A stretch of DNA of 64,000 bases, taken from positions 5,704,001 through 5,768,000 of the forward strand of contig OX442314.1 of the NCBI GenBank assembly GCA_949358305.1, given 5' to 3'. A model generated the notes under the pieces. That model saw only the letters and a list, made by a program, of their open reading frames with translations. It did not search any database and had not been told where the DNA came from. The stretch is from Strigamia acuminata (taxonomy: Eukaryota). The translations under genes and the position numbers were made by a program. Positions 1 through 64,000 of the stretch are shown here, in pieces (positions within the stretch are counted from its first letter, which is position 1; every line of letters begins with the position of its first letter).

Positions 1-62
1 CGCCGTCGCCCGTCCCGTCCCGATCCGCCGTCGCCCGTCCCGATCCGCCGTCATTCGTCCCG
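1..62. repeat. GC-rich short tandem repeat (CGCCGTCGCCCGTCCCGATC-like units), truncated by window start
   Basis: About 3 imperfect 20-25 bp units visible. Confidence 0.7.
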
Positions 63-617
63 TTATACAGTATATAGCATGTAGTTTTTTTGTAATAAGT
101 ATGACGTCTACATTATTGCGCAATGCGCATGTTCAATTTAAAAGCATTCTGGTTCTGCACATCCGGACTGGTGTCATGGCGTCATGCTCTCACCATCGCC
201 GTCGCCAAGAAGAACCAGTTTGCACATTGGTTATATACATCATAAACACAGCAAACATCAAAGAAAATTATGAGTTTTAATGAGGCCAAAATTCTGTTTT
301 GGTCAAATTGTGCTTAACCGTGAATGTGTTCATATGTAGGTCCTTCGGTTGTAACATTTTTGTCGTACGTCGTAATCCCTCGAGTACATGGTGCATAAAA
401 ATTCCATTTCTTTCATTTAAACAACGAATTGTGGTAGTGACCCCTTATTTAAACATAATTTAGCATTTACTCACATTTTGGGCGTGGATGCTTCACCTGA
501 AATTGTTTATTGTCTGATCTGTCTATCTAACGTTCGAGGCGGCTATTTTGAATTTGGTTGTAAAAATCAAAACTAGACATAAACCGATTCATAAACTACT
601 CCAGTTGTAGTTTTAGC

Positions 618-856
618 CAGGGCCGTTTCGACCTATGAGGCAAAGAGGCGGCCGCCTCAGGCGGCACACTGACAGGGGCGGCAATTTTGGCCAAAAAAAA
701 AAAGAAAATTTTTTTTTTTTTTTTTTTCTAAAATGATTTTTGGACGTATTCAGAAATAAGTTTTTTTTTTTGTTTTTTTTTTTTTTGGGCGGGGGGAGGG
801 GGGGGCGGCATTTTTAATGTTCGCCTCACCACAGATATTTACTAGGAACGGCCCTG
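618..856. mobile_element. hAT-type MITE
   Basis: TIRs CAGGGCCGTT/AACGGCCCTG; 8-bp TSD GTTTTAGC at 610-617 and 857-864. Confidence 0.85.
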
Positions 857-1390
857 GTTTTAGCCTAGTACTCATAACACCATTCCGTTCTTGGAATGGT
901 AACAGGAATCAACGCCTTAAGTTTCCTGCCAAGGGTGGTACTCACAAAAATTTTTTTTAGACTCTGAATCACCCTTGCACGTGGAAATGAAGTGTTTCCG
1001 GCCCCGATGGTGCTCGAAAAAATTTAATTGTTTCAGACTCTGAATAAATTTTGTTTACCCAGAATTCCCTTGTTTTTCATCTAAAATTTGCAACTGGTCA
1101 CAACCGGTTGCAAACAAAGCCACCCAACTACTACAATTGAACACGTTTGTTTTTCTAATTTCTGCACATGATGACATATACACACCACCGACAGCAGCCA
1201 GTATTAAACCCAAACAAACATCTTCTTAGTCATCTTCAGCCTCAGATAAATCGAACAAAGCTTCATTGCCATTGCATTCAATCTCCTCGGACACTTGGCT
1301 GATCACATGACTCACAACATCCTATGCCCATGTTAGAAAAAATAAAAAAATTTCTGTTTTAAAATCGCTGCCAAATAAAAAAAAATTTTG

Positions 1391-1648
1391 ATTCAGGACA
1401 AGTTGAACATTTTTAATGCCATTAACAATGGCAAGAAGCTACCAATTGTAGCAGTTGAATTTAATTTGTCCCGTTTTACAATTTCAACAGTTTTTAAGAA
1501 TCGGGATAAAATTAACATGATTTCATGAATAAATAATGTTGTTTATGATGAAATTATATTTTTTTCAGCTAATTCGTTTTAACGAATTCTCGTTACAACG
1601 AATCGATTTGTCTGGTCCCTTGCGATTCGTTTTAAAGAGTTTTGACTG
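1391..1648 (+). mobile_element. Internally deleted pogo/Tigger-like remnant (CENP-B-type HTH fragment plus right TIR)
   Basis: 1391-1528 translates IQDKLNIFNAINNGKKLPIVAVEFNLSRFTISTVFKNRDKI, resembling a Tigger N-terminal HTH; ends ...GAGTTTTGACTG followed by TA; left TIR not found. Confidence 0.6.
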
Positions 1649-2291
1649 TAGTCACTAATCCATGACTAGGAAGCAAAAAGTGGGGCAACCACTATATAAA
1701 TTAGAAAACCAAGTAGCCCAAAATCAAAAATACAAAAACGTATTAATATGAATGTTCCCAAATTACACCACAACCACTCCCAATGCATCTTGGTACTACC
1801 CGCAAACAAGTTGAGTAGGTGGGTATCAGGTTCGCAGGTGCTTGAGAGCTTGAGGGTCACAATAATTTCGTTAGATGCGAGTGGAAGAGGAGGAGAAGGA
1901 GAGAAAATAGGTTGATAAGGGCAAGAGAGAGTATAAAGTTGCTTACTGAGCGAGGCCGGGAGTCAAAAAGCTTCAAACATACCCGCGAGAAAGAGCAGGG
2001 ATTGGAGATTTGAGACATCAAGAAAGTAACCTAAAAATGTCATGTCGCGCTTTGAAATAGCGTACGGATTTCGAAAAGTGACATCGCGCTTTGAAATAGC
2101 GTATGCATGCCGAGGCGCGATGTCGCACTCTGCTATGTCGTGCCCAGTACAACAGCCCATTCAGGATTGGCTCCCACTGGATCAAGGTGATACAAAATAC
2201 AGAACATTGGTGATGGTATTTGGCTGTTTTTGACGTCATTCTTCTTGACCCCCATCTTGATCCCTTTGACATTATGCATACACATCATACA

Positions 2292-2981
2292 TAAGCCTGC
2301 TATTTTTGCAGAAAATAAATTTTCCCTAAAATGTTTTCATAGTTGCGGATAGAACAAATGCAGCATTTTGGCACTAAAATTTTTGAATTTTGAGGTACTT
2401 TTTGGTCCGCAATTTCCGCAATTCGCGCAATTTTTGCGGAAATTCCGCAATTTGCCAATAATGGCCGATTATTGGCCAATAATGGGCCATTATTGGCAAA
2501 TCGCGGGTGTGATAGTATTACGTGATACAGTATCATGAAGTAATTTCGTTTAAAAACTTAAAATCATGTTTAAAAACTTTAAATTTCGTTTAAAAACTTC
2601 AAAATATGTTTAAAAACTTCAAAATATGTTTAAAAACTTCAAAATATGTTTAAAAACTTCAAAATATGTTTCAAAACTTCAAACTTTGTTTAAACACTTC
2701 AAATTTCGTTTAAAAACTTTAAATTTCGTTTTAAAACTTCAAATTTTGTTTTAAAACTTTAAACTTCCTTTAAATACTTCAAATTTTCTTTAAAAACTTC
2801 AAATTTCCTTTAAAACCTTGAAATTTTGGTCAAAAACTTCCCGGATGAGCCCGCAATACGTCCACAATACGTCCGCAATACGTGCGCAATACGTGCGCAA
2901 TACGTCCGCAAAATGGCAGTTTTTTTATCCGCTTTCCGCCCGCAATTTCAATGTTTTTAGTCCGCAAAAATAGCAGGCTTA
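2292..2981. mobile_element. hAT-type MITE with internal minisatellites
   Basis: TIRs TAAGCCTGCTATTTTTGC/GCAAAAATAGCAGGCTTA; 8-bp TSD ATCATACA at 2284-2291 and 2982-2989; 20-bp array (AAAATATGTTTAAAAACTTC) ~2542-2840 and 11-bp array (CGCAATACGTC) ~2851-2910. Confidence 0.85.
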
Positions 2982-3693
2982 ATCATACAGTTTACCTTCA
3001 ATTTTTATTACTATTATAGCACTTACTTGATTAATTAAAATTGCTATTTAGATCTCGCTGCAAATCCTACAGAAAATTGACTCCGAACTTTCTACTGTTT
3101 TCCAGAAAAAACAAACAACCTAATTGTTTCTCTCGTATTTGCATTTGATTTTCTAACTCCTTCAGAAGTATGTAACCGGAATATGAAGGTATGGTAAAAA
3201 CTAAAATCATTGGACAGAAAAATACCTCAACAAAGTGAGAGTCCGATCGACTGGAATCCTGTTCACCCACAGGGTAACCAGATTTGGCGAAAGAAAAACC
3301 TGGACAATGCACAATTTCTCAAAACATTAGTGTGATCGCTTGGCCACCCGATGGTGGCCTGGGTAGATGGGAGACTCTGACCCTAGACAACAATTCATAA
3401 AAGTAAACATAAAAGCAAACAATCTGGAGTCCCTGTCTTATTGTTACGTAAGCTCATCCCAAGCTGCTATGGCTAACATCATGCTGTCATATTAGTCACG
3501 CAATCCGGGAAGAATCATTTTGTCGCCAGACGATTAGTAGACTAAATAATCGTCTCCAAAAAATTGCTCTGGCTGGATTCCCTGGATCTACCCTTGCTGA
3601 CTTGACCAGGTATTCAGTAGATAGCAGTCTAATTGGCCAGTAATGGGGTCAGCTAAATTCCTGGAAAAGAGCTTTTTAAAAGGAAAAACTGTA

Positions 3694-3696
3694 AAA

Positions 3697-3743
<47 letters not shown>
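3694..3743. repeat. (AAAT)n microsatellite
   Basis: Direct observation. Confidence 0.95.
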
Positions 3744-3857
3744 GCGGAGCAGGTTTTAGAAACAATCTGCTACGCATCCAATGCAGTGGGGTGTTGCTAA
3801 AACCAACTTGGTTAGTGATGAGCAAAAAGTCGACAGTCGCTGATTTATGGTTTAGGA

Positions 3858-5273
3858 GGGGTTGGACCTATTCCGTCCCGCCCAAAACCTCCCCTTGGGC
3901 CATTTCCGCCCCATCCCAATTCCGCGGCAAATTTTAATATTTAAATTAAATAAAAATTATTTAAATAAAAATAAAATATAATAAAATTTCGCAAAGCCCA
4001 ATTCCACCTAAATACATTGCGGGGCAGAATTGGTTTACAACTACCTGAACTGGATCGCTCGGACGAAGTGTCGAATAAAACAGTGTACGATCACAAAATC
4101 ACCGAAAATTCAACTTACTCGCCAACCGGCGGTGCCGAGCGTCGAAGAGAACGTTGCGGATCGTTGTTTGGAGTTTGCGTCCAAGATTTATTTGGGCTCG
4201 GCGGCGACGGCATTTAATTGTCGTGGGACGAGCGTGCACACTACGAAAACGCCGGATAAGTGGCGTGAGTGAGAGTCGACGTTGCTGGCCGACAAGCTCG
4301 GCGACTTGGACGACATTGCGCCGTGTTCGTCGTCGCCCAAAGCCGTTTACAATGCAATACAGCCGTACAAGTTCTATCAGGATGCTTCACGACTGCTAAG
4401 TGATCCGACAAGTCGACTGCAAATTAATCGCGTGCAAACTGAGTGGCGATATCATCGCTTTGTTCGACCAACACGCGGTGCACGAACGAATCCGATTGGA
4501 AGAAGTCTAAGTTGAGATGGACATTTTAAGCGAGGACGATTTGGTCAACGTGAAACGCGTTTCGCTCAATCCGCTGATGGATTTGACGATGCGCGAGGAG
4601 GAAATTCTCTCTTGCAACCGTTCCAGACGTTCGCGGCCAAATCGACCTCGCTTAAAATGTCCATCTCGGCTTGGAGTTGTTTCAGTCCAAATAAATCTTG
4701 GACGGGAACTACAAACAACGATTTGCAACGTTCTCTTCAACGCTCGGCACCACCGGTGGCGAGTAAGTTGAATTTCCGGTGATTTTGTAAACGTACACTC
4801 TTCTTTTCGACACTCCGTCGCCCTCCGTCCGAGCGATCCAGGTCAAGTCGTTGTAAACATTCTGTGGCTCTCTGTTCGGTATTTTCCGTCGGAGCGATGC
4901 AGTTTGGGTCGATTTGGACATTTTCCTTCGCGATTTCCTTCTACAATGCAGAGAAACTGCTCTCGAACGTTTCGCAAGACACGTCGACGTCGCACCGACC
5001 GATCACCGGCGACGGCTGCAATTCCAGTGTTAATTTGTTGATTTGTTTATTCCTGTATGTATTGTTTATTACATAACAGAAATAAAACAAATTTCAGACA
5101 TCAAATATTTTGGATTGGAATTGGGACTGGGCGGAATTGGGACTGGGGCGGAATTGTGAGGGGCGGAATTGGGACGAGCGGATTTGGATTGCATCAAGGC
5201 AGAATTGCAACCTTTTTTACCGAGAGGGGCGGTTTTGGAACCTGTGGAATTGGTTCTGGCGGAAATGAACCCC
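3858..5273. mobile_element. Putative TIR DNA element with degenerate subterminal repeats and an internal inverted duplication
   Basis: Ends GGGGTT/AACCCC; CCCAATTCCGC-type motifs at left mirror GCGGAATTGGG motifs at right; no convincing TSD. Confidence 0.4.
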
Positions 5274-5505
5274 GTCCGTCTAGGAGCCGTCTATGAGGCC
5301 CACCTATATGTTTCATAAATGTATTTCAATTATGTTAATGACAATTTCAATATGTGATTCAATGAAGTATTGAAATTTAATTTAATTTTAATATGCATCA
5401 CAAAGTGAACCCCAAATCTGTATGATTAAGTTGAATGCATCAATTTTCTCTTCCCTAAGTTAAAACACAAAACCACCTAATTTTGAATTAAATAATATTA
5501 CTCAG

Positions 5506-5601
5506 TTATTCCTAAACAACAAGGAAGAGGAAGTTAACTTTCTGGAATCGTTGCCTTCAGTCTATGGATGGATGAATAGTGCAATACTTCGAGTAATTAC
5601 G
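5506..5601 (+). CDS. DEG/ENaC (ASIC/pickpocket-like) channel gene, internal exon
   Basis: AG/GT bounded 96-bp phase-0 exon (LFLNNKEEEVNFLESLPSVYGWMNSAILRVIT), in frame with the downstream exons. Confidence 0.6.
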
Positions 5602-5695
5602 GTAACTAATTATAAATATACTATGAACTATGAAATATACTATATACTATGAACACAGTACATCATGTTTATACTGACCTTGATTTTATCAATAG

Positions 5696-5805
5696 ATTGT
5701 GCAAAGAAATGCAAAGCGTAATCCATGTGAAGAAAACAAAACTGCTTATTTGGCGTGCAAAAAGGCTTGCATGCAAAACAATTTATTTAGAAGTATTAAC
5801 TGCAG
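5696..5805 (+). CDS. DEG/ENaC channel gene, Cys-rich thumb exon
   Basis: AG/GT bounded; IVQRNAKRNPCEENKTAYLACKKACMQNNLFRSINCR joins in phase 2 to LPYM of the next exon. Confidence 0.75.
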
Positions 5806-6244
5806 GTGTGGTTAAATAGTTGATTTCATTTTATTCACATCTCAGTGTTGATTTTCTGTATTAGCAAGCCTGTCTACAACTATTCACAAATCTATAGCGT
5901 ATTTTGCGGAATTTAAGACGGGCTTTTCTTTACTTAGAAAAGTCAACCAAATATTTGTGCATGTTTTATGGTCCAAAGTGGGTCTTATTGTAGAAAATCA
6001 GGGAATCCCATAAAATTAAGTCAGGGTTTCCCACGAGAATAAATCGAGGAATTGTGAAAATAATAATTAAAAATAATATTTAAGAATTTTTTTAATGACA
6101 ACATTATTTTTTATAAAAATTGTCTCCGTGTCTTTTGCTCTGTAAAAAAAACAGTGTTCCTTATTTTCATTGAGTACGTTTTTATTTATTTTATATGTTT
6201 TGCTGTCATTTATTCGTGAACTAAAAGTTACTTCTTATTTACAG

Positions 6245-6623
6245 ATTACCGTATATGTCAGGATCTAATTTGCCAGATTGCAACACTACAAAAGCTGTTA
6301 CTACCGCTCATCGAATGTACATCAATAACTGCGATTCGAATCAAAAAGAGTGCAAATGTAAACGACCTTGCGAAAATATTTTTTACCAAACTACGTTGTA
6401 TGGGAGTAAGTTACCAGCTGACTACATCACGTTTATAACCGTTCGATTAGCCGATAGTTTCACCGAGAACATAGAAGAGCACGAGAAATATCCAATATCT
6501 CAATTGTTAAGCGATATCGGCAGCATTCTAGGATTAACTTTGGGAATGTCATTATTATCGTTCTACATTTGCATTCTAAACACTTTTAATTGGTTCAAAG
6601 TCTGTTTGGTAAATCGTCGTTAA
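6245..6623 (+). CDS. DEG/ENaC channel gene, terminal exon (pre-TM2 and TM2)
   Basis: Acceptor TTTACAG at 6244; CKCKRPC...Y...YPISQLLSDIGSILGLTLGMSLLS matches the family TM2 signature with GxS filter; AATAAA at 6895-6900. Confidence 0.85.
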
Positions 6624-7805
6624 TTTGTGGCATTGTTTACAATTTTCAAATCAAAATTTCACAATTACACAAGTTCAGACAATTTTTCCAAATTTTTCCA
6701 ATTGCCATTATATTTCGATTTGCGTTGTTGCAAAAACTATTTTGTGATGAGTAAAATGCCTTTTGAACCTCCAGCACATCTCACAATCTAAACTCTACAG
6801 CGAAGGCAGAAATAATAGAAAAAGCAGAAATTCATGTACCATTTAAACTTCCGTATCTTATTTCATTGTACGATATAATTGTACGTTAAACATTAATAAA
6901 TCTGCTTCGTTTTCGTGTTGTTTCATTGCGGTGCCAGCATTCGTTCTTTATCATTTAAAAAAAAAACTAGAAACGCATTTTTTTCTGTGAGGGACAGAAC
7001 ATCTAAATCAGCTATCGCAAGTAAACGGTTGTCAAGTCGTTTCTGCCACGCGGTTGCCCATTTTATATCGCCCACCGGACGTTGTAAAAATAATTTAAAC
7101 AGTTGTAAAATTCATCTAACCTGCTTGTTGGGTGTATTTTGTGCCCAGGAATTGATTGCCATTGATGGTTTGGTGGTCCCAAATGATCTAGAGGGTTGAG
7201 ACCACATCTCGGACAGGTGAGATTTCCGAGGGTGGTTTTTCGGCCATTAGTGTCTATCTCGCATTTTTTATGACGTCATGTATCCAGAATTTGGGGTTTA
7301 ATTCTATTTTGAAGCGATTTTAAAATCTGTACGATAATGAATAAATGTTTCATTAATTTTAGTATTATTTGATGTTTTGAAATAATGAATACGTTACGTG
7401 GAATGTATTTAGAATTAATATACAGGGTGTCCCAAAAGTCTGAACCACCCCAAATAATTTCCAAAATACTTGAGATATCAGAAAACTGAAGAAAAACTCA
7501 TAGGGGAAATCTTTCATTGCAAATCTGATGGGATCCTCAAATTTGACCTCAAAGGTCATTTTCAAGGTTATTCACTTGCTAACTTCTAAACCAATCAGGT
7601 TAGAGCAAAATTTCCAATTACTAAGTTGTAGAGAATCATCTAATTAGTCTAGAACCGTTCTTAAAAAAATTATTTCTTACGGAAAGGTTTTGAGAAAAAA
7701 AGGTTTGAAATGTTAGTCTACTCAGCTTTGTAACTCAGCTTTTTAACTTAAAACTATTGAGGCAACCAAGCTAATCCTCAATTAGGACACTTTATTGGGT
7801 CATAC

Positions 7806-8625
7806 TGTGGTGACCCAGTTGGATAAGTGTCCCCCCAGGGCGGATACTTGTCCTATGAGTCACTATGATTAAAGAGTCGTTCCCCCCCGAGTTGGCTCCA
7901 CCTCCCCATGGCAGGTGTGTGCCCCGAGGGGGAGGAAGCGGCTGGTGGTCAGCCCCCATTGGTTGATCGCCGGCCCTTCACCCCACTGCATAAAAGGCTG
8001 TGTTTCCCGCCTAAAGACAGAACTTACACAAACGACACCAAGAACACAGCAACTACCTCACCGTCAGGCCAACTTCAACTACAAGTTAGGATTGATCGAG
8101 GATCGCTGAGTAAAGTGCAAACTGTAACTCTCACGAAGTCACTTGCGAGCTATTCCTGCGAAAGCACGAGAATAGCCCTTGTGAAATCACCCAGAATAAT
8201 CGCCCAGACGATTATTCGCCGAAGTAAGTGTCCGAGTGCTTTGTAGGGAACCCCAAAGTTCCTAGACGAGGCCTCTGCGACGCTAAACAAACCCTAGACA
8301 ACAGGCACGGATAGAAGACTCGAAAGAGCATTCCACCGCGTCCGTGAAGACGAATCCGTGACGAATTAACGACAACTCGAGACGCCGCCTTTGTTCCGCC
8401 GACCACGCGGAATCGACGACGCCATCTTGAGAAATCCTTTGTTCGACGCTGACCACGTCGACTCTAGAATTATTACTGAGTGTATTTTAAAGGCATAAAG
8501 CCTGGTGAATAAATTACCTGTTTATTTACATACATTTGGTATTCATTTGGGTATTTACATAATTGATCACAGGTAAAGTATTACACGTTAGCGCTATTTA
8601 AACCTATACCAAGTAGGACGCGACA
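7806..8625 (+). repeat. Element A 5' LTR
   Basis: TGTGGTGACCC...GACGCGACA; appears identical to 19854-20673; CATAAAA ~7989, AATAAA ~8508. Confidence 0.97.
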
Positions 8626-8627
8626 CG

Positions 8628-8645
8628 TGGGGGTCTGTCCGGGAT
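8628..8645 (+). promoter_or_regulatory. Element A primer-binding site, tRNA-Pro-like
   Basis: TGGGGGTCTGTCCGGGAT, 2 nt after the LTR; close to the tRNA-Pro PBS TGGGGGCTCGTCCGGGAT. Confidence 0.8.
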
Positions 8646-8719
8646 TTAGAAATAAATCTCAAATCTGAACTTGTGATCTCTCAATAAGATAACCCAAATC
8701 GTAGAATTACCGAAAGAAA

Positions 8720-11700
8720 ATGTCAGACAAAGACGAGCAATCCACGTCTGAAACCGAGCAGAGAATGCCCGAGAAGGGAAAAAGGACCTCCGACTACCAC
8801 CTGAGATCGGATGGTCCCGTCCCTGAAATGTCCGCAAAGGCGAAAGCCCGAGCGAATAAAAGGAGAGCGAAGGCGCAGAAAGAGGAGCAAGCTGCATCGC
8901 TCGCGGCCCTAGACGGGCCAGAGCGAGAGCGGGTTCCCTTGAATATGCAACCCTTCGAGGATACCGATCCGGAAGCCATAGAAAATCGAGAAGAAATTCG
9001 CGACGTATCGCCAGGACGAGTATCGATATTGATGACCGAGGAGACGAATGAAGCTCCGAAAATAACGGTCACGGTCGGCACGAATCCATCGCCACCCACG
9101 GCTCAGACGTCCGTGGAGCAAACCCCACGAAAAAACGACGGCGGGACCCCGATAACCCCCCGAGTTACGGCGAGTCCTGCGGTTGTTTCCTTCGAGGTAT
9201 CTCACCTAATTCGGTTGACACGGCAAGCTGCCCAACTGAAAGCGATGATAGACATTCCAGTAGGAACGTCAGTCTGGGAATCGATTACTCTACTCACTGA
9301 CGCTATCTGCGCGGCACAAGCCCCGACGCCGGTCGCAAGACCAGCAGCGGAGACGCCCATGCCCCAGGTAACGCCCAGTGACACCGGAGGTTTCGCGCCA
9401 GACCCCAACCGGGCACTTCACCAATCCAGAGAGAAGGCCCGCGAAGAAGCCAGACAAGAAGCGACTAATCGCCAACGAAGACTGAGCGCAGAGCGGCGAG
9501 AACTCTGGAAGGAAGAGGAAGAAAGGGAGCAACGCGAAAGAAGAACCACCGAGAGAACAGAAAAACTGGTCCAAAAAATGAGGGAGGAACGAGAAGCTAA
9601 AATTCGAAAAGAATGGAACGCCACGGTGGAAGGGCGACATCGAGAAGCTCAAGAGTACGAGGACCAATTTCAAGCGCTCGTAGCTCAAAGAAAAGCAGAA
9701 AAGCTACAAATGTTGCGAGAAGAAGCCATTTTACAACACCAAAAATGGGAAGAACAACATCGCGAGAGGTTGAGAGAAGAGGAAGCCAGAAAAGAAAAGG
9801 AACAGTTCCTGAAAGAGAAAGAGGAATGGGACCGAGTCAGATGGACCGAAGAGTACAAAGCAAAGAAACAAGCCATAATAGATGAGCAAAAAAGATGGGA
9901 AGCCGAAAACTGGGAGAAAGAAACAGAAAAGTTCCAAAAAGAGTACGAACAAGGTGTCTCGGGCAGGAAGAAAAGGGAAGAAAACCCGAAACGGAAGTCA
10001 GAACCCCCAAGCGGCTCTGATACCGACACAGGAGAAGATGCAGCAAAGCCGGCAAAAACGGCAAAAAGGGGGAAATCTCAAAAGAGAGACGGATCGGTCC
10101 CAAAAACAAAGGACCGTCACCCCTCAAAAAGATCCGAGACGGGAGCAGCCATCGACGCGTTACTCGAAAAGAAAAACGCAAATAAAAATCGGGAACGCCC
10201 CGAAAGCGAGGAAAACAGATGGCATTCTTTTTACGAGAACAACGACGGAGGGGAGCCGCCGCCATCCGGAGGCTCGAAACAGAAGAAGGCTGGCGGAGAG
10301 ACCCCACCGAGAGGGCCGAGGTTTCACCCCCAAGGAGATCCCTCCGAGCCCTCCGATTCGTCGGACGACGACCATCCGAGTCGACCGTCTACAGGGAGGA
10401 GTCAAGAAGACAGCGATGGGCACCGGTCGAACCGGCCGAATGCTTCAGACCGCTCCTCCCGGAGCTCCAACCCTCGTTCGGAGGAAGGGAACTTTCAGGA
10501 CTCATCTGACCGACATTACACGATGTCTGAGCTAGGCCGAGCCCTGCTGAACTCTTTCAGAAGAGAAGGAATAGATCTAGGCCATCCAGGCGACGAACAT
10601 AATCGCGCCGGAGAGAGGGTTAAGCGCAAATATGGCGTACGAAACGAACCAAGCAGCGAAGCCACGGGTAACATCCGTTGGCAACACTACATACAAACAC
10701 GATTCGACGGTTCGTGGAAGGCCGGAGACCGCTTCCTAGACGAAGTAATGCGTATCAAGAAAGCGACAAAAGCCACCGTCGCCGACATGCTAACCCACGG
10801 TCTAGTGGAGCTAACCACGGGGTCAGCTCGAGAATGGTATCAGGGACTGAAAAACCCAACCTGGGACGATTTTCTCGTCCGTTTCGATCTCCGATACGGC
10901 GAGACTCCAGACGAGATCAGTAACAAATTACGTGGTCTACGGCAAGCCCCAGGAGAAACATTAGCCGACTACGACGCCCGAGCGAAACTCCTGTTTGCAA
11001 GAGCGCCGTACGAAATAAACCCCGCTGGTTTTACGATGATCTTTTACGGAGGATTATCGGCCCACTCGCAAAGAATTCTGCTAGACATGCGTGCACCCCG
11101 CACTGGCGATTACCAAGATGTCAGTAACTATCTTCTAACAAACACGTTAGAAATAGAACAGCGGTATTACGCCACTCTGCCCCCGGAAGAAGCTGACGCG
11201 CACGAGAAACGGTTGCAGACGAGCGCCGAACGCCACAAGACCTCAGAAAAATTAATGAGGCCAAGTGAATATTTGAGCGGCATAATGAGTCTCACCGAAG
11301 CATCCTTCGGACGAATGCTGACGCCTAAAGCAGGCAGTATTCTTCCAGCCAACCCGATAGCTGCCCCAAAGAAAGCACCGGCAGCGACGGCGATGCAGGT
11401 GACCTCGACGGACTCCACCCAGATGGAGAAAGTCGAAGAGACAACACCTCTCGCCACGGCTAAAGAAGAGGAGCCAGCATCGAGCGACGAGGAAGCCCTA
11501 AATGAGCACCTCGAAAACTTATCGACGGGATGCGACGATCAAGGTCCCTATTTGCACCATGCACACCGGGCCTTGGCAATCACACAATTCAGAGCACACG
11601 TGCAAGCAACAAAAGCGAGAGGAGCATTGGGAGGAAAAAGACGATTCCCGACGCCCTTCGTCCCGAAAAAACCGGGATTCACTCCCACAGGGGATAAAAG

Positions 11701-11860
11701 TAACATCAAATGTTACAGCTGTGGAGAATACGGCCACTACTCAGATAAATGTGAGAAAACCGTCAAAGAAAAGGACATCATGCAAACCATGATGAAAATG
11801 ATGATGGAGTTAAGAACTGATCTGGCAAAAAACTTCCAAGCGCAGGCGTCGCCGAAATAA
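8720..11860 (+). CDS. gag: Element A Gag (1046 aa; long coiled-coil N-terminal extension, capsid-like domain, CCHC knuckle)
   Basis: GSAREWYQGL..WDDFLVRFDLRYG retrotransposon-gag motif; CYSCGEYGHYSDKC. Confidence 0.92.
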   Translation: MSDKDEQSTSETEQRMPEKGKRTSDYHLRSDGPVPEMSAKAKARANKRRAKAQKEEQAASLAALDGPERERVPLNMQPFEDTDPEAIENREEIRDVSPGRVSILMTEETNEAPKITVTVGTNPSPPTAQTSVEQTPRKNDGGTPITPRVTASPAVVSFEVSHLIRLTRQAAQLKAMIDIPVGTSVWESITLLTDAICAAQAPTPVARPAAETPMPQVTPSDTGGFAPDPNRALHQSREKAREEARQEATNRQRRLSAERRELWKEEEEREQRERRTTERTEKLVQKMREEREAKIRKEWNATVEGRHREAQEYEDQFQALVAQRKAEKLQMLREEAILQHQKWEEQHRERLREEEARKEKEQFLKEKEEWDRVRWTEEYKAKKQAIIDEQKRWEAENWEKETEKFQKEYEQGVSGRKKREENPKRKSEPPSGSDTDTGEDAAKPAKTAKRGKSQKRDGSVPKTKDRHPSKRSETGAAIDALLEKKNANKNRERPESEENRWHSFYENNDGGEPPPSGGSKQKKAGGETPPRGPRFHPQGDPSEPSDSSDDDHPSRPSTGRSQEDSDGHRSNRPNASDRSSRSSNPRSEEGNFQDSSDRHYTMSELGRALLNSFRREGIDLGHPGDEHNRAGERVKRKYGVRNEPSSEATGNIRWQHYIQTRFDGSWKAGDRFLDEVMRIKKATKATVADMLTHGLVELTTGSAREWYQGLKNPTWDDFLVRFDLRYGETPDEISNKLRGLRQAPGETLADYDARAKLLFARAPYEINPAGFTMIFYGGLSAHSQRILLDMRAPRTGDYQDVSNYLLTNTLEIEQRYYATLPPEEADAHEKRLQTSAERHKTSEKLMRPSEYLSGIMSLTEASFGRMLTPKAGSILPANPIAAPKKAPAATAMQVTSTDSTQMEKVEETTPLATAKEEEPASSDEEALNEHLENLSTGCDDQGPYLHHAHRALAITQFRAHVQATKARGALGGKRRFPTPFVPKKPGFTPTGDKSNIKCYSCGEYGHYSDKCEKTVKEKDIMQTMMKMMMELRTDLAKNFQAQASPK

Positions 11861-11878
11861 ATTCAGCTTCGTCTGCGC
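11827..11878 (+). promoter_or_regulatory. -1 ribosomal frameshift signal of element A
   Basis: In-frame A_AAA_AAC (11827-11833), 6-nt spacer, stem GCGCAGGCG/CGTCTGCGC; pol is in the -1 frame and open from the slip site. Confidence 0.85.
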
Positions 11879-14800
11879 CAGCCGCGGAAATTAAAAAGAA
11901 GAAATATCACACTGGACCCGCAGGTCATGCCTTGGCAGAGGCACAGATCAAAGACCGCATACAGATCGTTCCGAAGAAGGAGGAAAAAGTGACGTTAACG
12001 AGTATGCAAGTGAGAACGAAACCGGAGGTCGACATGGATTGGACGGACCTTCCGTTCAATCTGGAGGTTGAGCCCCAGACATTACGCGTATTTCACTGCA
12101 ATGTCACGAAAGCACATTGCGAAACTCTGTGTATGCTGCCAGTGGAGATAGAAAACCAAAAATTGTTCGGTCTACTGGATTCAGGAGCGGATCGTTCATT
12201 CATATCCGAAGATATAGTAAAAGACTTGGATATTGGAAAGAAGGTGGCACAAGTGAACGCGAACGTAGAATTGCTCACCGCCAACGGCTACGTCAAGCCG
12301 AAGGGCGTAGTTCGCATCATGATCGACTGGACGGGGGGGAACCTGTCCCACCCCTTCATAGTCTTGCCATCCCACGACAAAGTATTCCTCCTAGGGATGG
12401 ACATCATGGCGAAACTGAAAATTCAGCCAAACCCGATAACCCGTTCATGGAACTGGATAAGTCCCGAGGGAGAACGGTCAGTCCCCGTAGTTCCCCAAAA
12501 ATTACTGGACGAAGCCAAGGACAAAGAGGAATACGGAAGAGGATTGCGAAAATTCGTCCAAGATTACGATTTCGCAGCCTTCACTCTGGAATTACAGAGG
12601 AGTAACGTCGTGGACACCCTGGTCGAGGAGGCAGCACTGCGTGTTAACGAGGCATCGCTACTAAGGCGAGTGCTTCGAAAGCATGAAAGAATTCTGACCA
12701 AGACACCTGGTCGAACGACGGAAGCAACACACGAAATAGTCTTGACCACAGACAAGCCGATTCGAGTGCCTTACAAGGGGATGAACCCCCAGAAAAGAGA
12801 CATCGTGACGCAAATGTGTCAAGACATGCTCGACAAGGGCATAGTAACGCAAGCCCTGGGCGAATACGCCATGCGGATCGTCCTGGTGATGCGTCCAGGC
12901 TCGGAACCTCGACTATGCATTGATTATCGCCCCCTGAACGCGATAACGGTTATAGACCCGATTCAGATGCCGTCTATAGACTCGATCCTCCGGGAACTGA
13001 GCCCGTTCAAGTGGGTAACCACCATGGACCTGTCAAAGGGGTATTGGCAAGTGGAGCTAAAACCCGAAGACAAACTGAAAACGGCTTTCTACTCCCCGAT
13101 AGGAAGACTAATGTTCAACGTGATGCCGTTCGGGCTTGTAAACGCCCCGAGCACGTTCCAGAAACTGATCGAAAGCGTGTTGGGAGATATGCTGCACGAC
13201 TTCGTGTGGGCGTATCTCGACGACATCATAATAACGTCGGACACATTCGAAGAACATATAGACCACATCGATAGAGTGGTCTCTCGCCTAGCCAAGGCAG
13301 GACTCCACATCCATCCAGGGAAGAGCAAGTTTTGCAGGAAAGAGCTTGCCTTCCTAGGATATCGAATAGGAGTCGAGGGAATCGCGATTGACCCCGAAAA
13401 AGTCAAAGCAATAAACGGATTCCCCGCCCCCGAAGATATAAAAGGTGTCCAGAGATTCATGGGCATGGTCAATTTCTTCGGCCGACTACTCTCTGGTCTG
13501 GCTGAAGTGGCCGCGCCTATAACGGATCTCTTACGAACGGATAAAGAGTTTGAGTGGACGGTCCAGTGCGAGGCCGCATTTAGCACTATCAAGCAAATGC
13601 TGGCTGACGTCGAAAAGATGCCATTGCCGGACCTAAACCGACCGTTCGTGTTGCACACCGACGCGAGTAAAATCGGACTGGGTGCAGCCCTTCTGCAGAC
13701 CCACGTGTACAACGGAATCTCGCAAGAAGTACCCTGTATGTTTATAAGCAGAAAAATACAGGGCGCGGAGAAAAATTATACGGCAACGGAACTAGAATGC
13801 CTAGCCGTAATTTGGGCAGTTCGGAAATTTCGCGACTATCTGGAGTACACGAACTTCGAGGTTCAGACAGATCACCAGGCACTAAGCTGGTTGATGAAGC
13901 TCAAGGAACCCTCCGGCCGACTCGCACGATGGCAACTGGAGTTAATGGCGTGCGATATAACAATTACGTACCGCCCCGGGAAGTACAATCATGTGGCCGA
14001 CGCCCTCTCGAGAGCCCCAGCCTCTGACCCCCAGGGACCAGACGACGACGGCGAGGACGACACCCACCTCTTGTACTGCCCGACTCCACGGAGAATATGG
14101 CGTTTGCGAAAGGCGAACGAGCTACCAGTGATGGAGCCTGAAGATAGAACGTTTTGTGGTTTTTGGACTCGAACATACCAGCCAGCTGGGACAAACAATT
14201 CAACATCCGAAATTCAATCTCCGCCCCCCGGAGAAACCCACAAAACACTACTACGCGCCTTCACAGCAAAAATTGAAGAAAAAACACAATACGCTCCACC
14301 CACGAGACGTGAGTTCGTCGAACACCAGGCAGCAGACACAAAATGTCAAATTATAACGCAATATTTGCTGAACGGCGAATTTCCGGAAGGGATGACAAAC
14401 CCACACCGCCGGAAACAGTTCGTCAAAGAAGCAACAAGCTACCTCATAGATGATGAACTCCTGGTAAAATACCACCCGACGTTTCAAGATGACCTCAGCG
14501 GAGCGGGAAACTCGGTTAAAGTGGTCGTGCCGGCATCGCTGCACACCCGACTGTTGTGGCTGATGCACGGACACCCGCTCGCCAGCCATTCTGGCGTGGC
14601 GAGGACCCTTTATCGAGTAAAACAACTTTTCTTCTGGCCGGGCGCGCGGCAAAAGATAACGAAATTTATCCGACACTGCCCCCGGTGCCAAGCATGCAGA
14701 CCGCGAGATAAAGTAGCCAGAAACGCCATGTCTCTCGGACCCTACGCACCGTTTGACTGCTTAAGCATAGACTTGATGGGCCCCAAGCCCACAACGGGAA

Positions 14801-15963
14801 ACAAGAACATGTATATTCTCGTAATTATGGACGTGGCCACCCGATGGCCGGAGCTGTACGCCCTCGCGAAGCCCTCGGCTGAAAACATAGTCGAGTGCCT
14901 TTACGACGTGGCAATGCGATTTGGGTTTCCCAGAAAACTCATTTCGGATAACGGCCCCCAATTCCGATCAAGAATATATAAGGACTTCTGTAGGAAATTT
15001 AAAATGGATGCATCGAACACCTCCACATATAATCCTCAGACAAACCCAGTCGAGAGATTAAATAAAGATATAAAATATGCGCTGACAGTATTCACCGACA
15101 TTCACAATCGATGGGACGAATACCTGCGAGAAATCGCTTTCAGCATTCGCTCAACCGTGTCACGAACACGCGAATTCTCACCGGCGTACCTCAACTTCGC
15201 CCGCGAATTAAGGATGCCATGGGACCCACGCGTTGCCGAAGCTGTTAACGTATTAGACCCGTCGAGCCCACATGAGTACGTGTGCCGGTTGGAACAGACT
15301 ATATCCGACACGTACCAGCATATGATGGCGCATATTTTCAACATGAGAGAGAGAATCGCAGATAAAGAAGGCGATCTCGCTTTCGCGAACTTTAAAGTGA
15401 ATGATCTAGTGTGGAAGGAGGCACACACGTTGTCCAATGCAGCGAGGGGCATCGCCGCCGGTTTAGCCGACAAGAGGGACGGTCCCTACGTAATTGTGGC
15501 CGAACACGGAGGCAACGCATACCAACTACGCCGCCTAGAGGACAACAAAAATTTTCAGTCGATACATGGCCGAGATTTAAGGCCATATCTGCCAGAATTT
15601 CCACAGGAAATTTGGCTGGAAGGTCAGACACACAGCGGCCAAGGGGGCACCGTGGTCGACACGTTCCAAAAAACAAATGAAGCTGAAAATATAGCGGAGA
15701 ACGAGGATGAATTCTTCGACGCCAAATCCCCAGCCGACGAGGCTCCAGCTCAGCCGGAGCAAGCAATTTCGGAGAGGGAGGAAGCAGAAGAATGTACTTC
15801 TGAAATGGAAAATAAAAAAATTAATAATGAGAAAAATGCCAACACATCGGAGATGAACGAGCAAGTAGAGTCACGATCTACGAGCACGTCGAAAATCAAC
15901 CTTCGACCACGACGAAGCAATAATCCGTTCATTCGGGACGGCAAAGTCGTGGGGAAGAACTAA
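11833..15963 (+). CDS. pol: Element A Pol (protease, RT, RNase H, integrase), expressed by frameshift
   Basis: LLDSGAD; YLDD; HTDAS/ELECLA/TDH; HHCC; SIDLMG..SDNG..VERLN; GPY motif; Gypsy domain order. Confidence 0.97.
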   Translation, partial: LPSAGVAEINSASSAPAAEIKKKKYHTGPAGHALAEAQIKDRIQIVPKKEEKVTLTSMQVRTKPEVDMDWTDLPFNLEVEPQTLRVFHCNVTKAHCETLCMLPVEIENQKLFGLLDSGADRSFISEDIVKDLDIGKKVAQVNANVELLTANGYVKPKGVVRIMIDWTGGNLSHPFIVLPSHDKVFLLGMDIMAKLKIQPNPITRSWNWISPEGERSVPVVPQKLLDEAKDKEEYGRGLRKFVQDYDFAAFTLELQRSNVVDTLVEEAALRVNEASLLRRVLRKHERILTKTPGRTTEATHEIVLTTDKPIRVPYKGMNPQKRDIVTQMCQDMLDKGIVTQALGEYAMRIVLVMRPGSEPRLCIDYRPLNAITVIDPIQMPSIDSILRELSPFKWVTTMDLSKGYWQVELKPEDKLKTAFYSPIGRLMFNVMPFGLVNAPSTFQKLIESVLGDMLHDFVWAYLDDIIITSDTFEEHIDHIDRVVSRLAKAGLHIHPGKSKFCRKELAFLGYRIGVEGIAIDPEKVKAINGFPAPEDIKGVQRFMGMVNFFGRLLSGLAEVAAPITDLLRTDKEFEWTVQCEAAFSTIKQMLADVEKMPLPDLNRPFVLHTDASKIGLGAALLQTHVYNGISQEVPCMFISRKIQGAEKNYTATELECLAVIWAVRKFRDYLEYTNFEVQTDHQALSWLMKLKEPSGRLARWQLELMACDITITYRPGKYNHVADALSRAPASDPQGPDDDGEDDTHLLYCPTPRRIWRLRKANELPVMEPEDRTFCGFWTRTYQPAGTNNSTSEIQSPPPGETHKTLLRAFTAKIEEKTQYAPPTRREFVEHQAADTKCQIITQYLLNGEFPEGMTNPHRRKQFVKEATSYLIDDELLVKYHPTFQDDLSGAGNSVKVVVPASLHTRLLWLMHGHPLASHSGVARTLYRVKQLFFWPGARQKITKFIRHCPRCQACRPRDKVARNAMSLGPYAPFDCLSIDLMGPKPTTGNKNMYILVIMDVATRWPELYALAKPSAENIVECLYDVAMRFGFPRKLISDNGPQFRSRIYKDFCRKFKMDASNTSTYNPQTNPVERLNKDIKYALTVFTDIHNRWDEYLREIAFSIRSTVSRTREFSPAYLNFARELRMPWDPRVAEAVNVLDPSSPHEYVCRLEQTISDTYQHMMAHIFNMRERIADKEGDLAFANFKVNDLVWKEAHTLSNAARGIAAGLADKRDGPYVIVAEHGGNAYQLRRLEDNKNFQSIHGRDLRPYLPEFPQEIWLEGQTHSGQGGTVVDTFQKTNEAENIAENEDEFFDAKSPADEAPAQPEQAISEREEAEECTSEMENKKINNEKNANTSEMNEQVESRSTSTSKINLRPRRSNNPFIRDGKVVGKN

Positions 15964-16342
15964 AAATAAAAGAAAATGTGATAACATGGAGCGGAGGCCT
16001 TGTAAAATAAAAGATTTACTTACGAGAGCTGCTGCACATGTTGAAACGCGAAAATTTGGCTAAGTCCAAACTTCGCAACGAATTGTCGCAGTCACCACTA
16101 ACAGACGAGAAGTTATGACGTATCGGGCGACCACGTGACAATGAAACCACGCGGTCGACCCCGTAGCGTCATTGCCAGCACGGCGGATCTCGCAAAATAC
16201 GAGACGCGTTCGAGACCCACAATTCTCAGCGTCGATAGGCCCAGTTTCCGACTGTTTTTAACACGACGAGACGTGTTTTTGCTTCTCCCCCAAAGAGAAA
16301 GACAAAGACCTCTCAAACAAAACTTCATTTTCCTAAATTGAA

Positions 16343-16459
16343 ATGGCCGATCGACGCAACCCACGATTAGAGCCGAGCGCATCGTCGAGAGACGAGAGCG
16401 ACGGCCTAATCGTAAATGCAGAAGACGATGAGAATTGGGACGAACAACCGCCGTTGCAG
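16343..16459 (+). CDS. Element A ORF3, predicted exon 1 (39 aa, ...DDENWDEQPPLQ)
   Basis: ATG at 16343; donor CAG|GTAAAT in phase 0; DENWD motif shared with exon 1 of element B. Confidence 0.7.
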
Positions 16460-17019
16460 GTAAATTAGTGTGATTTCCCCAGAGAAATCACATAATTCTT
16501 TGAATCTGTTGCATCCAACCCAGATTGGAGCGTGACTTGTGACTGATATATTTCTTTCTGTTTTATTATTGATTTAAGGCTGGCTAAAAACCCGAGAGTG
16601 GACCCAGATTCACCTCGGAGTCAAGGCCGCCAAAAAACTAGAACAAAGGAAGTGTTCGCGGAATGGCGTCGTGGCAAACCAAAACCAAAACTAAAGGTTT
16701 TCTTTCTTTTAAAATTAAACATCGTAATAAATTAAAATACGATTAGAGTTAAAATAAAAAGTTTAACGTAATATTAAGAATTTAACGATCGGTTTTGCCT
16801 GCGACCCCTTCCTAAAAAGCGGATCACCTGAGTTCAAAGGTAGTGTTGGATCAGCGCTACGACGGCGGAGATCATCGCAGAACTGCGAAACAAGAAAATA
16901 AGACCGACGGCCGCAACAAAAGAAAGGAGTTGCTGCCACCGTCGATCTTGAGCATATTTCTGATCCCCATCGTTAAACTGGGATTTATTATATTAATCTT
17001 GTGATCTAAAATTATTCAG

Positions 17020-19806
17020 GTCGACCCGCTAGAATCGTGGGACGCCCTGCCTTCGACGGTGTCAACCGCCAACAACATCTTTCGCGGAGCCCTGCCGATT
17101 TACCTGCGGCAGGCCTATCCTGCAGAGACCAGCGCCTGGAAAATCCGATTGATGTACTCCAGGACCCTCGAGGAAAAATTCGAGCGATCGAAAACGCTGG
17201 TCGAGTGCATGACGAAGGAGATGAGGGAGCGAGTGGGGCCGCGGATCCCACCCGATGCGGATCCGCCGAGCCCCGTTTACTCCGGGTACCTGGAAGAGGC
17301 TTACCCAGGCACGGTGGCCGAGCTGCACACCTCCCACAGGTGGAGCGAGGCCCCGACCTTGGCAGCCCGCCAGAAAATAGTGGACGACGAGATCGAACGC
17401 TTAAAGCGCACCGAGACTCACGGAGTAACCCGAGTTCTCGAGAGAAACGGTTTCTCCCCCGAAGAAATCCGTAGATGGCTTCGCGACATCGAAGAAGACC
17501 ATTTGACACCCAGATGGATACCACCGGCGAATTTTACGGCCACGCAGTCTGAGATGTGGCAGTTATACCACGCTGGTATCCTGGGAAGTCGCCGCCATCA
17601 CAGAAGATCGAAGCGTCCGGCGGAGTCCGCCCCACGCGGACCCGCACGAAGAAGACAGGCCGTCTCCCCAACAGAGGCCGGCCCGTCAACGAGTCGCGAC
17701 TACCGCAGCCGCTCGAGCAGCTCCAGTTCCCGAACTCGAGTTGTCGTGCGCTCGGAGTGTCGCCGAGTAGTAACGCTCGAGCCTGCCTCGCCAGACGACA
17801 CGCGGGCTGAGCGAACGGTCGAATCTTCCGCCCACTGGGCTGCGAGGACCGAGACACACCAAGATCGAGGAAAGAAAAGATCCTCGTTGTTTATGGCGAT
17901 TACCACACAGTCGTCAGATCAATCCTCGTCGCGACGAACCGTCTCAACACACCAGAGACCTGATTCCCCGACGGACGTCCCCCAGAGGACGGTCCAACGA
18001 AGATCCGTCGCAGCCAACACCAGGAGGAATCGGAAGCGTAAAGTACGACAGAAGACGCGTGCGCGGTCTCTGATCGCGAAAGGATTGGAGAAAGAGCGAG
18101 AGATGGCCGCCGCAAAAAGGTCCGAACCCCGAAGTCTCGGATCCGCGGCTGGGCCGTCCAGGCTCCAGGCAGAGATTGATTTGGGAGAATTGACGGAAGA
18201 ACAAATATCCCAAGAAGAGTCGGACAAGGATGGACCGGTCACGAAACAAGATCTGGCCATGGCATTGAAGAACGCCTTCCGAGGATACGCGGCCAACCGG
18301 CCGTCGGGCTCAACACCGGCTGTGCCCACCGCGCTTGTGCCCCCACAGGTGCAATCGCGATGGCCGCCACTCCTCGAGGGTACAAACCCAGCAGTGACCA
18401 CGTGGACCCCTCCCCGGATGATTCCGGTGGGAGATCCAACTCCCAAACGGGTCAGATACGACGACCTACCAGGGATGGGCCGTCCACCGTCACCCCCGAC
18501 GCCACGAGTGTACCATCCTCATCGCAACGCCGAGTGGTACGCGCAGCGGGAGATGGACGCCAGATGCCGGCGTGAAGCGGCCTATCCCCCACTCAGCGAG
18601 TTACAAGAATATCTGGCCGAATACGAGAACCCCGCGATTGCCGAGTTGGCCATACGACAGGCCGACGCCGCCCAAACTCACCACATCAACTGGGCGATCG
18701 AACAGATGCGGACGTTGTCACAACAATTCAGTGACAATCCGGACCGCGCTCACCCCTGCCATCGGAGCAGTTTGAATTTGGCTGTGACGAACGTACTGGC
18801 CCAGCTGCTATCCCTGGGCGTCTTCTTGGACAGTCGGCAAGCTATGGCGGCCTGGACAATCGTCGACCGTGAGGGAGTTCACCTTCCTCGGGCGTTGTAC
18901 CAGGTATGGGCCGGATGGACTCCTGAGCCCGCCTCGCTGCGCTTCGACCTGGCCAGAAATACGGAAAACCCAGGCCTACAGTTTTCAAAGATGCGTTCGT
19001 TAGCATTCCGCTACCGGAACCCCGGAGTCCACCCTTCCTTGTTGCGAACAATTCGGGAGGTTCCGGAGATACCGGGAACGGCGGCGAGCCTTCCACAGGC
19101 CATCGAGACCGCCCCCCCAGAGGCGGCGGTCCAACCATACATACCGACCCCAAAGCCGGTATTCCCGAAGGAGAAGCGACACGCGAATCGACCCATATTG
19201 ATTCCGAAGCGTTCCAAGCGAGGACCCCGAACTCCTCCGCTGCCCTCTCCTTCACCACCAGCGGCAGGGCTGGCCGCTCTCTCTGCAGAGCCGGCTACGC
19301 CACCGTTGGAGAGCCCAATGGAGATTCCGCTCCCACCATCGCCTCCGCCGCCCCCAGCAGCGCAGCTTTATTTGAGGCTGGGAGTGGAATACCCCTTCCT
19401 TCAGATGTCGGAGTTCACGCGACAACGCATCATTGACTCCGACGATCACGGCGAATCAATCCTCAAATGGCTAAACAGAGAAGCCCGATCCACCATGGAC
19501 GCCGTCTTCCATCGCCGTATCCTACGGGCCCACAGGAAACCCGGATCGAGCGCCGAGTCGCGAAGGATCCGACTCGTCCCCGATCGATTCCCCGCGTCTA
19601 CCCGGATTTGGATCCATGAGCGTACGGGGTTGGTTGGCGAGCCAGCCGGCAGTCACCCGCAGTACTTCATCAACGAGCGACAAAATCCTGCGGATCTGAC
19701 AACCTCTCTGCCCCCGGATTTACCACCGCCGCCACCGGCAGTGCCACCCGTGATCCTCCGCCCATGCAGAGGAGTGCTGCCGGCTCTTCGCAGAGGAGAG
19801 CGATGA
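17020..19806 (+). CDS. Element A ORF3, main exon; uncharacterised non-Env protein (~967 aa spliced)
   Basis: Acceptor TTATTCAG|GTC at 17019; long open frame with no nearby ATG (track start is GTG); homologous to element B ORF3. Confidence 0.8.
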   Translation, partial: VDPLESWDALPSTVSTANNIFRGALPIYLRQAYPAETSAWKIRLMYSRTLEEKFERSKTLVECMTKEMRERVGPRIPPDADPPSPVYSGYLEEAYPGTVAELHTSHRWSEAPTLAARQKIVDDEIERLKRTETHGVTRVLERNGFSPEEIRRWLRDIEEDHLTPRWIPPANFTATQSEMWQLYHAGILGSRRHHRRSKRPAESAPRGPARRRQAVSPTEAGPSTSRDYRSRSSSSSSRTRVVVRSECRRVVTLEPASPDDTRAERTVESSAHWAARTETHQDRGKKRSSLFMAITTQSSDQSSSRRTVSTHQRPDSPTDVPQRTVQRRSVAANTRRNRKRKVRQKTRARSLIAKGLEKEREMAAAKRSEPRSLGSAAGPSRLQAEIDLGELTEEQISQEESDKDGPVTKQDLAMALKNAFRGYAANRPSGSTPAVPTALVPPQVQSRWPPLLEGTNPAVTTWTPPRMIPVGDPTPKRVRYDDLPGMGRPPSPPTPRVYHPHRNAEWYAQREMDARCRREAAYPPLSELQEYLAEYENPAIAELAIRQADAAQTHHINWAIEQMRTLSQQFSDNPDRAHPCHRSSLNLAVTNVLAQLLSLGVFLDSRQAMAAWTIVDREGVHLPRALYQVWAGWTPEPASLRFDLARNTENPGLQFSKMRSLAFRYRNPGVHPSLLRTIREVPEIPGTAASLPQAIETAPPEAAVQPYIPTPKPVFPKEKRHANRPILIPKRSKRGPRTPPLPSPSPPAAGLAALSAEPATPPLESPMEIPLPPSPPPPPAAQLYLRLGVEYPFLQMSEFTRQRIIDSDDHGESILKWLNREARSTMDAVFHRRILRAHRKPGSSAESRRIRLVPDRFPASTRIWIHERTGLVGEPAGSHPQYFINERQNPADLTTSLPPDLPPPPPAVPPVILRPCRGVLPALRRGER

Positions 19807-19841
19807 GAAAATTGAGATCGCTCCGATCCGAGATCGAAGCT

Positions 19842-19851
19842 GGAGGAGGGA
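19842..19851 (+). promoter_or_regulatory. Element A polypurine tract
   Basis: GGAGGAGGGA just before the 3' LTR. Confidence 0.85.
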
Positions 19852-19853
19852 CG

Positions 19854-20673
19854 TGTGGTGACCCAGTTGGATAAGTGTCCCCCCAGGGCGGATACTTGTC
19901 CTATGAGTCACTATGATTAAAGAGTCGTTCCCCCCCGAGTTGGCTCCACCTCCCCATGGCAGGTGTGTGCCCCGAGGGGGAGGAAGCGGCTGGTGGTCAG
20001 CCCCCATTGGTTGATCGCCGGCCCTTCACCCCACTGCATAAAAGGCTGTGTTTCCCGCCTAAAGACAGAACTTACACAAACGACACCAAGAACACAGCAA
20101 CTACCTCACCGTCAGGCCAACTTCAACTACAAGTTAGGATTGATCGAGGATCGCTGAGTAAAGTGCAAACTGTAACTCTCACGAAGTCACTTGCGAGCTA
20201 TTCCTGCGAAAGCACGAGAATAGCCCTTGTGAAATCACCCAGAATAATCGCCCAGACGATTATTCGCCGAAGTAAGTGTCCGAGTGCTTTGTAGGGAACC
20301 CCAAAGTTCCTAGACGAGGCCTCTGCGACGCTAAACAAACCCTAGACAACAGGCACGGATAGAAGACTCGAAAGAGCATTCCACCGCGTCCGTGAAGACG
20401 AATCCGTGACGAATTAACGACAACTCGAGACGCCGCCTTTGTTCCGCCGACCACGCGGAATCGACGACGCCATCTTGAGAAATCCTTTGTTCGACGCTGA
20501 CCACGTCGACTCTAGAATTATTACTGAGTGTATTTTAAAGGCATAAAGCCTGGTGAATAAATTACCTGTTTATTTACATACATTTGGTATTCATTTGGGT
20601 ATTTACATAATTGATCACAGGTAAAGTATTACACGTTAGCGCTATTTAAACCTATACCAAGTAGGACGCGACA
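19854..20673 (+). repeat. Element A 3' LTR
   Basis: Direct repeat of 7806-8625 at offset 12048. Confidence 0.97.
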
Positions 20674-21070
20674 ATACTTGTAAGTAAAAGAGAGGAAACA
20701 CAAAAGAAAGGAAATAATATATTTTGGAAATACATTCCACATGATAGTTTTAGGTTACAAAGCTGAGTAGACTAACATTTCAAACCTTTTTTTCTCAAAA
20801 CCTTTCCGTAAGAAATAATTTTTTTAAGAACAGTTCTAGATTAATTAGATGGTTCTCTACAACTTTGTAATTGAAAATTTTGCTCTAACATGATTGGTTT
20901 AGAAGTTAGCAAGTGAATAACCTTGAAAATGACCTTTGAGGTCAAATTTGAGGATCCCATCAGATTCGCAATGAAAGATTTCCCCTATGAGTATTTCTTC
21001 AGTTTTCTGGTATCTCAAGTATTTTGGAAATTATTTGGGGTGGTTCAGACTTTTGGGACACCCGTGTATA

Positions 21071-21835
21071 CAGGGTGTCCCAAATGAACGAAGCCAGTCA
21101 AATATTTCCTGAGCAATTGCATCTAGGCCAACTTTGATGAAGCGATCATATAGAAAGTTGGGTGAGAGCAATCCAATGATGTCATCAAATTTGACCTTGA
21201 AGGCGATTTTCAAGGTCATTCACTTGCTAACTTCTAAACCAATCAGGTTAGAGCAAAAAAGTCAATTACAAAGTTGTAGAGCACCATCAAATTAGTACTA
21301 TCCAACTTATCTTAGTTATCTTAAGTTAAATGTTTTCTTTTTAAAAAGGAGACAAATCAGCTGAAATAAAGCCAGCCATTATGACAAAACTTAAATTTCT
21401 ATTACAAAAATATTGAATTACTTAAATAAACGTATTCAAATTTGCATCATTATGCAAGTAAACAAGAAAAACCACTGCCTTTTTTTTAATGCTCAATAAT
21501 TATTTTATCACAAGAATAAAAAATTTCACTTTGCTGATTTTTTTTCTGATTTGTCTCCTTTTTAAAAAGAAAACATTTAACTTAGGATGACTAAGATAAG
21601 TTGGATAGTACTAATTTGATGGCGCTCTACAACTTTGTAATTGACTTTTTTGCTCTAACCTGATTGGTTTAGAAGTTAGCAAGTGAATGACCTTGAAAAT
21701 CGCCTGCAAGGTCAAATTTGATGACATCATTGGATTGCTCTCACCCAACTTCCTGTATGATCGCTTTATCAAAGTTGGCCTAGATGCAATAGCTCAAGAA
21801 ATATTTGACTGGCTTCGTTCATTTGGGACACCCTG
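21071..21835. mobile_element. Tc1/mariner-type foldback MITE (765 bp, ~290-bp arms)
   Basis: CAGGGTGTCCCAAATGAACGAAGCC ... GGCTTCGTTCATTTGGGACACCCTG; TA flanks; shares an internal segment with the 7423 MITE. Confidence 0.9.
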
Positions 21836-22470
21836 TATATAATGCCGGACTTTAGATTTCCAAGATGCGTGATTGGCTAAAACTTGTGCTACGCCTATTT
21901 CACAGTATACTGTAGCCCATTCGGAGTGTGTAGGGGTTTTGAAGTATCCTATTGTTTTCTACGAGTTGTTAGGTTATATTGGACCTTAAAAGGTCGTTTT
22001 CCTGTGATAAAGGATTGATAGCTACTTTACTTAGATCTATTCATGGATGTTTCAAAGTGTTTCCATGGAAGCTTTGGATGTACGTATTGTTTAAAATTAT
22101 CTTTTTCTGATTATGTTAGTTAATGTGTTTATTTTCTCGTTTCGATGCCGTTATATTGTTTCAGGCATGATTTGTGATTATTCTTGCTGTTTTAAAGATG
22201 TTAGATTTTACTAATAAAAAACACTAAGAAATAATAAAATGCACTAAAAACACTAAAATAACAACAAAAACACCAAAAATAAAAATTTTAAATCACATTT
22301 CTGTAATTATAGAACCGACATAAAAAGAAACGCCAGACTTAGGTACTTACATTTTTTTATTTTGCATATTTTTATACTGTTTGTTGCATAAAATAAAAAT
22401 TTTGGTGCATAGTTAATGTGCATAAAAACAAATTGTGTGTTTGCATAAATACCTGCTTTAGTAATGCTTA

Positions 22471-22740
22471 CCGTATTTTACCGATTAAGAATTGCCCTCG
22501 AATTGTAGCCGCCCTCGAATAGTAGCCGCAGCTGAGACACTAAGAATACCGTATTTTTGCAAAAGTACGATATTGTTTCTGTATTTAACCTCATAAACGA
22601 TGAACGTACGCTTCGTTCGTGACGTTCAGACTTTGTTTGTTACATTAAACAAATGTAACAAATGAAAAACCGAAATTGTAATTGCTGACAAAAATGGCAG
22701 TTTTGAATAAGAGCCGCGGCTATTAATCGGTAAAATACGG
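22471..22740. mobile_element. pogo/Tigger-type MITE
   Basis: TIRs CCGTATTTTACCGATTAA/TTAATCGGTAAAATACGG; TA TSD. Confidence 0.85.
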
Positions 22741-23701
22741 TAAGTTTAAAATTGAATTTGCATTAATACTTGTTTACTTTGCACCGACCTGATTGTTTTA
22801 TTCGTATTTTTATTCCGTAGTAACACCGCATGTAAAACTCATAAAATTATCCAAGCAGCAAGAATATTGATATAACATTCCATTGATTTCGAAAGTAGCA
22901 GTTTACAGTAAGTGTTGGATCTAACCTTATTAAAACCTTATATGTCCCTCCTCTTGTGAATAGAAACCCAAGTAAGAACAGGACCCAAATGAAACTGCCA
23001 TAACATGTTTTCAATTGAAAGAATGGGTGCTGAAAACTGAAATCTCTTTATTACATTCTGTCCTTTTCAGACAAACACTTTCCAGAGACGATGATATAAC
23101 GGTTGCATCATCGAAAACAGATTGCTCAAATTCACTTGGGAGCAGATCTGCAGATAGGGTCGTGGGACTTTCTCAGCCCAGGGTCTCTTTGGGCAAAGAA
23201 TGGGCCGCATCTCACACATCAATGCTTGCATCGATGCTGGTATAAAATTCAGGTTTATAGCAATAATGGAAGGTCCAGAACTTGGAAGGTAATTCATACA
23301 ATAGGCGTGTTCAATTTTAAATTGAAAAACCGATTCTCTCGATTATCTACATTTTCACTGCCGGAAATGATGCGAAATGCGTCATATTTTTGAGAATCGG
23401 ATTTTCGAAAAGCCAATTTGCATAATCTACGTGTGGGGTGGATTCTTTGGATTTCAACCTGATTTTAACACGTTTTTCTGGCGGCCATTTTGAAATCAAA
23501 TAGATCGGCGGTAAAAGCACATACAAAAACGTAAGTACATTTAAATTATTTGTGAAGATTTCGAGTTCGAGAGGTGAAAGACGAAGGAACGCTCATCACC
23601 AGAGGGCGCTTGGACATTGCACGTCCAATAAACGTTTGACATCGACAAAGTTCGACAGACGATTTGTTGTAAACAGCCAATCCGGGCTGTCCAGTGAAAT
23701 A

Positions 23702-24023
23702 CCATATATCTTCCATTTGTCCGGGAGCCTCTATTTGCCCGCGGGCCTCGATTAACGCGCGGATAAAAAATCGGCGGTGTAAATAGCGCGCGGACCTCGA
23801 AAAAAGCGCATGGGCAAAACGTTTTGCATACGTTTCGGCAGAAAAGTGCCGAAACGTATGGAAAACGTTTCATTTGTCACCCTTTTTTGATGTTTTCTCA
23901 GCATCGGCCAATTGGCCAATGCTGGGTTTTTTGTACGTGTAAATGACCCGCCCCCTCGATTAGCGTGCGGGAAAATTTTTTTTTTGCAAATAGTGCACGG
24001 GGGCGCTATTGGAAGATATACGG
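23702..24023. mobile_element. pogo-type MITE
   Basis: TIRs CCATATATCTTCCA/TGGAAGATATACGG; TA TSD. Confidence 0.7.
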
Positions 24024-24133
24024 TAGATAAACCCTTGTTTTAGAATAAGGAATCACTTTGAATTTACCAAGCAAGCGTGTGTGTCGCAGTCTGCCATTTT
24101 TATTTCAAAGTCAAACTAGCAATAGTTTACATA

Positions 24134-24267
24134 TTATTTATTTATTTCAAACCTGGGAATCGGCCAAACACCGCCCGCATTTGTGGAATCGAATGCGACG
24201 GGTGTTTGGCTGCATTTGATCACACAAGGTGTTTGATCGATTCCCAGGTCTTAAATAAATAAATAAT
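24134..24267. repeat. Short inverted repeat / mini-MITE
   Basis: TATTTATTT..ACCTGGGAATCG..CAAACACC mirrored by GGTGTTTG..CGATTCCCAGGT..AAATAAATA. Confidence 0.65.
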
Positions 24268-24938
24268 AAATTAAATAGATAATCAAAAACTTGATTATAG
24301 AATTGGTTTTTAACTCGTTCAAAGTTAAAAACCGATTCTGTAATCAAGTTTTTGAAATTGGATTTTGGTAATTTGGAATTGAACACGCCTAAGGTCATTC
24401 ATCATGCAAAAAACATAGAGGGTGCTGATGATACAGACTCATAAAATATCAAGATATTGTATAGCGTAATGCAAGTAAGCGAACGTAGCAAATGCCGTGC
24501 AGGGAAGTTTCGGAAGAGTTTTTGGATCGGTGCAGTGTGCTTGTAGCATTTTAATTTACAGGCTACAATTGGAAGGTTTGGAAATATTGCCATGTGATTT
24601 CCAAACAAAGACTAAGTATTAGCTCATAGGGTCTTGGAAATCCACTACAAGCCCCTCAACGAGACTGGGTAAATTTTGAAAAATGACGCTTTATTGCTGT
24701 GTAAACACAGCAAAATAATAATAATAATAGTTTATTTATACTACCTTAGTAATCCTGTCCCTCCCAACAGCCATAGCCTACAGCGGGAGAGACAGGACTT
24801 AATTATCAAAAAAGCAACACTATACAATACCGGATAACAAAATCACAAAGAGAAAGATAAATAAATAAGAATTCACCAATTAAACACAGTTAATCTATCA
24901 CTACACAAAATAACCATACAAGTCTCGTTTTAATTCCC

Positions 24939-25055
24939 TGTGACGATTCTACTTTTGGCTGATTTAATAGCCATTTAAGATAGATAAATAATCGGTTTAA
25001 ACAAGACGTTGCTAGGAGTAGCAACAACCTAACCGAGATAAGCTTACGGAAGTCT
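24939..25055 (-). repeat. Truncated LTR end fragment related to element E
   Basis: TGTGACGATTCTACTTTTGG...CAAGACGTTGCTA...CCTAACCGAGATAAGC aligns with 49862-49975. Confidence 0.75.
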
Positions 25056-25912
25056 GTGTAAAATATGAATCATTAGGTGCATTCAAAGTTAAAATCCAAA
25101 TTTGACTTATCATAATCTGAATTATCAATAATTCATGTAAGTCATTTGGTCAAACTCCATACAAAGTGAACAATTATTTGGCTGATGTGGCTGAAATATC
25201 TTACCAGCCACAGGAAATGATGTAATTTACATCACTGAAAAGATAATTCAATTGCAATAAGTGGCCTGTTGATAAGTCACTCCAATCATGACTTATCAAT
25301 AAGTGGCTGATGGAAAAATTCCTCCAATCATGGCTGAGCACATGAATTATTTGGCCACTGGAATAAGTCATTCAAGATGGATGCCCCCAGTCAGTCTATC
25401 ATGAAAAGAGGAATCCAGCAAAAACCTGGTCAAGGACTCAAGAAATGAGCAGTGCTCATTACCTAGCTGAACAGCCATACTTATCAAAAGCAAGGTTAGT
25501 AATTGCTGACATTTTTAAACACAAATTTATGTTTCGAGCGCACGCCGATCGTACGATTGCCAGGGCCGCACATTTCCGACACGTTCGCGGCGTCGACCGC
25601 TAATCGACGAGGAACGTCGCACGGACGTTCGCGGACAACGAGGAACGTTGCACGGACGTTCGCAAACAACGAGGAACGTCGCCGAAACGTTCGCGAAGGA
25701 CGTGCCGTGCAGCACAGAATGCGCCCAGACGACGGTTTGTACCATTTGGACTCGTGCGAGGCATTTTTGAACGTTTTGCATGTTTTTGGACGTTTTTTAG
25801 ACCCAAATTTCGAGAGGAAAACACACGTGACGTGTGGGAATCGATTTTGACACCATAGACCAGCAAAAATTGTGAATTTCGGACATTTTGACCAGAAAAA
25901 TACACGTGAAGT

Positions 25913-26908
25913 TGTGGTGACCCGACTGGGGTGGGGCACGAAGAGTTTCTCTCGTGGCCTACATACGGGTAAAGAAGGGGAGTCGCACGCGCGCCTCCCT
26001 TCCCTCAGAGCATTGACATCCAGTCAATGGACGGGCGTCTGCCCTGGGGGAGTGGGGGAGATTCGTCTTCTCCACTATTGGGTGGCTTTAGTCACCTGTC
26101 ACCCCCCGCTTTGTGCAAAGGAATTCGCCTTGCACTGAGCGGGCAGAACCAACACAAAAATCAACCAAGATACACGTAAAAGCCAAACGTCCTAAAACGA
26201 TCAAGCCTAAGTACAAAGACTTCAGGAGTGACCTAGGACAAGGGACTTTCAACGTGAGTACGATTGATTTGTGTTAACCTCCGCAGAGTAACCTGCGAAA
26301 CAAGATTACCACACTATTTTAGCAAGCCAGCTAGAAATAGTAAACCTACTCCAATTTAGCGAGTTGTGCAGACAAACGGTCGCACAAGCCTAAATTGCAG
26401 TAACCACGACGAGCGTTCCCGCCGCTGTGTGTATCGCCGGGAACCACCAAGCGTCCGCCGCTGTGTGATCGCCGGACACCTACAAAAAACCCTAAACCTA
26501 GACAACAGACCAGAAGTAAGACCTTTCAGGCATTCACTCGCGCCCGACCAGCGTGAGCCCGAAGGACCGAACGAGAAACGTGAGACGAGGACGCCATTCA
26601 TTGCCACGCCGGCCCAAGACGACACCACGTTGCCACGCGGACGCCATCTTGGATCCACAGCGACAAAGGACGACCTCGACCAGTTTCCCGCCAACTTCAC
26701 ACCCCTTTCCTTTTACCTTTTTATTCCCTTACATATTTTATTCCCTTTTAACTGTATATTCCCGTATAATAAATACATTTATTATATTTACCTTTTACAT
26801 TGTCTTGCCGTGTTACATTATTTGGGTAACCGCTTGAGTAAAGCGGTATTGCGAGATCAGAGAGTGACTCATACCACGTATCAGCGACAGACCGAGTTGA
26901 GCGCGACA
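25913..26908 (+). repeat. Element B 5' LTR
   Basis: TGTGGTGACCC...GCGCGACA; repeated at offset 21954. Confidence 0.97.
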
Positions 26909-26910
26909 CG

Positions 26911-26928
26911 TGGGGGCCTGTCCGGGAT
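26911..26928 (+). promoter_or_regulatory. Element B PBS, tRNA-Pro-like
   Basis: TGGGGGCCTGTCCGGGAT. Confidence 0.8.
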
Positions 26929-26976
26929 CGATTTAAACGACTCGAATAGAACTTGAGATCATTTTCATACCCAAAA

Positions 26977-29937
26977 ATGGCAGACAATATCCGAGTAACG
27001 GATTCCGACTCCGACGCGAACAAGAGAGCCGGCAGTCGTAAAGGCGCCGACTATCACTTGCGATCTGGAGGTCCCTTACCCAAAGCCTCAGCGCACGAAG
27101 CGAGGCAAAAACGGCGCAAGCCTAAACCCGATCGCAGAAGCGCATCAGAGGCATCGCACCCGTCTCGTTCCGAGACGAGGCAGCGATTGGACGAGACAGA
27201 GCGGGGTGAAGAGCAATCTCACTCCAAACTGCCGCGTTCTAACCGTGACGGCGAGACGAGCGGAAACGAGGTTTTATCCCGTAACCCATCGCCTCGTCTA
27301 ACGCACGACACCGAGGTGGGCAGTCCGAAAGCGGCGTCTCCGATACAAAAGACGGCCTCAAACACGACAGCTAATTCGGCACTAAACACGCCAATTACGC
27401 AAAGCCGCCCAGCTTCGGTCAGGTCCGAAGGACACAAGTCCAATGCGTCAAAAACTGAGCGTGTTCCGAGCCAGCCTTACAGCGTCTCGGCCACATTGGT
27501 TGACACGATGCAGTTGGCACAGGCAGAAGGTGTACGATACACTCTGCCAACGGGAAAAATAACTGTGTACGAAACATTACAAATCGTACGTGCAGCTTTA
27601 AGAGCGCACAGGTTATCCCCGGAAATCACCGTTGTTGAAGGCGCATACGCTCAACAAATGGTAGACTCCGCTCAATTCGAAGCGGATGCCGAGAATGAGG
27701 CCCGACAAGCCATCCGCGAGAGAAAGCGGAAGCTGGCGGAAAGAGAAGCGCGAGCTCTCGAGTACGGCAAATCCCAGCGCGTTCCGACTACTCCAGAAGA
27801 AGTCGAAATAGTTGATCGAGCCTTACGTGCACATCGTTATGCATTCCGTTCTCAACAAGAAGCTGAACAAGCTTTCATGACTAGGCTGCAACGAGACAAA
27901 CCAAAATCCGTTAGCAAGCCAGAAGTTAGCTCGTCCGAATTGTCCGACGAGAGCGTCGAAGGCGACCCGAAGCGCACGCCGAAGGTCAGCCCCAAACCCG
28001 AGCGAAAAAAGGAAGTGCCAGTCACTCCACGCAAACGGGAAGTCTCGACCGAACAACGCGTTCGACCTCGCATGATGGCGTTAGACGATAACACTAACAA
28101 CGCTATCAACCGATTAATAAATGCGAACAACGCGCGTCGTAACGAAGAACAGACTCACACGAGCCGACAACGCGACGACCCGCGGGGTAGCGACTGGCCA
28201 CAGCCGGTGCCCATCCTCAAAGACGACGGACCTTCGAGAAAACATTCCGAAGACCGCACATCGTCACGAGAGGAACGTCAACGCGAAAGAGGACAGCAAC
28301 AGTATCACTACGGAAACAGTGATTCGTCGTCGGATGAACTGGAGTCGAATGCACCCAGTCATCACGATTCGGAGAGAGGTTCCGGAGAAAGACGAAGGGA
28401 AAGAGAACGCGATGAACGCAGGGAAAGGGAACGTGACGACCGTCGTAGGGGCCGGAAAGAGTCAAACTCTTCACGGCGCAACCCGCCACGCCGCTCACCG
28501 TCTCCCGACCCCAGCTCCGACCCCTCGTCCAACGACGACAGACGAAATGATAAGTCAAGTAATCGCCGGAAGAGATCCAACTCTCCGCGCGATAGAGAGA
28601 AACGACGTCGATCGGAAAATAGCGACCACCGACGGGAGGAGTTTCAGGACCTTCCCCGACAAAGCGCGTTTACCGATTCGACGGGTCGGCAGTATACGAT
28701 GGGAGAGCTTGGAAGAGCCCTGCTTGGCTCGTTAAAAGCCGAAGGAATCGATCTGAGCAAACGAAATGATCGTAATCGTAACACTGGTGACCGCGTAAAG
28801 AAAAAATACGCTGTCTCCCGACGTGACACCATGAGTGTTACCGGGAATATTAGGTGGCAATTTTATATTCAGAACCGTTTCGACGGGTCATGGAAAGCGG
28901 GAGATCGCTTCCTTGACGAAGTAATTCGGATTAAGACTGCCACTAAAGCCACCGTAGGAGACATGCTCACCCACGGTATTGTCGAGCTAATGACAGGCTC
29001 GGCACGTGAGTGGTACCAAGGATTGAAAGGCGTCAATTGGGACGACTTTTTAATGAGATTCGACCTGCGCTACGGCGAGACACCCGAAGAGGTGAGCCGA
29101 AAGATGCGAGGTCTTCGCCAGATGCCTGGTGAAACCATAATGGATTACGACATTCGCGCCAGATTGTTGTTCGAAAAGGCCCCGATGGAATTTCATGCCA
29201 CGGGATTCAACCTTTTCTTTCTCGGCGGTTTGTCGGAATACTCGCAACGGGTGCTACTTGAAGAAAGGGCACCGACAGGAGGCAGCTACAAAGAAATGAG
29301 CGCCTTCCTGTTCGAGAACACGATAGATATCGAGAAGAGATATTATTCCGCTTTACCAGAAGCGGAGAAAGCAGCAACCGCTAAACGTCTCAAGTTGAGT
29401 GCGGAAAGATATGGGGCGACAGACAAAATCATGCGCCCTACTGAATATCTTAGCGGTATAATGGAGCTGGCAGAAGCTAGCGTTGGTTTACAAATAAAAA
29501 ATAAACTGACATCCACGCTGCCTTCCAACCCATTGGCCGCCCCTAAAAAGGCACCGACAGCGTCAGCCATGCAAGCGACACTGGAGGAGGTCAAGGAGGG
29601 GGAGGAAGCCGAACAAAATGTCGGAAAATCAGACGAAAAAGAAGAAAAAGACGATTATTCGACGGACGAAGAAATACGAAGCTATCGCGATACCTTATCA
29701 ACGGGTTGCGATGAGGAAGGACCGCTAGTACATCTCATCCATCGAGATAGAGCGGTAGAAGAATTTCGCGCCAGGTTAAAACCAAATGCCGGCCGAATTC
29801 CGAAGTATTTTCGAAAAAATTACACGCCACCGTCGAAAGTAGACCCTGAAAAAAAGAAATCGATTGAAGCCCCAAGAGACAAATCAAATATTCGTTGTTT
29901 TAAGTGTAACCAACCGGGTCACTATTCCAATGAGTGC
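26977..29937 (+). CDS. gag: Element B Gag, 5' part (to the end of the CCHC knuckle), interrupted
   Basis: ATG at 26977; capsid region highly similar to A Gag; CFKCNQPGHYSNEC ends at the TSD. Confidence 0.92.
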
Positions 29938-31851
29938 TATGACGGTTTACAATGGCTATAAATGCCTATTTTCTATCAAGAAAGCGCTGTTGCGCCAATA
30001 TGATGGTATTTTTACAATATTCTGTGTAAAACTGATAAATGTCTAGAATAAAGTCATTTATGATGTTTCAAATACAAAGATGTTCGTTTATTAAGAATAA
30101 ACACTAATTTCCACATGATACTAAAGTATCACGGCATAATTACGAAGATTCGTCTGCTAAAACCCGCATTTGTCAATGCTCCATATTGCCACTAGATGGC
30201 GCGATCGCAATTAGCGATAAATTCGAATACGAACTTGAAAACCTCATGATTAAATATAAACGTATATTTAATCAAGTGAATAAATTGTGTTAAATATTAA
30301 TATAAATATATATTAAATATCTGACATTGTTAAATACAATGTAACTTCCATTTCTGCGGGACAGAATGTTTAGCGATCAATCGGTCAACCGATCAATCTG
30401 ATTGGTGGAACCCATTTCCGGTCCTGGGTATCCAGTTCCGGTTGTAACAAGGATTAGCATAATTTGCATAAATGCTCCTCCGTATCCACTTCCGGTGATA
30501 CGGGATTGGAGGGATTCGTGGAACCCATGTTCCAATTGGATGACTGGATTAATCCTTAAATCCAGTCAGGTTATATAAACCCAAACAATCGGCCATTCCG
30601 CAGCTCTGTTTGATTATTTTCTGTTTGGTATTGTTACTTATGAAATATGATTCGTTGTTCACGTAAAAAACCTTTTGGTTCTTTGTTGATTTATTCGCAA
30701 AGAACCGTTGCATGATTCTACAGAATCATGCCACCGCCGGCAATTGAAGTCGAAGTGCTGGGATTATTATGTTGCATAAATGTTACAGTCTACGGTTGCG
30801 ACGCCGAAGGAGAACCCGCCGTTGTGCAATTCAGTATCCTCCGGACAGGACCAAGTTGTCTTTTTCGGTATGAACGTATTCCGTTACCACGAGTAGCATC
30901 GGTATTGTTGAGAATCGGTTCCTTCACCTGATGGTGCCAAAGCAGTCTGTTTTACAGTAACCACGAGTAGCACCAAGTGTTTGGCAAGCTGATTCTCATG
31001 GTATTCGATGCCAAAGCAGTCGGTCTATTATTAGTACCGCGAGAGATAAAACTGCTGTGCGGAGCCGCGAGCTATCGACCCCTGTGTACGTGGTACCGTC
31101 AACCACTCGATGGACGACCGTGCTGCGACGCCGGGGACGCTTGATACCGTTCTGCATGGCAAGGCGTATATTCTAATCGATGGCAATTGTGTGTTGCGAC
31201 GGGAAGCTTAATCTTCATTTTATTTATAACAGCAAAACTTAAACTCGACAACCAGTTGGACCAAAATCAAGTCAGAAGACTTAATCTCATATTGAACTCA
31301 ATATAACCGATAAGTTGACGACAACTTATTCCCGAAATATCTAAATAAGAATTCACAACGATATGAATTAAATATAATTCATAAGTGGAATATTGATAAG
31401 TAAATGAATACATTTACTTACACCAATATCCTCCCAAAGTTGTGGCGGTGCAGACAAAGTCAACCGCAATGCTCAGATCATTCGATTTATCGACGTGCGA
31501 TAGTTCACACAGCGAACCAAGGAAACCAGCGAAGCCGTATCGGACTCCAGGACACAGCCATCCGGCTTAAGATGACATCTATAATCAGGTCGAGCGATGG
31601 GGAAACCGCTCCCATATTCCAGACCCGTAGTGATATTATTCTAGGGCCAGTTGGCCAATTCTTTGTATAGTTTAATAGCTGATTTAACTTGCCAAATGTC
31701 GGCATTAGTCCTATGTATAATTTAGCCTTGATATTATTGTTTACCAACAATAAACTGTCTTGTATTTATCTCGTATTGTATTCACTGTTTATTTATTGCG
31801 ATCTCTTCCCGGTACCATTGTTAAATGGGAGTTGTGGTCGTCACTCTCACA
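29938..31851 (+). repeat. Element C 5' LTR
   Basis: Starts TATGACGG; TATATAAA at 30572; AATAAA ~31749; repeated at offset 7519. Confidence 0.95.
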
Positions 31852-31853
31852 CG

Positions 31854-31871
31854 TGGAGGTCCCACCGAGAT
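31854..31871 (+). promoter_or_regulatory. Element C PBS1 (tRNA-Gln); second copy at 32089-32106
   Basis: TGGAGGTCCCACCGAGAT, the complement of the tRNA-Gln 3' end. Confidence 0.9.
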
Positions 31872-34800
31872 TAGGTTGCAATTAAATTCGATTGAATTGC
31901 AACAGTGAATATTGGAGATAAATATTTAACTAAAAGATTTAAGTTAAAAATAGACAGATTAAATTTTCAGTTTATATTTCCATGTGAAGAAGTTAAACTG
32001 ATGAAATAGAAATACGTAGTAGATTTTCCTTCATTATTTTCGTTTGAAGATTTTAGGGATTTCAAAGACTACCACCTAATCTCACACGTGGAGGTCCCAC
32101 CGAGATTAGGTTGCAATTAAATTCGTTTGAATTGCAACAGTGAATATTTTGAGATAAATATTTAACTAAAAGATTTAGTTAAAAAACAGACAAGTTTCAA
32201 ACCATGTTTATTTTCTTGAGAAACACCAAAACAGTCCTTTAACTAGGAATTTCGGAAGTTATAGACCTATCACACGATCACTGAAATAGGTTGCAAATTA
32301 ATTCGATCGAATTGCAAAAGCGAATCTTGAATCCGATATTAACTAAAAAATTTTAGTTAAAACAGACAAATAGATTTTCAGTTTATATTTTCATGTGAAA
32401 AGTTAAACTGACGAAATGGAAACGTTTAGTGAACTCTCTTTACTATTTTCGTTCGACAATTTAAGGAATACGAAGTATTTTAAATAAGAAATCAAAAAAG
32501 TTTCGAGTGAAATAAGAATACAGATATTTTTTTTTCGAAGTTTGTTTTATTTCGAAAAGCTAAAAACATACAAGTTTAGAAGGCGGACTTCTTACGAATT
32601 TATCTTTCCACCTGAAAAGTTAAAACGAAGAAAACACCGCAACTATTTGGAAATATTTACAAGAAATTAAGTTTCTTGTAACTGTACGTCGACACCGATA
32701 GCCAGCGACCACGCGCCATAGCAATACGCGTCGATCTCCGTATCAAACGCAGCAGGGAAGCTACTCAAACCTTCAATGCAAGGTGCGAACGAATGCTTGG
32801 AAATTATGGCGGACAACAGATAAAAGACAGCGGAGAAATGTTACAGAAGGTTCGTAGAGATTTATTTAAGTGTCGCGAACTAATTTTTCCACTGCCATCG
32901 GTACCGAAGATAATTTAGTTGTTGAAGAAAAACAACACACTCCATTTCGCAGAAAAGATTTGCAAATCGAAATGAATATTACCTTTATTTGAAGGAATTA
33001 ACTATTTTCACAAAAAGTACATTTTTTCCTTCGGGACAATGGAAATTAAGAAAATATAAAATGGCGGCGAATGAAGTTGCCGACCACGTAGAATAGTATT
33101 TTTTACATTGAAAGTTACGAATCACGAAAAACGCTTTCCCTCGGAAAAGTAAAAGGATTTCATTCAATCTTTCCTTTCGGAAATTTAACAAGTGTTTTAA
33201 GTTTCCAACGATATTTGGGTCTCCCAAATTTTGAGAATTTCTAAATGAAATTTAGCTGTTTGAAAAACAACGAATATTTTTAGTAATCTAATCGGACATT
33301 TTCCCACATGATTTCTTAAAACCGGAATAACAAATCCATTTGTGGCTATGAACTTTGCCACATGAAATATTTACGGAGCGAATATTTTTTGATTGGATTG
33401 AAGCTTTAAAATCAGATAGCTGATTTAAACGAAGAAAATAAGTTTCAAAGTAATTATTTTTCTTTCGGAAAAATCAAATAAATCACCGCTGATGAAAAGT
33501 TGTATTTTTCCATTCGAAAAAACTAAGAATTGCACAAGATTTATCTTCTATTTTGAACATAGATTTTATTCGGAAAAGGAAAGATTCTAGATACATTATT
33601 TTTCTCTAAAAATTAAGAATTTAGTCAATTTTCCTAAAGGTTAATGGAATGTCATCATATATTTCGTTCGTAATTTACGTGTTAAAGTTTAATCAGAAAA
33701 ACGATTGAATATGTTTTATTTGCGATAAGTAAAAGAAAGGTTCTTTAAAAATGGAATTTCGATGCAAATCCCACAGTAAAGGGAATGTTATGTGTGAGCA
33801 ATTAACGAAAAGTTGGAATAACTTCATTTTATTTCATTCAAAAGTAGTTGTGAAAAATCAATTTCAAATATTTTTCAAAGAAAAATTATTTTTATCGGAA
33901 AAAAGTAATTTACATGTCCTCGCGCGGACCGAGTAGTAAACTGCTTAATTGTGACATCGATACTGTTATTGTGTCACGTGTTATACGGAATTCCAAACCA
34001 GTGAATTACGAATTTTGGCGCGATAGGAATAGAAGTTTGACAGTGAAAGTTCTCCAGATTTGTCTTTTCATTTGAAAAGTTCAAATTGAGGAAATGCTGC
34101 AGCAGATGAAGGTATTTACGACAATTGAGATTTAAATATTCTTTCATTCAAAAGATAAAAGATCTCTGCAAAAACATCTCGTTATTAGAGATAAGGGGGA
34201 CGAAAATTATTAAAACGAATAATCAAAGACACGTCCTTCGTAAATATCGCAAAGGAATAACTAATTGTGAAAACAATTGTCCGCTCAGGAAAAGTGGAAT
34301 TTAGCTAGATATTTTCTTTCGAAAAATCAAAGCAATTGTCATCAAAAAAGAAAGATTTGATGAATAATTTTTACCCAAAAGTCTAAAGGATTGTCGAATA
34401 GTTTTCTCCCGAAAAACAAGTACACATTTGTACCAATAACTTTATCGTTTAAAGTAAAATTTCGAATATTTTCTTTTGGAAGATTAGAGAATTAGATAAT
34501 TTTTCTCGCAAAACAAATTTAAAGAATTTTAACGAATTTTTATTTGTTAAAAAAATTTGTTAAAAAAGGGGGAGATGGATGGTGAAAATTTATTTTTTCA
34601 CACTCGAAAAATGGAATTTAAACCCGAAAAAGTAAAGACTTGGTCAAATTATTCTTCCTATTGGAAATGAATACACAATGTTGGGAATCGAAAATAGATT
34701 TCAATTACAAAGGAATGATTATTTGAACGATAATTGAATAAGAATAAGAAAAATTGAGAGTTTGAGAAAACTTTATTAAAGTTGTGGTTGTAACGATATC

Positions 34801-35039
34801 ACACACTAACGGAATAATTAAAAGAAAAATATTTTTTGAAGAAAAGTTATTTAATTATTTGGATTGGTAAAAATCCCAAAGTTCAAGAAGATTGAAGTAA
34901 GTTTATTTTATTTTCATTTGAAAAATACAATATTTTACGAATGTCTTCCCGAAGGAATTTTATTTTATCGGTAAAATTGAATCTCGAAGGGAACGGACTT
35001 AGTAGAGAACTACTAAATAGATGTAACGTCCTTTATACC

Positions 35040-35137
35040 ATTGGCCGACACTAACATCCGCCAATCAGAAGTTGGGAGATCTAGGGATCCCCAGCCCCCT
35101 GCTATTAAAGGAGGACCAGATCAGATACTGATCATTC
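35040..35137 (+). promoter_or_regulatory. Putative internal Pol II promoter of element C (CCAAT boxes, TATA-like box, Inr)
   Basis: ATTGG 35040, CCAAT 35061, TATTAAA 35103, TCATTC 35132 (TATA at -31 relative to the Inr A). Confidence 0.6.
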
Positions 35138-35379
35138 GCATCCAGACCAGACCAGAAGACGTGTTCCAGAGTCATCTTGACCACGCCGTCCCGATTTCAG
35201 TCACGATTCGAATTTTGTGTGCCGTGTAACCTGCAAAAGCTAACACGTGTCAAACAAACGCGAAGTTTAATTTTATTTTGTCAAAAGTAAAGTTTAGAAG
35301 TGTTTCTTGTTGAAAAGTGTATTATATTCGTCTTCTTTATAAATTAAAGAATTAAAATCGTCAGATTTTGAATTTTTTT

Positions 35380-36861
35380 ATGGCTCAAAAACCATTGAAT
35401 ATGATCGATCCAAAAGGAAATAATAAGCAGACAAACTTAAATTTAAGTTCTATACCACTTGGCGATCAAACAGAAAAGATTCCCGATCATTTTACTCTGT
35501 ATTGTAATCGTCATGGACTGGATAAAACCAAGTTTAAAAATATAATCGAAGCTTCAGACTATGTAAAAGCTAGGAACTGGCGAGATCGTACCCAATCTCA
35601 ATCTTCACATCAAGATCCAGTACGGAATCCACAAACATACAGCCGAAACTTAGTGAATCAAGATTCTCATACTATGTTTCAAACATCCAGTAGGGGATCT
35701 AAGTTAGAAAAGTTTAAACCACCTAATTCGGTAGATAAGGGGGAAGAGAATTATAAACCTAATAATTCTCGTCCAGAGAGTTCGTTAACTAACCAGTCGG
35801 TTGTTCAGAACAAATTAAAACTCGTTTACAATCGAGATCAGCTAATTTCAGTTCGATATGCTAATCCAGCTGAAGCACAACAATATGTGGCTAGCCTTAA
35901 TCTGTCGATTAACCTACCGCTATCAAAAGAATTGGGAACCGTAAACAAAAGTTTTGGGCCACCAATATCAACGCAAAGGAAAGATATTCGGACTCCAAAC
36001 AAACATTTACAGTCAAATAACGTACAACAACGTGCCCGATCGCCGATCACAAACTCATGTTTGCGGACGTATGATTTGTCTACCAAGAAGAGTCCCCAGC
36101 CAAGACAATTCTACCTAACGCCCATTTCAAATCGAAAAAAGGTCAAGCAAACTTTTCCCTTGAAAAAGTATTACCAACACGATAATGAGAATGATTTTAA
36201 ACCTAAAAAAGAAAGTTTTTTGACTAACCCACGGGAGATCCGGTATCAATTCGAACAGTATTGTAAACAATACCAGTTAAATTCAGCTGAATTTAAAAAT
36301 ATAAACGAAGCGCAACAATTCGTATTTCGAAATCAATACCGTAACCAACGACTAAAACCCGTCCCAGTCGTCAATCTGACGGAGATACAACAATTTGCGT
36401 CTGGAAAGCAACCCTGCAATATCCAGAATAATTCATCTCAACGAGAGGAATTAAGAACTTCAAAAAAGCGTTTTCGGTCACCAAGTCCAGCTGGTGATGA
36501 AGAAACTTCAAGTACAAACCAACATGTTCAAAAACTGACTGAAAACCCAGGTTTCCAATCATCAGTTCCACGACTTAGAGTCAAATATAGATCCCCTCGT
36601 TTGTTGCGGGATTTCACAATTCCAAATATGGGTCCTTTCCACGTATGGTTTTCCAATGAGGGTCCCATTCATGTATGGTTTTCCAGAGATGACCTAAAAC
36701 AAAAAGTTGGGTCGTCACGGTCATTTACACTGCCAAGTCAGTACACTGTATGTAACTGCCCAAAGGAAAAACGTCGAAAGAAATCAGTACAGCAGGCTGA
36801 GAGATCTCGGAAATTCGCAAATATGCGAGCTCAATATTTAGCAAAGAATCATGTTGATTAA
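35380..36861 (+). CDS. Element C orphan cargo ORF (~493 aa, basic, N/Q/S-rich, internal repeat)
   Basis: Only long ORF in the AT-rich interior; ATG at 35380; conserved in copy D apart from one stop codon and a few substitutions. Confidence 0.7.
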   Translation: MAQKPLNMIDPKGNNKQTNLNLSSIPLGDQTEKIPDHFTLYCNRHGLDKTKFKNIIEASDYVKARNWRDRTQSQSSHQDPVRNPQTYSRNLVNQDSHTMFQTSSRGSKLEKFKPPNSVDKGEENYKPNNSRPESSLTNQSVVQNKLKLVYNRDQLISVRYANPAEAQQYVASLNLSINLPLSKELGTVNKSFGPPISTQRKDIRTPNKHLQSNNVQQRARSPITNSCLRTYDLSTKKSPQPRQFYLTPISNRKKVKQTFPLKKYYQHDNENDFKPKKESFLTNPREIRYQFEQYCKQYQLNSAEFKNINEAQQFVFRNQYRNQRLKPVPVVNLTEIQQFASGKQPCNIQNNSSQREELRTSKKRFRSPSPAGDEETSSTNQHVQKLTENPGFQSSVPRLRVKYRSPRLLRDFTIPNMGPFHVWFSNEGPIHVWFSRDDLKQKVGSSRSFTLPSQYTVCNCPKEKRRKKSVQQAERSRKFANMRAQYLAKNHVD

Positions 36862-37456
36862 CATGATATGATACACAAAGATTCCCCGATTATAGTGTAA
36901 ACAGAAAATCCTCTTCTAAAAATCATGACCTCTCTTCTAAAGAAAAGGAGGACAAAATATAAAGTTAAAATTAACAATTCTCGAAAAGTAATATTACAGT
37001 ATTAAAAGACAACTAGTTTAAATTAAAATTAGTCAATTGTACAAAGAATACCAAGTGACTCCGGTCATGACAATTAAGGAGGACATTTTGATTCTTAAAT
37101 TGTCAACTCTTATCATCTAAAAGCTATTTATTGTATATTTATAGCGATACATCTGACTAGGCATATGAAATAAATATTTTGTGATAACACAAATGATGAT
37201 TTTATGTATGACGAAAGTTTCTTCAAAAAGAAGACTTGGAAATAAATTCTGGACTTGAATTTAGGCTATTAGAAAAGATTATTTCGGCAGAAATCCAGAA
37301 CTTAGATAATTCAAGTTAGTTTATGTAAACTCAAATTCGAAATTGGAAGTCACGGTATCTCCAAGATACATCAAGTCCGAAAATAGCATTTATGCTAATT
37401 AGGAGAATAACGAAAACTCTATAAAATATTATATAGTTGTGTTATTAAGGGGGATG

Positions 37457-39370
37457 TATGACGGTTTACAATGGCTATAAATGCCTATTTTCTATCAAGA
37501 AAGCGCTGTTGCGCCAATATGATGGTATTTTTACAATATTCTGTGTAAAACTGATAAATGTCTAGAATAAAGTCATTTATGATGTTTCAAATACAAAGAT
37601 GTTCGTTTATTAAGAATAAACACTAATTTCCACATGATACTAAAGTATCACGGCATAATTACGAAGATTCGTCTGCTAAAACCCGCATTTGTCAATGCTC
37701 CATATTGCCACTAGATGGCGCGATCGCAATTAGCGATAAATTCGAATACGAACTTGAAAACCTCATGATTAAATATAAACGTATATTTAATCAAGTGAAT
37801 AAATTGTGTTAAATATTAATATAAATATATATTAAATATCTGACATTGTTAAATACAATGTAACTTCCATTTCTGCGGGACAGAATGTTTAGCGATCAAT
37901 CGGTCAACCGATCAATCTGATTGGTGGAACCCATTTCCGGTCCTGGGTATCCAGTTCCGGTTGTAACAAGGATTAGCATAATTTGCATAAATGCTCCTCC
38001 GTATCCACTTCCGGTGATACGGGATTGGAGGGATTCGTGGAACCCATGTTCCAATTGGATGACTGGATTAATCCTTAAATCCAGTCAGGTTATATAAACC
38101 CAAACAATCGGCCATTCCGCAGCTCTGTTTGATTATTTTCTGTTTGGTATTGTTACTTATGAAATATGATTCGTTGTTCACGTAAAAAACCTTTTGGTTC
38201 TTTGTTGATTTATTCGCAAAGAACCGTTGCATGATTCTACAGAATCATGCCACCGCCGGCAATTGAAGTCGAAGTGCTGGGATTATTATGTTGCATAAAT
38301 GTTACAGTCTACGGTTGCGACGCCGAAGGAGAACCCGCCGTTGTGCAATTCAGTATCCTCCGGACAGGACCAAGTTGTCTTTTTCGGTATGAACGTATTC
38401 CGTTACCACGAGTAGCATCGGTATTGTTGAGAATCGGTTCCTTCACCTGATGGTGCCAAAGCAGTCTGTTTTACAGTAACCACGAGTAGCACCAAGTGTT
38501 TGGCAAGCTGATTCTCATGGTATTCGATGCCAAAGCAGTCGGTCTATTATTAGTACCGCGAGAGATAAAACTGCTGTGCGGAGCCGCGAGCTATCGACCC
38601 CTGTGTACGTGGTACCGTCAACCACTCGATGGACGACCGTGCTGCGACGCCGGGGACGCTTGATACCGTTCTGCATGGCAAGGCGTATATTCTAATCGAT
38701 GGCAATTGTGTGTTGCGACGGGAAGCTTAATCTTCATTTTATTTATAACAGCAAAACTTAAACTCGACAACCAGTTGGACCAAAATCAAGTCAGAAGACT
38801 TAATCTCATATTGAACTCAATATAACCGATAAGTTGACGACAACTTATTCCCGAAATATCTAAATAAGAATTCACAACGATATGAATTAAATATAATTCA
38901 TAAGTGGAATATTGATAAGTAAATGAATACATTTACTTACACCAATATCCTCCCAAAGTTGTGGCGGTGCAGACAAAGTCAACCGCAATGCTCAGATCAT
39001 TCGATTTATCGACGTGCGATAGTTCACACAGCGAACCAAGGAAACCAGCGAAGCCGTATCGGACTCCAGGACACAGCCATCCGGCTTAAGATGACATCTA
39101 TAATCAGGTCGAGCGATGGGGAAACCGCTCCCATATTCCAGACCCGTAGTGATATTATTCTAGGGCCAGTTGGCCAATTCTTTGTATAGTTTAATAGCTG
39201 ATTTAACTTGCCAAATGTCGGCATTAGTCCTATGTATAATTTAGCCTTGATATTATTGTTTACCAACAATAAACTGTCTTGTATTTATCTCGTATTGTAT
39301 TCACTGTTTATTTATTGCGATCTCTTCCCGGTACCATTGTTAAATGGGAGTTGTGGTCGTCACCGTCACA
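37457..39370 (+). repeat. Element C 3' LTR
   Basis: Preceded by PPT AAGGGGGATG; ends CCGTCACA, followed by TSD GTGC. Confidence 0.95.
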
Positions 39371-39374
39371 GTGC

Positions 39375-39494
39375 CCAAGAACAGCGAAAGAAGACGCTAA
39401 GTTTGACGCGATAATGAAGCAGATGGCAGAGATTAAACTCGCCATGGCAAAAAACGAGTCAAAAAACGAGTCAGCGCAGGCGGCGAAGAAATAA
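39375..39494 (+). CDS. gag: Element B Gag C-terminal remainder
   Basis: PRTAKEDAKFDAIMKQMAEIKLAMAKNESKNESAQAAKK* rejoins in frame when C plus one TSD is removed, and aligns with the A Gag tail. Confidence 0.9.
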   Translation, partial: PRTAKEDAKFDAIMKQMAEIKLAMAKNESKNESAQAAKK

Positions 39495-39512
39495 CTTCTC
39501 GACCGTCTGCGC
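39449..39512 (+). promoter_or_regulatory. -1 frameshift signal of element B
   Basis: Two in-frame A_AAA_AAC heptamers (39449, 39461), 6-nt spacer, stem GCGCAGGCGG/CCGTCTGCGC. Confidence 0.85.
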
Positions 39513-42500
39513 CATTCATGAAGAAGAAGGGGCTTAACAAAGGGTTCGATAAACCGCCACCAGTCAAAGAAATGGGTAGTGACATAGCTAACGCCCAGAT
39601 CCAAGACAGGGCCAACAACGCTTTGCAGGTAATTACCGCAAACGCTGAGGCTGAGGCGGAAGAACCAAACCTACTGCTTGAAGAATTACCTCAAGTAGTC
39701 GAAGACACAGAAGAATTTCGTGTTTTCATGTGCAACGTGGCGGTCGAATATACCAGCCGCCTATGTATGCTGCCCATGACAATAGAACGCGAAAAAATTA
39801 TGGGACTGCTAGACTCGGGAGCAGATCGCTCGTTCGTTTCCGAAGACATAGTAGCATCATTGGGTCTCACCGATAAGATAAAAGGCGTTAATAAAAATGT
39901 ACGTCTAAAAACCGCCAACGGAATGGCGCGTCCAAAAGGAGTTATATTATTGACCATGGAGTGGCTCGGAGGGGTAGAACAGCACCCTTTCCTGGTCCTG
40001 CCCACGTGCGACAGAATTTTTCTGTTGGGCTTAGACCTCATGGCGTCAATGGAAATACAACCAAATCCAATAACGAAATCTTGGAATTATATCAGAAATG
40101 ATAGAGAAAGACCCGCAATTGTCGTGCCACCAGCTCTTATCAAAGAAGCGGCCGACAAGACACAGTGGGAGAAAGGCCTAAAGAAATTCGTTCAAGACTA
40201 CAATTTTAAAGCATTCGTAGCAGAATTGCAACGGGACAATGTAGTGGAAACGCTTGTCGCCGACGCCGCTTTAGAATTAAACGAAGCGGCAGCCCTACGA
40301 AGGGTCCTACTTAAATATGAGGGGATCCTGTCGAAAAAACCGGGCCGAACGAATAGGGCTATTCACGAAATTAAATTGACGGATAATAAACCTATACGAG
40401 TTGCGTATAAGGGAATGAACCCGCAAAAACGTGAAATAGTACAAAAAATGTGCCAAGAAATGCTAGACAGTGGCATTGTCTCCGAGGCCCAGGGAGAATA
40501 CGCGACGCGAGTTGTGCTCGTGATGCGCCCGGGCTCGGACCCACGCCTATGCATTGATTACCGCCCATTAAACGCGGTGACAGAGATAGATCCCATACAG
40601 ATGCCGTCTATCGAATCCATTTTGAGAGAGCTTAGCCCCTTTTCTTGGGTTACGACGATGGATCTGTCGAAGGGATACTGGCAAGTTGAGATGAGGCCAG
40701 AGGATAAGCTAAAAACAGCATTTTACTCGCCAATTGGACGGTTGATGTTCAACGTCATGCCGTTTGGTTTAGTGAATGCTCCCAGTACCTTTCAGAGACT
40801 AATCGAAAGCGTATTGGGTGATATCCTGCATCAGTTCGTGTGGGCATACCTAGATGACATAGTTATTGCCTCTAAAACATTCGAAGAGCACATTGAGCAC
40901 ATCGAACAAGTGCTCACCCGGCTGGCGAAAGCTGGGTTACACGTTCATCCGGGCAAGAGCAAGTTCTGTCGAAAGGAGCTTGCCTTCCTGGGTTATCGCA
41001 TTGGAGTCAACGGTTTAGCTATTGGCCCCGAAAAAATCGATGCGATTAATCGTTTCCCACCACCCGAGGACGTTAAAGGTGTCCAACGGTTTATGGGAAT
41101 GATAAACTTCTTCGGCAGGTTGCTACCGGGTCTAGCTGAAGTGGCAGCCCCAGTTACCGACCTCCTGAAGAATGAAAACGAATTTGTATGGTCAAATGAG
41201 TGCACCATCGCATTTAATGCGATAAAGAGGATGCTGACGGAAGTCGGCGTAATGCCTCTACCCGACTTAAACCGGCCGTTCATATTACATACGGACGCCA
41301 GCAGAGTTGGGTTAGGAGCGGCGTTGCTCCAAACACACGTGCGCGACGGAGTCGAACAAGACCTGCCGTGCATGTTTATAAGTCGCAAACTCCAAGGCGC
41401 TGAAAAAAATTACAACGCCACAGAGTTGGAGTGTTTGGCAGTTGTGTGGGCTATAAGGAAATTCAGAGATTATCTCGAATATACCAAATTTGTAGTCCAC
41501 ACAGATCATCAAGCGTTACAATGGCTGATGAAATTAAAGGAGCCAGCCGGTCGACTAGCCAGATGGCAGTTAGAACTGATGGCATGTGACTTGACCATTC
41601 AATACAAGCCCGGCAAATATAACGTCGTGGCTGACGCTCTATCAAGGGCACCAGTGTCAGATCCTATCGACGCTGACGATGATGGCGAGGATGATTCCCG
41701 CATCATTTACTGCCCGACGAGTTGTCACCGTTGGGATTTAAGGAAGATAAATGAAATTCCCACCGCGTCTCCAGCAGATGTAAAATTCTGTGGATTCTGG
41801 ACGCGGTTATACCAACCAGCTGCTGACAATCACCCAAATGCAAAGAAGGAATTTAAGCTAGAGCGGAGAATAAATGACCCGCTTCTAAGCGCCTTCCACG
41901 CTCATGTCGGCAGGCAAATGCGAAGCAATCCCCCGACAAGGGAGGAAATAATTGTGCAACAAAAATTAGACAAAAAATGTCAGGACAGAGCTAGATTCGT
42001 ACTGACAGGAAAATATCCGCCCAACTTAACCAGAAGGCAGAAGCGTCGTTATGCACACGAATCCATAGATTACCTATTGGATGACGGCCTTTTGGTGAAA
42101 CATCACCCAAATCACCAAGATGACTTGAGTGAATCGGACACCGCAGTAAAGGTAGTAATACCTGCTTCCTTAATCGGTCGCGTGCTGTGGTTGTTACACG
42201 GGCACCCGCTTGCGAGCCATGCGGGAGTAAGCAGAACACTCTATCGTGCTACACAGCTTTTTCACTGGACAGGGATGAAAAAAGATATTGCTCTTTTTGT
42301 CCACCAATGTCAGCGATGTCAAGCGTGCAAGCCGAGGAGTAAATCACCATTCGAAACTATTTTCTTAGGGCCTTACGCGCCTTTTGATTGTTTAAGTGTC
42401 GATGTGATGGGCCCAAAACCCGTTACGGGAAATAAAAATGCGTACATTATCGTTATAATGGACGTGGCGACTCGTTGGCCCGAGTTGTACGCCGTCGCTA

Positions 42501-43588
42501 GACCTTCAGCAGAAAAAATCGTTAAATGTATCTACGACGTGGCGTTACGTTACGGATTTCCACGTAAAATGATATCCGACAACGGACCCCAATTTATCTC
42601 GAAAATTTGGGGTAAGTTTTGTGAGAAATTCGGGATTGTGGCGTCACATACTTCGACCTACAATCCCAGAACAAATCCCGTTGAGCGACTCAACAGGGAC
42701 ATTAAATATGCACTAAGTATATTCACTGACATCCACAATAAGTGGGATGAATACTTGAGGGAGATCGCGTTCAGCATACGAACAACAGTCTCGAGGACGA
42801 GAGATTTTTCTCCGGCCTACCTCAACTTCGCCCGGGAGCTACGAGTGCCTTGGGACCCACGAGTGGCAGAGTCAGTAAATGTGGTGGACCCCGAGAAACC
42901 ACATGAGTACGTGTATAAATTGGAGCAAACCATCTCCAACACGTACAAGCACATGATGGCGCACATTTTTAACATGCGCGACCGCATTTTACAAGATAAA
43001 AGCGGTGGAAAATTCGTGAATTTCGAGATTAATGATTTAGTGTGGAAGGACACACACATCCTCTCAAATGCAGCGAGAGGAATCACCGCCAGCTTGGCCG
43101 ACAAAAGAGACGGTCCGTATGTGATCATCGGCAAGCATGGCGGTAACGCGTATAAATTACGTAAGCTCGAGGACAATACCGAGCACAAATCGATCCAGGT
43201 ACGAGAGTTAACTCCGTACATTCCGGAATTCCCGCAAGAAATGTGGGCCAAGGGCCAAGTCAAGTCAAAAACTGACGGCCAAATCGTCGATATGTTCGCT
43301 GGCGAGTCGGAAAAAGCACCGCCAAGTGACAACGAGGAGTATTTCGACGCCCCTTCACCACCGGTAAACGAGATAGTTGAATCCGTTCCGGATCCAATTT
43401 TGGTCGGGGGGGAAACAGGAGAAACTCCTGAAACAAACACAAAAAACACGGATAAAAAAGAAAACAGTAATGAGGAGGTACAGACACAAAAAACAACAAA
43501 AAATATCGTACCTGTCTCGACTCATCACCTGCGGCTTCGTAGAAGTAATCCGTTTATAAAAGACGGAAAGGTCGTAGGAAAGGAGTAG
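39467..43588 (+). CDS. pol: Element B Pol (PR-RT-RH-IN), intact frame
   Basis: LLDSGAD, YLDD, TDAS, HHCC, DDE and GPY motifs; strong similarity to A Pol. Confidence 0.97.
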   Translation, partial: RVSAGGEEITSRPSAPFMKKKGLNKGFDKPPPVKEMGSDIANAQIQDRANNALQVITANAEAEAEEPNLLLEELPQVVEDTEEFRVFMCNVAVEYTSRLCMLPMTIEREKIMGLLDSGADRSFVSEDIVASLGLTDKIKGVNKNVRLKTANGMARPKGVILLTMEWLGGVEQHPFLVLPTCDRIFLLGLDLMASMEIQPNPITKSWNYIRNDRERPAIVVPPALIKEAADKTQWEKGLKKFVQDYNFKAFVAELQRDNVVETLVADAALELNEAAALRRVLLKYEGILSKKPGRTNRAIHEIKLTDNKPIRVAYKGMNPQKREIVQKMCQEMLDSGIVSEAQGEYATRVVLVMRPGSDPRLCIDYRPLNAVTEIDPIQMPSIESILRELSPFSWVTTMDLSKGYWQVEMRPEDKLKTAFYSPIGRLMFNVMPFGLVNAPSTFQRLIESVLGDILHQFVWAYLDDIVIASKTFEEHIEHIEQVLTRLAKAGLHVHPGKSKFCRKELAFLGYRIGVNGLAIGPEKIDAINRFPPPEDVKGVQRFMGMINFFGRLLPGLAEVAAPVTDLLKNENEFVWSNECTIAFNAIKRMLTEVGVMPLPDLNRPFILHTDASRVGLGAALLQTHVRDGVEQDLPCMFISRKLQGAEKNYNATELECLAVVWAIRKFRDYLEYTKFVVHTDHQALQWLMKLKEPAGRLARWQLELMACDLTIQYKPGKYNVVADALSRAPVSDPIDADDDGEDDSRIIYCPTSCHRWDLRKINEIPTASPADVKFCGFWTRLYQPAADNHPNAKKEFKLERRINDPLLSAFHAHVGRQMRSNPPTREEIIVQQKLDKKCQDRARFVLTGKYPPNLTRRQKRRYAHESIDYLLDDGLLVKHHPNHQDDLSESDTAVKVVIPASLIGRVLWLLHGHPLASHAGVSRTLYRATQLFHWTGMKKDIALFVHQCQRCQACKPRSKSPFETIFLGPYAPFDCLSVDVMGPKPVTGNKNAYIIVIMDVATRWPELYAVARPSAEKIVKCIYDVALRYGFPRKMISDNGPQFISKIWGKFCEKFGIVASHTSTYNPRTNPVERLNRDIKYALSIFTDIHNKWDEYLREIAFSIRTTVSRTRDFSPAYLNFARELRVPWDPRVAESVNVVDPEKPHEYVYKLEQTISNTYKHMMAHIFNMRDRILQDKSGGKFVNFEINDLVWKDTHILSNAARGITASLADKRDGPYVIIGKHGGNAYKLRKLEDNTEHKSIQVRELTPYIPEFPQEMWAKGQVKSKTDGQIVDMFAGESEKAPPSDNEEYFDAPSPPVNEIVESVPDPILVGGETGETPETNTKNTDKKENSNEEVQTQKTTKNIVPVSTHHLRLRRSNPFIKDGKVVGKE

Positions 43589-44068
43589 AAAACGTTACGA
43601 GTCGATGGCGACGCTGAAAAACAAAAAAATTGACCGATCGACAGCGCTAGCCATCAAAATCCGAGACTCTGAAAATTTCGCTAAGTCCAACAAAGCGGAT
43701 ATCGGTCGAATTCACGTCACGAGATGGCGTGGAAACGCGGGACCCGTAGCAAAATTATCGGCATGGGTCGGATACCGCGTGCAAAAGACCCCGTAGCAGC
43801 GATCGCGCACGGGCGTAGAAACAAAGGAGCCCCGTAGCGTAACATGCGCACGGGCTGTTGCGCACAGTCATAAGCACCTGGTTCTGGAGTAAAATTACCC
43901 AGAACCCACCACGATTGCCTCGTTTTCACCCGGACTTCCGCTAAAATCAGCTGATCGTCGTCCGCACGTGATACACAGCGAGTGCATTTTTAACCGAGTT
44001 TTTGATCCATTTTACGAGAAGTTTTCAAGTTTTTTAATCGTGGTCTGACTGAACGCGCAATCCTCACG

Positions 44069-44161
44069 ATGGATGAGGAAGGAGGGGACGAGGAAATGCT
44101 TGAAATACAGCATCATGACGAGAATTGGGACCCGGACATAAACGTAGTTCCACCCGATCAG
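44069..44161 (+). CDS. Element B ORF3, predicted exon 1 (31 aa, ...HDENWDPDINVVPPDQ)
   Basis: ATG at 44069; donor CAG|GTAGTA in phase 0; DENWD shared with A. Confidence 0.7.
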
Positions 44162-44962
44162 GTAGTAGTCGGCATCGCCGCACGAGATTTAGCTCCGTGC
44201 GGTCGAATTAAAGATACACTTGACTAATACTTGACATGAACGCTCTGCGTTCGAAATCGTGTATAATTATTATACTAATATCCACGATCGCGAGAGCGAT
44301 TGTATTTTCTCCTATTATTTGTCTTCAAGGACGCGATAGCAGACAAACTGTCGCCTCGCTCCTTGAAGATGACTCACGACAATTGACACGAACGAGACAA
44401 AGGAAACGAGCTTTCTTTTTATATTCCAGAAATGGGAATAATTTATTGGATGGATTTTGAAAGAATTTATAGAACGTTGTTTCTATTTTTATTTGCTATT
44501 TTATTTGCGAATTTTTTCCCGATGACACTAATTTATTATAGATTCGTTTTTTAACTCGACTTTAACTCCGAATTTTTGGAGTTATTATTAGACAAATTTA
44601 TTTCTTTACAAGTTAATTCACGACAAGAACATTTGTTTACATGTTCTAAAATTGTTATTGGAGATTTTCACGAACGATTTCGCGAATTTATTGGTTTAAA
44701 TACAAATTTACAGTTTAATTTTAAATTAAGCAATCCGAAGAAAAATTTCCGGATTAATACGCTCGATTCCGTCTCGTGGTTATCATTGGACGTGAACCAG
44801 ATGTGCCAAGAAGACTCTTTTCTTCCTGACAAGGACGAATCAATGAACAGGAATAGGACTCGACGAGCGGTCGCACGTTTCAGCGACGTTCCTCGAGCCC
44901 ACCCCCTATTTATCTCCGTGTTATTGGCGATTTCATTAATTATTTTGTTTCCATCATTGCAG

Positions 44963-47827
44963 ATGGAGCTCCGAGACACATGGGGAGCGCTCAGCCCCGC
45001 ATGCATAGTGCGAGCGGGCATATATCGAGGCGTACTGCCCGATTTTCTGCGCCGCTGCTTTGGCGAAGATGCGAAGCCATACCGCCTGCGCGTATTATTT
45101 TCGCGCGCCCTCGCCAAGCGTTGGGTTAACGATTGTACACTCCTGGACGCGTTCCCGGAGTCGGTGCGAAACGTCGTCGCTGCAGAGCTCGCTCGCATCG
45201 ATGACCCGAAGTCACCAATCTTCCACCCGGCCCTGTCGAGCCAATACTCCGGCAGGCCGGCGGAGGAGCATGTGTTGTTCGCGTGGCAAGCGGCCGAGAC
45301 CGAGGAGGCCCGCGAAGAAGTGTATCAACACTACCGCCAGCAGCTAATCGACACTGCGCCGGCGGTTGCAGAGCGGATTTTGCAAGACGACGGAATGAGC
45401 ACCGCCGATATACATCTGTGGTGCGAGCAGATTCGGCAGGGAGAAGTTACGCCACAGTGGCGACCGAGAATGGGGATTCTCACGTCACAAGCTGAAATGT
45501 GGCAACTCCACTATTTGGGAATTCTCGGCCCCAAATATAATTTCCCAAGGAAGCGCAAGCGCTCCAAGGGAACCGGGGGCAGCGAATCGCGCTCCCCGGG
45601 ACGGTCGAAGAAACAGTGCGTCGAACAGCACTCGACCGTCAACGATGGAGCGGGAACGTCAGCGCAGCCACCGCGCGACCCCGCGAATTACACCAGACCA
45701 AGGGTGTTCGTCAACCGTCAGATGAAAGACGGTAAAGAGACTCGAGAAGTCTGGATTTCGGGTGACGAAGAGCGAGTCTCTCGTCCCCGTGTCGGCAGAC
45801 ATCCGCTAACTCATCGTGAGCAGCGGAAACGAGACCGCAAAGAGCGGTATTTCGCTCGCTGCGAGGCGCGAGGAATTCCCCTTCCCGAACACGCTCTCAA
45901 AGCAATCGAAGCGAAGGAAGCGAGAGAGGCACGATCGAAGTCGAGTGGCCGATCTTCCGGGGAGCGTCGCGTCCTAGCGCCAGACACGCGGGACCTTCGC
46001 GAGATCATCACCCAGATGAAACGCAAGAAATTGTCTCGTTTCGACCCCGCGATGCAGTTCGCTCGCAAGATGGGCGTCGTCGAGCATGGTACCGTGATTC
46101 CACACGAAGTGGCACGGTGGTTAAGCGAATATGTCAATTCGCGACCGCGTGTAGAAAACGCGCCTACGGCCGTCGTTCCACCGACGAGTACTGTAAGCCA
46201 GCTCCCGGCACTCCAAGTCACGCCGACTGGAGTGCAAGCGACGCTGCCACCGCCAACACAACAGTCTTTGACGTTGCTGTTGCCGACGCAGTCATCAACG
46301 TCGCAACCGTTGCCAGCACAGCAGTCCCTGACGCTGCCGCCGCCGACACAGCCGCTGCCGCCGCCGACGCAGCCCCCGCCGCCGCCGCCGATGCCGGGTT
46401 CGAGTACTACGCCGAACTTGGCCGTCGACGACTCGGTGATGTTGCCCGTTCACCAGAGCATTGCGCGGGAATGCCATAACGCCCGCTTCGGAGAATATTA
46501 CCCGAGCAAGGCAAGACACGACCGCACCGCGATGTGGTATGAACAGCGTGACGAAAACGCACGGCTGGCTCGAGAAGCAGCCAATCCGTCGATCGAAGAG
46601 CTCTTGGCCTTCGCATTTGTGATGGAGGACCCGAGGGCCGCCGCCGCTGCTCTGCAGGGCGCCGACGTCACTCAGCGCCATTTCATCGAGTGGGGGATTT
46701 CGATGATGCGGCACCACTCGCGCGCGTTCGCTGCAGATCCTGATCGCAGCAACCCTGTAAATCGGCGCAGTCTACAGCTGGCTTTGACGAAAATCATGGT
46801 CCAGTTATTGACCCCCTCGCTCTTTGGGGTCGGACGACAAGCGATGGCCTGTTGGTCCGTAGTCGACAGAGAGGGTGTGCAGATACCTCGCGCACTCGTT
46901 GGGGAATGGAGCGCCATTCTCCCCAACCCGGCGATGACTCGCTTCGAGCTGACCCGGGACGTGGTGAACCCCGAATGGGAGGGGTATAAGTTGCGGAGCA
47001 TGGCCTTCCGCCACGCCGTTACCACGTGGGAGCCAACACCGTCAGCGCAGTCACACGCAATGATGGTCACGAGTGAAGAGCCGATGGAGAGCGACGCCGC
47101 CTCTTCGACTGCTTCACGTGGAGCCCCAACTCCACCTCCGCCGCCGCCACCGATGCCACCAGCGGCGACACCACAGACACCCGTCCTATCAAATGCGGCG
47201 GGTAAGCCCAGACGCTTGTTATGTCGGACGCCACCAACGATGTCCGCCGCTCGCCAGAGCCTGACGCCTCCCGCAGCCCAACAAGCGCGGGAAGAGACTG
47301 TCCAACAAGCGGTAGTTCCGAAGAGCGCCAAGCCAGCGAAAGCGGCGAAGCTTCAGACGAACTATTATGAGAAGTTGTGTGACGAGTTCTCTCAGCTGTC
47401 GATGACGACGGCGACGCGCAAATTCATCCTCGCGCAGAGAGACAAGGGGAAATCGGTATTCGTTTGGCTACACAACCAGGTGCGCCAGACCACCGATTTG
47501 ATCCTCCATCAGCGTTTGCTGAGGGCCCACCGTGCGCCTCGAACGGCCGCGGAGGCGAACGCGATCCGGCACACCAATTCCGGGTTTTCGGCGTTCATTC
47601 CGCGGGTTTGGCTGCATGAGAGGAGACGTGCCCCGTACGAGCCAGCCGGCGGCCACGCATTGTGCTTCATTTCCGAGCACGAGGACCCCCGCGACCAGTC
47701 TTCAGCCTTGGTTGGAGATCTGGTTTTGCCGCCCGGCGTTGTGCCGCCCGGCGCTGAGCCGCCCGTCCCTGGAGTGAGTTTCGCCCAGGCGATGGATCCA
47801 GCGTCGGGTCCCAGCAAGAAGGATTGA
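44963..47827 (+). CDS. Element B ORF3, main exon; uncharacterised non-Env protein (~985 aa spliced)
   Basis: Acceptor TTTCCATCATTGCAG|ATG at 44962; homology to A ORF3 begins exactly here. Confidence 0.8.
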   Translation: MELRDTWGALSPACIVRAGIYRGVLPDFLRRCFGEDAKPYRLRVLFSRALAKRWVNDCTLLDAFPESVRNVVAAELARIDDPKSPIFHPALSSQYSGRPAEEHVLFAWQAAETEEAREEVYQHYRQQLIDTAPAVAERILQDDGMSTADIHLWCEQIRQGEVTPQWRPRMGILTSQAEMWQLHYLGILGPKYNFPRKRKRSKGTGGSESRSPGRSKKQCVEQHSTVNDGAGTSAQPPRDPANYTRPRVFVNRQMKDGKETREVWISGDEERVSRPRVGRHPLTHREQRKRDRKERYFARCEARGIPLPEHALKAIEAKEAREARSKSSGRSSGERRVLAPDTRDLREIITQMKRKKLSRFDPAMQFARKMGVVEHGTVIPHEVARWLSEYVNSRPRVENAPTAVVPPTSTVSQLPALQVTPTGVQATLPPPTQQSLTLLLPTQSSTSQPLPAQQSLTLPPPTQPLPPPTQPPPPPPMPGSSTTPNLAVDDSVMLPVHQSIARECHNARFGEYYPSKARHDRTAMWYEQRDENARLAREAANPSIEELLAFAFVMEDPRAAAAALQGADVTQRHFIEWGISMMRHHSRAFAADPDRSNPVNRRSLQLALTKIMVQLLTPSLFGVGRQAMACWSVVDREGVQIPRALVGEWSAILPNPAMTRFELTRDVVNPEWEGYKLRSMAFRHAVTTWEPTPSAQSHAMMVTSEEPMESDAASSTASRGAPTPPPPPPPMPPAATPQTPVLSNAAGKPRRLLCRTPPTMSAARQSLTPPAAQQAREETVQQAVVPKSAKPAKAAKLQTNYYEKLCDEFSQLSMTTATRKFILAQRDKGKSVFVWLHNQVRQTTDLILHQRLLRAHRAPRTAAEANAIRHTNSGFSAFIPRVWLHERRRAPYEPAGGHALCFISEHEDPRDQSSALVGDLVLPPGVVPPGAEPPVPGVSFAQAMDPASGPSKKD

Positions 47828-47866
47828 TCGCTCCGAACACCGGCGGTCAGAGCTGGGAGGGGGACG

Positions 47867-48862
47867 TGTGGTGACCCGACTGGGGTGGGGCACGAAGAGT
47901 TTCTCTCGTGGCCTACATACGGGTAAAGAAGGGGAGTCGCACGCGCGCCTCCCTTCCCTCAGAGCATTGACATCCAGTCAATGGACGGGCGTCTGCCCTG
48001 GGGGAGTGGGGGAGATTCGTCTTCTCCACTATTGGGTGGCTTTAGTCACCTGTCACCCCCCGCTTTGTGCAAAGGAATTCGCCTTGCACTGAGCGGGCAG
48101 AACCAACACAAAAATCAACCAAGATACACGTAAAAGCCAAACGTCCTAAAACGATCAAGCCTAAGTACAAAGACTTCAGGAGTGACCTAGGACAAGGGAC
48201 TTTCAACGTGAGTACGATTGATTTGTGTTAACCTCCGCAGAGTAACCTGCGAAACAAGATTACCACACTATTTTAGCAAGCCAGCTAGAAATAGTAAACC
48301 TACTCCAATTTAGCGAGTTGTGCAGACAAACGGTCGCACAAGCCTAAATTGCAGTAACCACGACGAGCGTTCCCGCCGCTGTGTGTATCGCCGGGAACCA
48401 CCAAGCGTCCGCCGCTGTGTGATCGCCGGACACCTACAAAAAACCCTAAACCTAGACAACAGACCAGAAGTAAGACCTTTCAGGCATTCACTCGCGCCCG
48501 ACCAGCGTGAGCCCGAAGGACCGAACGAGAAACGTGAGACGAGGACGCCATTCATTGCCACGCCGGCCCAAGACGACACCACGTTGCCACGCGGACGCCA
48601 TCTTGGATCCACAGCGACAAAGGACGACCTCGACCAGTTTCCCGCCAACTTCACACCCCTTTCCTTTTACCTTTTTATTCCCTTACATATTTTATTCCCT
48701 TTTAACTGTATATTCCCGTATAATAAATACATTTATTATATTTACCTTTTACATTGTCTTGCCGTGTTACATTATTTGGGTAACCGCTTGAGTAAAGCGG
48801 TATTGCGAGATCAGAGAGTGACTCATACCACGTATCAGCGACAGACCGAGTTGAGCGCGACA
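47867..48862 (+). repeat. Element B 3' LTR
   Basis: Preceded by PPT GGGAGGGGGA (47855-47864). Confidence 0.97.
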
Positions 48863-50875
48863 AAGTGTGTGGATTGTTTCGGATATTTCAACCAGTAGAA
48901 TTATGGATATTTTGGACCAGATTTTCAAGGAAAAGCATGTGAAGTGCACCAGATGACTTCACAAACCTTTCAACTTCTTGAAAACATCATTTTTGAAGAT
49001 TTTCTTGATTTATTTGAATTTTTGAATTTTTTTTTGAATTTATTCATTGAATATTATTGTAAACTAGCTTAGTGTTGTGTTAGCATTTTACTCACCTAAT
49101 TATAAGAGCGCTACTAATCTGCAAACATTGAACCTCGTTTGTGTGTAATTTATGTTTTGAGCATTTCCACTGGGCAGTGGATTTTTTTTTAGTGAAAATA
49201 GTACTTTTTCAACATTAATATTTTTATTTTTATAAAGAGTTAATTTTTTAGTAAATATATTGGATTAAATTAAATTAAATTTAATAAATTAAATAAAATA
49301 TGTTTTTTTTTGTGAATATATTAAAGTAAGTTAATTTTTTTGTGAACATATTAAATTAATATTTTTTAAATAAATGAATGTTTTTCTGTAAATATCAAAA
49401 AATACATGAGTGCTATTTAGTAAATATTTTTTTAAAAAAATGCATGCTTTTTAACAGATTTTAAAACATATTTTTTATATATGTAAAAATGGATAAAATA
49501 AATCATTAAAAACTAGGTAAAAATCATGAAAAACTGGGTGAAAATCGTAAAAAATCGTGAAAAACAAGATAAAAATTGTGAAAACCTCGGTAAATATCGT
49601 GTAAAATCGTGAAAAACGATAAAAATCATGTAAAATCGTGAAAAACTGGGTAAAAATCGTGAAAGCCTCGGTAAAAATCGTCAAAAACTGTAAAAATCGT
49701 CAAAAATCGTCAAAAACTGGGTGAAAAGTTTTGAAAAGCTTGTAAAAAATCATGAAAATAAGCAGATTATGATTTTTCAAATTTCGATTATCATCTGATG
49801 ATGTAAATTGCATCATTTCCTGTGACTGTTAAGTCAAATCAGTCAAATCAGTCAAATCAGTTGTGACGATTCTACTTTTGGGCTAATTTATTAGTCCTTT
49901 TGAGATAGATAATTCGGTTTATACAAGACGTTGCTAAGTTTAGCAACAACCTAACCGAGATAAGCTACGGAAGTCTTTACCAACATGAATATGTGATCCA
50001 ATAGAAATAACTTACAGTTTTAGTGTGATATAACATATTTATTAATAAATATTACTGATAACAAAGATGGGTTCTTGACGCGTGTAAACGGGCGGCATCA
50101 ACTGGTTGAGGATCCGGGCGAAGCCAGAGGGATACGGCTGACTTGCGGCATCGTCACAAATATCGCTACGGAGACGTGTTTGGTCCGCAGCTCGAGTATC
50201 TAATAATGCGAAGAGTCCTTCGCATAAGTGGGAATATTCAGCAGAATATTCCATGTTCCAAATGAATAAAGTAAAATAATTAGTGGAATACAACAAATGA
50301 ATTGTTGTATAAATATTAATTGGGCGGGGACCGTCACGACAATTGAGAGAACGTCGCGGGAGTTGGTGAGACTCCATCCGCCAGCATGCCTTACGACGAC
50401 AAGATCTCGTGATCAGGCGCCGAGTATTTAATTGTGTGCTTTAACTCGCTATCGGTGGTACCAACCACCAGGCAAACATTTCTATGGACTTACCGGGTTT
50501 AAAAGATATTGCCAATACAGGATTACCAATGCCCGAGTAATTTGTTTAACACGACATATTTTATATATCGTTCACGGGTTACTAACCCGGAGGGTACAAT
50601 GGGGCGGGGACCGTCACGACAGTCGAGAGAACCATCGCGGGAGGATTTAACTCCTCCATCCGCCAGCATGCCTTACGATGACGGGATCCATTGATCGAGC
50701 ACCGGGTAAAATATTAATCGGCCACTGCCAATGGATTACCATTATCCAGGTAGTTATTTATCGCAACATCTTGAAGATATTACTCACGGGCTACCAACCC
50801 GGCGTGTCACCTGTGCATTAGGCCTTTACCGACTTTTAACGAACGGAAGGACCAATCGTAGAAAGACGGGAACCT

Positions 50876-53800
50876 TATGACGGTTTACAATGGCTATAAA
50901 TGCCTATTTTCTATCAAGAAAGCGCTGTTGCGCCAATATGATGGTATTTTTACAATATTCTGTGTAAAACTGATAAATGTCTAGAATAAAGTCATTTATG
51001 ATGTTTCAAATACAAAGATGTTCGTTTATTAAGAATAAACACTAATTTCCACATGATACTAAAGTATCACGGCATAATTACGAAGATTCGTCTGCTAAAA
51101 CCCGCATTTGTCAATGCTCCATATTGCCACTAGATGGCGCGATCGCAATTAGCGATAAATTCGAATACGAACTTGAAAACCTCATGATTAAATATAAACG
51201 TATATTTAATCAAGTGAATAAATTGTGTTAAATATTAATATAAATATATATTAAATATCTGACATTGTTAAATACAATGTAACTTCCATTTCTGCGGGAC
51301 AGAATGTTTAGCGATCAATCGGTCAACCGATCAATCTGATTGGTGGAACCCATTTCCGGTCCTGGGTATCCAGTTCCGGTTGTAACAAGGATTAGCATAA
51401 TTTGCATAAATGCTCCTCCGTATCCACTTCCGGTGATACGGGATTGGAGGGATTCGTGGAACCCATGTTCCAATTGGATGACTGGATTAATCCTTAAATC
51501 CAGTCAGGTTATATAAACCCAAACAATCGGCCATTCCGCAGCTCTGTTTGATTATTTTCTGTTTGGTATTGTTACTTAAGAAATATGATTCGTTGTTCAC
51601 GTAAAAAACCTTTTGGTTCTTTGTTGATTTATTCGCAAAGAACCGTTGCATGATTCTACAGAATCATGCCACCGCCGGCAATTGAAGTCGAAGTGCTGGG
51701 ATTATTATGTTGCATAAATGTTACAGTCTACGGTTGCGACGCCGAAGGAGAACCCGCCGTTGTGCAATTCAGTATCCTCCGGACAGGACCAAGTTGTCTT
51801 TTTCGGTATGAACGTATTCCGTTACCACGAGTAGCATCGGTATTGTTGAGAATTGGTTCCTTCACCTGATGGTGCCAAAGCAGTCTGTTTTACAGTAACC
51901 ACGAGTAGCACCAAGTGTTTGGCAAGCTGATTCTCATGGTATTCGATGCCAAAGTAGTCGGTCTATTATTAGTACCGCGAGAGATAAAACTGCTGTGCGG
52001 AGCCGCGAGCTATCGACCCCTGTGTACGTGGTGCCGTCAATCGCTAGACGAACGACCGTGCTGCGACGCCGGGGACGCTTGATACCGTTCTGCATGGCAA
52101 GGCGTATAAATCTTTCGACGGCAATTGTGTGTTGCGACGGGAAGCCTAATCTTCATTTTATTTATAACAGCTAAATATTAACTTGGCGACAAGTTGATTA
52201 ACCAAGTCAGAAGACTTAACTACGATCACGATTACATCAAGACGCAAATGTAACCGATAAGTTGACGACAACTTATCCACAAAATATCTGAATAAGAATT
52301 CACAACGATATGAATTAAGTATAATTCATAAGCGGAATATTGATAAGTAAATGAATACATTTACTTACACCAATATCCTCCCAAAGTTGTGGCGGTGCAG
52401 ACAAAGTCAACCGCAATGCTCAGATCATTCGATTTATCGACGTGCGATAATTTACACAGCGAACCAAGGAAACCAGCGAAGCCATATCGGACTCCAGGAC
52501 ACAGCCATCCGGCTTAGATGACATCTGTAAACCAGGTCGAGCGATGGGGAAACCGCTCCCTTATCCCAGACACGTAATGATATTATTATAAAGCCATTTG
52601 GCTAACTTGTTGTATAGTTTAAATAGTCAGTTAACTTGCCAAATGTTGGCATTAGTCTTATGTATAATTTAGCTCACTGCATATTGTTTGCCAACAATAA
52701 ACTGTCTTGTATTTATCTCGTATTGTATTCACTGTTTATTTATTGCGATCTCTTCCCGGTACCATTGTTAAATGGGAGTTGTGGTCGTCACCGTCACACG
52801 TGGAGGTCCCACCGAGATTAGGTTGCAATTAAATTCGATTGAATTGCAACAGTGAATATTGGAGATAAATATTTAACTAAAAGATTTAAGTTAAAAATAG
52901 ACAGATTAAATTCTCAGTTTATATTTCCATGTGAAGAAGTTAAACTGATGAAATAGAAATGTGTAGTAGATTTTCCTTCATTATTTTCGTTCGAAGATTT
53001 AAGGGATTTCAAAGACTACCACCTAATCTCACACGTGGAGGTCCCACCGAGATTAGGTTGCAATTAAATTCGATAGAATTGTAAAAGTGAATTTTGAGAT
53101 AAATATTTAACTAAAAGATTTAGTTAAAAAACAGACAAGTTTCAAACCATGTTTATTTTCTTGAGAAACACCAAAACAGTCCTTTAACTAGGAATTTCGG
53201 AAGTTATAGACCTATCACACGATCACTGAAATAGGTTGCAAATTAATTCGATCGAATTGCAAAAGCGAATCTTGAATCCGATATTAACTAAAAAATTTTA
53301 GTTAAAACAGACAAATAGATTTTCAGTTTATATTTTCATGTGAAAAGTTAAACTGACGAAATGGAAACGTTTAGTGAACTCTCTTTACTATTTTCGTTCG
53401 ACAATTTAAGGAATACGAAGTATTTTAAATAAGAAATCAAAAAAGTTTCGAGTGAAATAAGAATACAGATATTTTTTTTTCGAAGTTTGTTTTATTTCGA
53501 AAAGCTAAAAACATACAAGTTTAGAAGGCGGACTTCTTACGAATTTATCTTTCCACCTGAAAAGTTAAAACGAAGAAAACACCGCAACTATTTGGAAATA
53601 TTTACAAGAAATTAAGTTTCTTGTAACTGTACGTCGACACCGATAGCCAGCGACCACGCGCCATAGCAATACGCGTCGATCTCCGTATCAAACGCAGCAG
53701 GGAAGCTACTCAAACCTTCAATGCAAGGTGCGAACGAATGCTTGGAAATTATGGCGGACAACAGATAAAAGACAGCGGAGAAATGTTACAGAAGGTTCGT

Positions 53801-56800
53801 AGAGATTTATTTAAGTGTCGCGAACTAATTTTTCCACTGCCATCGGTACCGAAGATAATTTAGTTGTTGAAGAAAAACAACACACTCCATTTCGCAGAAA
53901 AGATTTGCAAATCGAAATGAATATTACCTTTATTTGAAGGAATTAACTATTTTCACAAAAAGTACATTTTTTCCTTCGGGACAATGGAAATTAAGAAAAT
54001 ATAAAATGGCGGCGAATGAAGTTGCCGACCACGTAGAATAGTATTTTTTACATTGAAAGTTACGAATCACGATAAACGCTTTCCCTCGGAAAAGTAAAAG
54101 GATTTCATTCAATCTTTCCTTTCGGAAATTTAACAGTGTTTTAAGTTTCCAACGATATTTGGGTCTCCCAAATTTTGAGAATTTCTAAATGAAATTTAGC
54201 TGTTTGAAAAACAACGAATATTTTTAGTAATCTAATCGGACATTTTCCCACATGATTTCTTAAAACCGGAATAACAAATCCATTTGTGGCTATGAACTTT
54301 GCCACATGAAATATTTACGGAGCGAATATTTTTTGATTGGATTGAAGCTTTAAAATCAGATAGCTGATTTAAACGAAGAAAATAAGTTTCAAAGTAATTA
54401 TTTTTCTTTCGGAAAAATCAAATAAATCACCGCTGATGAAAAGTTGTATTTTTCCATTCGAAAAAACTAAGAATTGCACAAGATTTATCTTCTATTTTGA
54501 ACATAGATTTTATTCGGAAAAGGAAAGATTCTAGATACATTATTTTTCTCTAAAAATTAAGAATTTAGTCAATTTTCCTAAAGGTTAATGGAATGTCATC
54601 ATATATTTCGTTCGTAATTTACGTGTTAAAGTTTAATCAGAAAAACGATTGAATATGTTTTATTTGCGATAAGTAAAAGAAAGGTTCTTTAAAAATGGAA
54701 TTTCGATGCAAATCCCACAGTAAAGGGAATGTTATGTGTGAGCAATTAACGAAAAGTTGGAATAACTTCATTTTATTTCATTCAAAAGTAGTTGTGAAAA
54801 ATCAATTTCAAATATTTTTCAAAGAAAAATTATTTTTATCGGAAAAAAGTAATTTACATGTCCTCGCGCGGACCGAGTAGTAAACTGCTTAATTGTGACA
54901 TCGATACTGTTATTGTGTCACGTGTTATACGGAATTCCAAACCAGTGAATTACGAATTTTGGCGCGATAGGAATAGAAGTTTGACAGTGAAAGTTCTCCA
55001 GATTTGTCTTTTCATTTGAAAAGTTCAAATTGAGGAAATGCTGCAGCAGATGAAGGTATTTACGACAATTGAGATTTAAATATTCTTTCATTCAAAAGAT
55101 AAAAGATCTCTGCAAAAACATCTCGTTATTAGAGATAAGGGGGACGAAAATTATTAAAACGAATAATCAAAGACACGTCCTTCGTAAATATCGCAAAGGA
55201 ATAACTAATTGTGAAAACAATTGTCCGCTCAGGAAAAGTGGAATTTAGCTAGATATTTTCTTTCGAAAAATCACAGCAATTGTCATCAAAAAAGAAAGAT
55301 TTGATGAATAATTTTTACCCAAAAGTCTAAAGGATTGTCGAATAGTTTTCTCCCGAAAAACAAGTACACATTTGTACCAATAACTTTATCGTTTAAAGTA
55401 AAATTTCGAATATTTTCTTTTGGAAGATTAGAGAATTAGATAATTTTTCTCGCAAAACAAATTTAAAGAATTTTAACGAATTTTTATTTGTTAAAAAAAT
55501 TTGTTAAAAAAGGGGGAGATGGATGGTGAAAATTTATTTTTTCACACTCGAAAAATGGAATTTAAACCCGAAAAAGTAAAGACTTGGTCAAATTATTCTT
55601 CCTATTGGAAATGAATACACAATGTTGGGAATCGAAAATAGATTTCAATTACAAAGGAATGATTATTTGAACGATAATTGAATAAGAATAAGAAAAATTG
55701 AGAGTTTGAGAAAACTTTATTAAAACTGTGGTTGTAATGATATTACACACTAAACGGAATAATCAAAGAAAAATATTTTTTGAAGAAAAGTTATTTAATT
55801 ATTTGGATTGGTAAAAATCCCAAAGTTCAAGAAGATTGAAGTAAGTTTATTTTATTTTCATTTGAAAAATACAATATTTTACGAATGTCTTCCCGAAGGA
55901 ATTTTATTTTATCGGTAAAATTGAATCTCGAAGGGAACGGACTTAGTAGAGAACTACTAAATAGATGTAACGTCCTTTATACCATTGGCCGACACTAACA
56001 TCCGCCAATCAGAAGTTGGGAGATCTAGGGATCCCCAGCCCCCTGCTATTAAAGGAGGACCAGATCAGATACTGATCATTCGCATCCAGACCAGACCAGA
56101 AGACGTGTTCCAGAGTCATCTTGACCACGCCGTCCCGATTTCAGTCACGATTCGAATTTTGTGTGCCGTGTAACCTGCAAAAGCTAACACGTGTCAAACA
56201 AACGCGAAGTTTAATTTTATTTTGTCAAAAGTAAAGTTTAGAAGTGTTTCTTGTTGAAAAGTGTATTATATTCGTCTTCTTTATAAATTAAAGAATTAAA
56301 ATCGTCAGATTTTGAATTTTTTTATGGCTCAAAAACCATTGAATATGATCGATCCAAAAGGAAATAATAAGCAGACAAACTTAAATTTAAGTTCTGTACC
56401 ACTTGGCGATCAAACAGAAAAGATTCCCGATCATTTTACTCTGTATTGTAATCGTCATGGACTGGATAAAACCAAGTTTAAAAATATAATCGAAGCTTCA
56501 GACTATGTATAAGCTAGGAACTGGCGAGATCGTACCCAATCTCAATCTTCACATCAAGATCCAGTACGGAATCCACAAACATACAGCCGAAACTTAGTGA
56601 ATCAAGATTCTCATACTATGTTTCAAACATCCAGTAGGGGATCTAAGTTAGAAAAGTTTAAACCACCTAATTCGGTAGATAAGGGGGAAGAGAATTATAA
56701 ACCTAATAATTCTCATCCAGAGAGTTCGTTAACTAACCAGTCGGTTGTTCAGAACAAATTAAAACTCGTTTACAATCGAGATCAGCTAATTTCAGTTCGA

Positions 56801-59800
56801 TATGCTAATCCAGCTGAAGCACAACGATATGTGGCTAGCCTTAATCTGTCGATTAACCTACCGCTATCAAAAGAATTGGGAACCGTAAACAAAAGTTTTG
56901 GGCCACCAATATCAACGCAAAGGAAAGATATTCGGACTCCAAACAAACATTTACAGTCAAATAACGTACAACAACGTGCCCGATCGCCGATCACAAACTC
57001 ATGTTTGCGGACGTATGATTTGTCTACCAAGAAGAGTCCCCAGCCAAGACAATTCTACCTAACGCCCATTTCAAATCGAAAAAAGGTCAAGCAAACTTTT
57101 CCCTTGAAAAAGTATTACCAACACGATAATGAGAATGATTTTAAACCTAAAAAAGAAAGTTTTTTGACTAACCCACGGGAGATCCGGTATCAATTCGAAC
57201 AGTATTGTAAACAATACCAGTTAAATTCAGCTGAATTTAAAAATATAAACGAAGCGCAACAATTCGTATTTCGAAATCAATACCGTAACCAACGACTAAA
57301 ACCCGTCCCAGTCGTCAATCTGACGGAGATACAACAATTTGCGTCTGGAAAGCAACCCTGCAATATCCAGAATAATTCATCTCAACGAGAGGAATTAAGA
57401 ACTTCAAAAAAGCGTTTTCGGTCACCAAGTCCAGCTGGTGATGAAGAAACTTCAAGTACAAACCAACATGTTCAAAAACTGACTGAAAACCCAGGTTTCC
57501 AATCATCAGTTCCACGACTTAGAGTCAAATATAGATCCCCTCGTTTGTTGCGGGATTTCACAATTCCAAATATGGGTCCTTTCCACGTATGGTTTTCCAA
57601 TGAGGGTCCCATTCATGTATGGTTTTCCAGAGATGACCTAAAACAAAAAGTTGGGTCGTCACGGTCATTTACACTGCCAAGTCAGTACACTGTATGTAAC
57701 TGCCCAAAGGAAAAACGTCGAAAGAAATCAGTACAGCAGGCTGAGAGATCTCGGAAATTCGCAAATATGCGAGCTCAATATTTAGCAAAGAATCATGTTG
57801 ATTAACATGATATGATACACAAAGATTCCCCGATTATAGTGTAAACAGAAAATCCTCTTCTAAAAATCATGACCTCTCTTCTAAAGAAAAAGGGGACAAA
57901 ATATAAAGTTAAAATTAACAATTCTCGAAAAGTAATATTACAGTATTAAAAGACAACTAGTTTAAATTAAAATTAGTCAATTGTACAAAGAATACCAAGT
58001 GACTCCGGTCATGACAATTAAGGGGGACATTTTGATTCTTAAATTGTCAACTCTTATCATCTAAAAGCTATTTATTGTATATTTATAGCGATACATCTGA
58101 CTAGGCATATGAAATAAATATTTTGTGATAACACAAATAATGATTTTATGTATGACGAAAGTTTCTTCAAAAAGAAGACTTGGAAATAAATTCTGGACTT
58201 GAATTTAGGCTATTAGAAAAGATTATTTCGGCAGAAATCCAGAACTTAGATAATTCAAGTTAGTTTATGTAAACTCAAATTCGAAATTGGAAGTCACGGT
58301 ATCTCCAAGATACATCAAGTCCGAAAATAGCATTTATGCTAATTAGGAGAATAACGAAAACTCTATAAAATATTATATAGTTGTGTTATTAAGGGGGATG
58401 TATGACGGTTTACAATGGCTATAAATGCCTATTTTCTATCAAGAAAGCGCTGTTGCGCCAATATGATGGTATTTTTACAATATTCTGTGTAAAACTGATA
58501 AATGTCTAGAATAAAGTCATTTATGATGTTTCAAATACAAAGATGTTCGTTTATTAAGAATAAACACTAATTTCCACATGATACTAAAGTATCACGGCAT
58601 AATTACGAAGATTCGTCTGCTAAAACCCGCATTTGTCAATGCTCCATATTGCCACTAGATGGCGCGATCGCAATTAGCGATAAATTCGAATACGAACTTG
58701 AAAACCTCATGATTAAATATAAACGTATATTTAATCAAGTGAATAAATTGTGTTAAATATTAATATAAATATATATTAAATATCTGACATTGTTAAATAC
58801 AATGTAACTTCCATTTCTGCGGGACAGAATGTTTAGCGATCAATCGGTCAACCGATCAATCTGATTGGTGGAACCCATTTCCGGTCCTGGGTATCCAGTT
58901 CCGGTTGTAACAAGGATTAGCATAATTTGCATAAATGCTCCTCCGTATCCACTTCCGGTGATACGGGATTGGAGGGATTCGTGGAACCCATGTTCCAATT
59001 GGATGACTGGATTAATCCTTAAATCCAGTCAGGTTATATAAACCCAAACAATCGGCCATTCCGCAGCTCTGTTTGATTATTTTCTGTTTGGTATTGTTAC
59101 TTAAGAAATATGATTCGTTGTTCACGTAAAAAACCTTTTGGTTCTTTGTTGATTTATTCGCAAAGAACCGTTGCATGATTCTACAGAATCATGCCACCGC
59201 CGGCAATTGAAGTCGAAGTGCTGGGATTATTATGTTGCATAAATGTTACAGTCTACGGTTGCGACGCCGAAGGAGAACCCGCCGTTGTGCAATTCAGTAT
59301 CCTCCGGACAGGACCAAGTTGTCTTTTTCGGTATGAACGTATTCCGTTACCACGAGTAGCATCGGTATTGTTGAGAATTGGTTCCTTCACCTGATGGTGC
59401 CAAAGCAGTCTGTTTTACAGTAACCACGAGTAGCACCAAGTGTTTGGCAAGCTGATTCTCATGGTATTCGATGCCAAAGTAGTCGGTCTATTATTAGTAC
59501 CGCGAGAGATAAAACTGCTGTGCGGAGCCGCGAGCTATCGACCCCTGTGTACGTGGTGCCGTCAATCGCTAGACGAACGACCGTGCTGCGACGCCGGGGA
59601 CGCTTGATACCGTTCTGCATGGCAAGGCGTATAAATCTTTCGACGGCAATTGTGTGTTGCGACGGGAAGCCTAATCTTCATTTTATTTATAACAGCTAAA
59701 TATTAACTTGGCGACAAGTTGATTAACCAAGTCAGAAGACTTAACTACGATCACGATTACATCAAGACGCAAATGTAACCGATAAGTTGACGACAACTTA

Positions 59801-60323
59801 TCCACAAAATATCTGAATAAGAATTCACAACGATATGAATTAAGTATAATTCATAAGCGGAATATTGATAAGTAAATGAATACATTTACTTACACCAATA
59901 TCCTCCCAAAGTTGTGGCGGTGCAGACAAAGTCAACCGCAATGCTCAGATCATTCGATTTATCGACGTGCGATAATTTACACAGCGAACCAAGGAAACCA
60001 GCGAAGCCATATCGGACTCCAGGACACAGCCATCCGGCTTAGATGACATCTGTAAACCAGGTCGAGCGATGGGGAAACCGCTCCCTTATCCCAGACACGT
60101 AATGATATTATTATAAAGCCATTTGGCTAACTTGTTGTATAGTTTAAATAGTCAGTTAACTTGCCAAATGTTGGCATTAGTCTTATGTATAATTTAGCTC
60201 ACTGCATATTGTTTGCCAACAATAAACTGTCTTGTATTTATCTCGTATTGTATTCACTGTTTATTTATTGCGATCTCTTCCCGGTACCATTGTTAAATGG
60301 GAGTTGTGGTCGTCACCGTCACA
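50876..60323 (+). mobile_element. Element D: second copy of the C family (9448 bp)
   Basis: 1923-bp LTRs (50876-52798, 58401-60323); TSD ACCT; PBS at 52801 and 53036; interior nearly identical to C. Confidence 0.95.
56324..57805 (+). pseudogene. Element D copy of the cargo ORF with a nonsense mutation
   Basis: AAA>TAA at 56510-56512 relative to copy C. Confidence 0.85.
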
Positions 60324-61819
60324 ACCTGCGTGGGCAGTTTACAACAGCCATCCTGCAGCGGACTGAGGCCAGTTAGCTGAGGGACCTACTTTCATTTAGC
60401 AAGGTCGTACTGTATACGACCGTTATATTAAGCCACCGTACGAAATCCTACTGTCCCGTAGAACAGCTGGCTAACGTTACGGGGCCATTTCATGCGAATG
60501 CATGTCTATTACTGGAGTTGGCCTTCCCGAAAAGGCCCTACAACAACAATAACAATAGTAATGAATACCGATTGTGGAGAGCTGAGGTGGCCTGATGTGT
60601 CGATAAGAAAGTGAGATCAAACGATAACAACAATTCAATTACAGACATTTACAGTTATCAAGCCAGGGAGATAGTGGGTGAGAAACTGATGCTTATATAG
60701 TTCTGTAGAACTACTAGATTGGCGACAGCCAATCAGCGTACGAATCGGCGGATTCGTGGGTCACTAGGCCGGACCTAATATATGACTATGTCCAGATGGG
60801 CCCAGTTGGGGTCCGGAAGGGTCCGATTGGTTCCCTTCGACAGGTAAGTAATGTGGATATTGATTCGATAGAATCAACATTGTCAAGTAAATAATACTTA
60901 GTTTATATCGAATAAAATAGTTATATTTTATTCACCGTGTCTAAATAATTATTTATCACACTTTTAGTTTTATCGAGTTTGAATTACGCGCGTTTGGTAA
61001 ACAGCGCCATCTATTGTGAACATTGATAAATACGGATTTGTAATCATCACACATCCCCCGGTGACAATCATAGAGTTTACCAACTTTTTAATTGTCATTC
61101 TTAATGTATAAGAAATGTTCACCTAATTCTATCGAATTAATCCACTTGGTAAGTATTTTATTAAACTTAATCACGTTATTTCTTTCAGAAACTTCGTCAC
61201 CCGATTAGACTAATCGGCTTCCCTGTACAACGCAACTCCCGGTTGCTAAGCGACGGAAATGAACTCGTCCGAACATGGATACATGTTCGAGAAAATTAAT
61301 TTCGGTAGAAATTTTTATTTTCTCCGTCAAATAAACTTCATCATAGCTTATTAACTATCCAGATGATCAAGTAAAATAAATTTATGCAAAATTTTATTTA
61401 TTGGAAAATCTAAACTACTAACTTTTTATTACGATTGTCATAAAAAATTAACGAATCTCAACTTGAAATTCTTCAACGCTTCGATCAAAGCAAAAAACAA
61501 ACACAATTTTCACAAATAATTATGAAAAATAAACTAAACAATCACACATATGTTAATATGATTAATTCAAATAAACATCCAAATTGAATTCGAAAAACAA
61601 TAACAAATTAAATTGAATCCAATTTTTAAATTAAACTATACTCGTTTGAGCATTTAATGATTAGTTCAAGATCTTGAAACAAACAAACACAATACTCGTG
61701 GGAATATTTCGTAATTGCAAAAAACACAACAAAACACTTGGAGTATTTTTAGTCATAAAAATCTCCACTCGGAAAAATAACGAACGTTAATTTGTCCCTT
61801 CTAATCTTTCTTTTCGACG

Positions 61820-63307
61820 TCAGTCGAATCTTTCTCTTCCTTCGGCAGAAGTCAGGAGATCGGACTCTTCAGTCGCTTCAGTCGAAGCGGCAGAAAACAC
61901 AGCTTCTACGGAAGCTTCCATCTCTTCCGGACTTGGAGGCGGAAACGGCAGATCCTCGAGTAACTCTGCCACGAAATCGACAACGGAAAGCAATTCCTCG
62001 GCGTCTTCAAACTGTGCGTCATCCGACGTTTCAGACTTGGAAGCTGGAGGGGCGCTGGACACGTCGGTTACGGCCGCTGGAGGATCCTCCACGGGTTTAG
62101 CCGATCCTTCTACAGCCTGTCGAAGCTTACGGGCTCGCCCTCGTGCCAAGATGTTGGTTCGTTGAACCTTGGCAATTTCCTTTGCTCGGTCGAGCGTAAG
62201 ACAGCCTCGTCCTCGTGACATCGCTCTTGGTCGAACGAATTCCTCTACAAGCTCGCTTCCGACGCTTTCAGCGGCCTGGACAGTTTCAGTTGAAACTTCG
62301 GAGCTCTCGGACGGCGGCGGCGACTGTCGAAGGGGTTCGACTCGGACACCGGCGTTGGCCTCAGCGCGGGTCCAGGTGAGGAAGCGCGGGTCGATGTAAA
62401 CCGCTTCGCCACGACTATTCAGGAAAAGACGGCACTTTGGGCAGTGAGCCCAACATCGCTTCTCATTTGGCTTAATGCCTTTCACCACGTGGGGCTGAAC
62501 CTCCTTGCGCCACGGCTCCGAACGCGGTCGCGTTTTCCTTCCACGGCAATTTGGACAACGCATTAAAGAAGAACCTGCGGATGCACCGCAGCACCACCCA
62601 CAGCCGACGCAAAATGGGCAGATCGTCTCTGTGGCCTGGTCAGTCACGATGTTATCGTGAGGTATTCCGGCTGCCATGTCACGCTCGCACTGTTCTTTGC
62701 GCAGGCGGGCCTTCTCGTCCTTCTTTCTCGCCTTGTTGGCGGCTCGGTACTCGCGGTTGCGAGATACGGGCTCCGAAAAACGCAAAGCGCCCGGCGGCGG
62801 CTCATTCCATCCGTACTCTGATGCCGAAGATTCAGCGCCGGCAGGGAGACTCGCAACAGACGCTGATTGTCCTGCCAAAGTCGGTGCAGTCGCATTTGAC
62901 GTGTTGGCAACTGTTGGCGCCACGCTTGCAGTTGGCGGCCGGAATTCTGGTGAATGCGGGGCCAACGGGACGTTGATAACGTTCGCGGGTGGATACGCCA
63001 CTTGGGCCAACGGGGCCAATTGCGCCGACTCATAAACGGTTGGCTGTGCAGATGTGGATGGGGCCTGCATCATCGCATTTAAGTCGAGCGGGAGTCCGTC
63101 CGGATGGACGCTCAGCCAATTTAGCGTTGCTAATTGCAGTGGCGTCAGGGCATACATGGAGGCTGGTGCCGTTGGTATCGGTTGGGCCCTCAAATATGCA
63201 CGTTCGGCCGAACGGCGTTGCTCGTCACTAGACGAGGTGGACGAGCTGGAACTTTCATGACGGTGACGTCGATGACTCCGTTTCGAACGGTGTTTACTAC
63301 CTCCCAT
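61820..63307 (-). CDS. Element E accessory ORF (~495 aa) with a Cys-rich putative zinc-binding region
   Basis: ATG at 63307 directly after a TTTGCGTCTGCAG acceptor; CPFCVGCGWCC..CPNC and CWAHCPKC motifs; sense to element E and upstream of its PPT. Confidence 0.75.
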   Translation of the reverse strand: MGGSKHRSKRSHRRHRHESSSSSTSSSDEQRRSAERAYLRAQPIPTAPASMYALTPLQLATLNWLSVHPDGLPLDLNAMMQAPSTSAQPTVYESAQLAPLAQVAYPPANVINVPLAPHSPEFRPPTASVAPTVANTSNATAPTLAGQSASVASLPAGAESSASEYGWNEPPPGALRFSEPVSRNREYRAANKARKKDEKARLRKEQCERDMAAGIPHDNIVTDQATETICPFCVGCGWCCGASAGSSLMRCPNCRGRKTRPRSEPWRKEVQPHVVKGIKPNEKRCWAHCPKCRLFLNSRGEAVYIDPRFLTWTRAEANAGVRVEPLRQSPPPSESSEVSTETVQAAESVGSELVEEFVRPRAMSRGRGCLTLDRAKEIAKVQRTNILARGRARKLRQAVEGSAKPVEDPPAAVTDVSSAPPASKSETSDDAQFEDAEELLSVVDFVAELLEDLPFPPPSPEEMEASVEAVFSAASTEATEESDLLTSAEGRERFD

Positions 63308-64000
63308 CTGCAGACGCAAATAAATTATTTTATTAAAAATAATTCCACTCTAAATAATCATTCCTTGAGTCCAAAGAATTAAAACGTATTGTTCGCAACG
63401 AAAATACACAACTCGAGTTATTTATAACCCCTAACACGTGACACTAATGAGTCACATTCCCCTTGTGTTTATGACACGAAAATGGACTCGCCTGACAGCG
63501 ACTTTCATTGAAAATCGCAACTTGTTGATTTTTCAAAAAGAAAAAATCCCCGTAGTTTCTATAAACTATTTAATTCCATCTTTGAATATCAAAAATAAAC
63601 TTCGTATTAATTAATTAACACTTAGTCTAATAAATATCTCACATTGAAAATTCATCGTTAAATAATTTATCCAAGCCTCGACCGCGACTTGATTTAAATA
63701 ATTAGTGCCTACGTACTTAAATTTCAATAATTCATTATCGGAATTTAACACAAACTATTCGACTGAATAGTTAAACTTCCAGAGTGATTTAGTGCCAATT
63801 CACGTTTATAATACACGTGAACTTTTTATCGGGACGCCGATATTTCAATTGTTGCGAACAATTTTCCAATTCATTGGTCAAAGAATATATGTGAAAACTA
63901 CTTACTGTCGGAAGTGAAGCTTTCCTTGTTTGAAGTGAGGACCGGCTAAATAAATTAGCGCTGAAGTTTTTCCGAAGTCGAAAAAGTGAAGAGGAGACGA

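Follow-up and report, generated by a model that had tools for sequence, protein, structure and literature searches.

The window (the 64,000-nucleotide stretch of DNA analyzed here as a whole) carries two gypsy elements with a long open reading frame behind pol, and the locus raises the question of how this third gene obtains its start codon and what its product might do. The preliminary description had proposed that a short ATG-initiated frame containing DENWD is joined to the long frame across an intron, that the gene lies wholly downstream from pol, and that regulated splicing is implied by an intron kept in the genomic RNA.

Two diverged Ty3/gypsy elements

Both elements lie on the plus strand, at positions 7806-20673 (element A) and 25913-48862 (element B), and both show the features of Ty3/gypsy elements: LTR ends TG...CA, a target duplication, a primer-binding site (PBS), a polypurine tract, and gag followed by pol in the order PR-RT-RH-IN. 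The 5' LTR of A (7806..8625, 820 bp, TG...CA, with AATAAA at 8508 and the 4-bp target duplication ATAC) is followed by the PBS (8628..8645), which we take to be tRNA-Pro-like and which, together with the LTR end, is common to B at 26 of 27 nucleotides (nt). A long gag with a zinc knuckle (8720..11860), pol in the -1 frame (11821..15963, PR-RT-RH-IN), the third gene, and a 3' LTR (19854..20673) preceded by the polypurine tract complete the element. Element B comprises a 5' LTR (25913..26908, 996 bp, target duplication AAGT), gag (26977..29937, split close to its end by the nested element C), pol (39437..43588), the third gene, and a 3' LTR (47867..48862). The LTR pairs are identical within each element (100% for the 5' and 3' LTRs of A). 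Synonymous divergence between A and B is saturated, with only 22/81 (RT) and 16/79 (IN) 4-fold sites matching, in agreement with the earlier assignment to two diverged families; the pol products are 63 to 65% identical, and the best pol matches reached about 45% identity.

The predicted ATG exon and intron

In A, an ATG mini-exon of 39 codons (16343..16459, acidic, containing DENWD) ends at CAG|GTAAAT in phase 0 and is followed by a predicted GT-AG intron (16460..17019, 560 nt, 39% GC, 61% AT) and by the main exon (17020..19806, 928 codons). The corresponding features of B are a mini-exon of 31 codons (44069..44161, DENWD, CAG|GTAGTA, phase 0), a predicted GT-AG intron (44162..44962, 801 nt, 37% GC, 63% AT), and a main exon of 954 codons whose first codon is ATG (44963..47827). 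All coordinates, gap lengths, the phase-0 CAG|GT, and the AT-rich gaps were as originally described. An in-frame stop precedes the mini-exon ATG by 9 nt (A) and 66 nt (B), and the stretches of 201 nt (A) and 224 nt (B) before this ATG contain no other ATG. Scored with a generic splice-site matrix, the donors are the best of 53 GTs (A) and of 67 GTs (B), the absolute score of the B donor being low (0.6 versus 5.1 for A). The acceptors, ...ATTATTCAG|GTC at 17019 in A and ...CATTGCAG|ATG at 44962 in B, rank 3 of 76 AGs and 2 of 80, respectively; that of A is AT-rich rather than pyrimidine-rich, as it had been called. Both have TTAAT at position -26 and an AG-free zone (65 nt, the longest in A; 63 nt, the third longest in B). 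The GC content falls from 56% (A) and 50% (B) before the gap to 39% and 37% within it and rises to 61% after it. A GT donor, a branch-like motif, an AG-free zone, a YAG acceptor, and a maintained frame were thus all found, as in spliceosomal GT-AG introns.

Homology between the main exons, placed at the first codon after the acceptor by the preliminary description, starts at codon 5 in both by BLASTP. Since this is well before the first ATG after the acceptor of A (codon 45), A requires a splice; upstream of the acceptor, its main-exon frame stays open for 5 codons. Element B has no need of a mini-exon, because its main exon begins with ATG and the frame extends upstream into the gap for a further 136 open codons, which include two in-frame ATGs (44801 and 44843), a feature absent from the preliminary description.

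The layout as a whole exceeds chance: in 2000 dinucleotide shuffles of both intervals between pol and exon 2, an ATG frame ending at AG|GTR in phase 0 arose in both intervals in 45 cases, of which 1 had a shared 4-mer and 0 a shared 5-mer, giving a joint chance of 0/2000. The DENWD frame is present in both elements as claimed but is weak as lone evidence, with some shared 5-mer in 1019 of the 2000 shuffles. The local score of the mini-exon peptides, which have little in common beyond DENWD, was reached by 880/20000 shuffles.

Variation was compared in 201 and 443 DNA contigs, covering family A only, from two runs of one study that is possibly the source of the assembly. Of 14 indels, 12 are listed, and these 12 are noncoding and lie in the leader or the intron (P = 0.008, or 0.11 if the two unlisted rows were coding), a test weakened by homopolymers, which favor noncoding indels. 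The mini-exon has no listed indels and two substitutions, both at third positions; 7 of 10 listed coding substitutions are synonymous, and 0 of 7 listed substitutions hit the GT or AG. The match of one diverged relative to A begins at 16341, i.e., at the ATG, and that of another at 17015, i.e., at the acceptor. No intron-less joint was found in the family A contigs, with no joint of any kind within 16200-17250 and none that fits among 15 listed joints of 48; because rare variants are lost from contigs, this result does not prove absence. A membrane-like reading of the 3' end of the A intron was discarded because a single nucleotide is deleted at 16975 in most copies of X1, which shifts that frame. 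Sequence, comparison across families, and variation within one of them support the intron and its ATG mini-exon, and it is probable that the mini-exon is joined to the main exon by splicing across the GT-AG intron.

The third-gene protein

The predicted spliced product has about 970 to 985 residues (mini-exon plus a main exon of 930 to 950 codons). In the main exon of A, three blocks (codons ∼5-190, 500-665, and 785-890) are conserved, with A-B identities of 30, 46, and 40% and with second- versus third-position identities of 0.55/0.34, 0.66/0.42, and 0.67/0.48; the linkers are basic and proline rich. Two of the three blocks were modeled (pLDDT 59 and 71) and were all-helical, and the protein is predicted to consist of three conserved helical blocks joined by disordered linkers.

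Pfam contained no family for ORF3. HMMER against 1.84 billion proteins gave 2 matches; match P0121 was dropped as a tandem-repeat artifact, and the sole credible homologue is a weak match, the centipede protein T1IVY2 of Strigamia, which as a query gave no usable match. A homologue search with ORF3 of A retained 0 of 7985 candidates and an alignment search with the middle block 0 of 7990 (candidates of 901 to 2570 amino acids only). Scans of IMG/VR and JGI found nothing for the ORF3 blocks; with the integrase, none was found in IMG/VR, and the only matches otherwise were 2 distant loci (31% and 25%). PDB sequence searches yielded only weak rows, a kinase (E = 0.0065) and a phage immunity repressor (E = 0.11, N-block 115-159), and none for the C-block; the repressor match is at most a lead for a helix-turn-helix. 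Fold searches with two blocks gave nothing above background. The best scores were Z = 5.1 (rmsd 2.7, 60 aligned) and, against a helical bundle of designed sequence, Z = 8.0 (rmsd 2.9, 91 aligned), and BFVD gave E values of at least 0.68. The N- and middle blocks were also tried as repeats of each other and rejected (probability of 0.2%).

Could the third gene encode a divergent Env or a fusogen for cell-to-cell spread? We consider this very improbable. Both proteins have an acidic N terminus without a signal peptide (hydropathy scan and Pfam), a single N-glycosylation sequon, 5 and 11 cysteines, and no C-terminal anchor. The hydrophobic window in the middle block of A (1.75) is matched by a helix of only 1.39 in B, and this helix lies within the predicted helical bundle. 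Judged by these sequence features, the ORF3 product is not an Env; the lack of a signal peptide, the basic clusters in both proteins, the helical blocks with disordered linkers, and the precedent of the CERV protein of Cer1 favor a nuclear role, and our best guess is a CERV-like regulator of nuclear RNA export or of expression.

Transcript structure and relation to known systems

We tentatively lean toward two Ty3/gypsy families with a spliced, non-Env third gene behind pol that would encode a nuclear factor regulating the RNA of the element itself. A second acceptor-like site, newly found here, bears on the mRNA. An AAG lies exactly 48 nt before the mini-exon ATG in both elements, within candidate upstream 3' splice sites at 16257..16295 in A (TTAAC, pyrimidine tract, AAG; rank 1 of 76 AGs) and at 43990..44021 in B (TTAAC, T-rich tract, AAG; weaker than that of A), with TTAAC 31 to 37 nt upstream of the AAG. 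Among the AGs that separate pol from the ATG, it ranks first in pyrimidine richness (1 of 20 in A, tied first of 25 in B), and B has further AGs at -51 and -40. AAG is an uncommon acceptor type; a relative has a CAG-type site at the position of A's upstream acceptor. The LTR leaders are free of ATG over 702 nt (A) and 833 nt (B) and contain donor-like sites, GAA|GTAAGT at 8224 and CAG|GTAAAG at 8573 in A and AAC|GTGAGT at 26254 and GAA|GTAAGA at 26516 in B. These sites suggest a three-exon mRNA. Because of the AAG at -48 and the canonical donors in an ATG-free leader, the mRNA may well originate in the 5' LTR in the manner of env mRNAs, and the claim that the gene lies wholly downstream from pol would then hold for its coding part only. 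We give about even chances to a transcript that is initiated in the 5' LTR and undergoes two splicing events, the first joining an LTR donor to the acceptor at -48 and the second removing the small intron. The ATG exon, 164 nt long in A and 140 nt in B, would then be an internal exon of the usual kind.

Such a spliced mRNA would lack the PBS and could not be copied; the unspliced RNA would serve as genome and gag-pol mRNA. That the intron is kept in genomic RNA, as had been claimed, follows from young copies carrying it but is less surprising than proposed, because it is normal for every spliced gene of LTR elements (env, CERV). Regulated splicing is likely.

The same intron and protein could also be expressed from an internal promoter in the spacer, as a self-contained two-exon unit like that pictured in the preliminary description, a reading that we regard as possible but rather unlikely; the protein could then be a transactivator or antisilencing factor made before the LTR fires, comparable to Tas of foamy viruses, in keeping with its acidic N terminus and proline-rich linkers. 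Motif 1, at 16050..16069 in A, matches 43671..43690 in B at 19 of 20 nt (E = 2e-4) and may be an enhancer or an RNA cis-element; motif 2 lies at 16157-16167 in A (11 nt), with its core at 43743, 43790, and 43831 in B (all on the plus strand). These conserved noncoding motifs, collinear and 200 to 400 nt upstream, the ATG-free stretches before the mini-exon, and an initiator-like TCATTT at 16325 in A would suit a promoter, and an env mRNA of Tor4b is described as starting in the spacer behind pol (PMC4402516). However, a scan before the mini-exon found no TATA in A or B and no initiator match in B; the pattern of branch site, tract, and AG at -48 in both elements would be left without obvious reason, and the internally started Tor mRNAs are described as unspliced (PMC4402516). 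In sliding-window folding, some windows had low z-scores, down to -5.6 at 15960-16079 (25 shuffles), but the hairpin over motif 1 in A was not kept in B (by eye), and Rfam gave nothing near gathering scores.

Less probable still is that only the acceptor is real, with a donor elsewhere (LTR or gag) or B using its own ATG, and that the DENWD frame is vestigial or fortuitous. The B exon does begin at CAG|ATG, strong donors are also present in gag and pol, and DENWD by itself is not significant; env exons of errantiviruses are described as spliced to a variety of exons upstream (PMC12992720), and part of the CERV exons come from gag (PMC10309623). Against this stand the coincidence of ATG, DENWD, and the best-ranked phase-0 donor in both families, the relative whose similarity starts at the ATG, and the mini-exon free of listed indels.

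Under the favored reading of a spliced regulator gene, the protein might act like Rev or CERV in the nuclear exit of unspliced genomic RNA, a role to which we give somewhat less than an even chance, and the conserved noncoding motifs behind pol would possibly mediate export. CERV, from the Caenorhabditis elegans Ty3/gypsy element Cer1, is the precedent with demonstrated function, its first three exons being taken from gag (PMC10309623). Here, in contrast, the entire coding part, start codon included, follows pol, the protein has about 970 rather than 517 amino acids, its function is predicted, and two of the three blocks gave no match to a G domain or another fold, the domains of CERV being H, M, and G-protein-like. 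Splicing also gives access to the third ORF of errantiviruses, env-F, and in some cases the exon joined to it is short, codes for a peptide, and is located in gag or before it (PMC12992720), whereas the mini-exon here lies behind pol; env-F has a signal peptide, a furin site, conserved cysteines, and a C-terminal membrane anchor, and our protein lacks signal peptide and anchor (hydropathy scan and Pfam). In Tor3b and Tor4b of Oikopleura, a spacer separates pol from the third gene, providing the gypsy precedent for an internal promoter, but the mRNAs started there encode a membrane glycoprotein (PMC4402516), unlike the predicted spliced, non-Env gene described here. Additional ORFs are known in bdelloid and plant LTR elements (PMC5408684, PMC7264820) and as sORF2 in MDG1 (10.1101/2025.03.14.642691); they encode enzymes, proteins with coiled coils or membrane segments, or small fusogens, or else are antisense genes, and none in the passages considered has its own sense ATG exon and intron behind pol. 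An sORF2/FAST-like fusogen is a small single-pass membrane protein, in contrast to main exons of 928 and 954 codons; the unspliced mini-ORFs of 41 and 52 amino acids are acidic and not membrane-like.

The retroviral regulators Rev, Rex, Rec, and Tas/Bet are encoded behind pol by multiply spliced or internally promoted mRNAs, and their introns stay in genomic RNA. They are small proteins of Retroviridae, and no sequence or fold link to them was found here. Searches of the open literature returned no description of an animal gypsy element organized in this way, and CERV was the one element-encoded export factor returned for gypsy elements. What is novel is a gypsy third gene with its own predicted ATG exon and intron, a variant of a scheme from complex retroviruses and one worm element. 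More speculatively, and with rather long odds, an invertebrate (probably arthropod) gypsy lineage may have independently evolved a complex-retrovirus lifestyle, in which a multiply spliced accessory gene, its coding exons all behind pol, would encode a protein of about 970 amino acids and of a new family that switches the element between spliced and unspliced RNA via conserved response elements in the spacer. Next to CERV, this would be the second time that Metaviridae invented a Rev-like factor.

Annotation of LTR elements by ORFs overlooks start exons that are joined by splicing, and proteins of this kind would be truncated by it. The export of unspliced LTR-element RNA that bears splice sites is understood for few elements, and this young, high-copy family, with its clean exon layout, orphan protein, and candidate cis-motifs, would offer a directly testable second case.

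Elements A and B and their neighbors

Element A (7806 to 20673, plus strand) and element B (25913 to 48862, plus strand) are Ty3/gypsy elements. The two 820-bp LTRs of A match at 100% and the element is flanked by a target duplication of 4 bp; B has identical 996-bp LTRs. The host is probably an animal and perhaps an arthropod. Each contains gag followed by pol in the −1 frame, with the domain order PR-RT-RH-IN, and a long third frame that stops 48 nt (A) or 40 nt (B) short of the 3′ LTR. The B gag is interrupted near its end by a nested 9.4-kb element. Pol identity between A and B is 63 to 65%, and the closest database pol proteins are ∼45% identical over the best alignment span. Four-fold sites are near saturation between A and B (RT, 22/81; IN, 16/79), so post-pol sequence common to both has been retained by selection. 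A short conserved tail, NPFI.DGKVVGK, closes each integrase (15920 to 15963 and 43545 to 43588), following a long divergent acidic linker.

Element C, a 9.4-kb LTR element with 1.9-kb LTRs, is present in two copies that are 98% alike (29938 to 39370 and 50876 to 60323), one of them nested in the B gag. Behind its 5′ LTR, PBS-like blocks are repeated. Neither a gag nor a pol family was matched, and it carries an orphan ORF (ATG at 35380, to 36861) with CCAAT-, TATA-, and initiator-like motifs upstream at ∼35060 to 35140. Miniature inverted-repeat elements lie at 7418 to 7734 and 20754 to 21840, and A is inserted in one (arms 7425 to 7734 and 20754 to 21063). Tandem arrays occur at 2482 to 2861 and 49488 to 49759, their units being 20 nt and 10/21 nt long.

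A predicted intron in the third gene

The preliminary description had assigned to the third gene its own ATG mini-exon and a conserved spliceosomal intron. The feature is real: the mini-exons (A, 16343 to 16459; B, 44069 to 44161), donors, gaps (A, 16460 to 17019; B, 44162 to 44962), and acceptors lie where described. Homology does resume right after the acceptor region, not at the very first codon as had been proposed but at codon 5. Splice sites were scored with a generic matrix, by which the donor ranked first among 53 GTs in A and 67 in B, and the acceptor third of 76 AGs (A) and second of 80 (B). Each acceptor carries TTAAT at −26, and the AG-free zone before it measures 65 nt in A and 63 nt in B. 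The peptide DENWD is the sole 5-mer that the two intervals have in common in their sense frames; some shared 5-mer arose in 1,019 of 2,000 shuffles, so DENWD by itself is commonplace, but a shared 5-mer combined in both elements with an initial ATG and a phase-0 AG|GTR donor arose in none of the 2,000. The main exon of A (17020 to 19806) has no ATG before codon 45, and its frame closes five codons upstream of the acceptor, so that A requires a splice. The B main exon (44963 to 47827) opens with an ATG and its frame remains open 136 codons back into the gap; B therefore does not require it.

Copies of family A, the only family covered, were taken from contigs of two runs of one study (runs not recorded as RNA), of which 201 and 443 aligned to 16200 to 17250. 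All 12 listed indels (14 in all) are confined to leader and intron (P = 0.008 with uniform placement; 0.11 if both unlisted indels are coding). The seven listed substitutions leave the GT and AG untouched; two are in the mini-exon and hit third positions, where one is silent and the other changes D to E. Among the 12 loose contig ends shown (35 in all), one relative's match begins at 16341, 2 bases upstream of the ATG, and another's at 17015, within the acceptor, each after unlike sequence, indicating that conservation turns on at both predicted coding starts. Seven of the 10 third-gene coding substitutions listed among 40 of 554 entries are silent. Frames, sites, and conservation are observed in the DNA sequence, from which the intron is predicted and its splicing is likely.

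Within the A intron, a GC-richer stretch (16817 to 16928) is ∼90% kept in a relative with diverged flanks (11 differences and 2 gaps in 112 nt) and is possibly a cis-element that could make intron loss costly. DENWD (16427 to 16441 and 44117 to 44131) resembles acidic-tryptophan short linear motifs (Arp2/3-, kinesin-light-chain-, or PH-domain-binding), which might be why so tiny an exon is kept. At the window end, a GC-rich orphan ORF of 495 codons on the minus strand (63905 to 61820), with a cysteine cluster and a basic N terminus, begins CAG|ATG after an AT-rich acceptor with TTAAT and has a GTAAGT donor at 63905; this gene likely has a 598-nt intron in its 5′ UTR. Its splice-site style is that of A and B, to which it is unrelated.

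Possible routes to the ATG exon

A stop codon 9 nt upstream of the A mini-exon ATG means that this exon cannot extend a gag or pol frame. Of the AGs lying between pol and the ATG, the most pyrimidine-rich one is, in A and B alike, an AAG at −48, and TTAAC sits 31 to 37 nt upstream of it; both regions can be aligned, and one relative has a CAG-type site at A's −48 position. From a guessed start at CAGAAC, common to A and B, the LTR leaders are ATG-free across 702 nt (A) and 833 nt (B) and contain canonical donors. An mRNA begun in the 5′ LTR could thus be spliced from an LTR donor to the −48 AAG and then lose the small intron, leaving three exons with the ATG exon (164 nt in A or 140 nt in B) internal. 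Such an mRNA would lack the PBS and would not be reverse transcribed, which would explain the persistence of the intron. We give this LTR-started mRNA about an even chance. A start at an internal promoter in the spacer behind pol is a less likely source, to which two collinear noncoding motifs 80 to 240 nt behind pol in A and B point; its precedent is the env mRNA of Tor4b elements, which starts in the post-pol spacer (PMC4402516).

An orphan product and its possible role

The predicted products (A, 967 aa; B, 985 aa) share three conserved blocks (30, 46, and 40% identity between A and B), in which codon second positions are better retained than third. Basic, serine/arginine-rich, and proline-rich linkers connect the blocks. 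Env was considered and ruled out, because neither protein has a signal peptide or C-terminal anchor, each has one N-glycosylation sequon, and the sole peak of hydrophobicity, 1.75 in A and 1.39 in B, falls within a predicted helical bundle. Models of two blocks were all-helical (pLDDT 59 and 71). By sequence, the single credible relative is the protein T1IVY2 of the centipede Strigamia maritima, a weak match (gapless, 28% over 95 residues, E 7e-4 for the library) to A codons ∼547 to 641 (18667 to 18951) and a weak hint that this block may occur in myriapods. The product is an orphan protein.

Spliced regulatory exons behind pol have long been known in complex retroviruses. Our literature searches listed no paper on an animal gypsy element in which a gene on the sense strand has an ATG exon of its own and an intron, both behind pol. 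Bdelloid and plant elements often carry extra ORFs (PMC5408684, PMC7264820), MDG1 sORFs are small, unspliced fusogens (10.1101/2025.03.14.642691), and errantivirus env draws the exons to which it is spliced from gag or from upstream of gag (PMC12992720), whereas the ATG exon of A and B lies behind pol. CERV was the one gypsy protein found with a similar position, spliced origin, and three-domain build; it is needed for unspliced RNA to be exported from the nucleus, but its first exons come from gag (PMC10309623). By analogy, the third gene would work most like CERV, yet is not a member.

Genomic RNA bearing good splice sites would have to exit the nucleus unspliced, and since CERV serves such export, we tentatively suggest a Rev/CERV-like role for the third-gene protein; a transactivator or an anti-silencing factor is the main alternative. 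Judged from sequence, the third gene has an orphan product and, likely, an intron.

Follow-up and report, generated by a model that had tools for sequence, protein, structure and literature searches.

Two LTR elements within a 64-kb window

The window analyzed here, i.e., the whole stretch of 64,000 nt from Strigamia acuminata contig OX442314.1 (positions 5,704,001 to 5,768,000, forward strand), contains two related elements, C and D, as well as the elements A, B and E. Direct LTRs, a PBS (primer binding site), a polypurine tract (PPT) and a TSD are all present in C and D (Table 1), which identifies both as recently inserted LTR retrotransposons; an earlier note, made from the letters alone, had described two copies of approx. 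9.4 kb with these features and near-identical LTR pairs, and all of them were confirmed at both loci. The two LTRs of C differ at only 2 positions (31845-6; 99.9% identity), and those of D (1923 bp each) show no mismatches (100% identity). Between C and D, the interiors are approx. 99.5% alike and the LTRs approx. 95% alike, with 55 of 58 substitutions located within LTR positions 1100-1900. The empty-site joint 29932>39370, which represents B's gag without C, was found in three of the four sequencing runs examined (X1-X3).

The 2-nt spacers and the 4-bp TSD of C and D match those of the gypsy elements A and B. The termini given in the earlier note can be specified further as TA...CA, and to its single PBS we add a duplicate at 32089. 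A TATA at 30572 and an AATAAA near 31749 would imply a long R of approx. 1.15 kb.

Table 1. Coordinates of elements C and D and of their features (positions within the window)
Feature	Position	Strand	Remarks
Element C, full length	29938..39370	+	9433 bp; inserted into gag of gypsy element B, at its zinc-knuckle end
TSD of C	29934..29937	+	GTGC; right copy 39371-39374
5' LTR of C	29938..31851	+	1914 bp; TA...CA ends
PBS of C	31854..31871	+	2 nt past 5' LTR
Tandem duplicate of LTR end and PBS leader	32080..32330	+	Second full PBS 32089-32106, plus decayed third copy
AT-rich non-coding interior	32200..35000	+	30% GC; runs of short hairpins; candidate packaging region
Promoter-like cluster	35061..35137	+	Putative; CCAAT 35061, TATA-like 35103, Inr-like 35132
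493-aa ORF	35380..36861	+	pI 10.1; three basic NLS-like clusters; predicted mostly disordered
Protein repeat 1	35464..35604	+	aa ~29-75
Protein repeat 2	35791..35919	+	aa ~138-180; weaker
Protein repeat 3	36214..36354	+	aa ~279-325; helix-loop-helix model, pLDDT 86
PPT of C	37447..37454	+	2 nt ahead of 3' LTR
3' LTR of C	37457..39370	+	1914 bp; contains the U3 block below
U3 block homologous to E's U3	37679-37850 (approx.)	+	E side ~61039-60876, minus strand; 114/147 aligned positions identical
Element D, second copy	50876..60323	+	LTRs 50876-52798 and 58401-60323; TSD ACCT
ORF of D	56324-57805	+	Premature stop at codon 63

The interior and its open reading frame

Searches for relics of gag or pol (Pfam on the ORF and on 15 frame translations, tblastn, and profiles built from the A and B gag and pol) were all blank, in agreement with the earlier note, which had recognized no such relic. 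As no gag-pol coding capacity was found, C and D can be classified as non-autonomous LTR elements. The non-coding interior of C itself has relatives at 88-93% identity; together with the absence of any gag/pol remnant in 3.5 kb, this indicates that the gag/pol-free interior looks old. Rfam provided no match across 29938-37460. The motif TTTC-N2-6-GAAA, which was picked after inspection, occurs 17 times in the C interior as compared to 2.9 ± 1.8 expected occurrences; its assignment to STAT or heat-shock sites was rejected, as the spacer length is variable (3 to 6 nt). The mean folding z was -1.5 for the C interior, as compared to -0.2 and -0.6 for host DNA, -2.0 for the LTR, and -2.9 and -2.2 for the intergenic regions of A and E, respectively. 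The interior thus folds no more strongly than the LTR or the A and E intergenic regions, and folding is not special to C.

The ORF is far longer than expected by chance, as stop-free runs reached at most 220 codons (interior composition) or 263 codons (ORF composition) in 500 simulations. It starts 3.5 kb past the PBS, behind 58 AUGs counted from the LTR start site, and is separated from the 3' LTR by 596 nt, which places it past the pol position, in the slot of accessory genes. The CCAAT, TATA-like and Inr-like calls upstream of it follow consensus motifs. A, B and E each carry their own Pfam-less orphan ORF at the same 3' position; comparison of the C ORF with ORF3 of A and B and with the ORF of E found no similarity. 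GC3 is 0.31 for the C ORF, 0.39 for a host ENaC exon and 0.55-0.66 for the A, B and E ORFs. The C and D ORFs show four differences, and all four alter or end the protein. While the earlier note had assigned a 493-aa ORF to each copy, this holds for C and not for D, so that one of the two copies in the window is broken.

The ORF protein has no transmembrane stretch (maximum 19-residue hydropathy of 0.75), and thus does not resemble an Env in this respect. It has no zinc knuckle and matched neither the Pfam Gag models nor the A/B Gag profile nor any Env, consistent with the earlier view that the ORF is not a recognized Gag. The whole-protein model was unusable (pLDDT 41), showing short helices alone, without a capsid-like bundle. 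For the repeat model, the best Z was 4.0 (rmsd 3.5, 46 aligned, MyoD-E47), level with unrelated folds, and comparison against PDB and viral structure libraries yielded nothing at E ≤ 0.001 and nothing at Z ≥ 5. A SAP/HeH identity, considered as a candidate for the repeats, was unsupported by this structure comparison, and Pfam HLH did not match the ORF repeat. No homologues of the ORF were found in Pfam, the ESM Atlas (whole protein and repeat), PDB sequences, metagenome contigs or, at near and shorter lengths, an index of 5.8 billion proteins; the pattern formed by the LTR end and PBS was likewise absent from the metagenome contigs. Orphan status is weak evidence here, however, because the Pol of a neighboring element itself has only 31-47% database matches.

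Copies in public DNA runs and relationship to neighboring elements

Contigs from public DNA runs point to roughly 60-140 copies in X1 and only a few in X3, although these depths are uncalibrated on a single-copy locus and do not represent a copy number. In X1, the main interior contigs showed depths of 8,982-11,413, as compared to 67-190 for rare contigs, and ORF contigs were about equal in depth to interior contigs. Decay of the ORF in most copies had been named in the earlier note as the outcome that would speak against its reading; D is broken at codon 63, but the main X1 contig keeps this codon open. The X3 run showed ORF contigs at depths of 207-215 (27-132 for rare contigs), while the leader contig 31850-32095, with 28 substitutions and 12 gaps, reached 672 as compared to approx. 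210 for the ORF. As the ORF is covered less deeply in X3 than the leader, the non-coding interior and the LTR end, sister elements without this version of the ORF probably exist. Run X6 contained scattered short pieces only.

Diverged relatives of the ORF (82-86% identity; X1 depths of 168 and 67.5, i.e., near single-copy) showed no net frameshift. The piece at 35716-36015 has 55 substitutions and no gaps, and the piece at 36432-36861, which ends at the stop, has 60 substitutions and gaps that amount to a net loss of 6 nt; neither piece is linked to a copy without gag/pol, and both could come from a host gene or from an autonomous parent. Gap letters numbered 6 per 115 substitutions in the ORF as compared to 101 per 262 in eleven diverged non-coding pieces, a contrast that counts letters rather than events on pieces selected by length, and which the Fisher P value overstates, as indels accumulate more quickly in non-coding DNA rich in homopolymers. 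Within the ORF, three joints from X3 leave out 81 nt (with the start codon remaining in frame), 39 nt and 66 nt, all multiples of three; the latter two joints are defined by their ends, without the letters between. The main variants of X3 and X1 differed by 10 nonsynonymous and 4 synonymous changes (dN/dS approx. 0.69, P = 0.36; 40 best-supported rows only), and none of these 14 listed differences is a stop. As 239 indel rows and 19 joints lie outside the rows compared, frameshifted minor copies may exist. In line with the proposal that the element maintains its ORF, the reading frame is kept across the 82-86% relatives; the amino acid changes among recent copies reveal no clear constraint.

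Comparison of the PPT/U3 regions of C and E yielded a score of 109, as compared to 81 ± 9 for shuffled sequences (none of 500 shuffles reached 109), while A and B showed no such likeness. The resemblance to E reported in the earlier note was therefore upheld, yet it is confined to one U3 block of approx. 170 nt; windowed tests found no C-E similarity outside U3, and a modest whole-region score did not localize. As E's 5' part and pol lie beyond the window, this homology is to an element whose pol is unseen. No DNA similarity of C to A or B was found. The PBS of C and D, which we take to be tRNA-Gln, differs from that of A and B, presumably tRNA-Pro; no tRNA genes were found within the 64-kb window. 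The earlier note had considered A and B unlikely helpers on the basis of this difference. The difference stands, but the conclusion does not follow from it, as VL30 (mostly Gly PBS) was reported to be packaged and delivered by HIV-1 vector particles with a Lys PBS (bioRxiv 10.1101/2022.02.01.478686), and a PBS mismatch thus does not exclude A and B as helpers of C and D.

Interpretation and comparison with known systems

With moderate confidence, we interpret C and D as a recently amplified gag/pol-less LTR element, likely copied by a Ty3/gypsy helper, that keeps one 3' gene, which is likely the accessory gene of its lineage and is predicted to be a nuclear regulator favoring spread. The LTR promoter would produce an RNA of approx. 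8.7 kb, the hairpin-rich and AUG-rich 5' half of which would serve packaging rather than translation. A helper Gag would package this RNA and a helper RT would prime at the PBS and PPT, cis sites that are present in both elements. Integration trims the ends to TA...CA and leaves the 4-bp TSDs, with the 2-nt spacer geometry of A and B. The ORF may be transcribed from the internal promoter at approx. 35060-35135 and, in the least certain step, its basic product with three helix-loop-helix repeats might act in the nucleus on DNA or RNA of the element or its helper, with transactivator, anti-silencer and export factor as candidate roles. The earlier picture of a satellite-like element mobilized in trans with a cargo gene is retained in that the element was recently active, is gag/pol-less, must move in trans and carries a real gene. 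However, the corresponding slot is occupied by an orphan ORF in each of A, B and E, and this gene is therefore better read as a retained accessory gene of the lineage than as cargo.

It is possible, though rather doubtful, that the ORF was selected as ORF3 of an autonomous parent and that C and D arose by deletion or recombination, the gene now drifting and the burst being too young for decay. The stop in D, the four non-silent differences between C and D, the non-significant dN/dS and the probable sister elements in X3 that lack this version of the ORF are all consistent with drift; conversely, the apparent age of the gag/pol-free interior and the 14 ORF differences between the X1 and X3 main variants, none of them a stop, argue against it. 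Capture of a host gene by transduction as in Bs1, in which a LARD-type element took up a host mRNA and now amplifies it passively, seems improbable. While GC3 of the ORF is near that of the host ENaC exon and unlike that of the A, B and E ORFs, the entire element is AT-rich, and while ORF-like pieces occur in X1 at near single-copy depth, diverged non-coding interior pieces occur at the same low depths, which points to old element copies. Moreover, a promoter-like cluster precedes the ORF, inspection of the sequence revealed no poly(A) scar, and protein-index searches, in which this lineage is poorly sampled, found no host homologue of the ORF. Mammalian MaLR elements carry a single gag-derived ORF, and a Gag diverged past recognition, which would make C and D TR-GAG- or MaLR-like, could account for a single basic ORF of Gag-like length in a lineage where profile searches weaken. 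We regard this as very improbable given the position of the ORF in the 3' slot far behind the PBS and 58 AUGs, the lack of a zinc knuckle or Gag profile match, and a model with short helices only, even if of low pLDDT.

A more far-reaching version of the accessory-gene reading, in which a satellite retroelement without replication genes is sustained by a single nuclear protein that acts in trans as an anti-silencer or transactivator and releases the helper as well, appears unlikely; such a protein would account for the much higher apparent abundance of both C and the autonomous element B in X1 than in X3. If true, an animal would harbor a retrotransposon counterpart of helper-satellite mutualism or of anti-silencing of the VANC type. 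The function of non-env accessory ORFs in gypsy elements is described as an open question in one report (PMC7264820). A stripped element that keeps such a gene in frame, and whose abundance differs approx. tenfold between two samples under one species label, isolates the contribution of that gene. If the gene is selected on a non-autonomous element, accessory genes can outvalue replication genes for a parasite of a retrotransposon. If it is not, C and D belong to an ordinary, very young LARD-like family, the copies of which would be wrongly annotated by pipelines as dozens of species-specific host genes.

No animal family with the layout of C was found in the published literature searched, which omitted most subscription papers. 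Bdelloid TelKA2n (PMC5408684) likewise lost replication genes and kept an extra ORF, but retains gag and pol in part and has an env-like ORF. Non-autonomous Retand elements (PMC11963269) also keep an accessory ORF, mostly antisense and with a TRP28 domain. Unlike in both, no trace of gag or pol was found in C, and its ORF is sense, non-transmembrane and without a domain match. Maize Grande gene23 (PMC7264820) is located past the pol position, ahead of the 3' LTR, and has a promoter of its own and a nuclear product, but is antisense and accompanied by gag-pol; Oikopleura Tor env (PMC4402516) occupies this slot in an animal, as a third gene with an internal promoter, but encodes a membrane Env and coexists with gag-pol. 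TR-GAG elements (PMC4350172) are non-autonomous, active or once-active, with a single ORF, but this ORF is a Gag and the elements are under 4 kb, whereas C has 9.4 kb; mammalian MaLR (PMC4724089) is likewise a non-autonomous LTR element, while the ORF of C is located 3' and lacks a Gag match. In maize Bs1 (PMC13317346), a gene without a replicative role is carried and translated, but the cargo consists of recognizable host gene fragments. Mouse VL30 (bioRxiv 10.1101/2022.02.01.478686) is carried by the particles of viruses whose PBS differs from its own, but is non-coding, with no ORF. LARDs are defined as non-autonomous elements of more than 4 kb that have LTRs, a PBS and a PPT but lack gag/pol, their long interior being structured and non-coding (PMC6696364); C shares the length (9433 bp), the LTRs, PBS and PPT, the absence of gag/pol and the structured interior, and differs by its animal host and by the intact 493-aa ORF of its majority variant, which sets it apart from a non-coding element.

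The C and D elements and their surroundings

The window is animal DNA with nested LTR elements, the host being placed among animals by an exon of a DEG/ENaC channel gene. C and D, two copies of a gag/pol-less LTR element, are real and active. The LTRs of C (1914 bp) show 2 mismatches and those of D (1923 bp) are identical; the TSDs are GTGC (C) and ACCT (D), the termini are TA...CA, and the PBS and PPT lie 2 nt 3' of the 5' LTR and 2 nt 5' of the 3' LTR, in agreement with the near-identical LTR pairs, 4-bp TSDs, PBS and PPT reported in the earlier note. An empty site of C was seen in three of the four public sequencing runs compared (all runs were used as assembled DNA contigs), and D apparently inserted in the putative 3' LTR of E, an element whose 5' part lies beyond the window. 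The C/D PBS is duplicated, with the second copy 235 nt downstream. The interiors of C and D are approx. 99.5% alike and 55 of the 58 substitutions between their LTRs cluster in LTR positions 1100-1900, which suggests recombination that shuffles two R/U5 haplotypes. The PBS-leader repeats (31845-32145) are more alike in C than in D or the main contigs of run X1, and at its 5' LTR end C matches the second repeat in those 2 bases; candidate causes are local conversion, template switching and an assembly effect.

Positions of host and LTR element features in the window
Feature	Position	Remarks
DEG/ENaC (ASC) channel gene, last exon	6247-6623	Pfam E 3.5e-13
Element A, Ty3/gypsy	7806-20673	gag and pol, identical LTRs
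Third ORF of A	16340-19806	884 aa, basic, proline-rich, no Pfam match
Element B, Ty3/gypsy	25913-48862	gag and pol, identical LTRs
Third ORF of B	44070-47827	1008 aa, basic, proline-rich, no Pfam match
Element C	29938-39370	within zinc-knuckle end of B's gag
ORF of C	35380-36861 (+)	493 aa
Element D	50876-60323	between B and E
ORF of D	56324-57805	
Element E	60324-64000 (minus) and 50081-50875	

The autonomous elements A and B share the pol order protease-RT-RNase H-integrase, and gag and pol occupy separate ORFs, as seen at 11860-12004 in A and 39370-39518 in B. Their Pol proteins are 66% alike and database matches of B's Pol reach just 31-47% identity; A and B thus appear to represent a poorly sampled gypsy lineage. 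Their third ORFs are 31% alike in the N-terminal parts (E 3e-20) and look like putative intron-bearing accessory genes within an LTR retrotransposon; an apparent short ATG exon and GT..AG introns lie upstream of each. A interrupts an element that resembles a MITE and bears long inverted repeats (7419-7805 and 20674-21070), and a related one lies at approx. 21180-21725. The E ORF (495 aa) has four CxxC motifs, a splice-acceptor-like site directly 5' and a 769-nt AT-rich region 3'; E may likewise lack gag/pol, or it may belong to the helper lineage. As A, B and E all carry an ORF without Pfam match in the 3' slot that the C ORF occupies, accessory genes are the norm among the LTR elements of the window.

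Coding content of C and D and copies in other sequence data

Pfam searches of the ORF, and of all other LTR and interior sequence as 15 frame translations with X at stops, gave no significant match, and tblastn and profiles from Gag, Pol and ORF3 of A and B found no match in C better than E 0.97. The absence of a gag/pol relic claimed previously was thus upheld, and the ORF is not recognizable as Gag by Pfam or the A/B Gag profile. The 3.5-kb interior (30% GC) forms consecutive short hairpins, with 17 occurrences of TTTC-N2-6-GAAA against 2.9 ± 1.8 expected (300 simulations; motif picked post hoc). Its folding (mean z -1.5) is stronger than that of host DNA but not than that of the LTR or the A/E intergenic regions; a packaging role for this candidate region is plausible.

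The C/D interior was present in three of six runs, from two studies; X1 or X2 may be the source sample of the window itself. In X1, main interior contigs reached depths of 8,982-11,413 as compared to 67-190 for rare variant contigs, and in X3 ORF contigs reached 207-215 as compared to 27-132; as contig depth is not copy number and the ratios are to rare contigs rather than a single-copy locus, these values only roughly suggest 60-140 copies in X1 and few in X3. Scaled to B, C is approx. 7-fold rarer in X3 than in X1. B gag contigs (29600-29936, 39373-39700) showed depths of 21,000-28,000 in X1 and 3,956 in X3, and B and C may have expanded jointly. Full-length copies should show double the interior depth in their LTRs, and X1 approx. 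does so at LTR position 61 (22,916). Near the U5 end depth exceeds that of the interior approx. 3-fold in X1 and that of the ORF 6- to 8-fold in X3, which implies that this end also occurs in solo LTRs or in sister families.

The ORF, its product and its maintenance

Chance does not account for the ORF of 493 codons, since stop-free runs grew no longer than 220-263 codons over 500 simulations. A stretch of 596 nt separates its end from the 3' LTR, and a transcript begun at the LTR start site would have 58 AUGs ahead of the ORF's own. A promoter-like cluster 5' of the ORF (CCAAT at 35061, TATA-like at 35103, Inr-like at 35132) suggests that it may have its own promoter. Depth in X3 is far above that of the ORF (3,061 at 35172, with 13 variant contigs) over the initial 70 nt of the RNA that the internal promoter would produce (35133-35200), a stretch also matched in run X6; this putative leader may be common to other families. 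The predicted protein (pI 10.1) has three basic clusters, no transmembrane stretch and an internal repeat (repeat 1 versus repeat 3, score 65; a single shuffle out of 2000 scored as high), and a weaker third copy can be aligned. The whole-protein structure model was poor (pLDDT 41); the repeat alone was modelled as helix-loop-helix (pLDDT 86; 3-row alignment), and none of its structural matches was significant (best Z 4.0). No homologues were found in the protein index (entries of similar or shorter length), ESM Atlas, PDB sequences or metagenome contigs. As even B's Pol finds only distant matches in the same database, "orphan" status reflects sampling more than it reflects novelty.

The earlier note had the element maintaining its gene, and we checked whether most copies hold a decayed ORF. 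Codon 63 is open in the main X1 contig over 35186-35745, so the premature stop that D has at this codon is the less common variant. Of two diverged pieces of the ORF, one (82% identity) is free of gaps over 300 nt and the other (86%) has a net change of -6 nt over 430 nt; by comparison, 11 diverged non-coding pieces totalling 2,769 nt contain 101 gap letters. Among the X3 joints listed, three inside the ORF remove 81, 39 and 66 nt, and the 81-nt joint leaves the start codon in frame. These patterns point to a reading frame constrained long-term somewhere in the lineage. A low-depth X3 contig (depth 35) is rearranged in the ORF (36080>33191). Maintenance stands as to the open frame in main variants and the frame kept in diverged pieces, but not as to protein sequence, the residues of which change fast: all 4 differences between the C and D ORFs are non-silent, one being the stop, and X3 and X1 main variants differ at 10 nonsynonymous and 4 synonymous sites among those listed, once 3 that occur in C alone are set aside (dN/dS 0.69, P = 0.36). 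This comparison draws on the 40 best-supported entries, and a further 538 substitution entries, 239 indel entries and 19 joints lie beyond those considered here. The diverged ORF pieces are not linked to a gag/pol-less copy. We somewhat favor selection on the non-autonomous element itself.

Origin, helper and comparison with known systems

The C ORF showed no similarity to the 3' ORFs of A, B or E. The U3 of C resembles that of E, as noted before (score 109, shuffles 81 ± 9, 0 of 500 reaching it), and no such similarity to A or B was found. This U3 homology points to a common ancestry of C's LTR with E's lineage; it is limited to approx. 170 nt, and E does not appear to be a close partner. One X3 contig of the leader has 3 times the ORF depth and carries 28 substitutions plus 12 gaps; it is a candidate for a sister or helper family. 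A and B had been considered improbable helpers; the PBS of C/D is indeed unlike theirs (we take the tRNAs to be Gln for C/D and Pro for A/B), while spacer geometry and TSD length match. A or B may still be the helper in spite of this PBS difference, since HIV-1 vector particles (Lys PBS) delivered VL30 genomes (mostly Gly PBS) in bioRxiv 10.1101/2022.02.01.478686.

C and D combine cis sites, integration footprints, no recognizable gag/pol, high depth and a frame open in the main variants. A gypsy helper would very probably package and reverse-transcribe their RNA, and the ORF would likely be expressed from the internal promoter. More tentatively, its product could be a nuclear regulator, by analogy with Grande gene23 (PMC7264820) and VANC (bioRxiv 10.1101/2024.04.02.587720). 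It seems quite unlikely that the protein is a regulator acting in trans on the helper as well.

The ORF of MaLR elements is gag-derived. MaLR elements are themselves non-autonomous (PMC4724089). LARDs (PMC6696364) and VL30 work like C/D, but C/D are not non-coding, which sets them apart from both; as compared to TR-GAG elements (PMC4350172), C/D differ in size and their ORF has no Gag match. We found no animal family with exactly the C/D layout in the literature searched. Bdelloid TelKA2n (PMC5408684) and some Retand elements (PMC11963269) are non-autonomous and retain an extra ORF. Tor has an internal promoter for a third gene (PMC4402516), and Bs1 (PMC13317346) and zebrafish LTR elements (PMC8672886) carry host-gene cargo.

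What the first reader, a model, noticed from the sequence alone, without database searches (positions are those of the whole stretch)
44963..47827. Large non-Env accessory protein family in the env position
Seen: A and B ORF3 share ordered conserved blocks separated by variable Pro/Arg/Ser-rich linkers. Examples: SEMWQLYHAGILG/AEMWQLHYLGILG; WYAQREMDARCRREAAYP/WYEQRDENARLAREAANP; QAMAAWTIVDREGVHLPRAL/QAMACWSVVDREGVQIPRAL; HRRILRAHR/HQRLLRAHR; RIWIHER..EPAGSH/RVWLHER..EPAGGH. I see no signal peptide, TM anchor or Cys/glycosylation pattern of an envelope protein; basic NLS-like clusters are present. Inference: about three small folded domains under purifying selection in a possibly nuclear regulator (transactivator, RNA export factor or anti-silencing factor). 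I do not recognise the family.
Basis: partly seen in the sequence, partly recalled or inferred. Interest (0 to 1): 0.8.

Follow-up and report, generated by a model that had tools for sequence, protein, structure and literature searches.

The report
Large orphan regulator in Gypsy retrotransposons
Two recently inserted Gypsy-type jumping genes of an animal carry, where an envelope gene would sit, a large conserved gene of no named family, which likely makes a nuclear protein that would control the element's own activity through short inverted-repeat sites kept just upstream of it.

Summary
Elements A (7806-20673) and B (25913-48862) are Ty3/Gypsy retrotransposons with identical LTR pairs in an animal genome. 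Each has a third ORF of about 930-950 codons after pol. The two proteins share three blocks (29%, 44%, 39% identical; z 41-63 over shuffles) joined by unalignable linkers, with synonymous sites near saturation. There is no conserved Cys and no transmembrane segment in the body, and no Pfam, PDB or fold match: it is not a recognisable Env. One remote relative was found: an uncharacterised centipede protein matching the middle domain (E 6e-4), which folds as a helical bundle. New here: the conserved part begins at a shared CAG, 44 codons before A's first ATG, so the gene is likely spliced. An acidic mini-ORF ending in CAG|GT, an inverted-repeat motif (3 copies in B, 1 in A, none elsewhere in the window) and an in-frame hydrophobic stretch lie upstream in both. 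Best reading: a nuclear self-regulator acting on those sites, DNA-level (0.35) or Rev/CERV-like (0.25). Expression, splicing, location and function are untested. Orphan ORF3s are a known kind; this family and its cis-module were not found in print.

The parts
44963..47827 (+). Element B ORF3 body, 954 codons, starting right after a CAG acceptor-like site (44960-44962)
44963..45550 (+). B domain 1 (29% identical to A; predicted helical, low confidence)
46511..47032 (+). B domain 2 (44% identical to A; predicted helical bundle; remote match to P0108)
47351..47722 (+). B domain 3 (39% identical to A; four His shared with A)
44555..44962 (+). In-frame open stretch of 136 codons upstream of B ORF3, ending in a hydrophobic 19-mer (about 44903-44959); also the 3' part of the candidate intron
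   Evidence: stop-free in 2 of 5000 local shuffles
44069..44161 (+). B acidic mini-ORF (31 codons, D-E-N-W-D motif) ending at CAG|GT; candidate first coding exon
43744..43853 (+). Three copies of the inverted-repeat motif CCGTAGC-N9-10-GCAYGG (43744-43766, 43791-43812, 43832-43853)
43680..43690 (+). 11-nt word shared with A at nearly the same distance from the pol stop (92 against 96 nt)
39437..43588 (+). B pol (protease, RT, RNase H, integrase)
26977..29941 (+). B gag (Retrotrans_gag, CCHC), interrupted near its 3' end by element C
25913..26908 (+). B 5' LTR, 996 nt, identical to the 3' LTR; 4-bp target duplication
47867..48862 (+). B 3' LTR, preceded by a polypurine tract
17020..19806 (+). 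Element A ORF3 body, 928 codons after the homologous CAG (17017-17019); first ATG at 17152; domains 17020-17595, 18511-19032, 19360-19719
16930..17004 (+). A in-frame hydrophobic stretch closed by a stop codon
   Evidence: 0 of 2000 local shuffles as hydrophobic
16343..16459 (+). A acidic mini-ORF (39 codons, D-E-N-W-D motif) ending at CAG|GTAAAT, the best donor-like site of the spacer
16161..16183 (+). A copy of the inverted-repeat motif
7806..20673 (+). Element A as a whole: LTRs 7806-8625 and 19854-20673 (identical), gag 8720-11860, pol 11821-15963

Best explanation
ORF3 is a conserved accessory gene of a Ty3/Gypsy lineage, not a recognisable envelope gene, and it likely encodes a nuclear protein that would switch on, or keep on, its own element by acting at the inverted-repeat sites kept between pol and ORF3. 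Shown: the gene, its three conserved domains, purifying selection, the shared start of homology at a CAG, and the co-conserved spacer motifs. Inferred: a spliced mRNA in which the short acidic mini-ORF is the first coding exon (one intron of 560 nt in A, 801 nt in B, both in phase 0); nuclear import by the basic clusters; the acidic, Trp-bearing N-terminal peptide as an activation-type motif; binding as a dimer to the near-palindromic site on DNA (fixed arms, free spacer of 9-10 bp). This is the logic of foamy-virus Tas or plant VANC, without shared ancestry.
For: Domains far above shuffles, second codon positions best kept, fourfold sites near saturation. A's first 44 codons before its first ATG are conserved (0 of 10000 shuffles as high), and the CAG lies 7 codons before the same Trp in both elements, so A needs a splice or other non-ATG entry. 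The spacer holds a colinear chain of 8 shared DNA words (0 of 1000 local shuffles; 0 of 1000 block-order shuffles, best 16.3 against 17.0). The motif occurs 4 times in 64 kb, all 155-265 nt after a pol stop. Its arms are invariant and its spacer free, with no compensatory change in 6 pairs, and in A the hairpin does not form in context (pair probability 0.0): this fits a sequence-read site better than a structure-read one. Basic clusters, 50 shared Arg and 11 shared Trp, no shared Cys. Precedents: Tas acts on an internal promoter (PMC8003144, passages); VANC depends on a short motif repeated within its own element (PMC6719617, passages).
Against: No DNA-binding or other known domain was found by sequence or fold. 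No RNA evidence for expression, splicing or an internal start. No TATA-like box in either spacer. The mini-ORF similarity is weak by itself (55 of 2000 shuffles; not above the six-frame null), and B's donor matches only 6 of 9 consensus positions. The motif was read off the data, so its shuffle expectation is not a fair test; it may bind a host factor or Gag, not ORF3; A has only one copy. Only two family members, from one genome. The in-frame hydrophobic stretch upstream is not explained by this reading.
Confidence: 0.35

Rival explanations
1. Rev/CERV-like RNA export factor. ORF3 protein, made from a spliced mRNA, would bind the motif as a bulged-A hairpin on the unspliced genomic RNA and carry that RNA out of the nucleus.
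For: All four copies fold alone into the same stem-bulged A-stem hairpin or a near-equivalent register of it; the one change in the stem is G-C to G-U. In B the pairs form in context with probability 0.96-1.0, 0.54-0.57 and 0.37-0.64. The 300 nt after A's pol stop fold better than 99 of 100 shuffles (z -3.8). The sites lie upstream of the mini-ORF, so a message spliced from the 5' LTR would lack them. CERV also has three folded domains with flexible linkers, a basic NLS and a spliced mRNA (PMC10309623, section 9).
Against: No compensatory change. The hairpin is out-competed in A's context. B's region is only weakly structured (z -1.6; 7 of 100 shuffles as good). No Rfam match. CERV overlaps gag and is about half as long; the profile search returned no CERV. 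No donor site is clearly shared by the two 5' regions.
Confidence: 0.25
2. Host-directed accessory factor. The protein would act on host silencing or defence (piRNA/RNAi, chromatin, stress) as a scaffold with three helical interaction domains; the spacer motifs would serve host factors and have nothing to do with ORF3.
For: ORF3 domains change 3-7 times faster than Pol at replacement sites (dN 0.58-0.89 against 0.13-0.18), as in host-conflict genes (inference). Domain 2 resembles generic helical-bundle scaffolds only. Two other LTR-type elements in the window carry unrelated orphan ORFs.
Against: No known host-binding motif is shared by A and B (PxVxL only in B). No test links it to a host pathway.
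Confidence: 0.22
3. A membrane-anchored form matters. The in-frame basic-then-hydrophobic stretch before domain 1 would be translated, giving a membrane-anchored ORF3 (B) or a separate small membrane protein (A), perhaps for cell-to-cell passage without Env.
For: Hydrophobic 19-mer in the ORF3 frame in both elements (0 of 2000 and 1% of local shuffles), and B's frame open for 136 AT-rich codons (2 of 5000); the 40 codons upstream align without gaps (77 of 5000 shuffles). Small membrane proteins replace Env in some insect elements, at times downstream of pol (PMC11952523, passages).
Against: In A a stop separates the stretch from the conserved body and no ATG opens it. T-rich intron ends favour hydrophobic codons. 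The body has no shared Cys or sequons and is Arg/Pro-rich, unlike an ectodomain. FAST/sORF2 hallmarks (myristoylation motif, basic patch after the TM, 63-107 aa) are not met.
Confidence: 0.13
4. A highly diverged or decayed envelope gene.
For: Position between pol and the 3' LTR; likely spliced expression; a signal-like hydrophobic stretch upstream.
Against: No shared Cys, no shared furin site, no fusion peptide, no C-terminal anchor; predicted all-helical with long disordered linkers; no Env profile match.
Confidence: 0.03

Closest known systems
CERV of the C. elegans Ty3/Gypsy element Cer1 (PMC10309623; abstract and section 9 read)
   Same: Accessory protein of a Ty3/Gypsy element with no homologue outside its lineage, three predicted folded domains with flexible linkers, a basic NLS; spliced mRNA (shown there, inferred here).
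   Different: CERV is 517 aa, shares exons with gag and has a Cys loop and a G-protein-like domain. This ORF is about 950 aa, lies after pol, has no shared Cys, and no sequence link was found. Export function shown there, untested here.
Foamy-virus Tas/Bel1 with its internal promoter (PMC8003144; passages read)
   Same: Accessory gene next to the 3' LTR; proposed nuclear transactivator acting on the element's own sites.
   Different: Vertebrate retrovirus with env; no sequence or fold link found; internal promoter not shown here.
VANC anti-silencing proteins of Arabidopsis VANDAL transposons (PMC6719617; passages read)
   Same: Transposon-encoded accessory protein; short motif repeated within the element and rare outside it.
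   Different: Plant DNA transposon, many motif copies, acts on DNA methylation; here 1-3 copies, animal LTR element, function untested.
Non-env ORF3s of bdelloid rotifer Juno/Vesta elements (PMC5408684; abstract and passages read) and additional ORFs of plant Retand elements (PMC11963269; passages read)
   Same: Family-specific extra ORF between pol and the 3' LTR that is not Env.
   Different: Those are captured enzymes (DEDDy, GDSL), small TM/coiled-coil proteins, or antisense TRP28 ORFs; this one is sense, much larger and matches none of them in Pfam.
UniRef T1IVY2, uncharacterised protein of the centipede Strigamia maritima (P0108)
   Same: Residues 381-476 match domain 2 over 95 ungapped columns, 27% identity (E 6e-4 in 1.84 billion proteins; hhalign 94%).
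   Different: 514 aa; no match to domain 3 and at most a doubtful one to domain 1; genomic context unknown, so it is not shown to belong to a retrotransposon.
sORF2/FAST-like fusogens of MDG1-group elements (PMC11952523; passages read)
   Same: Env-less elements with a small TM-coding frame, sometimes after pol.
   Different: The hydrophobic stretch here has its basic patch before, not after, and no myristoylation motif; the main ORF is ten times longer.

Membership tests
Ty3/Gypsy LTR retrotransposon (host element) | Paired TG...CA LTRs, primer site, polypurine tract, target duplication | tested here: met
   LTR pairs 100% identical, 4-bp duplications, TGG-type primer site and purine tract in A and B
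Ty3/Gypsy LTR retrotransposon (host element) | gag with CCHC, pol order protease-RT-RNase H-integrase | tested here: met
Named Ty3/Gypsy clade (for example Osvaldo, Mag, errantivirus) | RT grouping with named reference elements | tested here: inconclusive
   A and B form their own long branch (support 100) among 102 database proteins, best 48% identical; no named reference elements were on hand
Env (F-type or gB-type) | Conserved cysteines and N-glycosylation sites | tested here: not met
   0 shared Cys; one sequon each at different places
Env (F-type or gB-type) | Furin site followed by a fusion peptide; C-terminal TM anchor | tested here: not met
   R-x-K/R-R: 0 in B, 4 in A; highest 19-mer hydropathy 1.39 and 1.75, mid-protein, none near the C-terminus
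Env (F-type or gB-type) | N-terminal signal peptide | tested here: inconclusive
   None in the body; an in-frame hydrophobic stretch lies just upstream, open in B, closed by a stop in A
Env (F-type or gB-type) | Fusogen fold | tested here: inconclusive
   Domain 2 model is a helical bundle (pLDDT 67.5); domains 1 and 3 have only a low-confidence model
CERV / Rev-like export factors | Made from a spliced mRNA | tested here: inconclusive
   Sequence signs only; no RNA data
CERV / Rev-like export factors | Encoded in the gag region with shared exons (CERV proper) | tested here: not met
   Lies after pol; no similarity to Gag of either element
CERV / Rev-like export factors | Structured RNA response element on the unspliced RNA | tested here: inconclusive
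   Repeated hairpin-capable motif, no covariation, not formed in A's context
CERV / Rev-like export factors | Required for export of genomic RNA; nuclear location | not testable with these tools
   Needs cell assays
Tas-like transactivator / VANC-like anti-silencer (works-like only) | Short motif kept within its own element and rare outside | tested here: met
   4 of 4 window matches lie in the A and B spacers; only 64 kb examined
Tas-like transactivator / VANC-like anti-silencer (works-like only) | Internal promoter upstream of the gene | tested here: inconclusive
   No TATA-like box in either spacer; one Inr-like match in A
Tas-like transactivator / VANC-like anti-silencer (works-like only) | Sequence-specific DNA binding and activation | not testable with these tools
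   Needs binding and reporter assays
sORF2/FAST-like fusogens | 63-107 aa, N-myristoylation motif, TM followed by a basic patch | tested here: not met
   Spacer translations show no such ORF; basic residues precede the hydrophobic stretch
Enzymatic ORF3s (DEDDy, GDSL) and TRP28 ORFs | Pfam match to the captured domain | tested here: not met
   0 Pfam families for 2 of 2 whole ORFs; 1 sub-threshold hit (E 0.16) among 6 domains

The most novel reading that the evidence does not exclude
An invertebrate Ty3/Gypsy lineage has evolved a complex-retrovirus-like autoregulatory circuit of its own: a 950-residue, three-domain protein of a new family, made from a spliced message, that recognises a co-conserved inverted-repeat element behind pol (as DNA, like Tas; or as RNA, like Rev), with an alternative membrane-targeted product read from the same frame. 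The domain 2 match in a centipede would make the family old among arthropod-like hosts.
Probability: 0.3. Interest if true: 0.75.

Novelty: new variant of a known kind. Interest (0 to 1): 0.5.

Why it matters
Animal LTR retrotransposons are mostly treated as simple gag-pol(-env) elements. CERV is the one accessory regulator with a shown job that my searches returned. A second, unrelated regulator that comes with a candidate response element would show that complex-retrovirus logic arose again, and the pair can be tested directly in reporter and binding assays. If the motif proves unrelated, this is one more orphan ORF3, unusual mainly for its size.

Tried and rejected
Searches without a relative: word-indexed protein search with the whole ORF and with a domain 2 alignment, both weak for relatives as distant as A is from B; ESM Atlas, whole and domain 2; Pfam, PHROGs, PDB sequences; viral contigs, metagenome contigs, phages. 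The integrase scan of metagenomes gave 2 distant loci without ORF3. The motif scan of viral contigs gave 120 stretches; none of the 122 loci then held matched ORF3, and only the two earlier ones matched Pol, so the motif hits are taken as chance. The full-length fold was unusable (pLDDT 35.7) and its viral search empty. Domain 2 fold: no Foldseek match at E 0.001 in PDB or BFVD; best VIA Z 8.0, rmsd 3.1, 92 aligned, to a designed four-helix bundle, within background. A Bcl-2-like fold was considered from weak rows (E1B-19K, MCL1, Bak Z 5.5) and not accepted; no fusogen was listed, which does not exclude one. A second-capsid reading was rejected (no similarity to Gag). A weak score between A domain 1 and the ORF at 61820-63349 (z 6.2) looks compositional on inspection. 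No whole genome was held.
Full report
Setting. The window comes from an animal: it holds an exon of a DEG/ENaC channel (Pfam ASC, E 1.6e-13). No whole genome was held. Element A spans 7806-20673 and element B 25913-48862. Each has a 100% identical LTR pair (820 and 996 nt), a 4-bp target duplication, a primer site and a purine tract, and gag and pol with the Ty3/Gypsy domain order. Both are therefore recent insertions. B's gag is interrupted by a third LTR element, C (29938-39370). Pol of A and B is about 63-65% identical. On an RT-RNase H tree they form one long branch (support 100). The tree held 102 of the 107 proteins; 5 with under 380 aligned columns were left out. The best database relative is 48% identical, and the named neighbours in the wider group are mostly insect proteins. 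I could not place them in a named clade.

The observation. After pol each element has a spacer (1056 nt in A, 1374 nt in B) and a long ORF that ends just before the purine tract. The quoted blocks are all present and in order. Three domains stand far above 300 shuffles each (29%, 44%, 39% identity; z 46, 63, 41); the two linkers do not (z 2.5, -0.5). Fourfold sites differ at 22 of 32, 24 of 38 and 10 of 20 positions, close to saturation. Counting estimates give dN/dS of 0.48, 0.21 and 0.49. These are rough, because dS is near its limit and the codons were aligned through the protein. Replacement divergence is 3-7 times that of Pol. So the gene is real and constrained, but fast.

It is not a recognisable Env. 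No Cys is shared. Each protein has one sequon, at different places. B has no furin-type site. The highest 19-residue hydropathy is 1.39 (B) and 1.75 (A), in the middle of domain 2, and there is no C-terminal anchor. Pfam gave 0 families for both whole ORFs and one sub-threshold hit among 6 domains. PHROGs gave only weak hits (E 0.011 or worse). PDB sequences gave nothing.

Relatives. Word-indexed searches found none, but they would often miss a relative as distant as A is from B. The Atlas was blank. Viral, metagenome and phage scans were empty. A full HMMER pass of the domain 2 profile over 1.84 billion proteins gave 1 hit at E 0.001 or better: P0108, E 6e-4, an uncharacterised Strigamia maritima protein. 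It aligns over 95 columns without gaps, 27% identity, hhalign probability 94%, z 13-15 against shuffles, with no signal from the reversed sequence. It lacks domain 3 and its context is unknown.

Fold. The full-length model is poor (pLDDT 35.7, all helix). Domain 2 with three sequences reaches 67.5, with a core of 70-92. Foldseek found nothing at E 0.001 in PDB or BFVD. VIA against 48,161 chains gave a best Z of 8.0 (rmsd 3.1, 92 aligned) to a designed four-helix bundle, with unrelated helical proteins close behind. This shows a helical bundle and no function.

Where the gene starts. A's first in-frame ATG is codon 45, yet the 44 codons before it match B (11 identities; 0 of 10000 shuffles as high). 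In both elements homology starts right after a CAG that lies 7 codons before the same Trp. In A a stop sits five codons upstream, so A needs a splice or another non-ATG entry. Upstream, each spacer has an ATG-opened acidic mini-ORF (39 and 31 codons) with a D-E-N-W-D motif, ending at CAG|GT in phase 0, which fits the phase-0 CAG. In A this is the best donor-like site of the spacer (8 of 9 positions); in B it is only 6 of 9, tied with three others. The peptide likeness is weak by itself (55 of 2000 shuffles; not above the six-frame null). GC-rich and AT-rich blocks alternate in both spacers and further acceptor-like sites exist, so more exons are possible. There is no RNA evidence, so the exon structure stays an inference.

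A complication. In both elements the last codons before the CAG read, in the ORF3 frame only, as a basic stretch and then a hydrophobic 19-mer (A 2.82, 0 of 2000 local shuffles; B 2.46, 1%). B's frame stays open for 136 AT-rich codons (2 of 5000) and has ATGs at 44801 and 44843. A membrane-targeted second product is possible and is not explained by my best reading.

A conserved cis-module. The spacers do not align as a whole, but they keep a colinear chain of 8 DNA words (0 of 1000 local shuffles; 0 of 1000 block-order shuffles, though the best came close, 16.3 against 17.0). One is part of a near-palindrome, CCGTAGC-N9-10-GCAYGG, found 4 times in the window: 3 in B and 1 in A, all 155-265 nt after the pol stop. 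The pattern was drawn from the data, so its chance figure is not a fair test; the shared position is the evidence. Each copy folds alone into a bulged-A hairpin. Of 6 pairs, 5 never vary and 1 changes G-C to G-U; none changes on both sides. In context the hairpin forms in B (pair probabilities 0.37-1.0) but not in A (0.0). No Rfam family matched. Fixed arms with a free spacer of about one helical turn, in tandem copies, suit a DNA site for a dimer (inference); the G-U change and the position suit an RNA element.

Mechanism. I commit to a nuclear self-regulator acting on DNA at these sites (0.35), ahead of a Rev/CERV-like export factor (0.25), a host-directed scaffold (0.22), a membrane-anchored role (0.13) and a decayed Env (0.03). 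Shown: gene, domains, selection, shared CAG, motifs. Inferred: splicing, nuclear location, any link between protein and motif, any function. The likeness of the acidic peptide to activation domains rests on my own knowledge.

Known comparisons. CERV is a spliced, nuclear, three-domain accessory protein needed for genomic RNA export (PMC10309623; abstract and section 9). Tas activates foamy-virus LTR and internal promoters (PMC8003144; passages). VANC acts through a motif repeated in its own element (PMC6719617; passages). Bdelloid elements carry diverse non-env ORF3s (PMC5408684; abstract and passages), plant Retand elements antisense ORFs (PMC11963269; passages), MDG1 elements small fusogens (PMC11952523; passages). 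PMC13524379 (abstract, passages), PMC5408442 and PMC2774666 (passages) gave no description of such an ORF. No supplements were read; Repbase-type consensus sets and supplements may hold related elements. Eight literature searches returned no account of this family; most subscription journals are not covered. The scan's notes held nothing for this sequence or genome, but six notes on unrelated orphan ORF3s in other genomes (unchecked). They lowered my novelty score: orphan third ORFs are common.

Verdict. Real, conserved, non-Env, unnamed; a new variant of a known kind. Its size, the centipede match and the co-conserved cis-module lift it above a plain orphan, but it rests on two copies from one genome and on no functional data. 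Interest 0.5; 0.75 if the protein-motif circuit proves true (probability about 0.3).

Noticed in passing
window 29938-39370 and 50876-60323 (+): Element C, two copies about 98% identical, with 1.9-kb LTRs and 4-bp target duplications. It has no long gag or pol ORF, only one orphan ORF of about 500 codons (35356-36861; second copy 56300-57805, 99% identical) with no Pfam family above threshold, preceded by CCAAT- and TATA-like boxes (35040-35110) that suggest an internal promoter. The first copy sits inside B's gag. Its primer-site region recurs at 32080-32192.
   Followed up: partly
window 61820-63349 (-): A GC-rich orphan ORF of 509 codons with Cys clusters; its ATG also follows a T-rich stretch and CAG, and a purine tract with a TG follows near 61050. 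Possibly the 3' accessory ORF of a fourth LTR family cut off by the window end.
   Followed up: partly
window about 6245-6620 (+): Last exon of a DEG/ENaC (Pfam ASC) channel gene, E 1.6e-13; a further candidate exon near 5700-5805. Marks the host as an animal.
   Followed up: partly
window 8418-8429 and 26640-26651 (LTRs of A and B): The otherwise diverged LTRs share several words, among them a 12-mer that resembles a YY1/Pho site (likeness recalled, not tested) and another 12-mer at 8293/26497.
   Followed up: no
window 8626-8645 and 26909-26928: Primer sites of A and B resemble a tRNA-Pro site, that of C a tRNA-Gln site (both recalled, not tested); each follows a 2-nt CG spacer.
   Followed up: no
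window about 11825 and about 39450: Both gag-pol overlaps hold an A-AAA-AAC slippery heptamer, fitting a -1 frameshift. Gag is unusually long (about 1000 aa) with a disordered Arg/Ser/Glu-rich first half.
   Followed up: no
window 44432-44554 (+): A second hydrophobic 40-codon ORF in B's spacer, in the ORF3 frame; not clearly above chance (5.7% of local shuffles).
   Followed up: partly
window 16120-16162 (+): A strong hairpin (z -3.7) next to A's motif copy, with a similar 10-nt loop; it competes with the motif hairpin.
   Followed up: partly
window 7425-7734, 20754-21063, 21067-21839: Inverted-repeat (MITE-like) elements flank element A; A, B and both C copies all lie on the + strand, in a nested transposon cluster.
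   Followed up: no

What the first reader, a model, noticed from the sequence alone, without database searches (positions are those of the whole stretch)
61820..63905. Element E: a third, unrelated accessory gene, Cys-rich and probably spliced
Seen: a 495-aa ORF before the PPT with CPFCVGCGWCC-x10-CPNC and CWAHCPKC clusters, basic patches and an acidic tail; no TM or signal peptide. Its ATG directly follows TTTATTTGCGTCTGCAG, and a consensus GTAAGT donor lies at 63905-63900 (minus strand), giving a ~598-bp AT-rich intron, as in A/B. Inference: three LTR lineages here each carry a different non-Env 3' gene with separate expression signals, suggesting a recurrent accessory-gene slot; this one may be a zinc-binding regulator.
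Basis: partly seen in the sequence, partly recalled or inferred. Interest (0 to 1): 0.7.

Follow-up and report, generated by a model that had tools for sequence, protein, structure and literature searches.

The report
Zinc-finger third gene of gypsy retrotransposon
A jumping-gene family in this animal genome carries, just inside its terminal repeat, an extra 495-amino-acid gene whose copies preserve the protein and whose only detected relatives follow polymerase sequence in centipede gene models; it is predicted to bind zinc, is likely spliced, and likely regulates the element's own RNA in the nucleus.

Summary
A 495-aa ORF (63307-61820, minus) lies 769 nt before the LTR of a multi-copy element, E. 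It is a real gene: across E copies 34 of 40 listed differences in the Cys region are synonymous (0.24 expected). Its only relatives found are three gene models of the centipede Strigamia maritima (best E 2e-34); two join the domain behind gypsy pol pieces, and one such integrase groups with the window's elements A and B. So E's gene is most likely a non-Env third gene of that gypsy branch, unrelated to the gene A and B share. The conserved core is narrower than the quoted clusters: a DnaJ/anti-TRAP-like CxxCxGxG pair plus C207, H217, C239, C289, C292; C236, C240, C285, H288 are not conserved. Splicing is unproven: no RNA run was listed, the acceptor is convincing, the donor has a 20% chance rate. 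E's own gag-pol lies outside the window. Best guess: nuclear regulator of the element's unspliced RNA, like CERV or Rev (about 0.4). Non-Env third ORFs are known, and this scan noted Cys-rich ones in other genomes; this protein family was not found described.

The parts
61820..63307 (-). 495-aa third ORF of element E
   Evidence: selection; relatives
63194..63307 (-). Basic, then Ser-rich N-terminus (aa 1-38), candidate nuclear localisation region; similar start in centipede model P0122
   Evidence: local score 61, 2 of 1000 shuffles as high; NLS role inferred
62375..62734 (-). Conserved domain, aa 192-311: basic helix, C207/H217, CxxC pairs, terminal hairpin
   Evidence: 44-47% identity to P0121/P0122; helix about aa 185-212 is the only confident part of the model
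62534..62620 (-). CxxCxGxG-like pair (C230, C233, C251, C254): predicted DnaJ/anti-TRAP-type zinc site
   Evidence: four Cys invariant in 4 of 4 sequences; Pfam Anti-TRAP E 0.0019, 18.6 bits, cut-off 32; PDB DnaJ 1exk E 0.92
62432..62443 (-). CPKC (C289, C292): part of a predicted second metal site with C207, H217 or C239
   Evidence: kept in 3 of 3 sequences that reach it; pairing inferred
61823..62026 (-). Acidic, Pro-containing tail (about aa 428-495), not alignable to the relatives
   Evidence: 7 of 7 listed differences at aa 422-458 synonymous
63308..63324 (-). Candidate splice acceptor directly before the ATG
   Evidence: chance of TGCAG at that place 0.0004; no RNA
63900..63905 (-). Candidate splice donor GTAAGT
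   Evidence: chance of one or more in 693 nt 0.20; exon side ACA is weaker than CAG in A and B
63308..63905 (-). Candidate 598-nt intron, 31% GC, 8 ATGs, TATAAA at 63426
63906..64000 (-). Candidate upstream exon, 43% GC, no ATG, open in the frame of the ORF for 31 codons; cut by the window end
61060..61819 (-). AT-rich 3' untranslated stretch with four AATAAA (61430, 61402, 61319, 61162)
61052..61059 (-). Short polypurine tract GGGGGATG, same as in element C
60324..61051 (-). First part of E's 3' LTR, starting TGTGAT
   Evidence: summed contig depth rises across 61071 (weak, not a copy number)
50876..60323 (+). Element D (copy of C) inserted into E's LTR with a 4-bp duplication
   Evidence: loose ends of other E copies at 60323 match the sequence beyond 50875
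50024..50875 (-). Second part of E's 3' LTR; end at 50024 or 49992 (both ATCACA); LTR about 1.58 kb
   Evidence: the end is inferred from the terminal inverted repeat only

Best explanation
The ORF is a selected, non-envelope accessory gene of a multi-copy LTR element that is likely a Ty3/gypsy retrotransposon; it is likely expressed from a spliced message and is predicted to make a zinc-binding nuclear protein that likely helps the element's full-length, unspliced RNA avoid splicing or retention and leave the nucleus, in the way CERV and Rev do. Steps: (1) shown: real ORF, kept at protein level among copies, placed before PPT and LTR; (2) shown for the centipede relatives, inferred for E: position behind gypsy pol; (3) inferred: splicing onto the acceptor before the ATG, from the donor at 63905 or one further upstream; (4) predicted: one C4 zinc site of DnaJ/anti-TRAP type and a second Cys/His site fold a compact core between disordered arms; (5) inferred by analogy: basic N-terminus gives nuclear entry and RNA contact, the core or the acidic tail recruits a host export or splicing factor, acting in trans. 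Steps 1-2 about 0.9, step 3 about 0.7, step 4 about 0.8; the confidence given is for step 5.
For: Selection: 34 of 40 listed differences synonymous at 62380-62730 (0.24 expected, crude pN/pS 0.06) and 16 of 21 over the ORF (0.30 expected). Relatives: P0121 E 2e-34, P0122 6e-32, P0124 4e-7, all Strigamia maritima models; P0121 has protease and integrase C-terminus, P0122 integrase H2C2, before the domain. P0121's integrase groups with A, B and P0023 at SH-aLRT 97 among 69 rows (quick tree). Five Cys and one His invariant in 4 of 4. In P0122 the model passes from integrase to a Met-Gly basic/Ser-rich start like E's. A and B, of the same branch, carry a phase-0 intron at the same place, homology resuming at the acceptor, yet both have 100% identical LTRs: they moved recently with the intron kept, so unspliced RNA has to be exported. 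No TM or signal. CERV is a 517-aa spliced LTR-element protein with a Cys loop needed for gRNA export (PMC10309623). A contig in both runs lacks 61402-63658, the whole ORF, which fits action in trans.
Against: No test of expression, localisation or RNA binding. No sequence link to CERV was tested directly, and its Cys spacing differs (C193, C195, C200, C269). The nearest motif, DnaJ/anti-TRAP type, binds proteins rather than RNA (recalled), and both hits are under threshold. A and B solve the same export problem with an unrelated protein or none, so the slot does not fix the function. The donor is weak evidence (0.20 by chance) and a TATAAA at 63426 allows an unspliced message (chance 0.49). 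The pol link rests on two automatic gene models whose DNA was not seen, with 82% identical third-gene parts, so they are close to one observation. Within E copies the lack of Cys changes is not significant (6 non-synonymous rows, P about 0.48). The ORF-less contig is one record per run and need not have moved.
Confidence: 0.4

Rival explanations
1. Anti-silencing or transcription factor: the protein binds element DNA or chromatin, or a piRNA/heterochromatin factor, and uses its acidic tail to keep the family transcribed (VANC-like or Tat-like).
For: Basic patches, predicted zinc core and acidic tail fit a transcription factor layout; acidic tail under selection. TE-encoded anti-silencing proteins exist (VANC, PMC12859917 passages); Strigamia methylates its TEs and a Copia family there captured an MBD (PMC6673714 passages). 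Unrelated genes in one slot fit an arms race.
Against: No DNA-binding family matched; the core is slow-evolving (44-47% to the centipede), less like a fast arms-race surface; VANCs belong to plant DNA transposons.
Confidence: 0.27
2. Protein-binding cofactor of the particle or integration complex: a DnaJ-type zinc finger that binds Gag, integrase or a host chaperone, or steers integration.
For: The conserved motif resembles DnaJ/anti-TRAP zinc fingers, which bind proteins (recalled). Accessory domains that steer integration are known in Strigamia Copia. Elements here are nested in each other.
Against: A separate gene with its own signals is less suited to targeting than a domain fused to integrase; the conserved basic/Ser-rich start suggests nuclear import; nesting is common in TE-dense regions.
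Confidence: 0.18
3. Envelope substitute for cell-to-cell spread, like Env or sORF2/FAST.
For: It occupies the env position behind an env-like splice acceptor; some lepidopteran sORF2 genes lie downstream of pol (10.1101/2025.03.14.642691 passages).
Against: No TM segment or signal peptide; 495 aa against about 70-115 aa; no Env family hit. An unseen upstream exon could add a signal, but not an anchor.
Confidence: 0.05
4. E is a non-autonomous element like C/D, or the ORF is a captured host gene or separate insertion with no role for the element.
For: E shares its PPT and a long 3' spacer with C; gag-pol not visible in the window.
Against: Strong purifying selection among copies; relatives only in TE-derived models behind pol; no host-gene relative among 1.84 billion representatives; no repeat ends or duplication around the ORF.
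Confidence: 0.1

Closest known systems
CERV of C. elegans Cer1 (PMC10309623; abstract, sections 6, 9, 15 and passages read)
   Same: About 500 aa, non-Env protein of an LTR retrotransposon, spliced message, Cys-rich candidate zinc loop, basic NLS-like motif, no homologues outside a narrow host group.
   Different: CERV has five exons, three sharing the gag frame, and H, M and G domains; Cys spacing CxC-x4-C-x68-C. E's protein is one long exon behind pol with CxxCxGxG pairs. CERV's function is tested; E's is not.
Non-envelope ORF3s of bdelloid rotifer LTR elements: GDSL, DEDDy, CC, TM (PMC5408684; passages)
   Same: Family-specific third ORFs behind pol, gained more than once in related lineages, described as separate spliced units.
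   Different: Those are recognisable enzymes or membrane proteins; E's protein has no family hit, no TM.
Plant and fungal additional ORFs between pol and 3' LTR: Grande GENE23, RIRE2, Retand, Boty (PMC7264820; parts 1-2 of 3 read)
   Same: Conserved orphan accessory ORFs, some nuclear, proposed to act like Tat or Rev.
   Different: Those orphan nuclear ORFs are antisense with their own promoter; E's is sense to the PPT and in an animal.
DnaJ CxxCxGxG zinc finger and Anti-TRAP (PF15777)
   Same: Two CxxCxGx(G/K) motifs 21 residues apart; both perfect in P0124.
   Different: Only one pair instead of DnaJ's four repeats (recalled), no J domain, scores under threshold, extra conserved Cys/His around it.
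Strigamia maritima UniRef models T1IMA5, T1IH97, T1IU31
   Same: True homologues of aa 192-311; two lie behind gypsy pol pieces.
   Different: Annotated only as retropepsin, polymerase or uncharacterised protein; the domain is not named.

Membership tests
Ty3/gypsy LTR retrotransposon (element E) | PPT followed by an LTR with TG...CA inverted ends | tested here: met
   right end ambiguous by 32 nt
Ty3/gypsy LTR retrotransposon (element E) | Dispersed multi-copy family | tested here: met
   6130 and 2018 contigs laid on 60000-64000, many at 90-99% (60000-60323 is D's LTR)
Ty3/gypsy LTR retrotransposon (element E) | gag and pol (PR-RT-RH-IN) in the same element | tested here: inconclusive
   Outside the window, no genome held; shown only indirectly for relatives P0121, P0122
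Ty3/gypsy LTR retrotransposon (element E) | 5' LTR, PBS and target-site duplication | not testable with these tools
   beyond 64000
Env / env-like fusion protein | Signal peptide and TM anchor | tested here: not met
   (hydropathy scan only, no dedicated predictor)
Env / env-like fusion protein | Match to an envelope family | tested here: not met
CERV | Exons shared with gag, five-exon message | tested here: inconclusive
   main exon is separate from gag; upstream exons unseen
CERV | Cys loop CxC-x4-C-x68-C and H/M/G domains | tested here: not met
   spacing; no CERV-like hit; no direct alignment to CERV was run
CERV | Required for export of unspliced genomic RNA | not testable with these tools
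   needs cells
DnaJ-type / Anti-TRAP zinc finger | Paired CxxCxGxG motifs | tested here: met
   (motif definition recalled; second motif ends in K in 3 of 4)
DnaJ-type / Anti-TRAP zinc finger | Score above the family cut-off | tested here: not met
   18.6 bits against 32; PDB DnaJ E 0.92
DnaJ-type / Anti-TRAP zinc finger | Same fold, bound zinc | tested here: inconclusive
   single-sequence models pLDDT 45 and 39
A/B third-gene family of this window | Sequence homology | tested here: not met
Spliced subgenomic gene | Junction seen in RNA | not testable with these tools
   no RNA holder listed

The most novel reading that the evidence does not exclude
An arthropod gypsy branch behaves like complex retroviruses: its sub-lineages exchange unrelated, intron-controlled regulatory genes behind pol, and E's is an undescribed two-zinc, DnaJ-finger nuclear factor that exports or protects the unspliced genome, a Rev/CERV function invented independently and kept from this host to centipedes.
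Probability: 0.3. Interest if true: 0.75.

Novelty: new variant of a known kind. Interest (0 to 1): 0.52.

Why it matters
How LTR retrotransposons with splice sites get their unspliced genome out of the nucleus, or past silencing, is worked out for few elements; CERV was the only tested retrotransposon export protein that my searches returned. Here is a small, strongly selected, unnamed domain with a defined conserved core, in a young high-copy family, beside a sister lineage with a different gene in the same place. That gives a direct test: localise the protein, measure zinc, find what it binds. It also shows that this domain is hidden in databases inside gene models labelled as polymerase.

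Tried and rejected
Whole genome: none held. Word-index homology searches: none for the whole protein or aa 170-325; both covered only 272-867 aa proteins, which is why the 905-, 942- and 132-aa relatives were missed. ESM Atlas: no usable hit, two leads at 0.76, chance level. PHROGs: E 0.045 at best. Metagenome contigs: 0 of 95 stretches; with the A/B integrase alignment 2 distant loci of 149 stretches, L001 without a related third gene in its short flank (L002 not examined). Viral contigs: 2 of 7 stretches passed tblastn but no locus was returned; exact DNA pattern 0; alignments 0 of 36 and 0 of 210. P0123 and P0125 are long Thr-rich repeat proteins scored by summed repeats: dropped as chance. 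PPR hits are the same artefact (about 4 bits a repeat); p300 hit E 0.11-0.7 not pursued. Homodimer with zinc: no verdict. No RNA holder listed; neither this nor the lack of a 63906^63307 joint among 15 of 19 DNA joints shown bears on splicing. RNA structure in the invariant block: z -0.59, rejected. Bacterial promoter scan and tRNA scan uninformative. A resemblance to the HIV Tat Cys-rich and basic region was recalled, gave no PDB hit, and two of the Cys it rests on are not conserved: rejected. A weak E/B3 match at aa 187-207 is chance. An overlapping plus-strand gene is excluded by 7-10 stops per frame.

Full report
Setting. The window is animal DNA (a DEG/ENaC exon at 6225-6620) filled with nested LTR elements. 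A (7806-20673) and B (25913-48862) are Ty3/gypsy elements with gag, pol and a third gene. C lies in B; its copy D (50876-60323) lies in the LTR of E. E runs on the minus strand from beyond 64000. No whole genome is held, so E's 5' part was not seen.

Observation. The 495-aa ORF, the Cys clusters, the charge pattern, the acceptor-like sequence before the ATG and the GTAAGT at 63905 are all as reported. The stop is followed by 760 nt of AT-rich DNA with four AATAAA, then GGGGGATG and an LTR starting TGTGAT at 61051. Contigs of other E copies continue from 60324 into the sequence found beyond 50875, so D split this LTR, which ends at 50024 or 49992.

A real gene. Two public runs, one study, hold the stretch as thousands of diverged contigs. 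Of 275 difference rows 40 were shown; 21 fall in the ORF and 16 are synonymous, against 0.30 expected. On 62380-62730, 40 of 43 rows were shown: 34 synonymous, 35 at third positions, 0.24 expected, no indel at 3% or more. The other five frames give 3, 3, 6, 23 and 1 of 40; the 23 is the antisense frame that shares third positions and has 9 stops. One row is in both sets, and rows can be shared by descent, so the p-values (1e-5, 1e-15) are a guide only. None of the 12 indels shown lies in the ORF; 57 were not shown.

Relatives. Word-index, Atlas, PHROGs, contig and PDB searches found nothing usable. The full HMMER scan with aa 170-336 gave 5 hits among 1.84 billion. Two are repeat proteins and were dropped. 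Three are gene models of the centipede Strigamia maritima, 44-47% identical over the core for the two long ones. P0121 carries protease and integrase C-terminus before the domain, P0122 an integrase zinc domain. In P0122 the model steps from integrase to a Met-Gly, basic, Ser-rich start like E's (2 of 1000 shuffles). In a quick tree of the integrase end (69 of 84 hits kept, 193 columns; the careful search did not finish) P0121 and the unnamed P0023 pair up and join A and B at SH-aLRT 97. So one gypsy branch holds a sub-lineage with the A/B gene and one with the E-type gene, and the two genes are unrelated. Limits: the models are automatic, their DNA was not seen, their third-gene parts are 82% identical, and the tree rows were chosen by likeness to B.

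The protein. Invariant in 4 of 4: C207, H217, C230, C233, C251, C254 and G237-W238, among others; C239, C289 and C292 are kept in E and both long relatives; C236, C240, C285 and H288 are E's alone. C230 and C251 open two CxxCxGx(G/K) motifs, the DnaJ pattern (recalled). Pfam Anti-TRAP matches there under its cut-off for E (E 0.0019) and P0124 (0.019); PDB DnaJ gives E 0.92. One C4 zinc site is likely and a second, from C207, H217, C239, C289, C292, is plausible. Single-sequence models were poor except a helix at about aa 185-212.

Splicing. No RNA run was listed, so it is untested. For: TGCAG right at the GC step before the ATG (chance 0.0004), eight ATGs in the upstream AT-rich stretch, B's acceptor likewise followed by ATG, and good comparative evidence for introns in A and B. 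Against: the donor is expected by chance 20% of the time, its exon side is weak, the 95 visible upstream bases have no ATG, and a TATAAA at 63426 allows an unspliced message, though that too is common by chance (0.49). I put use of the acceptor at about 0.7 and of this donor at about 0.5.

Mechanism. Not tested. A and B moved recently with their introns kept, so unspliced RNA must reach the cytoplasm in this branch. The closest tested precedent found is CERV, a 517-aa spliced Cys-loop protein that Cer1 needs for that (PMC10309623: abstract, sections 6, 9, 15, passages). E's protein is similar in size, lacks membrane features and has a conserved basic start, so I rank a nuclear RNA regulator first (0.4), anti-silencing or transcription factor second (0.27), particle or integrase cofactor third (0.18). 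It is not a CERV member: Cys spacing and gene layout differ.

Known or new. Family-specific non-Env third ORFs are published for rotifers (PMC5408684, passages) and plants and Botrytis (PMC7264820, parts 1-2 of 3); sORF2 can lie behind pol (10.1101/2025.03.14.642691, passages); Strigamia Copia captured an MBD (PMC6673714, passages); VANC is cited from a meeting report (PMC12859917, passages). Eight searches (listings only beyond the papers named) showed no description of this domain or of a Cys-rich ORF3 in a myriapod gypsy element. Subscription papers, supplements and Repbase were not seen and could hold one. Earlier notes of this scan report a Cys-rich third ORF in another animal-type gypsy element and antisense ones in fungi; none matched by sequence or place. 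I had reached CERV before that note; the fungal notes led.

Verdict. Observation confirmed, interpretation partly supported. A real, selected, unnamed zinc-finger-like accessory gene in a known slot: new variant of a known kind, interest 0.52.

Noticed in passing
window 16343-19806 and 44069-47827 (+): The third genes of A and B are homologous along their length (32%), with no Pfam hit. Each has a short acidic coding first exon sharing DENWD and a phase-0 intron (560 and 801 nt); homology resumes at the acceptor, 44 codons before A's first ATG. Better comparative splice evidence than E has.
   Followed up: partly
window 62574-62629 (-), aa 227-244: No listed difference among copies, including 0 of 9 fourfold sites against 17 of 32 elsewhere (gap P about 0.006; 3 rows unseen). 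Possibly a nucleotide-level signal inside the Cys block, or an effect of contig breaks; no RNA structure.
   Followed up: partly
window 29938-39370 and 50876-60323: C and D: 9.4-kb elements with 1.9-kb LTRs, no gag or pol, duplicated PBS-like stretch (tRNA-Gln type, recalled) and a 493-aa ORF without Pfam hit; D's copy has a premature stop; 0 of 4 differences synonymous. C sits at the end of B's gag, D in E's LTR.
   Followed up: partly
window 61402-63658: One contig in each run joins 61401 to 63659 with 7 other letters: an E derivative lacking the whole ORF.
   Followed up: no
window about 16050-16068 and 43672-43690: A and B share a short motif (GAAAATTT-GCTAAGTCCAA) about 90 nt behind pol, a possible internal promoter or cis element; E has only a faint echo near 63970.
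   Followed up: no
window 6225-6620 (+): Exon of a host DEG/ENaC channel gene (Pfam ASC, E 1.6e-13): the host is an animal, and A lies about 1.2 kb from it.
   Followed up: partly
window 50318-50802: E's LTR holds an internal duplication of about 210 nt at 72-79% identity.
   Followed up: no
window 12004-15963, 39518-43588: A and B pol have no listed relative above 46% in RT-RNaseH (best 120 shown of 7961 candidates scored); both elements have 100% identical LTRs and 4-bp duplications.
   Followed up: partly
window 7419-7734, 20754-21839: Short inverted and direct repeats, MITE-like, on both sides of A.
   Followed up: no
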